A stretch of DNA of 64,000 nucleotides, taken from positions 1-64,000 of the forward strand of contig NIVC01000309.1 of NCBI GenBank assembly GCA_002269645.1, given 5' to 3'. Source of the stretch: Macrostomum lignano (taxonomy: Eukaryota). Positions within the stretch are counted from its first letter, which is position 1. Every line of letters starts with the position of its first letter. The translations under genes were made by a program, and so were the position numbers. Shown piece by piece: positions 1-64,000 of the stretch. Below the pieces are notes generated by a model that made no database searches, was not told the origin of the DNA, and worked only from the letters and a program-made list of their open reading frames with translations.

Positions 1-146
1 ACGTTGTTACCGGTAAAACTCGAAATTAAAATATGAAATTAGCTAAAAATATTCTTTTTGTTTTATCTAGATTCCTCCAATGGACGTTTGCTGAACTTTG
101 AAAATCTACTTTCAACGTTTGATTCCGGCACATTAACTTGGGGGTG

Positions 147-167
147 GAGAGAGAGAGGAGAGAGAGA

Positions 168-226
<59 letters not shown>

Positions 227-682
227 CACCTCCAATCTCAGGCACTGACACTGTGAAAAGGACTGAAATAAGTCAATTTTTTTTGAGTAGCCGATATTTC
301 GAAATTAAGCCTGAGAGAGAGAGAAGAGAAGCGAGAGAGAGAGGGAGAGAGAGAGAGAGAGAAGAGAGAGAGAGAAGAGAGAGAGAGAGGGAGAGGAGAG
401 AGAGGGAGGGATGAGAGGGAGGAGAGAGAGAGGGAGAGAGAGGGAGAGAGAGGGAGAGAGGGAGAGAGGGAGAGAGAGAGAGGGAGAGAGAGGGAGAGGA
501 GAGAGAGAGGAGAAGAGAGGGAGAGAGGGAGAGAGGGAGAGAGAGAGAGAGGGAGAGAGAGAGGGGGAGAGAGAGAGAGAGAGGAGAGAGGAGAGGAGAG
601 GAGAGAGGGAGAGAGGGAGAGAGGGAGAGAGAGAGGAGAGAGAGAGAGAGAGGGGAGAGAGAGAGAGAGGGAGAGAGAGAGA

Positions 683-722
<40 letters not shown>
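147..722. repeat. Imperfect (GA)n/(GGA) purine microsatellite, two blocks
   Basis: Direct inspection. Confidence 0.95.
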
Positions 723-725
<3 letters not shown>

Positions 726-1767
726 TAGCGCAAAAAGACCGACTGTATGGTTTACTGGAGTTTGGGCCATAGACAACAAAGCTTCAAACAGGCCTGGGGA
801 TTAAGAGGGCAGAAAGGAAGGAGATGTGGAGAGAGACAGAGAATACAACGTGAATTGTTACATTCCATTAACAATGGAGAACCAGAGCTCCATCGTGCAA
901 GAAACAGTGAATGTGTCTGGTGGTTTTCAGGTGAATGTTCGGTGTATTGTTTATTATGAACAACTGTACTTTTAACAGTTGCAATCTGTGATGAGGTTTA
1001 CGGTCACTTTAATTTTAAGCAGTGCCCAAAGATGGTTCCTTTCAGACTTCCTGAGAGGAACTAATAGTACCTATCAAAACAAACAGAATGGATCGTCAGG
1101 TGCATTTCTAGTATAATTAATACAAAAGTACATTTACTAGTGAAAGGGTGCTTCAATAATAAGGAATATAAAATGAAACAAAAGTTCACAACGCTTAAAA
1201 AGCTTCCAAAAATCCTCCTCAGTTCCAAAGCAGCTCAGTTTGGCAACAACCCAGCTTTTTGCGCAGTCAAAAATGACAAATATGGATTTGACAGTTGGTC
1301 GGCAAATAGCGTACATGCGTGTGGGCGTGTTTCTCAGCATCAAGTGGCGGCTGCACAGGCTCTGGAACGCTATTTGCTTGCTGTATGATCGTATTAAAGG
1401 AGAGAGAGACAAGTTGTAGTTAGTAGGGCTGGTTAGACAGTTTTGCATGTAAAAAAATTGGGTAAATAATTACTTGTCCATATAGATGGACAGCTGAAGC
1501 AAAAAGGAGCTGCATTTTCAGATCGTAAAAATTGTTAACACACTATAGAGATGTGACCACCTGTAATATAAGCTCGATAAACTTTTTGTAATCATCCATA
1601 CAGAAAATACATACTTGAAACTTATTTTAAAATTGTTCGTTTTTAAGCTTAGTGATCCATTCAATACACCCAGAAGTATTATTGCTCTCTTCCACCAGTA
1701 AATAAATCACTCACTCAGTAAATAAATAAATAAAACAGTCATATCGATTTATTGTACAACAGCTTAC

Positions 1768-1851
1768 CACAATTTTGCTGGATATGATGTCGATATAAGA
1801 CCCCAGCACGATGACGAAATCTAGCACGTTCCATAGGTCGCTGAAGTAGTT
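1768..1851 (-). CDS. Cav1: Cav1 exon 19 (IVS3, 84 nt); gene continues beyond the window start
   Basis: ttttag|[28 protein letters not shown]|GTAAG; equivalent to vertebrate CACNA1C exon 31/32. Confidence 0.92.
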
Positions 1852-1921
1852 CTAAAATGTGAGAATAGGAGCCTCGCTATAAATTAACACATCATGATAT
1901 TGGAGCACTAAACGTTGCTCG

Positions 1922-2424
1922 CAGGGGCGTCGGCACCGGGGGGACAGAGGGGACAGGACCCCCGAGTAAAAGCTTTGTCCCCCCACCCAACCTTGTGACC
2001 CGTTATGTAAATCAATAGTTTTGCTTCAGGGTGCTTGCGGCGCTAGAATGAGTGCTGGTGGCGCTAGAATGAGTGCTTGCGGCGCTAGAATGAGTGCTTG
2101 CGGCGCTAGAATGAGTGCTTGCGGCGCTAGAATGAGTGCTGGCGGCGCTAGAATGAGTGTTTGCGGCGCTAGAATGAGTGCTTGCGGCGCTAGAATGAGT
2201 GCTTGCGGCGCTAGAATGAGTGCTTGCGGCGCTAGAATGAGTGCTTGCGGCGCTAGAATGAGTGCTTGCGGCGCTAGAATGAGTGCTTGCGGCGCTAGAA
2301 TGAGTGCCTGCAGTGCCAAAATATCTGCTGCGCTAAATGTGCGCTGACAACACAGATCATGTACATGTAAAGTAGAATTCTTGGCTGTGTCTACCCGACC
2401 ATAAAATTTATGCCGACGCCCCTG
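1922..2424. mobile_element. MITE (hAT-like termini) carrying an internal 21-bp minisatellite
   Basis: 14-bp TIRs CAGGGGCGTCGGCA (1922) and TGCCGACGCCCCTG (ends 2424); internal (GAGTGCTTGCGGCGCTAGAAT)n at about 2028-2312; TSD not clearly identifiable. Confidence 0.7.
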
Positions 2425-2625
2425 TTCTCACCGAGAAGAAATTAAGAAGGTAACAAATAAACAAAAATCAGTGATGTTGGTTAAGGTAGAGGTCACGAGG
2501 ACGTGACCCGCGTCACTGAGAAAAACAGGTTGACAATATTACAGCACCAATCACACTGCATGAGGTGGCTATGGATTAGCAGAGGGCTGGAGCACTAGCT
2601 TGACCTGCATGTATGCTCTACTTAC

Positions 2626-2736
2626 CCTAAAGCTAAATGCCACCAGCTTCAAAATGAACTCGATGGTGAAGATGGCGGTGAAGAGCATGTTGAAATAGTC
2701 AAGCACCGAGCTGTACGTTTCAGGCTGGCCTTCAAA
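2626..2736 (-). CDS. Cav1: Cav1 exon 18 (IVS2)
   Basis: FEGQPETYSSVLDYFNMLFTAIFTIEFILKLVAFSFR|GTAAG; 111 nt. Confidence 0.93.
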
Positions 2737-2943
2737 CTGCAATGATTGACATATGAACTCGTGTGAAAAATTTGAATAGAAATTATTAGCCTGGAATACA
2801 AATATACAAAGAAAGTAAGACACAAAGAGTCGAGCGACATAGCAAATGTATAGTGGCCCTTCCACACCAAAAATAAGTCTGTAACAAAAAACCAAAATTG
2901 CACAACTTCGAAGAAAACTTGTCTTCTTAACGGCAAAATGGTC

Positions 2944-3272
2944 CTCCCTAGGTAAAGCCACTTCCCTAGGTCGTATGAAGCGACTTCCCTAGGTCGTATA
3001 AAGCGACCTCCCTAGGTCGTATGAAGCGACTTCCCTAGGTCGTATAAAGCGACCTCCCTAGGTCGTATGAAGCGACCTCTCAATGTATATAAAGCGACTT
3101 CCCTAGGTCGTATGAAGCGACCTCCCTAGGTCGTATGAAGCGACCTCTCAATGTATATAAAGCGACTTCCCAAGGTCGTATGAAGCGACCTCCCTATGTA
3201 TATAAAGCCACTTCCCTAGGTCGAATGAAGCCACTTCCCTAGGTCGTATAAAGCGACCTCCCTAGGTCGCAT
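2944..3272. repeat. Minisatellite of 22-23-bp units, each containing a CGACCT-ccct-AGGTCG hairpin
   Basis: Repeated aagcgacc/ttccctaggtcgtat units. Confidence 0.85.
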
Positions 3273-3422
3273 ATGAAGCAACTTTCACGACTAGATGTGG
3301 GCACCCAAAGAGCTTTTCATGCACTATTTATTCACTTCAAAAAAAGAATTTTATGAAACCGAGAGAAACATGACAGCAGGTAATATATGGAGGCTTCAGA
3401 TAGGAAGTTAACCGGTACTAAC

Positions 3423-3581
3423 CTTCATAGCCAGCGCAATCGTGTTGAGCATGATCAGCAGAAAAATTCCGTATTCGAATGGCGTCGAGGTGACAAACCA
3501 CCAGATCTTGTACTGCAACCGTCGTTGCGGTATGTAGCGCCGCACTGGCTTGGCTTTTAACGCAAATTCGATGCACTTTCG
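3423..3581 (-). CDS. Cav1: Cav1 exon 17 (III-IV linker, IVS1)
   Basis: Not in the ORF track in this frame. gcag|[53 protein letters not shown]|GTTAGT; 159 nt. Confidence 0.93.
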
Positions 3582-4585
3582 CTGCATAAGAAAGAAGGAA
3601 GATCGGGATAATAAATTTAGGGTGTACTACTTGCATTAGCACGCAAAACAAGTGTACGCTGGTGTGTACTCGTACGGATATTGAGAAATCAGTCTGCTAA
3701 TACATAATACATACTTGATTTTTATGGAAATTTTTAATTTTGAAGAGTCAAGCTCGTACTGAAGGTCGTTAAATAATTTTCTCTTTTGTTTAGCTAACAT
3801 GTACTTACTATTATAGTAACTAAAAACGTATATTTCAAAGCAACATTCATACTGATTGTACAAAAAGAAAAGAGCATGTGAGCAAAGTAAAAAAGTGAAA
3901 TAATTGTTAACCAATTGCGATTTGACACAATAAATTTGAGCTGTGAGTAACGATTGTTGCTTCTAAAAGCAGTCTCACTGACACAAAACAACAATCTAAG
4001 GTGATCCAGTCGATCAAGTGCCAACACTTTGCAAAAGGAACCTGACATACTTTGTACTACATGTGTTGTCGACCCTGTGAATTGGTCGGTCGGTCTGAAC
4101 TGGATAAAGGAATGTAAAATGAGAAGCGCATGGAGCTGCAGGGGACGGCGACTTGGCGCAGATTAGCGGGGAACGAACCAATTTAATCCGGGGACCAACT
4201 GAGATCCGCACGCCCGACCCGAAAATCCAATCCCCATGCAGTTAGGAGCCTCATCGACCATTAAGGTTGGCGAATTAAATGTACTATTGCTCCACCGAGA
4301 GAGACTGGAATGAATTTTTGTCAAAGTACTTTTACCGTTCGATAGTTTTTAAGTCTGACAAAAAATATCGGTGTTCAATTATGAACAGAACTACAAGGGT
4401 AAATTTACCAGCCCTTGAATTGCACAGAAACAGCTATAGCTACAGATATTTATGCTCGAACAAGAGTAAAGGGCTCTGCAAACTTCTGCGGAACATCACT
4501 ACAACACTAGCCTAGTATCACAAGAGCAAGAAAAAATACTGATTTCCTAAATACATAAATTTGGCCAACAGATGTCATTCGTGTC

Positions 4586-5797
4586 TCATATCAGCCTCTC
4601 CTCGTTTGGCGGCCGGAGAATGTCCTGCATGCTTTGCTGTCCCGACTTGCCGCTGCCCAGCTCCCGATCGCTGGGCTTATAAACGCCTGTGTCCTTTCGT
4701 CGGTCGCGTATCACTTTAAAAGCTAAGCCAGCTGCAGTTCCGGCTAGCAGAACAAGTAGCAAACCCACTACTAGGCCGACTACCAGACGACTGTCTGCGG
4801 CTGGAGCCTGAGTTCCAGCCTCCACAGGCTCCGTTGTCTGAGCAGTCTGTGGCATCGTTGTCAGAGGCGGAGTCGTCGTTTGCAGAGTCGTCGCTAGCGG
4901 AGTCGTCGCTGGCGGAGTCGTCGCTGGCGGAGTCGAACAGTTGGCGCCGCTGTAACCGTCGGTACAGTTACAGGAGAAAGTCTCCAACGAAGCGATGCTA
5001 GTGCAGAATCCGTGCCCTGAGCAGGGCTCCAGGCCGATCGTGCTTGTGTTGCAGAAATCTCTAGCCTTTAAGCAAAAGTCGCCCCCGTAGCCGGTAGCGG
5101 TGCAGTTGCAGCTCGAGTGGAGGTTCCACTGAAGCCGGGGCAAGCAGCTGCCCCCGTTTGCACAGATGCAGGGGTCCTCATGGCAGCCAGCCAAAACACC
5201 GGAGCCATTCAATAGCTGCACATTCGTCACCTCGGCAATGGCATTATCCGAGGACTCAGTGACCGTCGCATTGGCAAGGCAACCTCTTAGTCCGTCGGTG
5301 CCATTAGTACCACCAAAGGTCATCACAGTCCAGTTGAATATCGCCGTTAATGCTGTCGTCGGATCTGCAAATACACGTAGCAGTTCAGCTCCATCCAAGC
5401 TGACAGTCACGTCGCTAGCATTGGCATCGAGTCTGATGCTGACAGAGTGCCAGTATCCGTCAGTAAGATTAACAGCAGCTTGGTTGCGACTGCCATTCGA
5501 AGGCCAATCAGCAGTCAGATGCTGGAAAGTTATGCCGAGGACCAGTTGCAGCATGCTGTTGGTTTCATTGTCCGTCGACGGTGCGTACAAGCCCCAGATG
5601 GACCAAGCCGGGTGTGACGCTCGAAACTCGAATGTTGCGACAGTTTCAATCGGGATTGCCGAAGCATTTTGGCGCGTCAGATTTGCAACGCCACTGACGT
5701 TAAATGTTGCGACATCGGCCGAAGCATTGGAAATTGGCTGTGTAACCAGAAACAGCACGCCGAAGCAGAAATACAGAAAAAATCGTTGAAGAAACAT
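4586..5797 (-). CDS. crb: Short intronless Crumbs-family protein (403 aa), nested in a Cav1 intron on the same strand
   Basis: Signal peptide; one LamG-like domain (LTDGYWHSVSI...FGG...LRGCL); two EGF repeats; Thr/Pro stalk; TM; tail with GVYKPSDRE (GxYxPxxxE FERM-binding motif) and C-terminal EERLI PDZ-binding motif. Confidence 0.88.
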   Translation of the reverse strand: MFLQRFFLYFCFGVLFLVTQPISNASADVATFNVSGVANLTRQNASAIPIETVATFEFRASHPAWSIWGLYAPSTDNETNSMLQLVLGITFQHLTADWPSNGSRNQAAVNLTDGYWHSVSIRLDANASDVTVSLDGAELLRVFADPTTALTAIFNWTVMTFGGTNGTDGLRGCLANATVTESSDNAIAEVTNVQLLNGSGVLAGCHEDPCICANGGSCLPRLQWNLHSSCNCTATGYGGDFCLKARDFCNTSTIGLEPCSGHGFCTSIASLETFSCNCTDGYSGANCSTPPATTPPATTPLATTLQTTTPPLTTMPQTAQTTEPVEAGTQAPAADSRLVVGLVVGLLLVLLAGTAAGLAFKVIRDRRKDTGVYKPSDRELGSGKSGQQSMQDILRPPNEERLI

Positions 5798-7142
5798 GCT
5801 TCTGCGCCTAACAATTCAACCGAAGCAAAAAAAGTCGTCAGAGCTATAGTTGCACGAAACAGTTGTTACGAATCTATCGCTTCAGTAGGCCGTAGTTGAG
5901 GTAAGCTATATAATCGCTTTCAAACTTGCTCGTTTACTCTCATGCTTAATTAGACGCAGGCTGAAGCATAATAATAGCTGCAATAGCCACGAAGTTCCAC
6001 GAGTGTCGTATGTCAGCACGGGCACGATAGAGAGTAGTAGTAGTACGTCTCTAGTCACGGAGGAAATGCGCCACACTGGTCGCCTTTTATAAGGTACGCT
6101 CGCCGTGGCCTTTCTCGCGAACAGCTAGCTGCTTTCCTTTGTATACACTTCTCTGTATACTCACTATAGCAGCCTGGCCTTCTCTCCAGACACTCACTAA
6201 TGCAGGGCAGAACTGACTGGACGGATTTGGCGAGCGAATCTCTCTTGCCAAAAGTTCTGTTGGTCATGCAGTACTCATGTCGTTTTTTCTTAATGCTTCT
6301 TTTTATTTTCACTCCTGCTTCGCAGAGAACACGGCCCACAGGGAAAGTTTTCTCTCGTTTTAGCTCATGTAAAATCGTTTTTATATCGGGCTGACGGACG
6401 CGGTCGATTGGGCTGAGTTAGCTGAGCAGAGCCGGGAGGTAGGGCTGAGAAGCTTTATGGGTAGAGAAAGGGAGTTGGCCTGGAGGGTTATTGGATGAAA
6501 GAACTGCAGCTTAGGGCGTGGAGATGTATGAGCTCATTCGCTTTCCTCCACTCTCTCCTGCCCTAACCGTCTCACCTGCTGAGCACATCCAGATGGTTTC
6601 TGTCAGACTTAACTGCGCACGACAATAGGCTCTATAATTTCGCGGGGGAGTGCTCGTTTCTCACCCTCAGGCCAGCGTGCATGGTCGCTTGGCGTGCATA
6701 CATGAGCATACATACGGAATGAGGCGCTTTGCATTCAGTGGCAGACTGAACTTGAGTAAGCAAATGATAGAAGAGATAATTATTTTCAGTGAAAAGGATG
6801 ACAGTTTTCTGTTGCAACCACTGCCTATTCTTTACTCCTTAATATCTGTATAATATGACATTAAGTAATTAAAGCTATCAAGCAAGATAAGGAGTCAGAG
6901 GCAAGCACGAGGGACTGTCAAAACAGTTGTGCATATACACGATAATGCAGACACGTTATTAGGAGGTGGGGCAGCTATGTACATGAATGGGGCAGTGGGG
7001 CTTCACCGCATTTTAACTGCTTTAACCCGTGCCCTAATTTAACAGCGCACATGTATAAACATTCTTGCTTGCCTAGATTGACTAAGGGACTGGAGAGTGG
7101 CATAATTTTAACCATTGTCAATTATAGAAGCTTGTCTAGCAG

Positions 7143-8031
7143 ATGTATCAAAGTCGAAGCCTTCTGAGGCAGCGCTCGCTACTTCAACGATCGCTATGCA
7201 CAGCAAAGTCGGGCACCCCAAACGGTCGATTCGACTGCGCAGTGATCGGTGCCGGACACAACGGCCTGGTGGCTGCCGCCTACTTGGCTGGCGCTGGTAA
7301 GAAAGTCTGCGTACTTGAACGGCGTCATGTGATCGGTGGCGCTGCCGTAACTGAAGAGATCGTGCCCGGGTTCAAGTTCAGCCGCTGCTCCTACGTGCTG
7401 AGCCTGCTGCGCCCGAAGGTGATGGAAGACCTTCAGCTAGAACGGCATGGCTTGGTCGTGTACACTCGCGACCCCAGCTCCTATACGCCTCTACTGGAGC
7501 CCGGGTCGAAAACTGGAGCTCAGTCACTTCTACTGGGCCGCGACCACGCGCGGACGCACAGGTCCATCGCCGCATTTTCGCCTCGCGACGCCGACCAGTT
7601 TGTCCGCTACGAAGAGCAGATGGGCCGCCTGGCAGCCAGTCTGGAGCCGCTGCTCGATAACCCGCCGTTCAACTTGCACCACCTGCTGGCATCAAGCGGA
7701 CTTCGCGCGAAAGCAAGGGAACTCGAACGGGCTAGACCGCTTTACCGGATGGCGTCTCAGCTCGGACCGCAGCTGCTGCAGCTCTACGAGCTGCTCACTG
7801 CGCCAACTTCTCGAATTCTGGATCGCTGGTTCGAGAGCGAGCCTTTGAAGGCCACTCTGGCCACGGACAGCGTCATCGGAGCAATGATTTCGCCGGACAC
7901 GCCTGGCAGCGGCTACGTACTACTGCATCACGTGATGGGCGGAGTGAACAATATCCCAGGAGCATGGGGCTTTGTCCACGGCGGTATGGGATCTGTTAGC
8001 AAAGCTATTGCCGAAAGTGCTCAAGCAAGAG
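7143..8031 (+). CDS. PYROXD2: PYROXD2-like FAD oxidoreductase (phytoene desaturase family), exon 1; nested antisense in a Cav1 intron
   Basis: FDCAVIGAGHNGLVAAAYLA Rossmann motif, ERRHVIGGAAVTEEIVPGFKFSRCSYVLSLLRP; Arg/Ser/Leu-rich N-terminus resembling a mitochondrial presequence; G|GTATG donor. Confidence 0.92.
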
Positions 8032-8117
8032 GTATGAAACTACAGGAACCAATTGCTATTAACGAGTAAACTTTGAAGCTCAATTTGATTTAAAACGCTT
8101 AAATCGTTTCTCCTCAG

Positions 8118-8561
8118 GTGCCAAGATATTCACCGATGCTCCGGTCTCTCATATCAAAGTAGTAAATGGCAAAACAGAAGGCGTTGTTCTTGCCGACGGC
8201 AGCGAAGTAGATGCGCCCGTGGTGTTGTCGAACGCCACGCCGAAGGTGACGTTCGAAAACCTGCTGCCGCCAGACTCTCTGCCCGAGGACGATTTTCTGG
8301 CCAGCGTACGGCGAATCGACTACGCCTCGCCAGTGACCAAAATCAACGTGGCCGTTTCCCGACTGCCAAACTTTCTCGCCGATCCCAATCCGGTGTCGGG
8401 CGACTGCCCGGACCATTTTCACGGCACCATTCACCTCAACTCCGACAGCTGCGCCATGATTGATACGGCCTACCGGGCCTGTCAGCAGGGCGGCTACGCT
8501 GATAGGCCGGTCATCGAGATGACTGTGCCCTCGTCGCTTGACGATAGTCTAGCTCCAAAAG
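8118..8561 (+). CDS. PYROXD2: PYROXD2-like exon 2
   Basis: ctcag|GT GCC AAG...VVLSNATP...YASPVTKINVAVSRLPNF...PVIEMTVPSSLDDSLAPK G|GTACG; phase 1 to 1. Confidence 0.9.
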
Positions 8562-8815
8562 GTACGCGGAAGATTGAGCATTTCTATACTAATATACTGC
8601 AGGTCTGGCTGGTTGACTGTCTCCAGAACTTGTTCTAGAAGCGTCCCAGAGGACTGTGCAAGAGAAGTTAGGCTTATCTGAAACGCCTCCCAAATGATTC
8701 AACACTGCTCATAGTTGACTTTATGAACCATGGAAACCACGTTTTCAATTAGCTTTTAATGCGTCTTCTCTCTGTAGGGGGTTTACCGGATAATCCTCGT
8801 CCTAATTACCAATAG

Positions 8816-9201
8816 GTGCACACGTGGTCCAGCTATTTACTCAGTACACACCAAAGCTGCTGCATGGCAAGCGGTGGACGCAGGAGGACAAGGACCGCTA
8901 CACCAGGACCGTGTTCAAATGCATCGACGACTACGCGCCCGGTTTCTCCGCCTCGGTTGTTGGCAGCGACATGCTGACTCCGCAGGACCTAGAAGAGACA
9001 TTCGGTCTCACCGGAGGCAACATCTTCCACGGCGGGATGTCGCTTGACCAGCTTTACTTCATGCGGCCAACCCCCGAGTACTGCGACTATCGCAGTCCGA
9101 TCGGCGGCCTCTACCTGTGCGGCAGCGGGGCTCACCCTGGTGGCGGCGTCATGGGTGCACCTGGACGGCTGTGCGCTTTGGAAGTGCTCAGAGACAGCTA
9201 A
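8816..9201 (+). CDS. PYROXD2: PYROXD2-like exon 3
   Basis: aatag|GT GCA CAC: [11 protein letters not shown]...[11 protein letters not shown]...[19 protein letters not shown], stop TAA. Confidence 0.9.
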
Positions 9202-9570
9202 ATGATGATCACTATTGAAGCCATTCATTTTGAATTCAATAGTTTCCTCTATTATTGAACCTCTATTTCTATTGGAATGGATTTTTTCGGTAATTATAGC
9301 AATATTTAGAATTATTCTATTTTTCAATAAGCAGATGTTAGAATTCGAAATTTATTTAATACATTTTAATAATCACTATACGAACGTAGGAGCAGTCTCA
9401 AAAATCCTTGTCTGAAATCGGTAATATTTTTATGGCTGATCCTGTAGGGTCAATACCAAACTACATCATAAGAATCAGCTGTTCTTGTCTTCAAAATGAA
9501 TCAGTGAATGAATGTATCTTGTCAGCCAAAAAGTAAATCATACAAAACAACAGGTCTGCAATGACGCAGA

Positions 9571-10011
9571 CTACAGTTCTTTCTTCTCAGCAGCGTCCTC
9601 GCTGCCAGGCTGCTTGGCGGCCTTCTTCGCCGCTTCGTCGGTGCCTTGAAGCGTCGGCAGCTCGTCGTACTCGCCCGGCTTGTGCGCCGCCTCGCAGGCG
9701 GAGTTGCACCGGGCGAACTCCTCCGCCAGCTCGTGCTCGCTGACGCACTCGCGCCGGCAAACCTGCAGCTTGCTGAGCCGCTTTGCGCGCATGATTTCTT
9801 GGAAAGCCTCCTCGGCTTCGGCGCGCAGCTTCGGATCCTCCGTGTTCATCAGCATCATGCGGTCGATCTCAGGGCCGGCCTTGGGGTCCTTCTTCATGAA
9901 GTCCATGTTGACGTCATCGGCGTCCGGGTAGAAGGCCAGAGCTGGGAGCGACAGCTGCGTGAGCAGCACCAGCAGCACCGGGAGGGTTTCTCTTCTAAAA
10001 GCCGGCCGCAT
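9571..10011 (-). CDS. Small secretory-pathway protein (146 aa; signal peptide, CX3C-X12-CX3C, C-terminal KKEL), nested in a Cav1 intron
   Basis: MRPAFRRETLPVLLVLLTQLSLPALA signal peptide; GC-rich coding-like composition against AT-rich flanks; ends AEKKEL-stop; minus-strand AATAAA at 9351-9356. An upstream in-frame ATG exists at 10059. Confidence 0.75.
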   Translation of the reverse strand: MRPAFRRETLPVLLVLLTQLSLPALAFYPDADDVNMDFMKKDPKAGPEIDRMMLMNTEDPKLRAEAEEAFQEIMRAKRLSKLQVCRRECVSEHELAEEFARCNSACEAAHKPGEYDELPTLQGTDEAAKKAAKQPGSEDAAEKKEL

Positions 10012-10645
10012 TTCCAAGACAGACGGGTATATCAAACTTTCAAATCGGGTAGCTCGCATGTTGGACCGGTTTTCAGCATTTTTATACCGGCTTGCCAGCT
10101 GATCTCAGTGTCCAATTGCAACGCGACCCGTCATGCCACATCAACACAGAGCAGGTGCGCCGTTCGATAGGAGAACTTTGGGACATTTAGTTTTCCCAAT
10201 TGCAGTCTGTTCAAACACGCTGGTTCTCTATTTGATTTCAGTTGCTTCGATTCTGTCACAATCCAGCGCATTGTTCAACCATAAAGGTAAACACACGCCG
10301 ATTGTGTTTAAACAGTTCACTTCGTATTACTTGACATTGAGCGAGAGTTATTTATGCAAGCCACCCATAGTCCATAGGGATTTCAAGCTGCCAGATTTTA
10401 AGCAGAGCCACCATTGACTTAGAAGCCTTAGCGCTCGATAATATCAGCATTTTCCAAGTCAATTTTTTCGATTTTCTAACTCAGTATACTTGAAGACGTC
10501 TGTTTCCAGGACTTTGATAAGTAATTCGGCGCTCACGATTTATACTAATAGCTTCCTCAAAATGCATGTTTAGTCTTCTACATAATGTGCAGCCAGTTCT
10601 TCATATCATCTACAAAGCCGCTCCCCATTTCGGTTGGGCTGGATA

Positions 10646-10787
10646 GGCTTTTCATAGCGGCCATAGTCTATGGCCAGCCTTGCCGGGCTGGAGGGGCTTT
10701 TCATAGCGGCCATAGTCTATGGCCAGCCTTGCCGGGCTGGAGGGGCTTTTCATAGCGGGCATAGTCTATGGCCAGCCTTGCCGGGCG
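10646..10787. repeat. Three copies of a 49-bp unit containing palindrome GGCCATAG-T-CTATGGCC
   Basis: Units start at 10646, 10695 and 10744. Confidence 0.85.
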
Positions 10788-10900
10788 TGGAGCTATTTAT
10801 AGAACTCTATGTTCGGCAAGGAACGGAGTTTTTTATTGCTTCGGCGCGAAGAACAAAAAAACGACGCGGGCTAATAACTAACCATGGAAAAACTGCTCAC

Positions 10901-11102
10901 CTGATTCTTGTCCAACTCGCAATTCCTGTACTCTTGCTCGCCCTCCTGTTGAAAAGTGACAATGACAAAGCCAACAAAGATGTTGACCATAAAGAAGGCG
11001 ATCACGATGATGAAAGCGACGTAAAACAACGCCATTGGGGGCCGATTGTTGTAGGTGCCACCCTGGCCCTCCTTATCTGAGTCGATGGACATGTACAACA
11101 GC
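10901..11102 (-). CDS. Cav1: Cav1 exon 16 (IIIS6, III-IV linker)
   Basis: LLYMSIDS...[32 protein letters not shown]|GTGAG; 202 nt. Confidence 0.95.
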
Positions 11103-11198
11103 CTGCAGTAGATAGAGAGAAATTAGTTTTCTTAATGCTCTACTGTCAGTAGCTCGTAGGCTTGTAGGATGAAAAAAGTAATATCGAACTCTACTAAC

Positions 11199-11506
11199 CC
11201 GGGCCAGCCCTCGAATGTGGAGGTGGCAAATAGAGACAGCATGGCGTGAGCCACGTCATCAAAATTGAGATCCTCATTCTCCCATTCTCTCTCCTTCATC
11301 ACGGGCTTGGAGATGTCGTTGTCTTTGTAGAAAATGAAGTAGCCCTGGCACTCTGCTTCCGTGGACTTGGATCCGTCGTTGCACTTTCTGAACTTGCCCT
11401 TGAACAGCTGAACACCGATGACGGCGAACATGAACTCGAGCAGGAAGGTGACCAGCATGATGTTGCCGATGCTCTTCACCGCTACGATCACGCATTGTAC
11501 GACGTG
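11199..11506 (-). CDS. Cav1: Cav1 exon 15 (IIIS5 and pore loop)
   Basis: [39 protein letters not shown]...[10 protein letters not shown] (filter Glu); GTTAGT donor, phase 2. Confidence 0.95.
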
Positions 11507-11703
11507 CTGCGGATTAGGGATTGCAGATTGGGGTTTTGCTGCTTTTAGAAGAATGCATTAGGGAGGGGTCGCAAACCTCAACCAAGCTGGAAGGGTAAAA
11601 TACAGTTTAGAAATTGTTTCACAAAGTCCCGTTTTGACGTGAGTTTGAATTTGAACTTTTTTTTAGCAATTGCGAGTTTAATAGCGCGATTACTCAGCCT
11701 CAC

Positions 11704-11791
11704 CTTGAGCCCCTTGGCCCTGTTGATGGCGCGCAGCGGCCGCAACACTCGCAGAACGCGAAGAATTTTCACGACCGAAAATGTGTCCGAA
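11704..11791 (-). CDS. Cav1: Cav1 exon 14 (IIIS4)
   Basis: [29 protein letters not shown]|GTGAG; phase 2 to 0. Confidence 0.95.
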
Positions 11792-12137
11792 CTGAAAATT
11801 GAAGTACGACATGAATTTATCAATACGTGAGACACAAGTTCACCTTTTTTAATTTAAAATCTTTTTAAAAGTACATTATGCACACGCTTTGAACTTTAGA
11901 ATGCATCAGCTAGCTAAAGCATCTACCTGTGACTATGCAAAAACTGCTGCAAACAAGAACGGACCAAACTTTCCGCCACCACAGGCTAAAAACTTTTGAT
12001 TTGATTTCTGCTCAGTTCACGAAATTGCAATCGCTGGCAATTCTTCATGTAACACTTTTTCTTTCATTCACTGGCAAAGCAAACAAAGGTGTATAGCATT
12101 CCGCAGTCCACAGCTTTGAGAACTGCGGTGCACTCAC

Positions 12138-12244
12138 GGCGAGAATAGGGACATTAAAGCTACAAACACAACCAGCAGGTCCAACAGGTTGAATGTGGAC
12201 CTGCAGAAGGAGCCTTTGTGCAGGATCACACCGTAAGTGACCAC
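12138..12244 (-). CDS. Cav1: Cav1 exon 13b (IIIS2-S3 linker/IIIS3), mutually exclusive variant B
   Basis: gcacag|[37 protein letters not shown]|GTGAGT; 107 nt, phase 0 to 2. Confidence 0.88.
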
Positions 12245-12559
12245 CTGTGCATTGTATTGTGCATTTGCTTATATATCAATATTTGTTAGATGGCTGAACA
12301 TACTAAACTCAATAATGAAGCTACTCAACAAAATAATTAAGAAACAAAAGTAATTATTAAACATAATAATTTATCACTAGGCACAAAAAGGACGACATAG
12401 ATTGAACAAAATTGAGTGCATAAGTAATGTAATGTTTAGCGAAAATGTGGGTTACATGTAGGTTAATGATCACTAAAAAATAATATGTTACTTTACACCA
12501 ACCTGTGACCTTAGTTTAAAAATTAATTAGAAACAAAAATGTCCTCAGGCTAGACATGG

Positions 12560-13580
12560 GACTCCTCAGACTAGAATTGGGATTCCTGAGCCTATAGAGT
12601 TAGGATTCTAGATTGTAGTCTAGACTAGATTGTAGTCCAGAGTTGGGATTCCTCAGACTGGAATTGATTCCTTACATTAGAGTTGGGATTCCTTAGATTA
12701 GAGTTGAGATTCCTCAGACTGGATTTGGGATTCCTTAGATTGGAGTTGCGATTCTTTAGATTAGAGTTGGGATTTCTTAGATTTGAGTTGGGATTCTTTA
12801 GATTAGAGTTGGGATTCCTGAGACTAGAGTTGGGATTCCTCAGACTAGAGTTGGGATTCCTTAGATTAGAGTTGGGATTCCTTAGATTGGAGTTGGGATT
12901 CCTCAGACTAGAGTTGGGATTCCTTGGATTAGAGTTGGGATTCCTTAGATTGGAGTTGGGATTCCTCAGACTAGAGTTGGGATTCCTTGGATTAGAGTTG
13001 GGATTCTTTAGATTAGAGTTGGGATTCCTGAGACTAGAGTTGGGATTCCTCAGACTAGAGTTGGGATTCTTTAGATTAGAGTTGGGATTCCTTAGATTGG
13101 AGTTGGGATTCCTCAGACTAGAGTTGGGATTCCTTGGATTAGAGTTGGGATTCCTTAGATTGGAGTTGGGATTCCTCAGACTAGAGTTGGGATTCCTTGG
13201 ATTAGAGTTGGGATTCCTTAGATTGGAGTTGGGATTCCTCAGACTAGAGTTGGGATTCCTTGGATTAGAGTTGGGATTCCTCAGACTGGATTTGGGATTT
13301 CTTAGATTGGAGTTGCGATTCTTTAGATTAGAGTTGGGATTCCTTAGATTGGAGTTGGGATTCTTTAGATTAGAGTTGGGATTCCTGAGACTAGAGTTGG
13401 GATTCTTTAGATTAGAGTTGGGATTCCTCAGACTGGATTTGGGATTTCTTAGATGGGAGTTGGGATTCTTTAGATTAGAGTTGGGATTTCTTAGATTGGA
13501 GTTGGGATTCCCCAGATTGGAGTTGGGATTCCCCAGACTGGAGTTGGGATTCCTTAGATTGGAGTTGGGATTCCTCAGAC
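12560..13580. repeat. 21-bp minisatellite (GAGTTGGGATTCCTCAGACTA) between exons 13a and 13b
   Basis: Direct inspection. Confidence 0.95.
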
Positions 13581-13788
13581 AATACTGCACAATATTTACA
13601 ATCCGGCTATATTAATTTAGACGCCTCAGTCAGACTTTAAAATAAGCACACCGGAAACTTATTGTCCAGTAATAATAATAAATAAAGTAGATACACAAAC
13701 GAAAAGAAATAACAGCAAAAGCCCATAGAGACACGCGACACCCAGCAGCTGAGAGCAGTCGATTTCAGCTGGATGTCTGGCAACCTAC

Positions 13789-13895
13789 TCAAGAAAGAAT
13801 GAGGCTAAGCTAGTGAGCACGACCAGAATATCGAGCAGGTTGAAGGCCTGCCGACAGAAGGAGCCGTCGTGCAGCACGAGTCCGTAGGCTGTCAC
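13789..13895 (-). CDS. Cav1: Cav1 exon 13a (IIIS2-S3 linker/IIIS3), mutually exclusive variant A
   Basis: ctacag|[37 protein letters not shown]|GTAGGT; 107 nt, phase 0 to 2. Confidence 0.88.
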
Positions 13896-14075
13896 CTGTA
13901 GATTACAGTTTTTGCATTGAGTTCGCTGGGGATGGCTAGTCGCTTATGACTGACTACTCAACAGTTCAACTGAATTTTTTTTAAACTGTGCCATCGATGC
14001 TATAGTCCTACTAATAGTAGATTACGTACTCATGGGATTTTCGCATTTAAACAGCTATTTAGGAGCTAGGAATAC

Positions 14076-14255
14076 GGGGCGGGTTTTAGCCTAGTGGTTA
14101 GAGCGTCGGACTCGCGACTGAAAGGTCGGGAGTTCGATTCTAGACCCAGTCGGAATAATTTGTGTCGTTAAGCAAGACACTTAACTCTGCATTGCTTCAG
14201 TTCACCCATTAGCTGGGGTAATTGAGGGTGTGTGTGGCGACCCCCCCCCCCAGTT
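14076..14255 (+). mobile_element. tRNA-derived SINE
   Basis: A box tagcctagtggttag and B box ggagttcgattc, followed by tgtgtcgttaagcaagacacttaac body typical of SINE cores; no complete acceptor stem. Confidence 0.7.
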
Positions 14256-14411
14256 CTTGGACTGAACAGCCGTACGCAGCCTTCAGATGCGCCGCGCAAT
14301 AGCTGCGGCTGAGCTGTCGGTTGCACATCTGCCCATTAGGACAGGTGTAATCAATTATTATTATCATTATTACGAGCGTAGCCATAGAAATAAAATAACC
14401 GTTTGTCTTAC

Positions 14412-14471
14412 CTTCAAGATGATTTCTATAGTAAATACCGTGGTGAAGAAGTAGTCAAATTTGTTTAAAAT
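14412..14471 (-). CDS. Cav1: Cav1 exon 12 (IIIS2, 60 nt)
   Basis: ILNKFDYFFTTVFTIEIILK; tag/GTAAG; same size and content as vertebrate CACNA1C exon 21/22. Confidence 0.92.
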
Positions 14472-14632
14472 CTACAATCAAATTGGAGTTCAGGTTGGGA
14501 AATTGATTAATAGAACTCGAGATTCAGGTAGGTGGAAAGCGAAATTTTGGCCGTTTTGGTCTAAGTCGGTAGAAGCAGTGGCGTACGCAGGGATTGTAAC
14601 TGGAACAGGCTGTACCCCAAGGGGCGCCAATA

Positions 14633-15900
14633 TTTGCGTCTTGGTGGGCGCCCCTGTCTCTTGGTGGGCGCCCCGTCTCTTGATGGGCGCGCCTGTCTCT
14701 TGGTGGGCGCCCCGTCTCTTGGTGGGCGCCCCGTCTCTTGGTGGGCGCCCCTGTCTCTTGGTGGGAGCCGCTGTCTCTTGGTGGGAGCCGCTGTCTCTTG
14801 GTAGGCGTCCCTGTCTCGTGATGGGAGCCCCTGTCTCTTGGTGGGAGTCCCTGTCTCGTGGTGGGAGTCCCTGTCTCTTGGTGGGAGTCCCTGTCTCTTG
14901 GTGGGAGTCCCTGTCTCGTGGTGGGAGTCCCTGTCTCTTAATGGGAGCCCCTGTCTGTCTCTTGGTGGGAGTACCTGTCTCTTGGTGGGCGCCCCTGTCT
15001 CTTGGTGGGCGCCCCTGTCTCTTGGTGGGCGCCCCTGTCTCTTGGTGGGTGCCCCTGTCTCTTGGTGGGCGCCCCTGTCTCTTGGTGGGTGCCCCTGTCT
15101 CTTGGTGGGAGTCCCTGTCTCGTGGTGGGAGTTCCTGTCTCTTAATGGGAGCCGTCTGTCTCTTGGTGGGCGCCCCTGTCTCTTGGTGGGCGCCCCTGTC
15201 TCTTGGTGGGCGCCCCTGTCTCTTGGTGGGCGCCCCTGTCTCTTGGTGGGCGCCCCTGTCTCTTGGTGGGCGCCCCTGTCTCTTGGTGGGTGCCCCTGTC
15301 TCTTGGTGGGCGCCCCTGTCTCTTGGTGGGCGCCCCTGTCTCTTGGTGGGTGCCCCTGTCTCTTGGTGGGCGGCGCCTCTCTGTCTCTTGGTGGGTGCCC
15401 CTGTCTCTTGGTGGGCGCCCCTGTCTCTTGGTGGGCGCCCCTGTTTCTTGGTGCGCGCCCTTGTCTCTTGGTGGGTGCCCCTGTCTCTTGGTGGGCGGCG
15501 CCTCTCTGTCTCTTGGTGGGTGCCCCTGTCTCTTGGTGGGAGTCCCTGTCTCGTGGTGGGTGTTCCTGTCTCTTAATGGGAGCCCCTGTCTGTCTCTTGG
15601 TGGGAGTCCCTGTCTCTTGGTGGGCGCCCCTGTTTCTTGGTGGGCGCCCCTGTCTCTTGGTGGGTGCCCCTGTCTCTTGGTGGGCGCCCCTGTCTCTTGG
15701 TGGGCGCCCCTGTCTCTTGGTGGGCGCCCCTGTCTCTTGGTGGGCGCCCTGTCTCTTGATGGGCGCCTCTGTCTCTTGGTGGGCGCCCCTGTCTCTTGGT
15801 GGGCGCCCCTGTCTCTTGGTGGGCGCCCCTGTCTCTTGGTGGGCGCCCCTGTCTCTTGGTGGGCGCCCCTGTCTCTTGGTGGGCACCCCTGTCTCTTGGT
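14633..15900. repeat. 20-bp minisatellite (TCTTGGTGGGCGCCCCTGTC)
   Basis: Direct inspection; preceded by a CAGTGGCGTACGCAGGG hAT-MITE-like end near 14577 whose partner end I could not find. Confidence 0.95.
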
Positions 15901-15921
15901 CAGAGCGTCTTGTAGGCTCAC

Positions 15922-16295
15922 CTTGTTTCTGGGATTCTCCGAGTTGACGGGTTCCTCGGCGGCCAGCATGGCGCTGCTGACGAGGATGCAGACCAGCACC
16001 ACGCTGCCGAAGTAAGAGTGGTTGCAGATCCTGTGGCACAGCACCCGGAACCGGTTGGTGCTGCTGAAGACGAACAACGAGGACGCCTCTGGAATTGGGC
16101 GGACTTTCTCTTTGATGTTCAGTTCGGACAGCCGGCGCGGTCTGGCGGTCGTCACCGGCGTCTCCTCAGCCTCGGAGTCGTCGCCACCGTCGCCGTCGCC
16201 TTCGGGCTCTTCGCCGAGTGTCGGCATTCGACGATCGATGTCGTCGTCGTCGCCGCCTAAATCAAGGCGAATGCTTCGCTCCATGCCCGACGCGG
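15922..16295 (-). CDS. Cav1: Cav1 exon 11 (II-III loop, IIIS1)
   Basis: ...PIPEASSLFVFSSTNRFRVLCHRICNHSYFGSVVLVCILVSSAMLAAEEPV...RNK|GTGAG; phase 1 to 0. Confidence 0.93.
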
Positions 16296-16455
16296 CTGAA
16301 AAATATTATAGTAAAAGACTTCACCTGTCCATTGTGTTTAATGGTTATGAATAGCCTCCATAGCTGTCCAAAATGTTATCAAGTTGCATGGTGTGCCTTG
16401 ACATGAAATTGAGAATTTTAAACCTATGCACCAGAGCTGCAGCGCAAACCGCCCA

Positions 16456-16783
<328 letters not shown>

Positions 16784-16800
16784 CGGTAGCCAGCGCTCAC

Positions 16801-17143
16801 CTCTCGAGTTCTCGCCCACAATACCGTCGGGATTTTTGCCATCGTCACCGCCATAGCCGTCGCCGCCTTGGCCGCCTTCGCCAGCTCCGTCGGCTTGTTC
16901 GCCGCCTTCGCCGTCCTTCTTGTCCTGCTCCTCGTCAGTCTCTTTCTTATCGTCCTCGGAGTTGTCAGAATCGGCCAGGTTGTCCACGGCGATGGCCAGG
17001 AAGACGTTCAGCAGGATGTAGTTGCCGCAGATGAACAGAATGACAAAGTAGAAGGCCACCAAGATGCCCACCAGGCTGCCAACACCGCCGTTGCTGTTGA
17101 TGCCGTTGTACATGACGACGTTCCAGTCTTCGCCGGTCAGAAT
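16801..17143 (-). CDS. Cav1: Cav1 exon 10 (domain II pore, IIS6, start of II-III loop)
   Basis: [14 protein letters not shown] (filter Glu)...[14 protein letters not shown]; cag/GTGAG, phase 0 to 1. Confidence 0.95.
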
Positions 17144-17271
17144 CTGCGGTGTGTTGAAAATTGGAGTGTGACCTTGTATTGTACCCGTAAATATTCAAGT
17201 TTCAAATGAAACTCAAATGAGCTCAAAAAACTCCCATGAAGGACATTGTGATTGTGATTACTAGCTGTAAA

Positions 17272-17568
17272 AGCAACCAAAGCACTCAACAGCTCACCTG
17301 GAACACTGTAATCAGCAACCAAAGCACTCAACAGCTCACCTGGAACACTGTAATCAGCAACCAAAGCACTCAACAGCTCACCTGGAACACTGTAATCAGC
17401 AACCAAAGCACTCAACAGCTCACCTGGAACACTGTAATCAGCAACCAAAGCACTCAACAGCTCACCTGGAACACTGTAATCAGTAACCAAAGCACTCAAC
17501 AGCTCACCTAGAACACTGTAATCAGCAACCAAAGCACTCAACAGCTCACCTGGAACACTGTAATCAGC
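17272..17568 (-). repeat. About 7 copies of a 42-bp unit made of the exon 9 3' end plus its 5' splice site
   Basis: Minus-strand unit CTGATTACAGTGTTCCAG|GTGAGCTGTTGAGTGCTTTGGTTG. Confidence 0.95.
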
Positions 17569-18144
17569 GACTGCCAGAAGGAGTCAAAATTGCTTCGGGG
17601 CTTCTCCGAAGTTTCAAAGTTGAATTTGCCGCCAAACAACTGCATGCCGAGCAGCGCGAAGATCACAATGAACAGAAACAGCAGCAGCAGCAGGGAGGCG
17701 ATGCTCTTGATCGAAGCCAACAGCGATGCAACCAGATTCCTGAGCGAGCTCCAGTACCGGGTCACCTTGAACACTCGCAGCAGTCTGGCGCACCTGAGCA
17801 CAGAGATGCCCAGGTTAGGCATGACATTCGTCTCAGTCAAGGCCACCTCGGTCAGCGACGCGATAACGACAAAGAAGTCGAATTTGTTAAACAAGAAGCT
17901 GTAATAAGTGCGAATGCCAAGCGAGTACATTTTCAGCAGCATCTCAAAGGTGAACATGGCTACAAATGCGTAATTGGCTTTGTTCTGAAAGTTCTCCAGC
18001 CAAAGCGGCTGGTCGTAGAACTGGGTGGCCAGCACTCCCGTGTTGCAGAACACCAGCACGATGATCGTCCAGTAGGCCACCTGCGACTTCACGCAGCGGC
18101 GGCAGAAGCGGCGGCAGCGACGGTTCCACTTGTTGAATGCTCGG
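17550..18144 (-). CDS. Cav1: Cav1 exon 9 (IIS1-IIS5 and start of pore loop)
   Basis: [12 protein letters not shown]...[30 protein letters not shown]...[14 protein letters not shown]|GTGAG. Confidence 0.95.
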
Positions 18145-18186
18145 CTGAATAATGAGGCAGTGCGGTGTGGAAGAGTCACTGCGGCC

Positions 18187-18722
18187 TGTCTGTCATCCTG
18201 TCTGTCACCCGGTCTGTCACCCTGTCTGTCACCCTGTCTGTCACCCTGTCTGTCACCCGGTCTGTCATCCTGTCTGTCACCCGGTCTGTCACCCGGTCTG
18301 TCACCCGGTCTGTCACCCGGTCTGTCACCCGGTCTGTCACCCTGTCTGTCACCCTGTCTGTCACCCGGTCTGTCACCCGGTCTGTCACCCGGTCTGTCAC
18401 CCGGTCTGTCACCCGGTCTGTCACCCGGTCTGTCACCCGGTCTGTCACCCGGTCTGTCACCCTGTTTGTCACATTGTCTGTCCCCCCTCTGTCACCCGGT
18501 CTGTCACCCTGTCTGTCACCTTGTCTGTCACCCTGTCTGTCATACTGTCTGTCACCCTGTCTGTCATACTGTCTGTCATCCTGTCTGTCATACTGTCTGT
18601 CATACTGTCTGTCACACTGTCTGCCATCCTGTCTGTCCCCTTGTCTGTCACCCTGTCTGTCACCCTGTCTGTCTCCCTGTCTGTCACCCAGTCTGTCACC
18701 CTGTCTGTCACCCAGTCTGTCA
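18187..18722. repeat. 12-bp minisatellite (TGTCACCCGGTC / TGTCACCCTGTC)
   Basis: Direct inspection; fills nearly the whole intron 18145-18732. Confidence 0.95.
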
Positions 18723-18732
18723 GCCCGCTTAC

Positions 18733-18829
18733 ACAATATTATGAAGGATTCCGTGCTGTCCAGCCTCAGGATTCGAACTCGTGCCCTCATCGTTCTTCTC
18801 ATTCGTGTCGGACTCGTCGGGCAGATTTT
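18733..18829 (-). CDS. Cav1: Cav1 exon 8 (I-II linker)
   Basis: ctaag|AA AAT CTG: NLPDESDTNEKNDEGTSSNPEAGQHGILHNI; GTAAG donor. Supplies the phase 1 to 2 change required by exon 9. Confidence 0.75.
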
Positions 18830-19601
18830 CTTAGAAATCGATATTAAAATGAAAAAAATTGGTTATTTTTCCCTGCTCTGACGCAGAAATTCGAACAAAA
18901 ATTTACGAGCGATCCGTAAAACTCCGAGCACCCACGGAAGTAATTTATACTACTACACTGTCGTTAACTGAGTAGTATGAACAATTCGTTACTGTTAATT
19001 CGAAAGTTTTAAAAAATAAAAGAGAAATAAAAAAGCAAAACTAGTGAGAATGCACATATTTTTCATTGTGATCGTATTCGACTACTCACAGTGGCAGTTA
19101 AGAAAAATGCATGCTTTATTCTAAACTCAACAGGAACATTGAATACACAAATAAAATCAAAATAGAATTCCTGATAACATTACTTGGGAAGTTCATTGCT
19201 GCTATAGCTGTTTTGCAACAACATTCGAACGGTGCGATGTAGCTTAACAAAAAAATTTATACTTTACTCCTTGAACCTCAGCTAATCAGACTATTAATCG
19301 TTTAAATAATTTATTGATTAGCTTTAATTAGCGTATATAGCTGATTAATTTAGTAAACAAAAGTGGAAGTACATTTATAATGTATTTCTTATTTCGTATC
19401 CCTTGACCGTGCGATGCAAGCAAGACGGGGTAAATTCCTAGAATCGGCGGGTGATCTCTGCTTTGTCTTTATGCCTTTATGTCAGTTCATTCTGCCTGTC
19501 TTTACGTCCTTATATTTATCTTTCTGTCTGTTTTCATTTTTCCCTGTCTTTGCATCCGCCTGTCGGACCTTTTCTGCTGTCTTTTTGCATTTCTGTGTCC
19601 C

Positions 19602-20712
19602 TCTGTCTGTCCTTCTACCTGTCTCTTCTGTCTGTCCTTCTACCTGTCTCTTCTGTCTGTCCTTCTACCTGTCTCTTGTGTCTGTCCTTCTACCTGTCTC
19701 TTCTGTCTGTCCTTCTACCTGTCCATTCTGTCTGTCCTTCTACCTGTCTCTTCTGTCTGTCCTTCTACCTGTCTGTTCTGTCTGTCCTACCTGTCCATTC
19801 TGTCTGTCCTTCTACCTGTCTCTTCTGTCCGTCCTTCTACCTGTCCATTCTGTCTGTCCTTCTACCTGTCTCTTCTGTCTGTCCTTCTACCTGTCTCTTC
19901 TGTCTGTCCTTCTACCTGTCTGTTCTGTCTGTCCTTCTTCCTGTCCGTTCTGTCTGTCCTTCTACCTGTCTCTTCTGTCTGCCCTTCTACCTGTCTCTTC
20001 TGTCTGTCCTTGCGTCCTTCTGTCTGTCCTTCTACCTGTCCGTTCTGTCTGTCCTACCTGTCCATTCTGTCTGTCCTTCTACCTGTCCCTTCTGTCTGTC
20101 CTTCTACCTGTCTCTTCTGTCTGTCCTACCTGTCCATTCTGTCTGTCCTTCTACCTGTCCCTTCTGTCTGTCCTACCTGTCCCTTCTGTCTGTCCTACCT
20201 GTCCATTCTGTCTGTCCTTCTACCTGTCTCTTCTGTCTGTCCTACCTGTTCATTCTGTCTGTCGTTCTACCTGTCCCTTCTGTCTGTCCTACCTGTTCAT
20301 TCTGTCTGTCGTTCTACCTGTCCCTTCTGTCTGTCCTACCTGTCCATTCTGTCTGTCTTTGCGTCCTTCTGTCTGTCCTTCTACCTGTCCATTCTGTCTG
20401 TCTTTCCGTCCTTCTGTCTGTCCTTCTACCTGTCCATTCTGTCTGTCTTTGCGTCCTTCTGTCTGTCCTTCTACCTGTCCCTTCTGTCTGTCTTTGCGTC
20501 CTTCTGTCTGTCCTTCTACCTGTCCATTCTGTCTGTCTTTGCGTCCTTCTGTCTGTCCTTCTACCTGTCCATTCTGTCTGTCTTTGCGTCCTTCTGTCTG
20601 TCCTTCTACCTGTCCATTCTGTCTGTCTTTGCGTCCTTCTGTCTGTCCTTCTACCTGTCCCTTCTGTCTGTCTTTGCGTCCTTCTGTCTGTCTTTGCGTC
20701 CTTCTGTCTGTC
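19602..20712. repeat. Pyrimidine-rich minisatellite of about 25 bp (CTACCTGTCTCTTCTGTCTGTCCTT)
   Basis: Direct inspection. Confidence 0.92.
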
Positions 20713-21077
20713 TTTGTGTCCATCTGTCTCTCCTTGTTTCTGTCACTGCTGCCTGTCTGCATGTCCTTTTCGGTCCCCGTTTCAATCCTCTTCTACCCTA
20801 GGCAGCTGTCAAACCGGAGTTCACCTTCATGGTCAAACAAAACTCATGATGTGCGAAGTAGTGTCAGTGACTCTAAACATAGTGTAGTGCTATTGCCGAT
20901 AGACATAATTTGCAGCGTGCAAGGTGTTGTGGTGATGAAGGAAAATTTTCCAAGTTTAAAATTTTGCTTTATTCCCAACTAATAGCGATAGCTCGTACTA
21001 TCAACCACCAGCGGCAGACCTAATCAGGCGGATGTCCTATTCTTTAGTTCTGTTTGTATCGATTAATCAATTCTCAC

Positions 21078-21146
21078 TTTTAATGCGTTTCCGGCGCCTT
21101 CTGATGGCCTTAATGGCGGGGTCAGCTGCGGTGTCAGCCTCCTTGC
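21078..21146 (-). CDS. Cav1: Cav1 exon 7 (69-nt I-II linker exon)
   Basis: gcag|GC AAG GAG: (S)KEADTAADPAIKAIRRRRKRIK; GTGAG donor; phase 1 to 1. Supported by splice signals and frame only. Confidence 0.65.
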
Positions 21147-21384
21147 CTGCTCGATGAGAGACAAAATCATAAAAAATAATTGTTTAAAACTGTGTTGCTT
21201 ATTTTTGCTTCAAATGTTTTTCTTCTGGAGTTCGGCTGAAACACAACTTTGAAACACATATTTCAAAAACTCACTCAATTAAAACAAATATAAAAACACT
21301 CTTTGATAAAACAAAAGCTTTGTTAAGTCACTAATTAGAACAAATATGGGCTACAAACCAAAGACTACCGTATAGTATCAGTAC

Positions 21385-21870
21385 GATAAATATATATACT
21401 ATCTATATATACTACTATTAGTATACTACTAATTTTATACTACTGTCAATATATATTTACTGTCAGTACGAGCGTATACTATTATTTATGTATTACTATC
21501 TATATACTATTTGTATAATACTATCTATATATATATATATATATATATCTATATATAGTATCTGTAGACTACTATACTACTACTACATGTAGCTATATAC
21601 ACCTATTTGTATACTTACAAATACCTACAAACTACTATTTGTATACTACTATCTGTATACTACTATATATATCCTGCTATTTATATACTACTATCTACAT
21701 ACTACTTTGTATACTACTATCTGTATACTACTATTTATATACTACTATCTACATACTACTTTTTGTATACTACTATCTATATACTACTATTTATATATAT
21801 ATATCCTGCTATTTATATACTACTATCTACATACTACTATCTGTATACTACTATCTATATAGTACTATCT
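21385..21870. repeat. Degenerate AT-rich repeat (TATACTACTATC-like)
   Basis: Direct inspection. Confidence 0.8.
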
Positions 21871-22222
21871 AGTAGTCCTTAGCTAAAACAGTCACAGGCT
21901 GAGCTGGTGTTAGTTCAAGCTTTAAACTAAGTTTGAATTTAGAAAAAACCAACAGATTATAAATCAAATTAATAACGTAACTAAAATTTCAACGCCAACG
22001 GAAGTGCTCTACAAAACAATGGGATAAATCTTAGTAGCACTTTAAAGAGAGTACCCTGTTGAGTCGGAGAGTGCCGGTCTGAAATACATTTGTTTTACCG
22101 GAGTCAAATTGTTTCTAAGAAAAATTTCAGTCAGTCACGCCTTTGCGGGTAAAAAACAGGCCGCGGAAGCCGGTTTGCCGACTGTGGAAAAAATTGAGTT
22201 TCAAAATTCAACCAAGACTCAC

Positions 22223-22270
22223 TTCTGCTCTCGTCCTCCTCCTCGTCCCCTTCATCGTCTGAGAGATCCT
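22223..22270 (-). CDS. Cav1: Cav1 exon 6 (48-nt acidic I-II linker exon)
   Basis: ttttcag|AG GAT CTC: (E)DLSDDEGDEEEDESR; GTGAGT donor; phase 1 to 1, completing the AID-terminal ...TAEDL. Confidence 0.85.
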
Positions 22271-22324
22271 CTGAAAATAAATTTTAACTTTTTTGTTGGC
22301 AATGACCAGAAAAACACAGCAAGG

Positions 22325-23817
22325 GATCCCAGATCCTAGATCCCAGATCCTAGATCCCAGATCCTAGATCCCAGATCCTAGATCCCAGATCCTAGATCCC
22401 AGATCCTAGATCCCAGATCCTAGATCCCAGATCCTAGATCCCAGATCCTAGATCCCAGATCCTAGATCCCAGATCCTAGATCCCAGATCCTAGATCCCAG
22501 ATCCTAGATCCCAGATCCTAGATCCCAGATCCTAGATCCCAGATCCTAGATCCCAGATCCTAGATCCCAGATCCTAGATCCCAGATCCTAGATCCCAGAT
22601 CCTAGATCCCAGATCCTAGATCCCAGATCCTAGATCCCAGATCCTAGATCCCAGATCCTAGATCCCAGATCCTAGATCCCAGATCCTAGATCCCAGATCC
22701 TAGATCCCAGATCCTAGATCCCAGATCCTAGATCCCAGATCCTATATCCCAGATCCTAGATCCCAGATCCTAGATCCCAGATCCTAGATCCCAGATCCTA
22801 GATCCCAGATCCTAGATCCCAGATCCTAGATCCCAGATCCTAGATCCCAGATCCTAGATCCCAGATCCTAGATCCCAGATCCTAGATCCCAGATCCTAGA
22901 TCCCAGATCCTAGATCCCAGATCCTAGATCCCAGATCCTAGATCCCAGATCCTAGATCCCAGATCCTAGATCCCAGATCCTAGATCCCAGATCCTAGATC
23001 CCAGATCCTAGATCCCAGATCCTAGATCCCAGATCCTAGATCCCAGATCCTAGATCCCAGATCCTAGATCCCAGATCCTAGATCCCAGATCCTAGATCCC
23101 AGATCCTAGATCCCAGATCCTAGATCCCAGATCCTAGATCCCAGATCCTAGATCCCAGATCCTAGATCCCAGATCCTAGATCCCAGATCCTAGATCCCAG
23201 ATCCTAGATCCCAGATCCTAGATCCCAGATCCTAGATCCCAGATCCTAGATCCCAGATCCTAGATCCCAGATCCTAGATCCCAGATCCTAGATCCCAGAT
23301 CCTAGATCCCAGATCCTAGATCCCAGATCCTAGATCCCAGATCCTAGATCCCAGATCCTAGATCCCAGATCCTAGATCCCAGATCCTAGATCCCAGATCC
23401 TAGATCCCAGATCCTAGATCCCAGATCCTAGATCCCAGATCCTAGATCCCAGATCCTAGATCCCAGATCCTAGATCCCAGATCCTAGATCCCAGATCCTA
23501 GATCCCAGATCCTAGATCCCAGATCCTAGATCCCAGATCCTAGATCCCAGATCCTAGATCCCAGATCCTAGATCCCAGATCCTAGATCCCAGATCCTAGA
23601 TCCCAGATCCTAGATCCCAGATCCTAGATCCCAGATCCTAGATCCCAGATCCTAGATCCCAGATCCTAGATCCCAGATCCTAGATCCCAGATCCTAGATC
23701 CCAGATCCTAGATCCCAGATCCTAGATCCCAGATCCTAGATCCCAGATCCTAGATCCCAGATCCTAGATCCCAGATCCTAGATCCCAGATCCTAGATCCT
23801 AGATCCCAGATCCTAGA
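22325..23817. repeat. Near-perfect 14-bp satellite (GATCCTAGATCCCA), roughly 105 copies
   Basis: Direct inspection; only about two variant units seen. Confidence 0.98.
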
Positions 23818-23845
23818 TTTGGGAATCGGGTCATGCAGTCCTTAC

Positions 23846-23961
23846 CGGCCGTCAGAATCCATTCCATATAGCCATTGTAGTCCTCTTCGAATTTCATTCT
23901 CTCTCGTTGCTTATGAAACTTGCCCTTCTTTTTTGCTTTCTCGCGTTCTTTTGAAAACTCT
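23846..23961 (-). CDS. Cav1: Cav1 exon 5 (I-II linker, AID)
   Basis: Not in the ORF track. tttgcag|A GAG TTT TCA AAA: [38 protein letters not shown]; GTAAG donor. FSKERE is L-type-like. Confidence 0.92.
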
Positions 23962-24428
23962 CTGCAAATTTAAGCAGGAAAAGCGAGGCATATTAATTGA
24001 AAATAACCTAATCATAAATCCATCTGTCCTAAAAGTTCAATCGCTCACAAAATTACGCTTGTCTCAAAGTATGACTATTTCAAAATTAACCCCATCTCAA
24101 AAGTACATTTGCTTAAAAGTGTACCCGTCTTCAAGTATGACAATTTTTAAGTACACTTAATTGTCTTTAAAGTACATTTGCTTTAAAGTACATTTCTTGA
24201 AATTGCATTTGGTCTAAAGTACATTTGCTCTAAAGCAAATCTTCTCTAAAGTGCACCTGTCTCAAAAGTACATTTTCTTTAAAGTACACTTGCTCTAAAG
24301 TTCATTTGCTCTAAAGTACACCTGTATTAAAGTATGACTGTCTTAAAGTATATCTTACTTCAACAGTGTAGAACTCTCAAAGTCTCAACAATGCTCTCCC
24401 TTCAACCGCCCCGGCCACGCGGACTCAC

Positions 24429-24810
24429 CCGCTGAGAACACCGAGCACCAAGTTCATGACAAAGAACGATCCCAGAATGATGAGACTGACAAAGTACATC
24501 CAAGCAAACTCTGGTCCCATACTGTCTGTCACATAGTACATGACATCTGTCCAGCCCTCCATAGTGATGCACTGGAACACTGTGAGCATTGCCAGGCCAA
24601 TATTATCAAAGTTGGTGATGCCAGAGTTCGGACCCTCCCAGCGCTCAGTGATGCCGGGCTTGGGGCGCCAGTGCTTGTCTGAAGGGTTGGCATCGAAGCA
24701 GGTCCAGTTCTCGCGCTCAGTCTCCTGGTAGTCCACACCGATGCAGTTCCAGCCCTTCAGCTCCTCCGCTGGCCGGCTGTCGCAGGGTTGGGCGTCGTCG
24801 TGAATCGTCC
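24429..24810 (-). CDS. Cav1: Cav1 exon 4 (domain I pore loop and IS6)
   Basis: [30 protein letters not shown] (filter Glu)...[13 protein letters not shown]; cag/GTGAGT, phase 1 to 2. Confidence 0.95.
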
Positions 24811-24845
24811 CTGCACGAGCATTGAGAGGGGGCTTTTTAAAAACA

Positions 24846-25503
24846 AGTCACCCCGACAATCTGGTAGTGAGTCACCCCAACAATCTGGTAGTGAGTCACC
24901 CCAACAATCTGGTAGTGAGTCACCCCAACAATCTGGTAGTGAGTCACCCCAACAATCTGGTAGTGAGTCACCCCAACAATCTGGTAGTGAGTCACCCCAA
25001 CAATCTGGTAGTGAGTCACCCCAACAATCTGGTAGTGAGTCACCCCAAAAATCTGGTAGTGAGTCACCCCAACAATCTGGTAGTGAGTCACCCCAACAAT
25101 CTGGTAGTGAGTCACCCCAACAATCTGGTAGTGAGTCACCCCAACAATCTGGTAGTGAGTCACCCCAACAATCTGGAAGTGAGTCACCCCAACAATCTGG
25201 TAGTGAGTCACCCCAACAATCTGGTAGTGAGTCACCCCAAAAATCTGGTAGTGAGTCACCCCAACAATCTGGTAGTGAGTCACCCCAACAATCTGAAAGT
25301 GAGTCACCCCAACAATCTGGTAGTGAGTCACCCCAACAATCTGGAAGTGAGTCACCCCAACAATCTGAAAGTGAGTCACCCCAACAACAATCTGGAAGTG
25401 AGTCACCCCAACAATAATCTGGAAGTGAATCACCCCAACAATCTGGAAGTGAGTCACTTAAGCAATCTGAAAGTGATTCAGCCCAATCTGGAAGTGAGTC
25501 ACC
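24846..25503. repeat. 24-bp minisatellite (CACCCCAACAATCTGGTAGTGAGT)
   Basis: Direct inspection. Confidence 0.95.
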
Positions 25504-26289
25504 CTGTCTTCAATCCCCGCTTGCCACGCACATTTCTTTGGTACGGCAAGCAAAAAAAGTACACAGTGTCCTAGCATGAGATGTAGGCTCGTATTTCTAA
25601 GAAACTGAAAGGACGCCAACATTATTCAAACGAAGCCAGCGCCTGCCATCATTAGCGATGGTGGCCGGTAGAGCCGGTAGAGCCGGTAGAGGCAGAAGAA
25701 CAGCTGCATGGCTACCCGGATAGGACTGGAAAAGGGCGTTTGGTATGGGCCATAGGGCTATGAAGGTATTGAAGGCCTCAGCCAGGTGAGAGGAGAGTGG
25801 CGAAGAAGTGAAACAGAAGAGGCCTAAAGCTTGCAATAGGTCCCCTAAATGGCTTAACATACATTGTCCAGACGAGGCGCGAACATGGGGCGGTTGGTAG
25901 GTTGGGGAAGGGGATTAGCCAAACCTGACCAATTGCAGCCACTCCTGCCTACATCTGGGATCAGAAAATATCAGGCAGGGAGTTCGGAGGTGCAGACTGG
26001 GGGCGGGACGCACTCCCTATCCCATGCAGACATAAGACTTATTCGTTAAAGGTCGGCCACGCTTTGGTCAGTGTGTTTTTTGAAGTCGGACTGCGCGGAA
26101 ATCTGCATGCTGGGAAAGTGCCACGTTCTGGTGAATCATTTGGCTGCTGGCACACTTGCGGGGAACTGCTGGTAATGAACGGGAAATTCTAATTGAATAT
26201 TACGAGCGTAAGAGATGCAGACAGCTTGCACTTGCTTTCTCCACTCCCTTCTCAATGCCGTCTCAACTCGTCGAAATTTTCACGACATT

Positions 26290-26660
26290 TGAAATATCTA
26301 CTTGTCGATTGCTCATCTTGTTGATTTCACATCTTGTCGATGTCTAGTTTTGTCGATTTCTCATCTTGTCGATTTCTCATATCCTGTCGATTTCTCGCCT
26401 TGTCGAATTCGCATCTTGTCGATTCATCATCTTGCCCATTTTTAACCTTGTCGATTTCTTATCTTTTCGATTTTTAATCTTGTCGATTTTTAATCTTGTC
26501 GATTTCTTTATCTTGTCGATTTCTCATCTTGTAGATTTACCATCCAGTCGATTTCTCATCTTGTAGATTTACCATCCAGTCGATTTCTCATCTTGTAGAT
26601 TTACCATCCAGTCGATTTCTCAACTTGTCGATTTACCATCCAGTCGATTTCTCATCTCGT
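26290..26660. repeat. Degenerate 16-26-bp repeat (TCATCTTGTCGATTTC)
   Basis: Direct inspection. Confidence 0.75.
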
Positions 26661-27619
26661 AAAATTTTCTGCTAGACTAATTTCGTACTTTTATACAATA
26701 CTTTCATAAAGTTAATAAATCAGCAGGCATAGATAGGCCCACTCCTTTAGAATTGAGAACAATTGAGCCAAGGAAATTTCATCCCCCCCCCCAGACCCCT
26801 CTCCCCCGTTTGCTAAGGTTCGCTCGGAGCCCCTCTACACCTGAATTTTATTGCCGCCGCGTACCCCCCGAGTCCCCCTCACCAACCCCAAGCCCCCGCG
26901 TCGGCCTGAGCCCGAAGAAGTCTGTTCTCAGGTCACGAACACGGCGAGAGCGCCAACCCCCTTCCTTGCAGAGCCCCATAGTGGTCATCAACGCAGCGGC
27001 ACTGATACAGCAGTCACTCACCCATCTTCTGCTTCTGCTCTGTGTAACTAGCATCGCTAATCCCCACTCCCCCTCTCTCCCGCTGCTCTTGAGCCTCTTG
27101 AGATAGTGCTCACAGCTCAATGAGCAGTTTCTCGCAGACTTAACCTAGCGATATAAGAGAAAAACTAGGAGAAGAAGACACTTGAAGCCAAATTCTTAAG
27201 TTCGATCTTCTTTTAGGCAAAAAAGCTTCCTGGGTAACTCTTATTTTCACCTGAGCTCATCTAAATCATTTCTGCTCCGCCTGCTTTACTCAACTGCTCA
27301 AGCGAAGCCTGTGAGGTCAATTAAAAACTGTTCGTTGAGTTAATTTCCACTGAGCTAATCGTTGAATAAATGGCACTTCTAAACCTTTAAACGAATAGAT
27401 AGAAGTAATCGAATTACTCCAGCATCATAACTCACTCAATCTCAAGCACCTCGAATGCTAAGTATGTCACTCTGGAACCAGTGTACTCTATTATATATAT
27501 ATTAGTAGTAGAACAAGAATTCTTCACTCTAACTTTGAAAGATCACTCTGGAACTATAGAAACATCACTGTAAAAGTGTCGTTCTGCAACTAAAGCATTA
27601 TACTACTGTACGAGTAAAA

Positions 27620-28512
27620 ATGTCACTCTGGAACCAGAACCATCACTCTACTATAGCAGTGTCACTCTGGAACCAGAACCGTCACTCTACTATAGTAGTG
27701 TCACTCTGGAACCAGAACCGTCACTCTACTATAGTAGTGTCACTCTGGAACCAGAACCGTCACTCTACTATAGTAGTGTCACTCTGGAACCAGAACCGTC
27801 ACTCTACTATAGTAGTGTCACTCTGGAACCAGAACCGTCACTCTACTATAGTAGTGTCACTCTGGAACCAGAACCGTCACTCTACTATAGTAGTGTCACT
27901 CTGGAACCAGAACCGTCACTCTACTATAGTAGTGTCACTCTGGAACCAGAACCGTCACTCTACTATAGTAGTGTCACTCTGGAACCAGAACCGTCACTCT
28001 ACTATAGTAGTGTCACTCTGGAACCAGAACCGTCACTCTACTATAGTAGTGTCACTCTGGAACCAGAACCGTCACTCTACTATAGTAGTGTCACTCTGGA
28101 ACCAGAACCGTCACTCTACTATAGTAGTGTCACTCTGGAACCAGAACCGTCACTCTACTATAGTAGTGTCACTCTGGAACCAGAACCGTCACTCTACTAT
28201 AGCAGTGTCACTCTGGAACCAGAACCGTCACTCTACTATAGTAGTGTCACTCTGGAACCAGAACCGTCACTCTACTATAGTAGTGTCACTCTGGAACCAG
28301 AACCGTCACTCTACTATAGTAGTGTCACTCTGGAACCAGAACCGTCACTCTACTATAGTAGTGTCACTCTGGAACCAGAACCGTCACTCTACTATAGCAG
28401 TGTCACTCTGGAACCAGAACCGTCACTCTACTATAGTAGTGTCACTCTGGAACCAGAACCGTCACTCTACTATAGTAGTGTCACTCTGGAATCAGAACCG
28501 TCACTTTACTAT
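27620..28512. repeat. 39-bp minisatellite, about 23 copies
   Basis: GTGTCACTCTGGAACCAGAACCGTCACTCTACTATAGTA; degenerate older copies upstream at about 27465-27590. Confidence 0.96.
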
Positions 28513-28579
28513 AACAATGCATTAGCACAACAGCCAGCACATGAAATTCTGCTACAGCAATAAAACACAATCAGCTCAC

Positions 28580-28994
28580 ATATCCGGGTCACGTGATTCT
28601 GCTTGTAGCAGGCGCCGTGAAGCTTCCCTGAGAACATCTCCAAGCCGATGATGGCGTAGATGAGTATCACAAACAGTACGAGCAGGGCGATGTGCAGCAG
28701 CGGCAGCATTGCCCGCATGATTGAGTTGAGCACCACCTGGAGGCTGGGCATCCCGGACACGAGGCGCAACGGTCTCAGCACTCGAAATGCTCGCAATGCT
28801 TTGATGTCCAAGGTGTTTGGCGACACTACCCTCTGCAGCAGGATGCTGATCAGGCCAATTACAACTATGACAAAGTCCAGCACATTCCAGAAGTTTCTAA
28901 GATACGCGTTCTGATCCATCACGAAGCCCTGAGCAATGATCTTCAAGCAGCACTCGGCGGTGAAGATGCCAGTGAACACCAGCTCCAACTTCTC
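28580..28994 (-). CDS. Cav1: Cav1 exon 3 (IS2-IS5)
   Basis: [15 protein letters not shown]...[17 protein letters not shown] (S4)...[13 protein letters not shown]; cag acceptor, GTGAG donor, phase 0 to 1. Confidence 0.93.
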
Positions 28995-29065
28995 CTGCAA
29001 TGGGGTGGCCTCGCTTTGTTGCAGACTGCAGCTTCTGGCTTTGAGAGCTTTCATTTCATTTGGCC

Positions 29066-29516
29066 TGACACTATCCCAGTCTTCACAACACTATCCCAGT
29101 CTTCACAACACTATCCCAGTCTTCACAACACTATCCCAGCATTCACAACATTATTTCAGCCTTCACAACACTTTGCCAGCCTTCAAAACCCTATCTCAGC
29201 CTTCACAACACTATCCCAGCCTTAAAAACCCTATCTCAGCCTTCACAACACTATCCCAGCCTTAAAAACCCTATCTCAGCCTTCACAACACTATCCCAGC
29301 CTTAAAAACCCTATCTCAGCCTTCACAACACTATCCCAGCCTTCACAACACTATCCCAGCCTTCACAACACTTTGCCAGCCTTCAAAACCCTATCTCAGC
29401 CTTCAAAACACTAACCCAGCCTTCACAACAATATCTTAGCCTTCTAAACACTATCCCAGCATTCACAACACTATATAAGCCTTCAAAATACTATCCCAGC
29501 CTTCACAACACTATCC
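29066..29516. repeat. 20-bp minisatellite (CTTCACAACACTATCCCAGC)
   Basis: Direct inspection; fills most of intron 2. Confidence 0.92.
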
Positions 29517-29576
29517 AAAGCAAAGCAAAGCTCACAGCAATTTTTTTACACAGAAAAGCTAGGAAAAAGCGCTCAC

Positions 29577-29682
29577 AAGAAAGGCGTTCACGTCGTTAGA
29601 GTCGGACTCCGGATACGGCGTGGTTGCCGCAAGGGCAACACAGTTGGCAAATATGGTTAACAGGATGATCACCTCAAAGGGC
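29577..29682 (-). CDS. Cav1: Cav1 exon 2 (IS1)
   Basis: ttttcag|G CCC TTT GAG: [35 protein letters not shown]; GTGAG donor; 106 nt, phase 2 to 0. Confidence 0.93.
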
Positions 29683-29807
29683 CTGAAAATTATCGAATAA
29701 ATTGGCTTTGAATTAAAGATTGTAAGGTCGTTCGTTTACTTCAAAGTTTTATTTCACATGGAGAAAATTTTTCTGAACATTAGTGTTAAATTTATTAGCA
29801 TTTGAAT

Positions 29808-30146
29808 GGTAGCCAGTGATGGTAGCTAGTGATGGTAGCTAGTGATGGTAGCTAGTGACGGTAGCCAGTGACGGTAGCTAGTGATGGTAGTTAAAGATGG
29901 TAGATAGTGATGGTAGCTAGTGATGGTAGCTAGTGATGGTAGTTAAAGATGGTAGATAGTGATGGTAGCCAGTGACGGTAGCTAGTGACGGTAGCCAGTG
30001 ACGGTAGCCAGTGACGGTAGCTAGTGATGGTAGTTAAAGATGGTAGATAGTGATGGTAGCTAGTGACGGTAGTTAAAGATGGTAGATAGTGATGGTAGCT
30101 AGTGACGGTATAGCTAGTGACGGTAGCTAGTGACGGTAGCTAGTGA
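29808..30146. repeat. 13-bp minisatellite (GTGATGGTAGCTA)
   Basis: Direct inspection. Confidence 0.9.
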
Positions 30147-30684
30147 ATACGAGCGTATGTTAACGAGTTTAAGAATACACTCTGCTTTAGAGAGGCGGCT
30201 ATGATTCTGAAGCACTTCTACGAGTATAAATCAGCTGTACGAGCGTATTTTGACAACTAATTCAATCTCTCTTTTTCCGTATAGCTGACATTCTCAAAGG
30301 CATTGGGCGGCCTGTTTTCAGAAACCGAGGGGAAGCCAGAGCTGCCATGGTTAGTGCACTTGAGTACTCAATGACGACCCCTTATATAGCAGTGCCTTTG
30401 AAATGAGCGCAGCGCTTGAGAGTCCAGGAGTTGTCCGGTGCAGTGCGAATATTGTCAAACTGGCTAGATTTATGGTTCGCAGCAAAAAGTGCACGCCGGG
30501 CTGCCGTCGAATCTGCCAGGTAATTAGCAGATGAAGAGGCACAGAGAGGCTGGAAACTGGAGACTGAGGAAAAGATGCACCTGGGAGAGAGGGCATTGGG
30601 AAGCGAAATCAGATTGAAAAGATTGAAGAGATGGACAAGCTGCAATGAAAAGAAAGAGAAAGAATAGAAGCGGATAATAACAGA

Positions 30685-31985
30685 GAGGGATATGACCGAG
30701 AGGAGAGGGATATGACCTAGAGGAGAGGGATATGACCGAGAGGAGAGGGACATGACCGAGAGGAGAGGGATATGACCGAGAGGAGAGGGACATGACCGAG
30801 AGGAGAGGGATAGGACCGAGAGGAGAGGGATAGGACCGAGAGGAGAGGGATAGGACCGAGAGGAGAGGGATATGACCGAGAGGAGAGGGATAGGACCGAG
30901 AGGAGAGGGATATGACCGAGAGGAGAGGGATATGACCGAGAGGAGAGGGATATGACCGAGAGGAGAAGGATATGACCGAGAGGAGAAGGATATGACCGAG
31001 AGGAGAGGGATAGGACCGAGAGGAGAGGGATAGGACCGAGAAGAGAGGGATAGGACCGAGAAGAGAGGGATATGACTGAAAAGAGAGGGAAATGACCGAG
31101 AGGAGAGGGATATGACCGAGAGGAGAAGGATATGACCGAGAGGAGAAGGATATGACCGAGAGGAGAGGGATAGGACCGAGAGGAGAGGGATATGACCGAG
31201 AGGAGAGGGATATGACTAACAAGAGAGGGATATGACCGAGAGGAGAAGGATAGGACTGAGAGGAGAGGGATAGGACTGAGAGGAGAGGGATAGGACCGAG
31301 AGGAGAGGGATAGGACCGAGAGGAGAGGGATATGACCGAGAGGAGAGGGATATGGCAGAGAGGAGAGGGATATGACCGAGAGGAGAGGGATATGACCGAG
31401 AGGAGAGGGATATGACCGAGAGGAGAAGGATATGACCGAGAGGAGAAGGATATGACCGAGAGGAGAGGGATAGGACCGAGAGGAGAGGGATATGACCGAG
31501 AGGAGAGGGATATGACTAACAAGAGAGGGATATGACCGAGAGGAGAAGGATAGGACTGAGAGGAGAGGGATAGGACTGAGAGGAGAGGGATAGGACCGAG
31601 AGGAGAGGGATAGGACCGAGAGGAGAGGGATATGACCGAGAGGAGAGGGATATGGCAGAGAGGAGAGGGATAGGACCGAGAGGAGAAGGAAATGACCGAG
31701 AGGAGAGGGATAGGACCGAGAGGAGAGGGATAGGACCGAGAGGAGAGGGATAGGACCGAGAGGAGAGGGATAGGACCGAGAGGAGAGGGATAGGACCGAG
31801 AGGAGAAAGAAATGACCGAGAGGAGAGGGATAGGACCGAGAGGAGAGGGATAGGACCGAGAGGAGAGGGATAGGACCGAGAGGAGAGGGATAGGACCGAG
31901 AGGAGAGGGATATGACCGAGAGGAGAGGGATAGGACCGAGAGGAGAGGGATATGACCGAGAGGAGAGGGATAGGACCGAGAGTAG
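30685..31985. repeat. 20-bp purine-rich minisatellite (GACCGAGAGGAGAGGGATAT)
   Basis: Direct inspection. Confidence 0.95.
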
Positions 31986-32706
31986 AGGGAGATGACAGAG
32001 AGAGGTTGGTTATCAAGACAGAGACGCAGGCCAAGACTGATCAATAGGCTTGAATACTGACATTAATTAGATTTAAATATCGACTCAATTAAGACTGGAA
32101 GCAGTGCCGTTGTTGAGTCAACGCATTACGGCAAATCTGATTGAACAACAGCATGGGACAAGGTACTGCCCCAGTGTAACTAGCCATCAGGATGGGAATT
32201 TGACACTGGGAAGGCAATTTAGGGTGAGGCTTGAGTCGTGATCGAATTTAAAGCTTTCCCCAAGCTTGAAAAATAATAGCAAAGCAAAAGCGACGGAGGG
32301 GAGGTGCGAGACAAAACACGAGAAGAGAAGCTCAGTGCCGCCTGCTGACTAGAGTGGCGGTGGGGTCTCCATAGGGATCTTGTTTTTCAAGCCCAGAGGT
32401 AATCCCAAGGCCAGTCCCCGAGGGGGGGGGACCCTACCGTCTTCAGCTTGAAATTTATCTCTGAGAGTTTCAATTTTATAAGACTCGATGAAGATGGAGA
32501 GAGAGAGAGGGGTGGAGATCGGCTCATCAAAGTGCGAATCGGATTAGCCTATAATATGCTCTGGGCCGGGGGGTTGAGAACCTAATAGTTGGGCAGGCTG
32601 GCGCGTTTGCAGCGCCGAGAGCTTGAATTTGGCCTAAATAGCCGAAGACAGACGGAGTCCCGGCAGAGGGTATAGAAAGGGGAGAGGAGGGAATTGCCGG
32701 AGACTT

Positions 32707-32761
<55 letters not shown>

Positions 32762-33313
32762 GTTCTTGCGCATTTATTTTCTGCGGGAGCATAGCCAGCA
32801 ACGCAGGGGGGGGGGGGGTTTGAGGAGGGAAGTCAAATTTTGTGAGCATAGCAAAAAATCGCCGAGACCGCGCGCACTCTCTCGGCTTTCCCGGCTCTGC
32901 CGTATGCAATAAGCCAGGAGCAGCAATAGGAGATCGAGAACAAAAATTGTGCCAGCGGGAGAAGAGCGAGTGCATGCCAGTAAGAAGTCTTCAAGGCCGA
33001 CGAGGAGTTCAGGGCGGGAGACCCCAGGAGATCCCATGAAAAAAGCTTTGGCTGTCGCCAAGTCGAAATTGGAGATATTTTTCCTCTTGGGCAGTGCAGC
33101 TCTGCTCTGCCCCTTCTTCCCCTCCCGCAGTCCTCTGGGGCGGCCTGTCTGCTTTGGCCTGGGTTGTACGGCGGCAAATCTGACCAAAGCATTTGTCTCA
33201 GCTATTGACTGCGGGCGGTGCAGACAACTGTAATAAGAAGCTGTCAAGACAGGGTGGCGACAGCGCACAGTTCAAACAAGTGGCTGACAGGTGCTTGTAA
33301 ACTGTTACAGCCC

Positions 33314-34172
33314 TGACTGACTGACTGACTGACTGACTGACTGACTGACTGACTGACTGACTGACTGACTGACTGACTGACTGACTGACTGACTGACTGA
33401 CTGACTGACTGACTGACTGACTGACTGACTGACTGACTGACTGACTGACTGACTGACTGACTGACTGACTGACTGACTGACTGACTGACTGACTGACTGA
33501 CTGACTGACTGACTGACTGACTGACTGACTGACTGACTGACTGACTGACTGACTGACTGACTGACTGACTGACTGACTGACTGACTGACTGACTGACTGA
33601 CTGACTGACTGACTGACTGACTGACTGACTGACTGACTGACTGACTGACTGACTGACTGACTGACTGACTGACTGACTGACTGACTGACTGACTGACTGA
33701 CTGACTGACTGACTGACTGACTGACTGACTGACTGACTGACTGACTGACTGACTGACTGACTGACTGACTGACTGACTGACTGACTGACTGACTGACTGA
33801 CTGACTGACTGACTGACTGACTGACTGACTGACTGACTGACTGACTGACTGACTGACTGACTGACTGACTGACTGACTGACTGACTGACTGACTGACTGA
33901 CTGACTGACTGACTGACTGACTGACTGACTGACTGACTGACTGACTGACTGACTGACTGACTGACTGACTGACTAACTAACTAACTAACTAACTAGCTAA
34001 CTAACTAACTAACTAACTGACTGACTGACTGACTGACTGACTGACTGACTGACTGACTGACTGACTGACTGACTGACTGACTGACTGACTGACTGACTGA
34101 CTGACTGACTGACTGACTGACTGACTGACTGACTGACTGACTGACTGACTGACTGACTGACTGACTGACTGC
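33314..34172. repeat. (ACTG)n microsatellite of about 860 bp with a short (ACTA)n island
   Basis: Direct inspection. Confidence 0.97.
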
Positions 34173-34594
34173 TCAATCATTAGCCGAATAAGCGGCAGAT
34201 TACTCAGCGCGAGCAGCTTCGGGGATGCAGAGGAGAATTCATTGGTCAGTTTTGAACGGTTTGCAGAGAGGATCGGAGAGGGAAGGGCGGAATGGCTAAA
34301 CGAGGCCCTAGGGGGACAGCGCTGACTGCTATAGAAATGGAAGCTCATGATCGATAGATGAGCGGAGAGATTGATTAGATGAGGTGGGGACAGAAAACTC
34401 GAGATAGACTGGGACGCAGTGAAAAAAAGCAGAAATGGAAGAAGCAGCCAGAATTCATCTTACAATTTAGTGTCAGATTTATTCAGTATAAATCGCTTAA
34501 AAACTAGCTATAACAATAAAAAATAATTCCATTCAGTGAATACATTCTTGATGGCAACAAATTACGCAGTTTTAGAATTGCTGTTACGGAGTGA

Positions 34595-37500
34595 TAGAAT
34601 GACAGTAAAAGTGGAGTGACAGACTCGCAGTGAGAGGGGAGTGACAGAATCGCAGTGAGAGAGGAGTGACAGACTCGCAGTGAGAGGGGAGTGACAGAAT
34701 CGCAGTGAGAAAGGAGTGACAGAATCGCAGTGAGAGAGGAGTAACAGGATCGCAGTGAGAGAGGAGTGACAGAATCGCAGTGAGAGAGGAGTGACAGAAT
34801 CGCAGTGAGAGAGGAGTGACAGAATCGCAGTGAGAGAGGAGTGACAGAATCGCAGTGAGAGAGGAGTGACAGAATCGCAGTGAGAGAGGAGTGACAGAAT
34901 CGCAGTGAGAGAGGAGTGACAGAATTGCAGTGAGAGAGGAGTGACAGAATCGCAGTGAGAGAGGAGTGACAGAATCGCAGTGAGAGAGGAGTGACAGAAT
35001 CGCAGTGAGAGAGGAGTGACAGAATTGCAGTGAGAGAGGAGTGACAGAATTGCAGTAAGAGAGGAGTGACAGAATCGCAGTGAGAGAGGAGTGACAGAAT
35101 CGCAGTGAGAGAGGAGTGACAGAATCGCAGTGAGAGAGGAGTGACAGAATCGCAGTGAGAGAGGAGTGACAGAATCGCAGTGAGAGAGGAGTGACAGAAT
35201 CACAGTGAGAGAGGAGTGACAGAATCGCAGTGAGAGAGGAGTGACAGAATCGCAGTGAGAGAGGAGTGACAGAATTGCAGTGAGAGAGGAGTGACAGAAT
35301 CGCAGTGAGAGAGGAGTGACAGAATCGCAGTGAGAGAGGAGTGACAGAATCGCAGTGAGAGAGGAGTGACAGAATTGCAGTGAGAGAGGAGTGACAGAAT
35401 CGCAGTGAGAGAGGAGTGACAGAATCGCAGTGAGAGAGGAGTGACAGAATCACAGTGAGAGAGGAGTGACAGAATCGCAGTGAGAGAGGAGTGACAGAAT
35501 CGCAGTGAGAGAGGAGTGACAGATTCGCAGTGAGAGGGGAGTGACAGAATCGCAGTGAGAGAGGAGTGACAGACTCGCAGTGAGAGGGGAGTGACAGAAT
35601 CGCAGTGAGAGAGGAGTGACAGAATCGCAGTGAGAGAGGAGTGACAGAATCGCAGTGAGAGAGGAGTGACAGAATCGCAGTGAGAGGGGAGTGACAGAAT
35701 CGCAGTGAGAGAGGAGTGACAGACTCGCAGTGAGAGGGGAGTGACAGAATCGCAGTGAGAGAGGAGTGACAGACTCGCAGTGAGAGGGGAGTGACAGAAT
35801 CGCAGTGAGAGAGGAGTGACAGAATCGCAGTGAGAGAGGAGTGACAGAATCGCAGTGAGAGAGGAGTGACAGAATCACAGTGAGAGAGGAGTGACAGAAT
35901 CGCAGTGAGAGAGGAGTGACAGAATCGCAGTGAGAGAGGAGTGACAGAATCGCAGTGAGAGAGGAGTGACAGAATCGCAGTGAGAGAGGAGTGACAGAAT
36001 CGCAGTGAGAGAGGAGTGACAGAATCGCAGTGAGAGAGGAGTGACAGAATTGCAGTGAGAGAGGAGTGACAGAATCGCAGTGAGAGGGGAGTGACAGAAT
36101 CGCAGTGAGAGAGGAGTGACAGAATCACAGTGAGAGAGGAGTGACAGAATCGCAGTGAGAGAGGAGTGACAGAATCGCAGTGAGAGAGGAGTGACAGATT
36201 CGCAGTGAGAGGGGAGTGACAGAATCGCAGTGAGAGAGGAGTGACAGACTCGCAGTGAGAGGGGAGTGACAGAATCGCAGTGAGAGAGGAGTGACAGAAT
36301 CGCAGTGAGAGAGGAGTGACAGAATCGCAGTGAGAGAGGAGTGACAGAATCGCAGTGAGAGGGGAGTGACAGAATCGCAGTGAGAGAGGAGTGACAGACT
36401 CGCAGTGAGAGGGGAGTGACAGAATCGCAGTGAGAGAGGAGTGACAGACTCGCAGTGAGAGGGGAGTGACAGAATCGCAGTGAGAGAGGAGTGACAGAAT
36501 CGCAGTGAGAGAGGAGTGACAGAATCGCAGTGAGAGAGGAGTGACAGAATCACAGTGAGAGAGGAGTGACAGAATCGCAGTGAGAGAGGAGTGACAGAAT
36601 CGCAGTGAGAGAGGAGTGACAGAATCGCAGTGAGAGAGGAGTGACAGAATCGCAGTGAGAGAGGAGTGACAGAATCGCAGTGAGAGAGGAGTGACAGAAT
36701 CGCAGTGAGAAAGGAGTGACAGAATCGCAGTGAGAGAGGAGTGACAGAATCGCAGTGAGAGAGGAGTGACAGAATCGCAGTGAGAGAGGAGTGACAGACT
36801 CGCAGTGAGAGAGGAGTGACAGAATCGCAGTGAGAGAGGAGTGACAGACTCGCAGTGAGAGGGGAGTGACAGAATCGTAGTGAGAGGGGAGTGACAGAAT
36901 CGCAGTGAGAGAGGAGTGACAGAATCGCAGTGAGAGGGGAGTGACAGAATCGCAGTGAGAGAGGAGTGACAGAATCGCAGTGAGAGGGGAGTGACAGAAT
37001 CGCAGTGAGAGAGGAGTGACAGACTCGCAGTGAGAGGGGAGTGACAGAATCGCAGTGAGAGAGGAGTGACAGACTCGCAGTGAGAGGGGAGTGACAGAAT
37101 CGCAGTGAGAGAGGAGTGACAGAATCGCAGTGAGAGAGGAGTGACAGAATCGCAGTGAGAGAGGAGTGACAGAATCACAGTGAGAGAGGAGTGACAGAAT
37201 CGCAGTGAGAGAGGAGTGACAGAATCGCAGTGAGAGAGGAGTGACAGAATCGCAGTGAGAGAGGAGTGACAGAATCGGAGTGAGAGAGGAGTGACAGAAT
37301 CGCAGTGAGAGAGGAGTGACAGAATCGCAGTGAGAAAGGAGTGACAGAATCGCAGTGAGAGAGGAGTGACAGAATCGCAGTGAGAGAGGAGTGACAGAAT
37401 CGCAGTGAGAGAGGAGTGACAGACTCGCAGTGAGAGAGGAGTGACAGAATCGCAGTGAGAGAGGAGTGACAGACTCGCAGTGAGAGAGGAGTGACAGACT

Positions 37501-38030
37501 CGCAGTGAGAGAGGAGTGACAGAATCGCAGTGAGAGAGGAGTGACAGACTCGCAGTGAGAGAGGAGTGACAGAATCGCAGTGAGAGAGGAGTGACAGAAT
37601 CGCAGTGAGAGAGGAGTGACAGAATCGCAGTGAGAGAGGAGTGACAGACTCGCAGTGAGAGAGGAGTGACAGACTCGCAGTGAGAGGGGAGTGACAGAAT
37701 CGCAGTGAGAGAGGAGTGACAGACTCGCAGTGAGAGGGGAGTGACAGAATCGCAGTGAGAGGGGAGTGACAGAATCGCAGTGAGAGAGGAGTGACAGAAT
37801 CGCAGTGAGAGAGGAGTGACAGACTCGCAGTGAGAGGGGAGTGACAGAATCGCAGTGAGAGAGGAGTGACAGACTCGCAGTGAGAGGGGAGTGACAGAAT
37901 CGTAGTGAGAGGGGAGTGACAGAATCACAGTGAGAGAGGAGTGACAGAATCGCAGTGAGAGAGGAGTGACAGAATCACAGTGAGAGAGGAGTGACAGAAT
38001 CGCAGTGAGAGAGGAGTGACAGAATCGCAG
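34595..38030. repeat. 25-bp satellite (GTGACAGAATCGCAGTGAGAGAGGA), about 3.4 kb
   Basis: Direct inspection; source of the spurious 1114-aa ORF. Confidence 0.98.
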
Positions 38031-38548
38031 AAACAGGGTGACAGAATCTCACAGGGAGAATTTGAAGGGCCAAAACATGAACGAACTGAAAAGTGCAGGG
38101 AGATATTCGGACGCGAGGGCGGGATTCCGTGCACCTGATTCAATTTCGCTTGAAGGGTGCGCTTGGAGGGCGGTGGGCTGCGGGAAATTTCCCCGATTCT
38201 GGCACGTACAGAGACTGCAGTCCTTCTTTGGAGAAAAATTTCTCTGGCTTGAGGTAGAGAAGTACCGCGGAGAGGGGAAAATTGGGAGTTGGGTTGGGTT
38301 GCCAATCATGAGATGAGAATGGGATGCAGAATTCCTTCTGCGGTACCAGCAAATTGGGTTCCAGTGTGCTGTGCGGGAAAAGTTCGTTCGTCATCAAAAC
38401 TGACTTCACTATTTAGTCATTCTTTTATAATTTTTGTGTCGCTCCGCATTGAGCTTTAACTTGTGCCGGGCGGGATAATTGGGCTATTAAGTTACCATGA
38501 TTTTCTCTCTTTTAAGATGAGATTCAGTATCAGTCTGATTAGATGTGC

Positions 38549-39779
38549 AATCAAGCTGACATGACCCTATCAAGCTGACATGACCCTATCAAGCTGACAT
38601 GACCCTATCAAGCTGACATGATACCATCAAGCTGACATGACCCTATCAAGCTGACATGATACCATCAAGCTGACATGACCCTATCAAGCTGACATGATAC
38701 CATCAAGCTGACATGACCCTATCAAGCTGACATGATACCATCAAGCTGACATGACCCTATCAAGCTGACATGATACCATCAAGCTGACATGACCCTAACA
38801 AGCTGATATGACCTTATCAAGCTGACATGACCCTATCAAGCTGACATGACCCTATCAAGCTGACATGACCCTATCAAGCTGACATGACCCTATCAAGCTG
38901 ACATGACCCTATCAAGCTGACATGATACCATCAAGCTGACATGATACCATCAAGCTGACATAATTACCATCAAGCTGACATGATACCATCAAGCTGACAT
39001 AATTACCATCAATCTGACATATACTATCAACCTGACATGACCCTATCAAGCTGACATGACACAATCAAGCTGACATAATTACCATCAAGCTGACATAATT
39101 ACCATCGCATCAAGCTGACATAATTACCATCAAGCTGACATAATTACCATCAAGCTGACATAATTACCATCAAGCTGACATAATTACCATCAAGCTGACA
39201 TAATTACCATCAAGCTGACATAATTACCATCAAGCTGACATAATTACCATCAAGCTGACATAATTACCATCAAGCTGACATAATTACCATCAAGCTGACA
39301 TAATTACCATCAAGCTGACATAATTACCATCAAGCTGACATAATTACCATCAAGCTGACATAATTACCATCAAGCTGACATAATTACCATCAAGCTGACA
39401 TAATTACCATCAAGCTGACATAATTACCATCAATCTGACATATACTATCAACCTGACATGACCCTATCAAGCTGACATGACACAATCAAGCTGACATAAT
39501 TACCATCAAGCTGACATAATTACCATCGCATCAAGCTGACATAATTACCATCAAGCTGACATAATTACCATCAAGCTGACATAATTACCATCAAGCTGAC
39601 ATAATTACCATCAAGCTGACATAATTACCATCAAGCTGACATAATTACCATCAAGCTGACATAATTACCATCAAGCTGACATAATTACCATCAAGCTGAC
39701 ATAATTACCATCAAGCTGACATAATTACCATCAAGCTGACATAATTACCATCAAGCTGACATAATTACCATCAAGCTGA
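38549..39779. repeat. 19/20-bp minisatellite (CATCAAGCTGACATAATTAC and variants)
   Basis: Direct inspection; a 19-bp variant block grades into a 20-bp variant block. Confidence 0.95.
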
Positions 39780-39851
39780 AATGATATCCCTTGTGCACCT
39801 ACACCGATACTTAATAACGACATCGATAGCAATAGAAAGGCTTCAACTCAC

Positions 39852-40429
39852 TTCCAGTCGACCAATCGAATGATAATCTTGCGCACAGGATTATTGATTG
39901 ACAGGCAGAACAGCACCCGATTTGGCCTGCGGTCCTTTGGCTCCGTCCGGACCTGTCGTTGGGCGCCCGACCGGCGTTGCTGCTGACTCTGCGCCAGCAG
40001 AGCCGTCATCGCCACAGACATCAGGTCGTTTGCTGGCGGGGCGGCGGCTGCGGCAGCGGCGGATACTACAGCTGAATTGGGCTGGCCATGCAGGCGTTCT
40101 GGCGGCTGCAGCGATGAGGACGCATTTCTGCTGACTGACGGATCAAAGCAAGCGCTAGGGCGAAGCGCCGCCGATTGCTGCTGCTGCTGTGGTAGTTGTT
40201 GCTGTTTCTGAACTGATTGCAGTGACTGTCGCCCTTGAGGGCATCTGCGACTACTGCTAACCTCTTTCTGATATTTCTGCCTCTTCTTTGACTGTTGTTG
40301 CGACTGTTGTTGCCTCTGCTGGTTGCCCGGTCCGCCGCTGACAACAGTTCTGTTTCTGTCGTTGCTGTTGTTGCTGCTGCTTGCCTGTTCAGCGCGCGGT
40401 CGGGTTTTCCCTCGGGACGGCCGATCCAT
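39852..40429 (-). CDS. Cav1: L-type Ca channel alpha-1 (Cav1), coding exon 1 (N-terminus to start of IS1)
   Basis: MDRPSRG...RRPNRVLFCLSINNPVRKIIIRLVDWK matches the Cav pre-IS1 motif; GTGAG donor at 39851, phase 2. The start ATG (40429) is the first in-frame ATG and is inferred. Confidence 0.85.
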
Positions 40430-40930
40430 GGAGGAGAGGAGAGCGAGAAGGGGGGCGGCGCAACTCGCCCCGCGTGCGACCGACCGCTCGCGGCTGGGGT
40501 GGGGCCGGCTGCGGAGGTTGGGGTGGGTGTGAATTGGTCGGGCGAAAGTTAAAGGGGGGGTTTGGCTGGGCTGGGGTGGGAGAGTTGAGGTTATCTTGGC
40601 CTCAACTGCCCAGCCCACGGGGGGCCTGGAAGGGTGCCGTGCCTCAGCCAATCAGAGTCGAGGGGGTGGAGTTGAGTGACGATCAAAAACGCTACGGCCT
40701 TTCTTGCACTGTTTTGTTGTACCCTTCGCCTCCCCCCCAGACAGAGGCCACGCACGGATAGGGAGAGGGGAGGGAACAGAGGAAAGGAACAACAGTGCGC
40801 TTTTGCCCCCTATACGACAGCGAAGCCGGGGGGGGGGGGGGGGGGGCGATTCACCTCAAAGCTGCGCTGCACAATGAACGAGGGTCAGCCAACCGAAAGT
40901 GACTCTCCACCGATTGCCAATCACGTTTTT
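40430..40930 (-). promoter_or_regulatory. Putative Cav1 5' UTR/promoter region
   Basis: GC-rich unique sequence directly upstream of the first coding exon, with CCAAT boxes near 40648 and 40917; TSS not determinable. Confidence 0.3.
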
Positions 40931-41864
40931 TTTCTTGGCCGACGGCCCAGAATACTATCGCATTGCGCAAATAGCTAATGGTGTAAGTTGTTGAATAGAA
41001 TACATACGCTCGTACACATGGTAGCAATAAAATTGTACCATTGTGTGCATGGGAAGTCATAGATTTTTTACTTCATGGGATCTTTTATGCTTGTTTGTAA
41101 ACTTTAAAACTTAGTACACTTAGTTAGTAAAAAATTGTGTACTTTCTGATTTTCAAGTTTGAATAAGTATATTATGAGGCAGTATTGATGCTTTAGATTT
41201 GACTTACTATCAAATTTCTCACCCTAGCTCCCTTGCCTCATCACTCTATCTCAGTCTTGCCTTCAGAATCTTCCCCACAGTTGTTGCAGCACAGCAACTT
41301 GAGTGCACTTTTAAAGGCGATAAAAGCGCCCGGCTGTATTGAGGATTAGGATGGGAAGTTATACTAACACACGCAGTGCGATCCGACTTAAGCGTTATCT
41401 AGGATGCCGGGGCTTCGGTCGAGAGATCCTCATTCTCTCTCCTTTCCTCCCCCGCGCTCCACATTTGTATTGCAGGGATTTGTTAGAGAAATCCTCAACG
41501 CTGTTGCTCCTGGGCGGCCTCTCCAGCTGACAGAGAGGCCCAGGCCGCCAGCCCGTCACCCAGGCTGCACACATAATGGGATGCGATGCCTCCCCGCTTC
41601 TAGTTCAGCAGCTACCGCAGCAGTTCGGGCTGTAGTTTGTGGTTGGGAAAAGATTTCTGCAATTATCCCTTAGCCTGAGATTAGCGCCGCCCAGTGAGCT
41701 CTGACCGAACGCCTATTTAGCTGCCACCAGCTGTCGTTTTCTAGGGATAAATTTGACAGTTCCTACTCGAGTTTTAGAAGCGAAGAGGCATGCATAGTTA
41801 TCGGAATTTATTTCCCTGCAGACAATCTAAAAATCTAAATTTGTTCGCTATATTATCCGGAAAT

Positions 41865-42380
41865 ATGGAATCTCACTGACTGGGATGGGATCTCACTGAC
41901 TGGGATCTCACTGACTGGAATCTCACTGACTGGGATCTCACTGACTGGGATCTCACTGACTGGGATCTCACTGACTGGAATCTCACTGACTGGGATCTCA
42001 CTGACTGGAATCTCACTGACTGGGATCTGACTGACTGGGATCTGACTGACTGGGATCTCACTGACTGGGATCTCACTGACTGGGACCTGACTGACTGGGA
42101 TCTCACTGACTGGGATCTCACTGACTGGGATCTCACTGACTGGGATCTCACTGACTGGGATCTCACTGACTGGGATCTCACTGACTGGGATCTCACTGAC
42201 TGGGATCTCACTGACTGGGATCTCACTGACTGGGATCTCACTGACTGGGATGTCATTGACTGGGATCTCACTGACTGGGATCTCACTGACTGGGATCTCA
42301 CTGACTGGGATCTCACTGACTGGGATCTCACTGACTGGGATCTCACTGTCGACTGGGATATCACTGACTGAGATCTCACT
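41865..42380. repeat. 15-bp minisatellite (TCTCACTGACTGGGA)
   Basis: Direct inspection. Confidence 0.94.
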
Positions 42381-42734
42381 CACTAATTGATTCACTATTA
42401 ACGAGAAATAACTCGTGATAGAAAGCGATTGTTTTTTTTCGTTGCACATGCAACTGTCATTTTGATATCTTGCGGTCTATCTGAAACGCAGGGTCCCTAC
42501 TGCAGTTTTGCTTAACTCGGTCAACTATAATATTAATATGTCAGTTTCTTTCGCCGAAATTTATTGCGACAGAAAAATTCAAGACACTGGCGCAACTTCG
42601 CAATCCGCAGGGGCTGAATTCCAGTGGTCGAACGTCAAGTTCTGCTTTTTTCTGTCTGACTCTGCTTTGCTAGCTGGCGTTCTTATGAAATGTACTTTGC
42701 ATGTTTTATGTGTAATTTTATTGAAGAAATAGAA

Positions 42735-43762
42735 TGCATTGCTAATCTAGAATGGATTGCTAATCTAGAATGGATTGCTAATCTAGAATGGATTGCTAAT
42801 CTAGAATGGATTGCTAATCTAGAATGGATTGCTAATCTAGAATGGATTGCTAATCTAGAGTGGATTGCTAATCTAGAATGGATTGCTAATCTAGAATGGA
42901 TTGCTAATCTAGAATGGATTGCTAATCTAGAGTGGATTGCTAATCTAGAATGGATTGCTAATCTAGAATGGATTGCTAATCTAGAATGGATTGCTAATCT
43001 AGAATGGATTGCTAATCTAGAATGGATTGCTAATCTAGAATGGATTGCTAATCTAGAATGGATTGCTAATCTAGAATGGATTGCTAATCTAGAATGGATT
43101 GCTAATCTAGAATGGATTGCTAATCTAGAATGGATTGCTAATCTAGAATGGACTGCTAATCTAGCCAAAGTCAAGTGAAGGAATGGAATGGATTGCTAAT
43201 CTAGCATGGATTGCTAATCTAGCCAAAGTCAAGTGAAGGAATGGAATGGATTGCTAATCTAGCATGGATTGCTAATCTAGCCAAAGTCAAGTGAAGGAAT
43301 GGAATGGATTGCTAATCTAGCATGGATTGCTAATCTAGCCAAAGTCAAGTGAAGGAATGGAATGGATTGCTAATCTAGCATGGATTGCTAATCTAGCATG
43401 GATTGCTAATCTAGCATGGATTGCTAATCTAGCCAAAGTCAAGTGAAGGAATGGAATGGATTGCTAATCTAGCATGGATTGCTAATCTAGCCAAAGTCAA
43501 GTGAAGGAATGGAATGGATTGCTAATCTAGCATGGATTGCTAATCTAGCCAAAGTCAAGTGAAGGAATGGAATGGATTGCTAATCTAGCATGGATTGCTA
43601 ATCTAGCCAAAGTCAAGTGAAGGAATGGAATGGATTGCTAATCTAGCATGGATTGCTAATCTAGCCAAAGTCAAGTGAAGGAATGGAATGGATTGCTAAT
43701 CTAGCATGGATTGCTAATCTAGCCAAAGTCAAGTGAAGGAATGGAATGGATTGCTAATCTAG
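42735..43762. repeat. 18-bp minisatellite (GAATGGATTGCTAATCTA) switching to a 58-bp higher-order unit after about 43165
   Basis: Direct inspection. Confidence 0.95.
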
Positions 43763-44804
43763 CCACGCAGTTGAGGGAACAGAATGAACTGCATACTTTT
43801 TTGTTTTATTTCGGCGGAACCGTTCCGTACTGCATCTTGGCTGGGTTGTATATTTACAATCCTGATGCATTCTGTTTGAAGAAAAATGTCTCAGCCCAAG
43901 AGTAACCGGTCCGATCTCTGCCCCAATATTGCCGAATGCAACTGTGTAACTTCCCGAGTGCTTTATTGCCCGACGGGAGGCATTTAGGCCGGTAAAGCAT
44001 GGCCGGTCCAGTTGGGCAGGGGAAGGCGAGGGCTCGTCTTTGGCGGTCGCGCGCTCTCCATTTACGATGCAACAGATACTGCATAGAGGGAACATGCAGC
44101 ATTATACTTTTAGGCGGGACGGGGCCGAACACTTGGAAAGGATTGTATAAAAAGGCTCTGCGTCCACCCTTCGAGCGATGACTTGCGGATGCCGCAGAAA
44201 TGATGCAGCACCGAGAGGCTGGCCCTGCAGGTCTAGGCTAGCTTGGAGCTTGGAGCTGGATTGCCATATAGATGGGGTGAAATTAGGCGGGGGCAGGGGG
44301 GCAGGGGGGGGGGCAGGGGGTCTCGACTTTGCCTCCTCCAGGTTTTTGGACGCGTCCAAAGAATCGCGTGTCGGAGGCAATCAATAGTGTCTGAGGGAGG
44401 GAGATGAAGGACAGGAGGGCGAATCATACCAGCTGCCGCGTTGTCTGGCGCGGTGGCATTTCCGAATGCTCCGCGCCGTTCACCTCGAGCCCTCGCAGCT
44501 GCCCCAGGCTGGGCCACCATCCCTATCCTTTGGAACTTGGCTTACCTGCACCCCAATATTTCCTCCTCTGTCCTCTCTATCCCTCCTCATGACCTGGCAA
44601 CTTCTGTTTGACTTACCAACAGAAAAAGTCAGTGTGTGCGCGCATCCCGGGAAATCGAGGGTGAAGAGGGGATGGGTGTAGACAGTTGCTTTTAGTCTTC
44701 TTGTGTTTCACCTAGCAAGAGAATGCAGCCATGCACTTTTGCTGGGCGAATACTGGACTGCACACATTGATGGTGTATTGGTTCCCAGATGCGAACCCTA
44801 ACCC

Positions 44805-45396
44805 GGGCTATCAAACCCGAACCATCAAACCCGAACCATCAGACCCGAACCATCAAACCCGAATTATCAAACCCGAACCATCAAACCCGAACCATCAAAC
44901 CCGAATTATCAAACCCGAATTATCAAACCCGAACGATCAAACCCGAATTATCAAACCCGAATTATCAAACCCGAACCATCAAACCCGAACCATCAAACCC
45001 GAACCATCAAACCCGAACGATCAAACCCGAATTATCAAACCCGAACCATCAAACCCGAATTATCAAACCCGAACCATCAAACCCGAATTATCAAACCCGA
45101 ACCATCAAACCCGAACCATCAAACCCGAACCATCAAACCCAAACCATCAAACCCGAATTATCAAACCCGAACCATCAAACCCGAACCATCAAACCCGAAC
45201 CATCAAACCCAAACCATCAAACCCGAACCATCAAACCCGAACCATCAAACCCGAACCATCAAACCCGAACCATCAAACCCGAACCATCAAACCCGAACTA
45301 TCAAATCCGAACCATCAGACCCGAACCATCAAACCCGAACGATCAAACCCGAATTATCAAACCCGAACCATCAAACCCGAACCATCAAACCCGAAC
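44805..45396. repeat. 14-bp minisatellite (ATCAAACCCGAACC)
   Basis: Direct inspection. Confidence 0.94.
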
Positions 45397-46304
45397 CTGG
45401 AACGCATCTTCAATAAACGAACCACGAGACAAAGAAGTCGATAATTTTTCTCTATACCTTCATGCTACTATCAGTAAAATAGTTGTAAAATTGACGCCTG
45501 AAGTTTCACGAGTCTGTCTCACAGATTGAAGAATTCACATTCTCAAGACAGATCGAAATTTCACAATAAGAAATTAGGAACTGAGAAGCTATTAAATATA
45601 TATTGATTCATTTAATTTATTGATTCTTAAAAAATGCAGGTACATTAAGTCCTTTTGAAAAGTGCATAACAAACGTCTAGTCAAAAAAATAATTTGTAGG
45701 AAGTGAAAATTGAGGGAATGAAATTGGGAAGCGCCACTCGGAGACATCCCAGTTCACCAGATGGGGTGGAATTTTATTTTCAATCAATTTTACACCCAGC
45801 GGGGGGCACTGCCCGTGGCCGTCGAGCCGGTGTTACTAAAGCGAGACGAAGCTGAGTTTCCCGCTTTTGAGAAAAGACGACATTTGAGGTTATTGCTCTT
45901 AACCTGGCGTCTTATCTTTTTCCTCAACTCGAGCTTTGCTCCAGACTTTTAGTCTGAGCCGAAAGCTATATGGAGGATACGTAAAAGGTGGGGATCGAGA
46001 TGAGGAGACCTATGCGCGTGATTGGGATCTGAAGTAAACACTGGCCTGAGCTGCCTCCGTGCCAACTGGGTCGCCGCCTTGAGCTGAGGGAAGATCTCCT
46101 CACTCGCGCCTACAGCTTGCAGGTTTGTTAAAATAGATAGCCTGAGATTTGCACCTTTGCTTCTTTACTCTTTGCCTGTATTGGCTGCTTTTTAAACTGA
46201 CTGCCGACATGTAGCGTTGTTAAATTGATCCAAGGGGAACTGACTGCAATTGTTGCATTTGGTCAGACTGTGCGTATACTGAGAGAATACTGGGATGCGA
46301 TCTG

Positions 46305-46745
46305 GGGAGAATAGAGAGAGGAAAGGAGACAAGAAGAGAGAAAAGGAGAGGAAAGGAGAGGAGAGGAGAGGAGAGGAAAGGAGAGGAGAGGAGAGGAGAG
46401 GAGAGGAGAGGAGAGGAGAGGAGAGGAGAGGAGAGGAGAGGAGAGGAGAGGAGAGGAGAGGAGAGGAGAGGAGAGGAGAGGAGAGGAGAGGAGAGGAGAG
46501 GAGAGGAGAGGAGAGGAGAGGAGAGGAGAGGAGAGGAGAGGAGAGGAGAGGAGAGGAGAGGAGAGGAGAGGAGAGGAGAGGAGAGGAGAGGAGAGGAGAG
46601 GAGAGGAGAGGAGAGGAGAGGAGAGGAGAGGAGAGGAGAGGAGAGGAGAGGAGAGGAGAGGAGTGGAGACGAGAGGAGAGGAGAGGAGAGGAGAGGAGAG
46701 GAGAGGAGAGGACAGGAGAGGAGCGGAGCGGAGAGGAGACGAGAG
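46305..46745. repeat. (GGAGA)n microsatellite
   Basis: Direct inspection. Confidence 0.96.
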
Positions 46746-47611
46746 GAGCGGAAAACGCAGAACATCACAGGGAAAGAGGGCATGCATGGAGTCAAAAATA
46801 GCCATTAAGACTCCAGTCGGCGATTAAAATTATTTTTATCACGGTAATTTAAGTCAGTAAAAATAGGGGCTGGCCCAGTTCGCCCACTGAGCAATATGAG
46901 ACATAAATTTCATTACGCAACAGTTTCAGCCGGCGATGACATTAAAATGTTACGGAGAGGCACCTGTGTCTCCATCGTCTCTGCTTAAAGAGCCTGGAAA
47001 GATCGCAAAGACAACCCGTTGCTGGGGGAGGTGAGGTGGGGATTGGGACGAATCTGCAGCCAGTGCTCGCAGCGGGGGGCTGCAGGAGAAGAAGGGATCG
47101 AAGGAGGAAAGCGAGACGGGCTGGTAAGAGGCCACAGGGGATGCCAGGTTGGCCCTTTAGGAAGTCGCATTGGACGGCCTCGCCCTTGCCTGCCCGGGAC
47201 GCGGCGGAAACCTCCCATAGGGATAATAATCCCAGTCATTTCTGCCTAGTTAGTATTACGCGCGTGTACTTATACAAAATTTGCATCTCCGCTGCTTGAA
47301 TCCCAGGAGCTCAAACCCTTCTCTCCGCCCCTCAAAGGACTCCGCTTTGATATTCATTGCCGGCACCAGACGGCTATGGGAAACTTACTTCGGCTGACTC
47401 GGGCATCGATGACTGAGGCTGGTTTATTCTTTGAATAAAAATGACCCTGATATTAAGCAGGGGTGCTGAATACGGACAAATAGTCTGGCTGTTTAGTTCT
47501 AAACTAAACACCTATTTGAGTGGCGCCACATCTGATTAGCGTCTCATCTAAATAGCGCCACATCTAAATAGCGCCACATCTGATTATCGTCACATCTGAT
47601 TATCGCCACGA

Positions 47612-47976
<365 letters not shown>

Positions 47977-48589
47977 TAAAACACTAAGGCTCACGAGCTC
48001 GTATGTCCAGCTTCGCCCAGCCCACCGATAACAAAAACTTCAACTGCACAGTTTAAAAAACTGGAATCAAAAAGCTGAAATTCCCTATTAAGCCGGGTCA
48101 CGAATTTCTCTCGCGGTTCTGTCGCCAAAGCAGCAGCTCGCACGAAATGCCGCACTGGTTGCTCCTCCCCGCAGGAGTGCCGTCTGCCCACTGTTCGAAC
48201 CAGCCTTCGGTCTTGTCCCTTCCCTCCTCCTCATCCTATAAAGAAGCAGTTTGCTCAGTCCCGGTGGCTTCAAAAGAAGCAGCCAAATTCGCAACTCGAG
48301 GCTTTGAAGCGGGGCGTCCAAGCGCTACACACAGCCGGCACCCGCAGCCACGCATAGCAATGGTTAGCTATAATAAAAAGCGATGTAGCGGCTGCTCTGG
48401 CAGAATAGTATAATTCGATAATGCCCCACTGGGACAAGGGGGATTAGCCTAATGAGGCCAGCCTAGGCCACTCTACTGTCTTCGGTGTGGGAGCGTTGGT
48501 CAGGATTTCTCATTGCGGGAGGCGCCATTTCTGTTGAGGGGCGCCATTTTTGTTGAGGGGCGCCTTTTAGATCTAGGGGCATCATTTTG

Positions 48590-48945
48590 CTGGCACCAGA
48601 GGCGCCAGCACCAGAGGCGCCAGCACCAGAGGCGCCAGCACCAGAGGCGCCAGCACCAGAGGCGCCAGCACCAGAGGCGCCAGCACCAGAGGCGCCAGCA
48701 CCAGAGGCGCCAGCACCAGAGGCGCCAGCACCAGAGGCGCCAGCACCAGAGGCGCCAGCACCAGAGGCGCCAGCACCAGAGGCGCCAGCACCAGAGGCGC
48801 CAGCACCAGAGGCGCCAGCACCAGAGGCGCCAGCACCAGAGGCGCCAGCACCAGAGGCGCCAGCACCAGAGGCGCCAGCACCAGAGGCACCAGCACCAGA
48901 GGCGCCAGCACTAGAGGCACCAGCACCAGAGGCGACAGCACCAGA
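48590..48945. repeat. 15-bp GC-rich minisatellite (GCACCAGAGGCGCCA)
   Basis: Direct inspection. Confidence 0.95.
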
Positions 48946-49256
48946 AGCGAACTCGATGACAACCGGAACTAGAGAACTCAGCTGGGTTGAGGACAGCCAA
49001 TATACTGTTTTTCCGGAACTAGCGACACACTCGCCTTCCAAATGCCGCAAACCGGATGTTAAGGAGGTAAGGTAAGAGCAGGAAGAGGCTAAAAGGCAGA
49101 CGACAGGCAGACGAAGGACGAATTGGCATTTTATTGCGCAAGCGTGGCTTGCTCACTAATGGAGCCGTAATTTGGTGGGCCAAAAATCGTGGAATAGTCT
49201 GAGAAAAGAAGCAGGCAGAAAATAAATATCACATTGGGAATAATTTTAGGGGAAAA

Positions 49257-49480
49257 GATCTCACTGAGATGAATCTCACCGGGACGAATCTCACTAGGAC
49301 GAATCTCACTGTGACGAATCTCTCTGAGACGAATCTCTCTGGGACGAATCTCACTGGGACGAATCTCTCTGGGACGAATCTCACTGGGACGAATCTCACT
49401 GGGCCGAATCTCACTGGGCCGAATCTCACTGGGACGAATCTCACTGGTACGAATCTCACTGGGACGAATCTCACTGAGAC
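49257..49480. repeat. 15-bp minisatellite (GAATCTCACTGGGAC)
   Basis: Direct inspection. Confidence 0.88.
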
Positions 49481-50232
49481 GTATCTCAATCGTAAAAATC
49501 TCCGGCAAATCTCAGTGAGACGAATTCAAACATAATGATTATCAAGAGAGCAAATCTCCAGGGAAAAGTCTAAAGGATTTAAATCCCAGTGAAAAGCCGG
49601 CCATCAAAGGCAGCAGCTGCAACCAGAAGCTGGAGATGGCTGAGCCAGCGCAGTCAGGCATAAACAAATCAGGTGCAATACAAGCTGGATGCACAGCGGG
49701 GGCTCCCATAATTGCCTGTTTTTTCCGTTCTCAATCTGCACTCCTGAGCCCCCTTAAATACCTAATTCCTAGAAATCCGTCAACAATTTTGTAATTAGCC
49801 AGCCGGCTCAGGCGTCAGCTCAGCTGAGCCGAAGCCGAGAAATCATTGGCTTACCTTTTAATAAGCGGAAGCCCCCCAAAACACGGCCCTCAGCGCTGGC
49901 ATTCGAGATTTTTATCCCCCCACCCGCCCCCCCGAAATCCAGCTGCGCGGCTGCACAAATCTGTAGCGCCGCAATGGAGTGGGGCAGGTAGGGATGGCCG
50001 GGAGGAGAAATTTAATCCCGAATCAAAGCTGCACCGGCACAGTTGAAGCTGCCCTGGGTTTTTTATTTAGATTCGGCTTTCACTTCGAGACTGCGGCCCG
50101 GTCGAGATGCGACTTCTTGCGGCTAACTGGGATGGAGTGGCGCTTGCACTGCGGCTCCAAGTGCCTGTCTATCTGACTGGGCGCTTGTCTACCTGCCTAT
50201 CCACCTGCATAATTAATAGTAATGCTAATAAC

Positions 50233-50547
<315 letters not shown>

Positions 50548-51471
50548 TCAACTAGTTGAATAGTTTAGCAGCTTTCTTCATCGACTTGCATCCAGCAGCT
50601 GCACAGTGATGTGCATAAGCCTGCCCTGAGAAGACTGCTATCCAGCACATGTATCAATTTGTATCAGCAGCTAATTTTTAGAATTTAGCAAGCAATAAAA
50701 AAGTGGCACAAAATTTTGTCTGCACTGCAATTTTAGAGACTAACCCAGCAAACTGTTACAATATCTGTAATACGATAAAGATTTTCAATCAACTATATCA
50801 AGAAATACCTCGTAACTGTTGAAACTTACTTAGCCGCTCGCAGTTTGCAGTGTGCTCAAACCTTGAGCAGAGTTAGCCTAGCTGCTTGCTCTACCAGCAG
50901 TGCAGTAGTCGATGCCATTATATTGTCCGCGTCGCAACAATATTCAGTGAAAGTGTTGAGCTCGGTACACTTTCTTCAACGGCGCTCTCCGGTTGGAGTC
51001 AAGCGAAGAGTCTCTTGTCGAGAGAAAAAAAGCGAACACTGATTGCCTGGATTTGCCCTGCGCTACTCGGTTCGCGGCTTAGGGTGGAAAGCACGCGGTT
51101 GCTTAAGATAATCCGCTAGGCTTAGTAGCGGGATTGAGAGAGAGAGAGGGGGGTCCGGCATTGGCTCCCCGGCCTGACAGCCAGGTCCTGACGCCATTGG
51201 ACGTCATCAGTAGCTCTTTTGGGGGAGTTAGAAAAATCCCGATTCCCAGAATTATTTAATTCGACACGCCCGATCGACTGCGGGCCAGCCAAGAGCCGCT
51301 GCGGCAAACCGAGTGAGGATTTGAGGGGAAATCAGAAAACTGGGGTCTGCCTCGGGCCAGCAGCTTTCTCGCGTGTTTTTATAGGTCATTTTTGCAATAG
51401 TTCCGACTTTAAGACAATTTAACAAAGCTCTCAGGTTTCAGTCTCAATTCCTAGTTTTCTTACTGTCCGTA

Positions 51472-54466
51472 AGTGTCTGTGGTTAGCGTCCATCACCATG
51501 AGTGTGTGGCTAGTGTCCATCACCATGAGTGTCTGTGGGGCTAGTGTCTATCACCATGAGTGTCTGTGGTTAGTGTCCATCACCATGAGTGTCTGTGGGG
51601 CTAGTGTCCATCACCATGAGTGTCTGTGGGGTTAGCGTCCATCACCATGAGTGTCTGTGGCTAGTGTCTATCACCATGAGTGTCTGTGGGGCTAGTGTCC
51701 ATCACCATGAGTGTCTGTGGGGCTAGCGTCCATCACCATGAGTGTCTGTGGCTAGTGTCTATCACCATGAGTGTCTGTGGGGCTAGTGTCTATCACCATG
51801 AGTGTCTGTGGGGCTAGTGTCCATCACCATGAGTGTCTGTGGGCTAGTGTCTATCACCATGAGTGTCTGTGGGGCTAGTGTCTATCACCATGAGTGTCTG
51901 TGGGGCTAGCGTCCATCACCATGAGTGTCTGTGGCTAGTGTCTATCACCATGAGTGTCTGTGGAGCTAGTGTCCATCACCATGAGTGTCTGTGGGCTAGT
52001 GTCTATCACCATGAGTGTCTGTGGGGCTAGTGTCTATCACCATGAGTGTCTGTGGTTAGTGTCTATCACCATGAGTGTCTGTGGCTAGTGTCTATCACCA
52101 TGAGTGTCTGTGGTTAGTGTCCATCACCATGAGTGTCTGTGGCTAGTGTCTATCACCATGAGTGTCTGTGGGGCTAGCGTCCATCATCATGAGTGTCTGT
52201 GGCTAGTGTCTATCACCATGAGTGTCTGTGGGGCTAGTGTCTATCACCATGAGTGTCTGTGGGGCTAGTGTCCATCACCATGAGTGTCTGTGGCTAGTGT
52301 CTATCACCATGAGTGTCTGTGGGGCTAGTGTCTATCACCATGAGTGTCTGTGGGGCTAGCGTCCATCACCATGAGTGTCTGTGGCTAGTGTCTATCACCA
52401 TGAGTGTCTGTGGGGCTAGTGTCCATCACCATGAGGGTCTGTGGGCTAGTGTCTATCACCATGAGTGTCTGTGGTTAGTGTCTATCACCATGAGTGTCTG
52501 TGGCTAGTGTCTATCACCATGAGTGTCTGTGGTTAGTGTCCATCACCATGAGTGTCTGTGGCTAGTGTCTATCACCATGAGTGTCTGTGGGGCTAGTGTC
52601 TATCACCATGAGTGTCTGTGGCTAGTGTCTATCACCATGAGTGTCTGTGGTTAGTGTCCATCACCATGAGTGTCTGTGGGGCTAGTGTCTATCACCATGA
52701 GTGTCTGTGGGCTAGTGTCCATCACCATGAGTGTCTGTGGCTAGTGTCTATCACCATGAGTGTCTGTGGGGCTAGTGTCCATCACCATGAGTGTCTGTGG
52801 GGCTAGTGTCTATCACCATGAGTGTCTGTGGGGCTAGCGTCCATCACCATGAGTGTCTGTGGGGCTAGTGTCTATCACCATGAGTGTCTGTGGGGCTAGT
52901 GTCTATCACCATGAGTGTCTGTGGGGCTAGCGTCCATCACCATGAGTGTCTTTGGCTAGTGTCCATCACCATGAGGGTCTGTGGGGCTAGTGTCTATCAC
53001 CATGAGTGTCTGTGGGGCTAGTGTCCATCACCATGAGAGTCTGTGGCTAGTGTCCATCACCATGAGTGTCTTTGGCTAGTGTCCATCACCATGAGGGTCT
53101 GTGGCTAGTGTCTATCACCATGAGTGTCTGTGGCTAGTGTCTATCACCATGAGTGTCTTTGGCTAGTGTCCATCACCATGAGGGTCTGTGGCTAGTGTCT
53201 ATCACCATGAGTGTCTGTGGCTAGTGTCTATCACCATGAGTGTCTGTGGGCTAGTGTCTATCACCATGAGTGTCTGTGGGGCTAGTGTCCATCACCATGA
53301 GTGTCTGTGGCTAGTGTCTATCACCATGAGTGTCTGTGGGGTTAGTGTCTATCACCATGAGTGTCTGTGGGGCTAGTGTCCATCACCATGAGTGTCTGTG
53401 GGGCTAGTGTCCATCACCATGAGTGTCTTTGGCTAGTGTCCATCACCATGAGGGTCTGTGGCTAGTGTCCATCACCATGAGTGTCTAGTGGCTAGTGTCC
53501 ATGAGTGTCTGTGGCTAGTGTCAATCACCATGAGTGTCTGTGGTTAGTGTCTATCACCATGAGTGTCTGTGGCTAGTGTCTATCACCATGAGTGTCTGTG
53601 GCTAGTGTCCATCACCATGAGTGTCTGTGGCTAGTGTCTATCACCATGAGTGTCTGTGGGGCTAGTGTCTATCACCATGAGTGTCTGTGGCTAGTGTCTA
53701 TCACCATGAGTGTCTGTGGTTAGTGTCCATCACCATGAGTGTCTGTGGGGCTAGTGTCTATCACCATGAGTGTCTGTGGGCTAGTGTCCATCACCATGAG
53801 TGTCTGTGGCTAGTGTCTATCACCATGAGTGTCTGTGGGGCTAGTGTCCATCACCATGAGTGTCTGTGGGGCTAGTGTCTATCACCATGAGTGTCTGTGG
53901 GGCTAGCGTCCATCACCATGAGTGTCTGTGGGGCTAGTGTCTATCACCATGAGTGTCTGTGGGGCTAGTGTCCATCACCATGAGTGTCTGTGGGGCTAGC
54001 GTCTATCACCATGAGTGTCTGTGGCTAGTGTCCATCACCATGAGGGTCTGTGGGGCTAGTGTCTATCACCATGAGTGTCTGAGGGGCTAGTGTCTATCAC
54101 CACGAGTGTCTGTGTGGCTAGTGTCTATCACCATGAGTGTCTGTGGGGCTAGTGTCTATCACCATGAGTGTCTGTGGCTAGTGTCTATCACCATGAGTGT
54201 CTGTGGGCTAGTGTCTATCACCATGAGTGTCTAGTGGCTAGTGTCCATGAGTGTCTGTGGCTAGTGTCTATCACCATGAGTGTCTGTGGTTAGTGTCTAT
54301 CACCATGAGTGTCTGTGGCTAGTGTCTATCACCATGAGTGTCTGTGGTTAGTTTCCATCACCATGAGTGTCTGTGGCTAGTGTCTATCACCATGAGTGTC
54401 TGTGGGGCTAGTGTCTATCACCATGAGTGTCTGTGGCTAGTGTCCATGAGTGTCTGTGGCTAGTGT
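51472..54466. repeat. 29-31-bp satellite (CTAGTGTCTATCACCATGAGTGTCTGTGG[G][G]), about 3 kb
   Basis: Direct inspection; unit length varies with the G-run length. Confidence 0.97.
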
Positions 54467-55165
54467 CCTGCTGTAGTATTCGACGGCCATAATTTTCTTT
54501 TCTGTTTCAAGGATCGTGCGATTGACAGCACAAACATCACTGCTGCCGTTTCTATCGAAAATGAGAATTCTAGATGAAGCCAGTGCATTACTAATAGATG
54601 GACTTATCTCCCAGGTGTGAAAGACTCGCGGGCAATGAAATACAAGCCGGCGCAGGTCGAGTCGAAGCTGATTATCCCAACCAATTCTGCTCAAAATCGA
54701 GCGCGGAGAGACAGCGATGCAGGGGGAAGGAGGGCGAAAGAAAAGGAATCTGAGATGCGCAGGCGAGAAGCAGGGCAGTTGAATCGCTGACACAGATTCA
54801 GGGCCAGCCAGCCCCCTCAAGCCCCCTCCCTTTAGTCCGGAACCGACTCGGAACGCCTTTTAGAATTGTAACGCGACACGAAGGAAGCGCTGCTGCTACT
54901 GCTGCTAGAGAAAGATGGCGGTACTCTAAAGAAGCTGAGCAGATTAATTTCGAATTCGTTTGGGCTTTTCTTTTTTCTCCATCTGTGAGCAGTGCCATCT
55001 CTTTTTATATTAATCTGCAGACCTAAGGAAGAGATATATGCTAAGTACTTTAGAAAATACAGAGCGCAATGGACAATTTTTTTGTTATTGTTTTTGTCGA
55101 CAAAACAAGTGGAGAAGCGAAGCGAGAGTGTACATGCCTTGAAGATTAGAAAGTCAAAGGGTCTG

Positions 55166-55230
55166 TGCTCAGGAGCCAGCGGAATGAGCGGAATTGACTC
55201 AGCGCTGGTTGTGAGACGTGTCACCGAAGG
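55166..55230 (+). repeat. Dispersed 65-bp element, copy 1
   Basis: About 86% identical to 60214-60279, with identical core GAATTGACTCAGCGCTGGTTGTG. Confidence 0.8.
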
Positions 55231-56773
55231 GGCTAAACATTAAAAGTGCCACTGAAACTGTATAATGAAAATCGAAAATAGTCTTGCTGATTTTCTGCTT
55301 ATTGAGAAAAAAATACACAGTTTCCTTACCTCGCTACTATCGGGTCACAAGTAGTATTTCGAGCACTAAACTAAAAATGATTTGCAGAATGTGTAAAACG
55401 CACACTGATGCGTGGGTGTTTATTCTTGAGCACATGGAGGGTAAAGAGAGACAAAATGACGCCAGACCGCCATGACGTGCATCTCTCTGCGTGTTGCTGG
55501 GCACTCAGTCCATGGCTATACTCAGACGAATTCCATTCTCACGACCCCCCGTACATTCTACGTTATTACAGGCATGCTGTTAGATAGACAGACATCCAGT
55601 AGTGACAGCGGAGGGTCTAAAGAATTTCATAAAATTTAAAAGATAGAAGCCATGACAAACATAAGCTTATATATTGAAAAACATTGCCCCGCACTAACCG
55701 ACATTGTCTTCCGTTATTCTGAATTTTTATATTTAATGGTTCTTTAACGGTTTTGAAGAAAGTAATTGTTGCTCGATTTAAGAAGTGGTTGTGATATTGC
55801 TCAAGACATACATTACAGGACCATATTCAGGAGTTGCATCCATGGGTTATTAGTCTATAAGAAAGAAGCAAGATTTTACAAGATTACCGCTTTCGAATTT
55901 GAAGAATGAAATTAAAATGCAACAGCACACAGCGGGAAGCCATAAATTTGCTAGAACAGTGGAGAGAATGCATGAATTTGAGGGCAATAAAAACCCCGAT
56001 GCAATTAGCGGCTTGGATGGAATGGAACGGTTACGAGTGTAAGGTTGTAAAATTTCAAAGCGTTAAAAATTGCTGAAAACTTATTTTCTAAGTTTGTAAA
56101 AATGAACATGCGCAGGCTTTTTGCTTTTTGTTAGCGCCATCACGCCATCACGGGTGCACTCAGCAACGTCGAAAAGTCAACATCACAGAAGATTCCGTCT
56201 GTGGTCGTCACTTTTGAGAGTGGCCGCGGCAGACTTGAGTTGAGGAATGAAGTGTGGGGAGGGCGGTGTGCGAGGGTTGGGCGGATTAAGGCTACCCCCG
56301 ATATCAGTTTTCTCGTACTTTTTATCATAGAGTGGCGACTTTTCAATGTTGCTGAGTACATATTATCCCATTGATAACTAAGTCATAGATAGGCCTTTAC
56401 TAAAATTGATGGCAAACAAAAATACTCGTAGCAATGAGCGCAGCTTGCGATGCCTAACTATGGCAAGAAAGGTTCAGACAGCCGTAGAAGCGGACAGAGA
56501 AGGAATGAGAGAAGAGAGAGACAAAGCCAGGGTTAGAAGGATAGACACTTCGGCAAAGGTATAGAGCTCGAAGATTGGGCAGAAACAAAAGGAATTAAAG
56601 ATAGCCAGGTATAGAAAATTTCTCATCTGCTGGCCATGTAGGAAGGAATGTCGTATCTGTGTATTAATACATAGGCTTCTTCAGGCGCATGCGGTAGGCT
56701 GCACATACTGACGCGCCGTTTAAAACACAGCTTTGAGACGGTCAGTCAACTCATTCCGCAAGTTCAGTACTGA

Positions 56774-57323
56774 ATGATGATGCCAAAGACGGAGCTAGCA
56801 GAGCTAGTCGTGCTGAACCTCCTGCTGATGGCATTATCTGCGGCGAATGCTCAGAGTCTTGAAGGCTGGGCCAGCTCAAAAGAGGTGCCGTTGGGTGGCA
56901 GCCTGCGACTCCGCTGCAGCGCCGTCGGTCCGTCGGGTCTAGCGGTCCGCCTCGCTTGTCCGCTGCTCGCCAAGACTGCTGGGTCGGCGGCAACTTGATT
57001 TGAAGATTGCCAACGATCGCCAAGAGCTGCGACAATCCCGGAGCTGCAGACGGCCGCTCGGTGCGAGCTGAGGCGGCGGCAGGTGGCGGCGCCAGGGAGC
57101 AGCATGGGCGACCACGGGTGGTCAGAGGTGACGATAGAGTACGAGTTTTCCGATTTCAGTCAACGATACGATGGAAACTATACCTGCAAGTTCATGCTGC
57201 TGCGAGCCGTCAGCACCGTCAAGGTTGCATTGCCAGCGACTGAGTCATCGAAGACAAGTGCAGCTTATGCGACAACGCCGGAGCCAAAGAACTCGAAGAT
57301 TTACGATTCTTCCGATAGTGCAG
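56774..57323 (+). CDS. Ig-like domain type I membrane protein, exon 1 (contains in-frame TGA at 56996-56998)
   Basis: Signal peptide; VPLGGSLRLRC (B-strand Cys) and YDGNYTCKF (DxGxYxC) lie in the same frame on either side of a single TGA; G|GTCAGT donor. Confidence 0.7.
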
Positions 57324-57414
57324 GTCAGTAAAACTGAAATTCAAAGATTTCTTTTTGAGACGCGGAACAGCTCTTTGATTGAGATTCTCTGAGTCGCCTG
57401 AGTGCCACCTTGGA

Positions 57415-58160
57415 TGTTAGTATCTAACAGCTAGTGTCTAACAGCTAGTGTCTAACAGCTAGTGTCTAACAGCTAGTGTCTAACAACTAGTGTCTAACAG
57501 CTAGTGTCTAATAACTAGTGTCTAACAGCTAGTGTCTAACAGCTAGTGTCTAACAGCTAGTGTCTAACAACTAGTGTCTAACAGCTAGTGTCTAACAGCT
57601 AGTGTCTAACAGCTAGTGTCTAACAGCTAGTGTCTAACAGCTAGTGTCTAACAGCTAGTGTCTAACAACTAGTGTCTAACAGCTAGTGTCTAACAGCTAG
57701 TGTCTAACAGCTAGTGTCTAACAGCTAGTGTCTAACAGCTAGTGTTTAACAGCTAGTGTCTAACAGCTAGTGTCTAACAGCTAGTGTCTAACAGCTAGTG
57801 TCCAAAACCTAGTGTCTAACAGCTAGTGTCTAACAGCTAGTGTCTAACAGCTAGTGTCTAACAACTAGTGTCTAACAGCTAGTGTCTAACAGCTAGTGTC
57901 TAACAGCTAGTGTCTAACAGCTAGTGTCTAACAGCTAGTGTCTAACAGCTAGTGTCTAACAGCTAGTGTCTAACAGCTAGTGTCTAACAGCTAGTGTCCA
58001 AAACCTAGTGTCTAACAGCTAGTGTCTAACAGCTAGTGTCTAACAGCTAGTGTCTAACAACTAGTGTCTAACAGCTAGTGTCTAACAACTAGTGTCTAAC
58101 AGCTAGTGTCTAACAACTAGTGTCTAACAGCTAGTGTCTAACAACTAGTGTCTAACAGCT
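57415..58160. repeat. 14-bp minisatellite (TGTCTAACAGCTAG) in intron 1 of the Ig-like gene
   Basis: Direct inspection. Confidence 0.96.
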
Positions 58161-58450
58161 GGTGCCGGTGTCTGCAGCGCGGTCTCCCTCTGGGTGGTCG
58201 CTCGCCCGGTAGCTTTTAGTTAGCGGGCAAGCCGGCAGAAGTTCTCGGGCCCGAGGTAGTTGGAAAGGTCCGGGTTTTGGGCCCAGGTAGGTGAGCCTGT
58301 CCTGAACAAAAGCGGGGCAGTCACCGATGAAGTGCTCCGCACTATCAACACTGGCGCAGAGGCATAATGGGCATTCCTCATTGCGGATTTTTCCCGGAGG
58401 TAGCAATACTTTGCAGAACAGTCATGGTCCATTTGTCCCTCCGGTTGAAT
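58160..58450 (-). mobile_element. 3' fragment of a non-LTR retrotransposon (I/R1-like LINE ORF2 C-terminus)
   Basis: Frameshifted DHDCSAKY / GKIRNEECPLCLCASVDSAEHFIGDCPAFVQDRLTYLG (CCHC zinc knuckle) and LKATGR terminal motif. Confidence 0.65.
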
Positions 58451-58657
58451 TTTGCAGCCGTAGACGTCGTGCGAAAGAGCTCAACAGCAGCCGTAAGCAA
58501 TTCGGCAACTGGAATTGTGAAAAAGGCCAGACCGACCGAAGCCCCCCTTGGCGATTGGTTCCGAATGGAAAGTTGTAAGTAATGCTGCTCATATCTGATG
58601 CAACACAATCGGCACGTACCCCGGTTAGTTCAAGCTGATAAGCTTCATTGCTTGCAG

Positions 58658-58798
58658 ATGGACCGATCACACTGGGCCACGTGATCGCAGTCTCGCTAAG
58701 CGTAGTCACGCTACTGTTAGTCGCCTGCCTTGCCGCCGGCCTCGTCAGCTGCTACTGCCGACGAATTCGTCGAAAACGGCGACGCGCAGAATTTACGA
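58658..58798 (+). CDS. Ig-like membrane protein exon 2 (TM and basic stop-transfer)
   Basis: ttgcag|AT GGA CCG...VIAVSLSVVTLLLVACLAAGLVSCYC RRIRRKRRR; A|GTAAGT donor; phase 1 to 1. Confidence 0.75.
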
Positions 58799-58945
58799 GT
58801 AAGTCTTGGATGGTCTTGGATGAATTTTTGCAAGAGAGACACATCGTCTACTTAAAGTAGAAATATAAGCGTAGCATGCTATTCTTCGTAATGACAAACA
58901 TTATAACCAGAACTATAAATAGCTTCGCCTGCTCGCCCCGCGCAG

Positions 58946-59769
58946 TATCGATGGACGGCACAGGTGGCTGGGGCGCCTCGCTGCCGCGCGGCCGGCAGAC
59001 ACCAATCGGCGGCTTCTCAACAGCCGACATCGCAGCTGCCGCGGCCGCCTCGGTGTCGGCATCAGCCACCTTGCAGGCTGGTGCAGACTCGTCGTGGACT
59101 TCATCGCCAATCTACGCCGACGTTGAATCTTCGCCGCTGATCAGCGGCGGCGGCAGTGCCGGTCATCGACAGAATGCCGCCTTCGGCTCCCAGGGCCGTG
59201 GCATCAACGGGGCGGCCGTTGCTGTCGGAAGCAGCAGCGGTTCGTTCTTCAATCGCGACCAGCTTGGACGTCACTCGTTTCACAGCGTCCGCCAGCAGCA
59301 CCAGGTGATAAACCGAGGTGCGACCTCATCAGCCGCTGCGTCGCCCGCGATTCCTAGGCAAAATCCGCTGCATTCTCCTCCATTATCATTCGCTCCATCA
59401 TCGGATGCTGTACCAGTCCCAATCCTGCAGCTGGTGGCTGAGCAGCGAGTTGAGATTGACCGGCTCAGCCAGCAGCTGCGCAATTCGCAGAGGCAGTTAA
59501 ACCAGCTCGTGGCGTCGCACACAGACCTGCACCGGTGCCTGAGCTCCAGGCAGCTCAACTCAGCTGTTCGGCACAGACACGAGAGCGGTCCGCAGCAGCT
59601 GACTAATGAGTACCAGCAGGACCCCAGCCAGGACCGCTCTATTGTCGGAGGCGTCTACGGCTCCACAGACGCGCTGACGGTGGAGACAATTGACGAAGAA
59701 TTTGAGGCTGATGGAACTTTGAAAACGCCGGCTCGCAAGCAGCAGCAGCAACGGCAGCAGTTGCATTAG
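58946..59769 (+). CDS. Ig-like membrane protein exon 3 (low-complexity cytoplasmic tail with short coiled coil)
   Basis: Phase-compatible acceptor cttcgcctgctcgccccgcgcag|TA TCG ATG; open to TAG at 59769; EQRVEIDRLSQQLRNSQRQLNQL heptad-like stretch. Confidence 0.65.
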
Positions 59770-60213
59770 CGGCTTAGGCCATCGTCATTGCGTAATTGTC
59801 GCCTTGACTTTTGCCATACGTAGTATTGGTTTAAATCTGATACGCCAGTACATGTAACATGTGTAACGCAATCAATCTGCTTATGCTTATGATTTTTGAT
59901 ACACCTGACTAAGCCTCCCTTTACAGTTTAACGTTGCTATTTAGTAAAAAAACCATGACTGATATTGCTATATGCACAAATCAGTGAGAGAGTTTCTTAC
60001 CGAATAAGTCAATCACTGGTTGCTAGGCGAAAGAACGGTGCTAACAATGTAAATTGAGGGTCAGCAAGAACTATAGTGATAAGGCAGCCACATGCTCAAC
60101 AACAACAATGCGAGGACGGAGAAGATGACGATTGGAAGCTCAAGGCCGCTGTGCATCCGGTGTGAGCGTGTGTATGAGTGCGTGCCTGAGTACAGAGTAT
60201 TGGCGCGCTTGTA

Positions 60214-60279
60214 TGCTCAGGAGTCAGTGGGATGGGCTGAATTGACTCAGCGCTGGTTGTGGGACAATGTCGCCGAAGG
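60214..60279 (+). repeat. Dispersed 65-bp element, copy 2
   Basis: About 86% identical to 55166-55230. Confidence 0.8.
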
Positions 60280-61745
60280 CGTTGCACCAGGGTGCTCGCA
60301 GCCCTCCTGCAAATGTTTGTTAGCATTATTAAGCTCTAGAATATATATAAGCTACAACAGTCAAACTACTATCGAGTGAGTAAGGTATGGAGCAGTTTTT
60401 GCTTTGGCTAATAGTAAATTCAAGAAGATAAAATCAACTATCAATCAAAATAAGTTTTCCATCAATCGCCCGCTTGCGCATACGGCTTCTCCGAGTTGCT
60501 TCTCCATCTCTAGGCGTCTCAACATTCTCCCGCAATTACACTTGTCCAGTTCTCCAATGCCGACTAACAAGAAGTGAGTACAGGCTCCAGCTAGGCTTTG
60601 ACTTGCCTGGAGAGTATAGATGCCTTCGAAATCAGGCGCCGGTGTGTGTGGGCTGAGGGGAAGGCGTCGTTTCTCATTTCGGTGGGCAAGGCCCGTTAAG
60701 CCGGAGACCCATAATTGGTGGGTGCCTCCGGAGTTTTTGTTGAGTGGCCAAGGCGGCAGTAGAGGGGGGGGGGCGGCCCGGGGAGCCTGCATGGTGGCAA
60801 CTGTGTGATATGGCGGTGATGAGCTGGCAAAACTCGCGGACGGCCTGGAGACCGCGGGAGAGCACGAGGGGAAGGGAAGGGCAGAAGGAAGCAGCCAACG
60901 AGTTCAGTTCAGTCGCACTTGAGATGGAGAAAAAAACACAGAAGAAAGTTCTACCCAGAATTCGTCCCGGGGAGTGAAAGGCAAAACCGGGAATATAGAA
61001 TTGGGAATATAGAACTTTATTCGGTTCTTCTGCTTTTTTTCGGAGAGAAAAGGGAAAATGGCTTACGAAATCAGACATTCGGTTCATTCTACGAGGCCAC
61101 TACAAGGCAAGAGAGGAGCGACAGTGCAATAGGTACGTTCTTATTCTGTGCTCAAGAGGTAAAACTGTTTGTTCCTACCCGAAGGCACACTTTTTTAATT
61201 TGCACAAATCAAAACTGTGCAGTTCCAGCAGTGTTGCTAAGATGGTAAGGCTTAGGGGGAATCGCTGAGATGTCAATGTTGAGGTCAGAAGCTACAGGTA
61301 GTTTATTCAAACTTTTATTTTACATTTTTGTTGGCTCCAAAATGGTGAGGCGCTGATTGCTAGTAGACCAACTCACTCCGCTAAGCTGTAACATTCTTGG
61401 ATCTCAGGCTAGTGTAAGAAAAGAATAACTATGAAAGCAAAGAGAACGGCAAACTGTGTGTGTACATAAGAAGACGCGATGGGCGTGCCTTGTGGCATGG
61501 CAGACAGCCAGGTTTCAATTCTTTTCGAAAGTTTCGCGCGATATGAGCTCAGTGCAGAGACACACAGAATTGGCAACAATGTGCAAACAATAGAAGGAAG
61601 AATGACAGAACAGCACACCACCTCGTGGCCAAACTTCTTTTTATGCATGCATCACATGCTGAGAAGAGATACCCACGCAGGAATGTCGCTGAGCTCTAAA
61701 ACTTTTCGTTGCAATTATTTCTCTGTAACAGACTGGGCTGCACCG

Positions 61746-62993
61746 ATGTTTTGGAACGCTCTGGTGTTGCTGCTGCTAATGCTGGCCGCAGTTCCTACCG
61801 ATGTTGACTCAGCCAGCCTTGCAGAAGTCTGCGGCCACAGCTGCAACTTTACCAGCCTGTATCAGGGCCTGTCGCGAACTCTGACAGCCGCAGCCACCTC
61901 AACGGAAGATAACGACAGGGAACTCGCCGATTCTGTGGCAGACTTTGCTAGCGGCTTGTCCGCGCTCAACCTTCGCCTCCGACAGGAGCTCGCACAGGCC
62001 GCCAACTGCGCCAGACGCTGGCTGAAAGGACCAGTTGGCTCCAACTGCTACCTCTGCTGCCCTGACCCGACTCTGGGCGATCTGATCCCCGCGATGAACT
62101 GCATCAAAACTGAGGTGAAGCTCAGTATAGCCGGCGCTGACAGGGCAGCCGCAACCGCGCTGCCGCGATCCTACAACTATCCCGACTTGGCCTTCGACAC
62201 GCACAACGTCTTCTCGGGCGCCTTTATGGACTTCGTGCGGCAGCTAGCGATTGATTCTAGGCAGGCCCGTCTTGAACTGGACACATTTGGCGTGTTCTAC
62301 AGCCGACTTCGGCTGTTGCCGGACAAACAGAACATCACCTTGACGCCAATGGATTACAGCGACTGTCTTAGACTGCGTCCGCTTTGGCGCAACATGTTTG
62401 GCGTGGCGTTGCAGCAGCTGGTTATGCGCGAGGTTGTCGCGTCAGGATCCGCCCAAGGCTATTCCAAGGACTCCGAGGCGGTTTGGCGAGCTTATTTAAA
62501 CGTGGCCGACATTGCTACGCGAGCGACAATTGCGTGCAACTCCATTTCAGCTAGCAAGTCACGCAGCGTTCTCGATGTCGGTGGACCGCATAGCCGCATC
62601 GCGTTGGCAGTTCTGCTGCCGATTCTGTTTCTGCTGTTTCTGGCAATTTTAATCGTGATTTTATTGCGCCGCCGACGGAAGCAACAGCGACGAAGGCGTG
62701 AATTTGCTATGGATCAGCCCACTGCGGATACAGTCGATGAGCAAGGTTCCGCTGTAGCTGCCATTATAAACAGAAAAATCACCGACAATAACGAGACGAA
62801 CTGCGAGGAACGCGTCAGAGCAACAGCCGATAAAGATGACATCGAGGACGGCGACGATGACGCTGACTGCGGCGACACAACGTCCAGACCATCCGCTGAT
62901 GGGGCTGACCTGGGGGCGGCTGCGGCAGCAGGCATCGACAGTGTGCTCCGCCGGCCTGACGGCAGTGTGATCAATGATCCTGATGAGATGTGA
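61746..62993 (+). CDS. Single-coding-exon type I membrane protein of unknown family (415 aa)
   Basis: MFWNALVLLLLMLAAVP signal peptide; Cys-containing ectodomain; IALAVLLPILFLLFLAILIVILL TM followed by RRRRK; acidic tail; strong acceptor ttatttctctgtaacag just upstream of the ATG. Confidence 0.78.
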   Translation: MFWNALVLLLLMLAAVPTDVDSASLAEVCGHSCNFTSLYQGLSRTLTAAATSTEDNDRELADSVADFASGLSALNLRLRQELAQAANCARRWLKGPVGSNCYLCCPDPTLGDLIPAMNCIKTEVKLSIAGADRAAATALPRSYNYPDLAFDTHNVFSGAFMDFVRQLAIDSRQARLELDTFGVFYSRLRLLPDKQNITLTPMDYSDCLRLRPLWRNMFGVALQQLVMREVVASGSAQGYSKDSEAVWRAYLNVADIATRATIACNSISASKSRSVLDVGGPHSRIALAVLLPILFLLFLAILIVILLRRRRKQQRRRREFAMDQPTADTVDEQGSAVAAIINRKITDNNETNCEERVRATADKDDIEDGDDDADCGDTTSRPSADGADLGAAAAAGIDSVLRRPDGSVINDPDEM

Positions 62994-63166
62994 CTTGTGG
63001 GAGTAACGAGCCTTCAGTTTTCTAGTCAGTAGCAACAATATTTACTTTTCATTTCGCATATCGTGCATAGCTCGATTAGTTCCATTTCTAATTGTGATTA
63101 TCGCCGATTCGATGTAGATATTATAGGATTTTTCGTTTGATTTCATAAAATTGTCATTTGATTTCG

Positions 63167-64000
63167 TCCATAGAAGTTGGCAGCGCGGCCATAGAGTCTA
63201 TGGCAATAAAGTGCGCTGTTTTCCGATTGAATTCATAACTTTGCCACTTCATTTCGACTTGACGCGCGGAGTGACTCAAACACTGCCAGAGGTGGCTGGG
63301 ATATCAGTGGGTGAATATCTATGGCCAAACCTCTCATAGAAATGAAAAGCCTATATAAACGTGTCCTCTTCTTGGGCAACAGTCACCTTCCTTGTGTGCC
63401 TAAAAATGGCTGCATACGCGTCCATTGGAAACGTATAAACGCGGCCAATCGTATTCAACTGCGAACTCTGCCACCGTACTCTCCATTTCTTAACGCCGCG
63501 GAGCAGGCACACAGTTGTCTCAAGACTTCGCTTAAACGCCAGCTAGCAACACCTGAGCTTCAACAGGAACTTAGCTATCCGCCTGATGGCATCAACCTAA
63601 CGCAGTGGAGACTCATGGTTCTTTTCCGCTGCGGCTACGTTGCACTAGAGGAAATTTCCGCCGCGAAGTGCCTTGCCTGGGAACGACATGTGATGCGGTT
63701 TCTGCCCCTGTGCATCAATGAGCAGCAGATAATGTGAAATTTGTAGCTTGTTGCAGCGAACGAGCATTAACTTTGGCGGACATAACTGATTTCACTGTTG
63801 CAACTGCCTACTTCCTCATGTGACTTAAATACACAGCTTTCTGTTTTTAACAGTTCTTTTTGTACTGGACAAGCGCATCGGCTTTTCTGTTGCCTTTCTA
63901 CTGGGTATGTCGAAATGAAGTGGCAAAGTTATGAATTCAATCGGAAAACAGCGCACTTTATTGCCATAGACTCTATGGCCGCGCTGCCAACTTCTATGGA
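63167..64000 (+). mobile_element. Internally deleted Tc1/IS630-superfamily DNA transposon (truncated by the window end)
   Basis: Perfect 92-bp inverted repeats at 63167-63258 and 63909-64000, flanking a transposase C-terminal fragment (63321-63737) with LPPYSPFLNAAE motif. Confidence 0.85.

What the first reader, a model, noticed from the sequence alone, without database searches (positions are those of the whole stretch)
4586..5797. Intronless miniature Crumbs nested in the same orientation inside a calcium-channel intron
Seen: a 403-aa single-exon ORF with signal peptide, one LamG-like domain, two EGF repeats, mucin-like stalk, TM and a tail ending GVYKPSDRE...LRPPNEERLI. Established: GxYxPxxxE (FERM-binding) plus terminal ERLI (binds Stardust/PALS1 and Par6 PDZ) is diagnostic of Crumbs; canonical Crumbs has dozens of EGF repeats and several LamG domains, while vertebrate CRB3 is a short form. 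Inference: a lineage-specific intermediate 'mini-Crumbs', possibly a retrocopy of the 3' end of a full-length crumbs mRNA that acquired a signal peptide, with a complete signalling tail.
Basis: partly seen in the sequence, partly recalled or inferred. Interest (0 to 1): 0.75.

Follow-up and report, generated by a model that had tools for sequence, protein, structure and literature searches.

The report
Short Crumbs polarity gene in flatworm
A single-exon gene of the flatworm Macrostomum lignano encodes a 403-residue member of the Crumbs cell-polarity family with a much reduced outer part and a complete canonical signalling tail; it sits inside an intron of a calcium-channel gene. It is a real but fairly ordinary new family member that public annotation calls only "hypothetical".

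Summary
Window 4586-5797 (minus strand) is an intact 403-aa ORF. It has a signal peptide, a divergent LamG-like domain, two EGF repeats, a Thr/Pro-rich stalk, one transmembrane helix and a 40-42-aa tail. The tail carries the exact Crumbs signature: RxxxGxYxPS, a Glu at tail position 16 and a C-terminal ERLI.

The organism is Macrostomum lignano. The identical protein is already in GenBank as a single-exon gene model derived from transcripts, named only "hypothetical / EGF-like domain-containing". Two homeologous copies exist.

The gene lies in the same orientation inside a 7.3-kb intron of an L-type (Cav1) calcium-channel alpha-1 gene. That intron holds two other genes, and the arrangement is the same at the homeologous loci.

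A separate multi-exon long Crumbs with its own ERLI tail (Mlig013136) exists elsewhere in the genome. The short form is not the last exon of a longer gene.

The retrocopy idea is not established. The gene is intronless where the long gene has an intron, but similarity to the long gene is only 26-44%, the two architectures are not colinear, and there is no poly(A) remnant. Intermediate-size Crumbs proteins are already known (C. elegans EAT-20).

Verdict: a new, unrecognised member of a known family, of modest interest.

The parts
4586..5797 (-). Complete single-exon coding sequence of the short Crumbs paralogue (403 codons plus TGA). Identical to the GenBank Macrostomum lignano gene model on NIVC01000282.1.
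5717..5797 (-). Signal peptide, aa 1-27 (MFLQRFFLYFCFGVLFLVTQPISNASA|DV).
   Evidence: Hydropathy and the -3/-1 rule, (heuristic)
5183..5716 (-). Divergent LamG-like (LNS) domain, aa ~28-205. Contains DGYWHSV and GLRGC, with a probable C173-C205 pair. Heavily N-glycosylated by sequon count.
   Evidence: below the Pfam cut-off; consistent LamG-only hits
5072..5182 (-). EGF repeat 1, aa 206-242. This is the 'W-N' type EGF that follows LamG in Crumbs and neurexin.
4937..5065 (-). EGF repeat 2, aa 245-287 (C249...C287).
   Evidence: Pfam EGF E 2e-6, above the cut-off
4790..4936 (-). Thr/Pro-rich mucin-like stalk, aa 288-336. It is encoded by a 15-nt DNA repeat and differs in length between homeologs.
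4715..4786 (-). Transmembrane helix, aa 338-361.
   Evidence: AF2 helix 336-369 with pLDDT 84-89
4589..4714 (-). Cytoplasmic tail, aa 362-403. The FERM-binding motif RKDTGVYKPS (aa 367-376) is at window 4670-4699. The PDZ-binding ERLI (aa 400-403) is at window 4589-4600.
3582..10900 (-). Host intron (7319 bp, GT...AG) of the L-type calcium-channel alpha-1 gene, lying between the domain III S6 exon and the domain IV S1 exon.
10901..11122 (-). Host exon upstream of the intron (domain III S6, ends ...CELDKNQ). The 5' boundary is approximate.
3423..3581 (-). Host exon downstream of the intron (III-IV linker and domain IV S1, [12 protein letters not shown]...).

Best explanation
This is a genuine, separately annotated, single-exon gene of Macrostomum lignano (transcript cluster Mlig007680). 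It encodes a type I membrane protein of the Crumbs family with a reduced ectodomain: one LamG-like domain, two EGF repeats and an O-glycosylated stalk. Its cytoplasmic tail is canonical.

Inferred mechanism:
- The protein is delivered to the apical membrane of epithelial cells.
- Its C-terminal ERLI binds the PDZ domains of Stardust/PALS1 and Par6.
- Its juxtamembrane RxxxGxYxPS...E motif binds FERM proteins (Moesin, Yurt/EPB41L5, Expanded type).
- Together these build the Crumbs apical polarity scaffold.
- The small glycosylated ectodomain acts as a spacer or a weak cis/homophilic interaction module.

It acts alongside a conventional long, multi-exon Crumbs (Mlig013136) encoded elsewhere in the genome. 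It most likely arose within the flatworm lineage from a Crumbs gene by an old duplication. Whether that went through DNA or RNA cannot be told.

Shown here: the ORF, its domains and motifs, placement of the tail with Crumbs, nesting in the channel intron, the existence of the long paralogue, and a gene model based on transcripts.

Inferred: partner binding, apical localisation, function and origin.
For: - ORF and motifs.
- Tail against the PDB: the only hit is the Drosophila Crumbs cytoplasmic domain (4wsi/4yl8), aligned end to end, E 0.0066.
- A profile of five independent Crumbs tails scores the ORF at 41.6 bits, against at most 9.7 bits for 20,000 shuffles. It is the only scoring ORF in the window.
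- In an alignment of nine Crumbs tails, all nine invariant positions are kept: R, G, Y, P, E and E-R-L-I.
- These motifs are what the literature calls the signature of Crumbs proteins (PMC5968619), with Y10 and E16 essential (PMC4359734).
- In the exhaustive HMMER search, the hits anchored at the C-terminus are Crumbs proteins (dragonfly Crumbs E 3.5e-7, tick Crumbs) and the long Crumbs of M. lignano.
- EGF and LamG evidence.
- GenBank holds a single-exon gene model with the identical protein. That annotation derives from a genome-guided RNA-seq transcriptome (PMC5730564).
- The homeolog g1 keeps the ORF, and its TM and tail are 100% identical.
- No other EGF or LamG coding sequence occurs anywhere in the 64-kb window.
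Against: - No expression level, tissue or localisation data were found.
- Partner proteins in M. lignano were not examined.
- The two aPKC sites of bilaterian Crumbs (TxGTY) are not conserved as such. The tail reads DTGVY, with Val at -1 and Thr shifted to -3, so regulation may differ.
- The LamG assignment is below the Pfam cut-off, and the single-sequence AF2 model was uninformative (pLDDT 40).
- One homeolog (g2) is frameshifted in the stalk repeat.
- The homeologs are too similar (about 98%) for a meaningful dN/dS estimate: 12 non-synonymous against 8 synonymous differences.
- No orthologue was seen outside M. lignano, so conservation cannot be used to argue for function.
Confidence: 0.75

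Rival explanations
1. Origin by retroposition. In this view it is a processed copy of the 3' part of the long crumbs mRNA that landed in the channel intron and later gained a signal peptide.
For: - The coding sequence has no intron, whereas the long gene has a ~2.9-kb intron exactly at the TM/tail junction and further introns upstream.
- M. lignano genes average about 5 introns (PMC5730564).
- The tail is closest to that of the long M. lignano Crumbs (44% against 33-38% for other species). Both share RRK[D/E][S/T]G.
- An imperfect 13-nt direct repeat flanks the unit at 4432-4444 and 5842-5854.
Against: - Only 26-36% identity in the EGF and TM segments.
- The LamG region does not detectably match any LamG of the long gene or its paralogues.
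- The architecture is not colinear: LamG-EGF-EGF-stalk-TM against LamG-EGF-TM.
- There is no A-rich tract after the 3' UTR.
- A flanking repeat of that quality (11 of 13) is expected by chance many times in 2.6 kb.
- The neighbouring 162-aa gene in the same intron is also intronless, so lack of introns is weak evidence.
Confidence: 0.2
2. Origin by domain shuffling. In this view a LamG-EGF module from another gene (Caspr/neurexin-like or another EGF/LamG protein) was joined to a Crumbs TM and tail segment.
For: - The best LamG-region hits are Caspr/neurexin-IV-like proteins (E 3e-8 to 1e-7). Crumbs LamG domains score weaker (E ~1e-3).
- M. lignano has an expanded set of EGF/LamG membrane proteins with various tails.
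Against: - At 25-30% identity the ranking of LamG hits carries no phylogenetic weight.
- Crumbs-like LamG-EGF-EGF fragments (P0042, P0056) and the last LamG of tick Crumbs also align colinearly.
- No donor gene was identified.
Confidence: 0.12
3. It is the terminal exon of a longer upstream crumbs gene, not a gene of its own.
For: None found. A polypyrimidine tract followed by AG lies 10 nt upstream of the ATG (window 5809-5808) and could accept a splice.
Against: - In-frame stops lie immediately upstream, and a good signal peptide sits at the ATG.
- No EGF or LamG coding sequence occurs anywhere else in the 58 kb upstream.
- The upstream neighbours are an opposite-strand oxidoreductase gene and channel exons.
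- The transcript-based annotation gives a single-exon CDS at three loci.
- Splicing from the host exon (phase 0) to that AG would be out of frame (read from the sequence).
Confidence: 0.03
4. It is a decaying or functionless young duplicate: transcribed, but with no role.
For: - No orthologue was detected outside M. lignano.
- One of three homeologous copies is frameshifted.
- dN/dS between copies is not clearly below 1.
- The aPKC sites are altered.
Against: - The divergence from any parent (26-44% identity) implies long survival with an intact 403-codon frame.
- All nine invariant tail residues, all EGF cysteines, the signal peptide and the TM helix are preserved.
- The frameshift lies in a 15-nt repeat near a contig end and may be an assembly indel.
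Confidence: 0.08

Closest known systems
Canonical Crumbs (Drosophila Crb, vertebrate CRB1/CRB2, C. elegans CRB-1, and the long Crumbs of M. lignano, Mlig013136)
   Same: - Type I topology.
- EGF and LamG modules next to the membrane.
- A tail of about 40 aa with RxxxGxYxPS, E16 and a C-terminal ERLI. All invariant tail positions are kept.
   Different: - One LamG-like domain and two EGF repeats, instead of 2-4 LamG and about 20-30 EGF.
- A mucin-like stalk.
- A single exon.
- The aPKC motif TxGTY is changed to DTGVY.
CRB3 (vertebrates) and C. elegans CRB-3: the short Crumbs forms
   Same: A small protein with the same tail logic. A Ser/Thr/Pro-rich glycosylated ectodomain segment, as also seen in the 177-aa CRB3-like protein P0052.
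   Different: CRB3 has no EGF or LamG domain at all, whereas this protein keeps a folded LamG-EGF-EGF module. No specific sequence affinity to CRB3 was shown.
C. elegans EAT-20
   Same: An intermediate-size Crumbs paralogue that coexists with a long Crumbs. It has few EGF repeats and conserved FERM- and PDZ-binding motifs (PMC4359734).
   Different: EAT-20 is 808 aa with three EGF repeats and no LamG. It is an independent nematode lineage, and no orthology is implied.
Neurexin / Caspr (neurexin-IV) LNS-EGF modules
   Same: These are the best sequence matches to the LamG-EGF1 part.
   Different: Their cytoplasmic tails are quite different (4.1-binding and class I/II PDZ motifs of other sequence). 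Their ectodomains carry several LNS domains plus discoidin and other domains.

Membership tests
Crumbs (CRB) family | FERM-binding motif RxxxGxYxPS next to the membrane, with Tyr at tail position 10 and Glu at position 16 | tested here: met
   RKDTGVYKPS at aa 367-376 is an exact match. Counting from R364, Y10 and E16 are in place. The motif definition comes from PMC5968619 and PMC4359734.
Crumbs (CRB) family | C-terminal class II PDZ-binding motif ERLI as the last four residues | tested here: met
   aa 400-403 are ERLI, followed by the stop codon.
Crumbs (CRB) family | Short cytoplasmic domain (about 37-40 aa) after a single TM helix, type I topology with a signal peptide | tested here: met
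   TM at aa 338-361, a tail of 40-42 aa, and an N-terminal hydrophobic signal with an ASA|D site (heuristic methods).
Crumbs (CRB) family | Tail placed with Crumbs by profile or sequence search, not only by motif | tested here: met
   The sole PDB hit is the Drosophila Crumbs tail, E 0.0066, end to end. The independent Crumbs-tail HMM gives 41.6 bits, E 1e-10, against at most 9.7 bits for shuffles.
Crumbs (CRB) family | Extracellular EGF repeats | tested here: met
   Pfam EGF E 2e-6, above the cut-off. Two six-cysteine repeats.
Crumbs (CRB) family | Extracellular laminin-G domain(s) | tested here: inconclusive
   Laminin_G_2 scores 20.5 bits against a cut-off of 22.9 (E 7e-4). Weak hits are consistently LamG-only. 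The AF2 single-sequence model was uninformative.
Crumbs (CRB) family | Two aPKC phospho-sites TxGTY (a cnidarian and bilaterian feature, not universal) | tested here: not met
   The tail reads DTGVY: Thr at -3 and Val at -1. This feature is absent from sponge, placozoan and C. elegans Crumbs (PMC5968619), so it does not define the family.
Crumbs (CRB) family | Binds Stardust/PALS1 and Par6 PDZ domains and FERM proteins; localises apically | not testable with these tools
   This needs binding assays and localisation in the animal.
Processed retrocopy | Intronless where the parent gene has introns | tested here: met
   Single-exon CDS. The long Crumbs has an intron at the TM/tail junction and others upstream.
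Processed retrocopy | Poly(A) remnant at the 3' end | tested here: not met
   No A-run in the 700 nt downstream of the stop codon.
Processed retrocopy | Target-site duplications flanking the insert | tested here: inconclusive
   Only an 11/13 direct repeat at 4432-4444 and 5842-5854, which is at chance level.
Processed retrocopy | Colinear similarity to the parent mRNA | tested here: not met
   26-36% identity, limited to the EGF, TM and tail segments. The short form has an extra EGF and a stalk, and its LamG does not match.
CRB3-type short Crumbs | Ectodomain lacking EGF and LamG domains | tested here: not met
   EGF repeats and a LamG-like domain are present.

The most novel reading that the evidence does not exclude
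The short form is a functional, flatworm-specific 'minimal' Crumbs. It would be matured as its own mRNA from inside the calcium-channel transcription unit. One route is spliced-leader trans-splicing at the AG 10 nt upstream of its ATG, so that its expression is coupled to that of the host Cav1 gene. In that case its single LamG-EGF module would define the smallest ectodomain still sufficient for Crumbs ectodomain functions.
Probability: 0.15. Interest if true: 0.5.

Novelty: new member of a known kind. Interest (0 to 1): 0.33.

Why it matters
Crumbs ectodomain function is much less understood than tail function. A natural paralogue that keeps the full canonical tail but only one LamG-like domain and two EGF repeats offers a way in. 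It occurs in a flatworm for which transgenesis exists (PMC5730564), so what the ectodomain contributes could be tested directly.

It also corrects an annotation: three GenBank and UniProt entries named 'hypothetical' or 'EGF-like domain-containing' are Crumbs-family proteins. It adds a flatworm case to the repeated, independent appearance of shortened Crumbs paralogues (CRB3, EAT-20).

The nesting of three genes in one Cav1 intron, conserved between homeologs, is a tidy example of nested genes but not unusual.

Tried and rejected
- **Tail-only search of the 5.8-billion-protein index**. It returned nothing, not even the protein itself, so it was uninformative.
- **Whole-protein search of the same index**. 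It found only the protein's own cluster.
- **Search of that index with the long Crumbs**. It returned only M. lignano paralogues and no other flatworm, so no flatworm phylogeny could be built.
- **Single-sequence AlphaFold2**. pLDDT was 40 and only the signal and TM helices were confident. No fold search was run on it.
- **Literature and expression look-ups.** The terms crumbs + Macrostomum, crumbs + planarian and 'Mlig007680' found nothing specific. Three supplement sets held no expression data for this gene.
- **dN/dS between homeologs**. There were too few differences.
- **Retrocopy hallmarks**. No poly(A) remnant; the only flanking repeat is at chance level.
- **Rejected: last exon of a larger gene**.
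- **Rejected: chance ORF**.
- **Rejected: CRB3 orthologue**, because EGF and LamG are present.
Full report
**Observation.** The window holds an intact ORF at 4586..5797 on the minus strand, 403 codons from ATG to TGA. It cannot be extended upstream: an in-frame stop lies six codons before the ATG and more follow.

The protein has these parts:
- An N-terminal hydrophobic signal (aa 1-19) with a ...SNASA|DV cleavage context.
- A second hydrophobic segment at aa 338-361, the transmembrane helix.
- 16 N-glycosylation sequons, all N-terminal of the membrane segment.
- 15 cysteines, 14 of them in the ectodomain, arranged as a LamG-type pair (C173/C205) and two six-cysteine EGF repeats.
- A 48-residue stalk with 16 Thr and 10 Pro.

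Pfam finds EGF at aa 257-286 (E 2e-6, above the cut-off). It finds Laminin_G_2 at aa 99-179 (E 7e-4, 20.5 bits against a cut-off of 22.9). Against the PDB, the best match is the LNS-EGF unit of neurexin-1alpha. That alignment is colinear over aa 81-242 and pairs DGYWHSV with DNQWHNV and GLRGCLA with GFQGCLA. With the LamG part alone the hits are weak (E 0.08-0.9), but 10 of 11 are LamG-fold proteins: neurexin, SHBG and laminin alpha-2 LG. The one reservation is that the LamG domain is divergent and below threshold. A single-sequence AlphaFold2 run did not help (mean pLDDT 40).

**Organism and public status.** The identical 403-aa protein is encoded on Macrostomum lignano contig NIVC01000282.1 (assembly GCA_002269645.1) as a gene of 1212 nt, that is, a single-exon CDS. 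Its 90% cluster holds two homeologous copies. They are PAA65284.1 (Mlig007680g1, 408 aa) and PAA49883.1 (Mlig007680g2, 316 aa), named 'hypothetical protein' or 'EGF-like domain-containing protein'.

The GenBank annotation of this assembly derives from a genome-guided RNA-seq transcriptome. Its gene boundaries were cut using trans-splicing and poly(A) evidence (PMC5730564). The model therefore rests on transcripts and is separate from the host gene model. I could not see the reads themselves.

**The tail is a Crumbs tail.** After the membrane segment the sequence reads KVI-RDRRKDTGVYKPSDRE-LGSGKSGQQSMQDILRPPNE-ERLI.
- RKDTGVYKPS matches RxxxGxYxPS exactly, and the protein ends in ERLI.
- The literature calls these two motifs 'the signature of Crumbs proteins' (PMC5968619). 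Tyr10 and Glu16 of the tail are the residues essential in Drosophila (PMC4359734). Counting from R364, both are in place.
- The 45-residue tail, searched alone against all PDB chains, finds one sequence only: the Drosophila Crumbs cytoplasmic domain (4wsi/4yl8). The alignment runs from the juxtamembrane Arg to the last residue of both, E 0.0066.
- An HMM built from five other Crumbs tails (dragonfly, Drosophila, the long M. lignano protein and two metagenomic or transcriptomic proteins) scores this ORF at 41.6 bits. The best of 20,000 shuffles of its own tail reaches 9.7 bits. No other ORF of the window scores.
- In an alignment of nine tails, the nine invariant columns (R, G, Y, P, E, E, R, L, I) are all kept.
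- One difference: the bilaterian aPKC motif TxGTY reads DTGVY here.

**Relatives.** The exhaustive HMMER search of 1.84 billion cluster representatives found no full-length relative other than the protein's own cluster. The remaining 74 hits are generic EGF or LamG matches.

Hits that align through to the C-terminus are Crumbs proteins. They include a dragonfly Crumbs (E 3.5e-7), a tick Crumbs, nematode CRB-1 fragments and a 177-aa CRB3-like protein. They also include P0032/P0078 of M. lignano itself.

P0078 (Mlig013136g1, partial, 490 aa) has LamG-EGF-LamG-EGF-TM and the tail ...RRKESGTYGPS...PPPEERLI. Its gene is multi-exonic. A ~2.9-kb intron falls at the TM/tail junction. Further Crumbs-like EGF and LamG exons lie up to at least 6 kb upstream and match dragonfly Crumbs at up to 126 bits. 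So a conventional long Crumbs exists in the same genome.

Searching with P0078 brought back only M. lignano paralogues. These share a LamG region with it but carry unrelated tails. Among everything seen, only Mlig013136 and Mlig007680 have Crumbs tails.

**Not a terminal exon.** Several results argue against that reading.
- In-frame stops lie upstream and a signal peptide sits at the ATG.
- tblastn with a full-length Crumbs, the long M. lignano Crumbs and the short form itself finds no other EGF or LamG coding sequence anywhere in the 64-kb window.
- The upstream neighbours are unrelated genes (see below).

**Genomic setting.** Minus-strand ORFs across about 2.5-40 kb of the window encode a voltage-gated calcium-channel alpha-1 subunit.
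- The exon ending ...CELDKNQ at 10901 is followed by GTGAGC.
- The exon starting [12 protein letters not shown]... at 3581 is preceded by a polypyrimidine tract and AG.
- The joined product aligns without a gap to human Cav1.2 residues 1045-1150 (E 6e-46). L-type channels score far above N/P/Q/R- and T-type channels.
- The intron therefore spans 3582..10900 (7319 bp), and the Crumbs gene lies in it in the host's orientation.

The same intron also carries two other genes. One is an opposite-strand FAD/NAD(P) oxidoreductase gene (7140..9198; NAD_binding_8 E 1e-11). The other is a same-strand 162-aa ORF with a signal peptide (9571-10059).

At the homeologous locus L004 the public annotation shows a 1973-aa Ion_trans/GPHH/Ca_chan_IQ gene spanning these same three nested genes. 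L005 shows the same order. The whole intron is about 97% identical between the copies.

**Homeologs.** Copy g1 differs from the window copy by 12 non-synonymous and 8 synonymous changes and by a 5-residue length change in the stalk repeat. The TM and tail are identical. That is too few differences to measure selection. Copy g2 is frameshifted inside the Thr/Pro repeat, while the TM and tail remain intact in another frame 0.4 kb from a contig end. This is either an assembly indel or a very recent lesion.

**Origin.** The retrocopy proposal has some support.
- The gene lacks introns, against an average of about 5 introns per M. lignano gene.
- The long gene has an intron exactly where the short one has none.
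- The tail is closest to the long M. lignano tail (44% identity against 33-38% for other species). Both share RRK[D/E][S/T]G.

Several results weigh against it.
- Identity in the other alignable parts is 26-36%.
- The LamG region does not detectably match the LamG domains of the long gene or its paralogues. Its best hits are Caspr/neurexin-IV-like.
- The domain order is not colinear.
- There is no A-tract after the 3' UTR.
- The only flanking direct repeat (11 of 13 nt) is at chance level.

I conclude that the gene is an old, diverged Crumbs paralogue, probably born within the flatworm lineage, and that the mode of duplication cannot be decided here.

**Mechanism.** By homology with the family, the tail should recruit Stardust/PALS1 and Par6 through ERLI. 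It should recruit FERM proteins through the juxtamembrane motif. This would place the protein in the apical polarity scaffold beside the long Crumbs. The altered aPKC sites suggest different regulation of FERM binding. The small, heavily glycosylated ectodomain may serve as a spacer or as a weak interaction module. All of this is inference; nothing here tests binding, localisation or phenotype.

**Comparison and novelty.** Crumbs families with a long form and shortened paralogues are known. Vertebrate CRB3 has no EGF or LamG. C. elegans has CRB-3, and also EAT-20 at 808 aa with three EGF repeats (PMC4359734). The present architecture (one LamG-like domain, two EGF repeats, a stalk) was not seen in any other protein retrieved, and I found no paper on flatworm Crumbs. 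It nevertheless falls within the known range of the family. I file it as a new, previously unrecognised member of a known kind, of modest interest.

Noticed in passing
window 3582-10900: One 7.3-kb intron of the Cav1 gene carries three genes: the short Crumbs (-), a 572-aa FAD/NAD(P) oxidoreductase (+, 7140..9198) and a 162-aa ORF with a signal peptide and no Pfam hit (-, 9571-10059). The same trio in the same order is annotated at the homeologous loci L004 and L005.
   Followed up: partly
L005 10001-11423 (NIVC01003770.1): Homeolog g2 (PAA49883.1, 316 aa) is frameshifted within the Thr/Pro repeat. The TM and Crumbs tail are still intact in another frame, 0.4 kb from the contig end. This is either an assembly indel or a very young pseudogene.
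   Followed up: partly
proteins P0088, P0089, P0090, P0092 (M. lignano Mlig031842g2, Mlig001267g3, Mlig022007g1, Mlig017317g1); L002 24811-25424: M. lignano has an expanded set of EGF/LamG single-pass membrane proteins. They share 51-59% identity with part of the long Crumbs ectodomain but carry unrelated cytoplasmic tails. One of them lies next to the long crumbs gene on the opposite strand.
   Followed up: no
window 5798-5914: A polypyrimidine tract followed by AG at 5809-5808, 10 nt upstream of the ATG, is a candidate spliced-leader trans-splice acceptor. A TATA-like element lies at about 5907-5914. If the gene is trans-spliced, it could be matured from the host pre-mRNA.
   Followed up: no
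window 43-800, 1970-2430, 12628-13611, 14455-16000, 44716-45526, 47547-48039, 48456-49150, 50071-50564: Numerous long microsatellite and minisatellite arrays give spurious long ORFs in several frames. Several of them lie in introns of the calcium-channel gene.
   Followed up: no
window 63315-63734 (+): An ORF with a weak DDE_3 transposase match (E 2e-4, below the cut-off). It is probably a remnant of a DNA transposon.
   Followed up: no
window ~10396: The GenBank contig NIVC01000282.1 ends inside the host intron (window 10397 maps to locus position 1). The window therefore comes from a more contiguous assembly than GCA_002269645.1. The overlapping 7.1 kb is 99.9% identical.
   Followed up: partly

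Follow-up and report, generated by a model that had tools for sequence, protein, structure and literature searches.

The window analysed here is a 64,000-nt stretch of a Macrostomum lignano contig, and it carries a Cav1 (L-type) calcium channel alpha-1 gene in which two similar exons of equal length follow each other. The question raised by this locus is whether the two exons are alternatives for one segment of the domain III voltage sensor, and whether both are in use.

We identified the gene from its exons on the minus strand of the window. It starts at about 40.5 kb and leaves the window at the low end, within repeat IV. Further Cav1 exons were located from Cav1 channel fragments retrieved with the A-isoform peptide, and exons of repeats I to IV were found on this strand. 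When the exons were concatenated to 1108 residues and used as a query, M. lignano models named "voltage-dependent L-type calcium channel subunit alpha" were by far the best matches, and the window exons match M. lignano models at 97-100%. All named top matches are L-type or "muscle calcium channel alpha-1". In a PDB search, Cav1.1, Cav1.3 and Cav1.2 scored 253-279 bits, compared with 190-198 bits for Cav3 (T-type) and 183-187 bits for Cav2 (N-type). The full-length model P0241 (1973 aa) shows several Ion_trans matches plus GPHH and Ca_chan_IQ matches. The pore motifs TMEGW (I), TGEDW (II) and TFEGW (III) are present in the window translations, the pore loop of repeat IV lies outside the window, and a beta-subunit binding motif is readable in the I-II linker. 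Four repeats, pore glutamates with a beta-binding motif, and closeness to L-type channels mark a Cav1 alpha-1 subunit, and all were observed. The sequence supports the identification as a flatworm Cav1 channel gene.

The exons and introns around the pair are listed in Table 1. Exon A has the splice sites ...tctacag/GTGACA...CTTGA/gtaggt and exon B has ...gcacag/GTGGTC...TCGCC/gtgagt, so that both combine a CAG/G acceptor with a GT donor. The exons are identical at 21/35 residues and 62/107 nucleotides, and their differences fall on codon positions 1, 2 and 3 in the numbers 16, 6 and 21. A tblastn search of the window with A returned B at E = 1.6e-11 and no other comparable match, which excludes chance similarity. 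The length, CAG and GT sites, phase 0 to 2 and residue identity given for the two exons by the first-pass annotation were all reproduced. It had also placed the pair one exon downstream of the pair known as 21/22 in vertebrates. This is correct, as A follows the 60-nt IIIS2 exon, which is single here. The exons equivalent to vertebrate 8/8a (IS6), 21/22 (IIIS2) and 31/32 (IVS3) have one copy each, both in the window and at the loci of the paralogues, in agreement with what had been noted for the latter two.

Table 1. Features around the alternative exons in the window. Exon letters are in capitals and intron letters in lower case.
Feature	Position	Strand	Length (nt)	Remarks
IIIS2 exon, constitutive	14412..14471	-	60	encodes ILNKFDYFFTTVFTIEIILK; tag/ATT...AAG/gtaaga
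Intron IIIS2 to A	13896..14411	-	516	not conserved between paralogues
Alternative exon A	13789..13895	-	107	phase 0 to 2; 35 residues + GA
Cryptic donor GT inside exon A	13819..13820	-		after nt 75 (GTC/gtgctc)
Intron A to B	12245..13788	-	1544	mainly 21-nt x 45 minisatellite (12639-13579)
Alternative exon B	12138..12244	-	107	phase 0 to 2; 35 residues + CC
Intron B to IIIS4	11792..12137	-	346	
IIIS4 exon, constitutive	11704..11791	-	88	S3-S4 linker end + IIIS4
Next constitutive exon	11199..11506	-	308	IIIS5 + pore loop

The introns of the gene have features of their own. Minisatellites fill the channel introns at 12639-13579, 14639-15900, 16458-16783 and in much of 30-38 kb, with units that include 21 nt x 45, 20 nt x 62 and AGAC x 82. 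At about 14080-14150, in the intron between IIIS2 and A, the plus strand holds a tRNA-like stretch, GGCGGGTTTTAGCCTAGTGGTTAGAGCG...GTTCGATTC, with a G run before it. It is probably a remnant of a tRNA-derived SINE; ARAGORN and Rfam made no call there. Between the IIIS6 and IVS1 exons lies an intron of 7.3 kb (3585-10873) with three nested genes, each of which is annotated in the GenBank loci that correspond to it. On the minus strand these are a 162-aa ORF (10059-9571) and a 403-aa EGF-repeat membrane protein (5797-4586); the plus strand holds, from about 7143, an FAD/amine-oxidase-like gene.

We translated the possible combinations of the two exons. With A alone or B alone, the frame stays open through IIIS4 and the 308-nt exon. 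As the exon length of 107 nt is not divisible by three, mRNAs with both exons or with neither are out of frame. Double inclusion gives a stop 6 codons into B; skipping of both shifts the frame of IIIS4 and gives a stop 106 codons on, in the 308-nt exon. These premature stops bear out the earlier statement that both or neither shifts the IIIS4 frame. A channel can therefore come only from mRNAs that include one of the two exons. Frame incompatibility is thus present as a mechanism that would enforce exclusivity. Steric hindrance is excluded as its basis, as the intron between A and B, which measures 782-3034 nt across the loci described below, is far too long. The mRNAs with both exons or neither are assumed to be removed by nonsense-mediated decay (NMD).

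We compared the window with four other loci of assembly GCA_002269645.1 (L001-L004), so that five contigs were covered. L002 and L004 are copies of the window gene, with introns about 5% diverged from the window and less than 1% from each other. L001 (Mlig000343) and L003 (Mlig027667) are two older paralogues, identical to the window gene at about 76-77/84 positions in an adjacent conserved stretch. In the following, their exons are called A' and B' (Mlig000343) and A'' (Mlig027667). At all five loci a single IIIS2 exon is followed by A, then B and then a single IIIS4 exon, and A and B each measure 107 nt and have AG/GT sites. Every locus therefore has neighbouring homologous exons that agree in length and phase and carry their own splice sites. 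Residue identity is 24-33/35 within an exon type and 18-23/35 between types. Because identity within types exceeds identity between types, the exon duplication predates the gene duplications. Several residues are fixed by type (A vs B): position 2 is Thr vs Val/Ile, positions 16-17 are Gln-Ala vs Ser-Thr, position 23 is Ile/Met vs Leu, and positions 28-29 are Thr-Ser vs Val/Ile-Ala. The three Macrostomum paralogues are closer to one another than to either trematode Cav1, which makes the Cav1 triplication lineage-specific. The order of events would be exon duplication first and then triplication of the Cav1 gene in the Macrostomum lineage.

These loci also showed other differences. The minisatellite array between A and B varies the intron between 1.5, 2.0 and 3.0 kb among copies of the window gene. 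In the Mlig027667 copy, a 1.88-kb AT-rich element (L003:26853-28732) with 27-nt terminal inverted repeats and a TAGAG duplication interrupts the IIIS4 exon (...KILR/VLRVLR), and the GenBank model ends just upstream. A second candidate tandem pair of the window gene lies past the low end of the window, at L002:41164-41256 and L002:41341-41487. It encodes the repeat-IV turret and the start of IVS6 (...SSIAYPYFISFYMLCSFLV/gtgagt and ...QLVGYPYFISFYIICSFLV/gtaagg). The two copies are 59% identical over 32 residues, and the RNA-based model takes the downstream one.

An assembly artefact or a dead duplicate could also produce a second copy of an exon. In its favour, the introns are full of tandem repeats and the assembly is known to be redundant. 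Against this, the pair recurs at five independent loci, each on a contig of its own, and its conservation is type-specific; we regard this explanation as extremely improbable.

To quantify selection on the two exon types, we used Nei-Gojobori counts and Fisher tests across the three paralogues. A-type pairs have pS of 0.56-0.81 and pN of 0.06-0.18, and B-type pairs have pS of 0.72-0.75 and pN of 0.10-0.15. Fisher p values for pN vs pS within types range from 1e-4 to 3e-13. Window B vs B' gave pN 0.10 and pS 0.75, and A' vs A'' gave pN 0.06 and pS 0.81. In blastn between paralogues the exons align and the introns are not alignable. As synonymous sites are saturated while replacement sites are conserved, both exon types are kept by purifying selection in the three paralogues, judging from these substitution counts. 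A copy silent since the gene duplications could not keep its protein, length, frame and splice sites with saturated synonymous sites. A and B match the single exon of arthropods, molluscs, cnidarians and vertebrates about as well as they match each other, so neither looks decayed. On a recent scale, the window and L002 (about 5% diverged) have 0 differences in A and 1 in B per 107 nt, the latter a non-synonymous Phe27Ser; introns differ by 5.2% overall and by 2-3% in the vicinity of B, which gives the comparison little power.

Evidence for splicing came from gene models. The GenBank annotation of Mlig_3_7 used RNA-seq only (StringTie, TACO, de novo transcriptome, TransDecoder; PMC5730564), and because of this its model junctions reflect RNA. 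With the TACO isoform fraction set to 0.75, minor isoforms are lost (PMC5730564). A single model at each locus is therefore to be expected even with alternative splicing, since isoforms below 75% of the major one were discarded. For the window gene, PAA65287.1 (Mlig000393.g1, 1973 aa) and PAA49886.1 run IIIS2-A-IIIS4 with A as the sole member of the pair, and these junctions are exactly those of isoform A in the first-pass annotation. In the paralogue model PAA72656.1 (Mlig000343.g1), IIIS2 is joined directly to B' and A' is skipped. This model then enters the following intron, where GA/gtga reads Glu-stop. As it ends inside that intron, PAA72656.1 represents a transcript that is truncated or not fully processed. 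In PAA70953.1 (Mlig027667.g1) the A-type exon is present, and the reading continues into the intron behind it. The RNA-derived models thus have A only (window gene) or B' only (paralogue, in a model incomplete at its 3' end), and none has both. Queries with the 85-aa A isoform, the 1108-aa concatenation and the 232-aa B isoform found no Macrostomum transcript-derived fragments in the protein collection, and no transcript or read turned up in which the window gene uses exon B.

A different structure appears in UniProt/WormBase. A0A1I8JEW8, A0A1I8GVU8, A0A1I8HR08 and others contain 25 codons of A and all of B, and the paralogue models A0A1I8GT10 and A0A1I8JFF6 are the same kind of chimera. A0A1I8HR08 was reproduced exactly from the window by cutting A at GTC/gtgctc after nt 75. 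Taken literally, these models mean that the first 75 nt of A and all of B enter one mRNA through a cryptic donor, in frame, and insert 25 residues. However, this donor is the GT of a Val codon, is off-consensus in the following bases and is used by no RNA-derived GenBank model. A protein made in this way would contain the S2-S3 loop and half of S3 twice, at odds with a voltage sensor of four helices. Furthermore, the last 10 codons of A, which such a splice leaves unused, are kept by selection (A' and A'' both read FTSIISFCL). We consider this splice very unlikely and judge the ab-initio chimera to be an annotation artefact. On this judgement, the 25-residue insertion in the UniProt/WormBase models is spurious and affects at least two of the three paralogues, and GenBank has one isoform per locus. 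Phylogeny, structure modelling and comparisons of anthelmintic targets need these protein models to be corrected first.

The RNA-based models could also be read as a division of labour, in which each paralogue uses one copy constitutively (A in the window gene, B' in Mlig000343) and the unused copy is a decaying silent relic. One exon type per model is indeed what was seen, with A in two copies of the window gene, B' in Mlig000343 and A'' in Mlig027667. The sole recent change in B of the window gene is non-synonymous, and human CACNA1S and CACNA1F offer a precedent (PMC9741552). However, conservation is no lower in the copies that would be unused than in those in use (B vs B', A' vs A''), all copies retain 107 nt, an open frame and AG/GT after synonymous saturation, and the annotation dropped isoforms below 75% of the major one. 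We therefore consider such a division unlikely. Our preferred reading, which we hold to be very probable, is that the exon for the IIIS2-S3 loop and IIIS3 was tandem-duplicated before the M. lignano Cav1 triplication, and that the 107-nt copies are spliced mutually exclusively to give two isoforms. The first-pass annotation had taken the absence of stops and frameshifts as a hint that both copies are used. With purifying selection on both types and RNA-built A-only and B'-only junctions, this inference is now much stronger; the B' junction belongs to a paralogue and not to the window gene.

We searched the introns for signals that might govern the choice between A and B. Both introns are GT-AG. 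The pyrimidine fraction of the A and B acceptors is 0.36-0.55, compared with 0.59-0.73 at the constitutive IIIS4 acceptor, and such pyrimidine-poor acceptors would fit regulated exons. An inverted-repeat search for competing RNA structures of the docking/selector kind in three paralogous regions found none at comparable positions. Inverted-repeat matches in L003 were rejected as a docking pairing, as they belong to a transposon. No conserved intronic elements were found by blastn between paralogues, where exons alone align, and Rbfox-type GCATG, CU-rich and CA-rich motifs have no shared placement between paralogues. Trans-acting splicing factors on two weak acceptors may set the choice of A or B, cell-type- or stage-specifically.

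To locate the exon in the protein, we aligned it to rabbit Cav1.1, where it covers residues 851-886. We also modelled the voltage sensor of repeat III in its exon B form with AlphaFold (AF2; mean pLDDT 75.7). In this model the exon supplies the last turn of the IIIS2 helix with its residues 1-4, the S2-S3 loop with the next eight and the S3 helix with residues 17-34, so that it takes in all of IIIS3 and the first linker residue. The junction residue lies in a five-residue S3-S4 loop. Alignment and model agree with the earlier assignment to the IIIS2-S3 linker and IIIS3. The codon split at the donor is completed by the first base of the IIIS4 exon, and gives Asp with A (GA+T) and Pro with B (CC+T). 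The Asp/Pro difference had been presented as a property of the pair. It holds for the window gene; as a general feature it does not, since L001 and L003 have Glu with either exon.

The two predicted isoforms of the window gene differ in 14/35 residues and in the junction residue. Consistent differences between A and B are found in the S2-S3 loop (RQA vs RST) and in outer S3 (TS vs V/I-A). The type-specific residues would lie at the cytoplasmic start of S3 and in the outer third facing the S3-S4 linker, where polar Thr-Ser would be exchanged for Val/Ile-Ala. We infer that the voltage dependence or the kinetics of voltage sensor III may not be the same in the two isoforms. This gating difference, like NMD and a cell-type-specific choice, is suggested by likeness to Cav1.2 exons 31/32 and similar cases (PMC5748662, PMC9741552). 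M. lignano has transgenesis and RNAi, so the roles of the isoforms of voltage sensor III are testable in vivo.

We looked for the duplicate in other animals. In a Cav1 locus of Paragonimus kellicotti (L005), IIIS2, one IIIS3 exon and IIIS4 extend across 9 kb, and no further IIIS3 copy appears at E < 1. A contig of Schistosoma margrebowiei (L006) has no copy between IIIS3 and IIIS4 and is short upstream of IIIS3. The search of flatworm loci proposed in the first-pass annotation covered this Paragonimus locus and, in Schistosoma, the stretch from IIIS3 to IIIS4. Among the arthropod Cav1 isoforms retrieved, none from the same species differ in the IIIS3 exon. A Logan contig (L007, SRR30767271_15727) contains a Cav1 fragment in which a single exon encodes both IIIS2 and IIIS3, with no second copy, and the IIIS3 part resembles A at its start and B at its end. 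If the contig comes from a flatworm relative, the sequence before the duplication could have been similar to it; the contig was left out of the evidence.

A tree of the 35-residue exon gave an A clade at 48% and a B clade at 58%, with A and B grouped in 0.4%; a tree of this length is too weak to date the duplication. TSIIS is shared by A and one trematode Cav1 exon, and VALVSF by B and a schistosome paralogue, with bootstrap support of 12% and less than 1% for these links to trematode genes. One explanation is that the A/B pair goes back to a Cav1 gene of an early flatworm and is older than the split between the Cav1 paralogues of the parasitic species, and that each of these paralogues then retained one copy. 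We give this a small chance. If true, Macrostomum preserves the ancestral alternatively spliced state, and the trematode TSIIS/VALVSF split mirrors the complementary retention in human CACNA1S and CACNA1F. The exon duplication is likely, though not proven, to be independent of other lineages. Independence had already been proposed for this pair. The single copy in Paragonimus and the arthropod isoforms speak for it; the age of the duplication, which predates the three-way gene duplication, and the failure of A and B to group in the tree keep it short of proof.

Tandem exon duplication is a known route to channel diversity. Human and fly Cav genes have undergone ten independent tandem exon duplications, all of different exons (PMC9741552). 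Exons 31/32 (IVS3) and 21/22 (IIIS2) of CACNA1C and CACNA1D are mutually exclusive and tissue- and stage-specific in vertebrates (PMC5748662, PMC9741552). In an insect sodium channel, mutually exclusive exons lie in IIIS3-IIIS4 (PMC3805903). Insect para IIIS3-S4, fly cacophony and Ca-alpha1D, and Cav2 37a/37b are likewise recurrent, independent tandem exon duplications. Unlike the M. lignano pair, none of these reported Cav and Nav cases is the IIIS3 exon of Cav1. The literature has no mention of such a pair in Macrostomum or of an alternative IIIS3 exon in L-type channels. The pair is genuine and previously undescribed, and the kind of channel diversification that it represents is already well known. 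It adds a further case of voltage-sensor exon duplication, with Cav1 IIIS3 absent from the ten human and fly events.

Human CACNA1S and CACNA1F retained complementary exons after gene duplication (PMC9741552). The trematode distribution of TSIIS and VALVSF is what retention of this style would resemble, and the link to A and B rests on few residues with no tree support. Unlike CACNA1S and CACNA1F, all three Macrostomum paralogues retain both copies. The closest likeness is to vertebrate 21/22 and 31/32, which like A and B are equal-length tandem exons in Cav1, each pair swapping one voltage-sensor helix. The M. lignano pair is IIIS3, directly downstream of the 60-nt equivalent of 21/22 (PMC5748662), and in another lineage than the vertebrates. 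When exons 21 and 22 are co-included in vertebrates, the channel is non-conducting (PMC5059693, PMC5748662). Co-inclusion of the 60-nt exons 21 and 22 is in frame, whereas that of the 107-nt exons A and B is out of frame.
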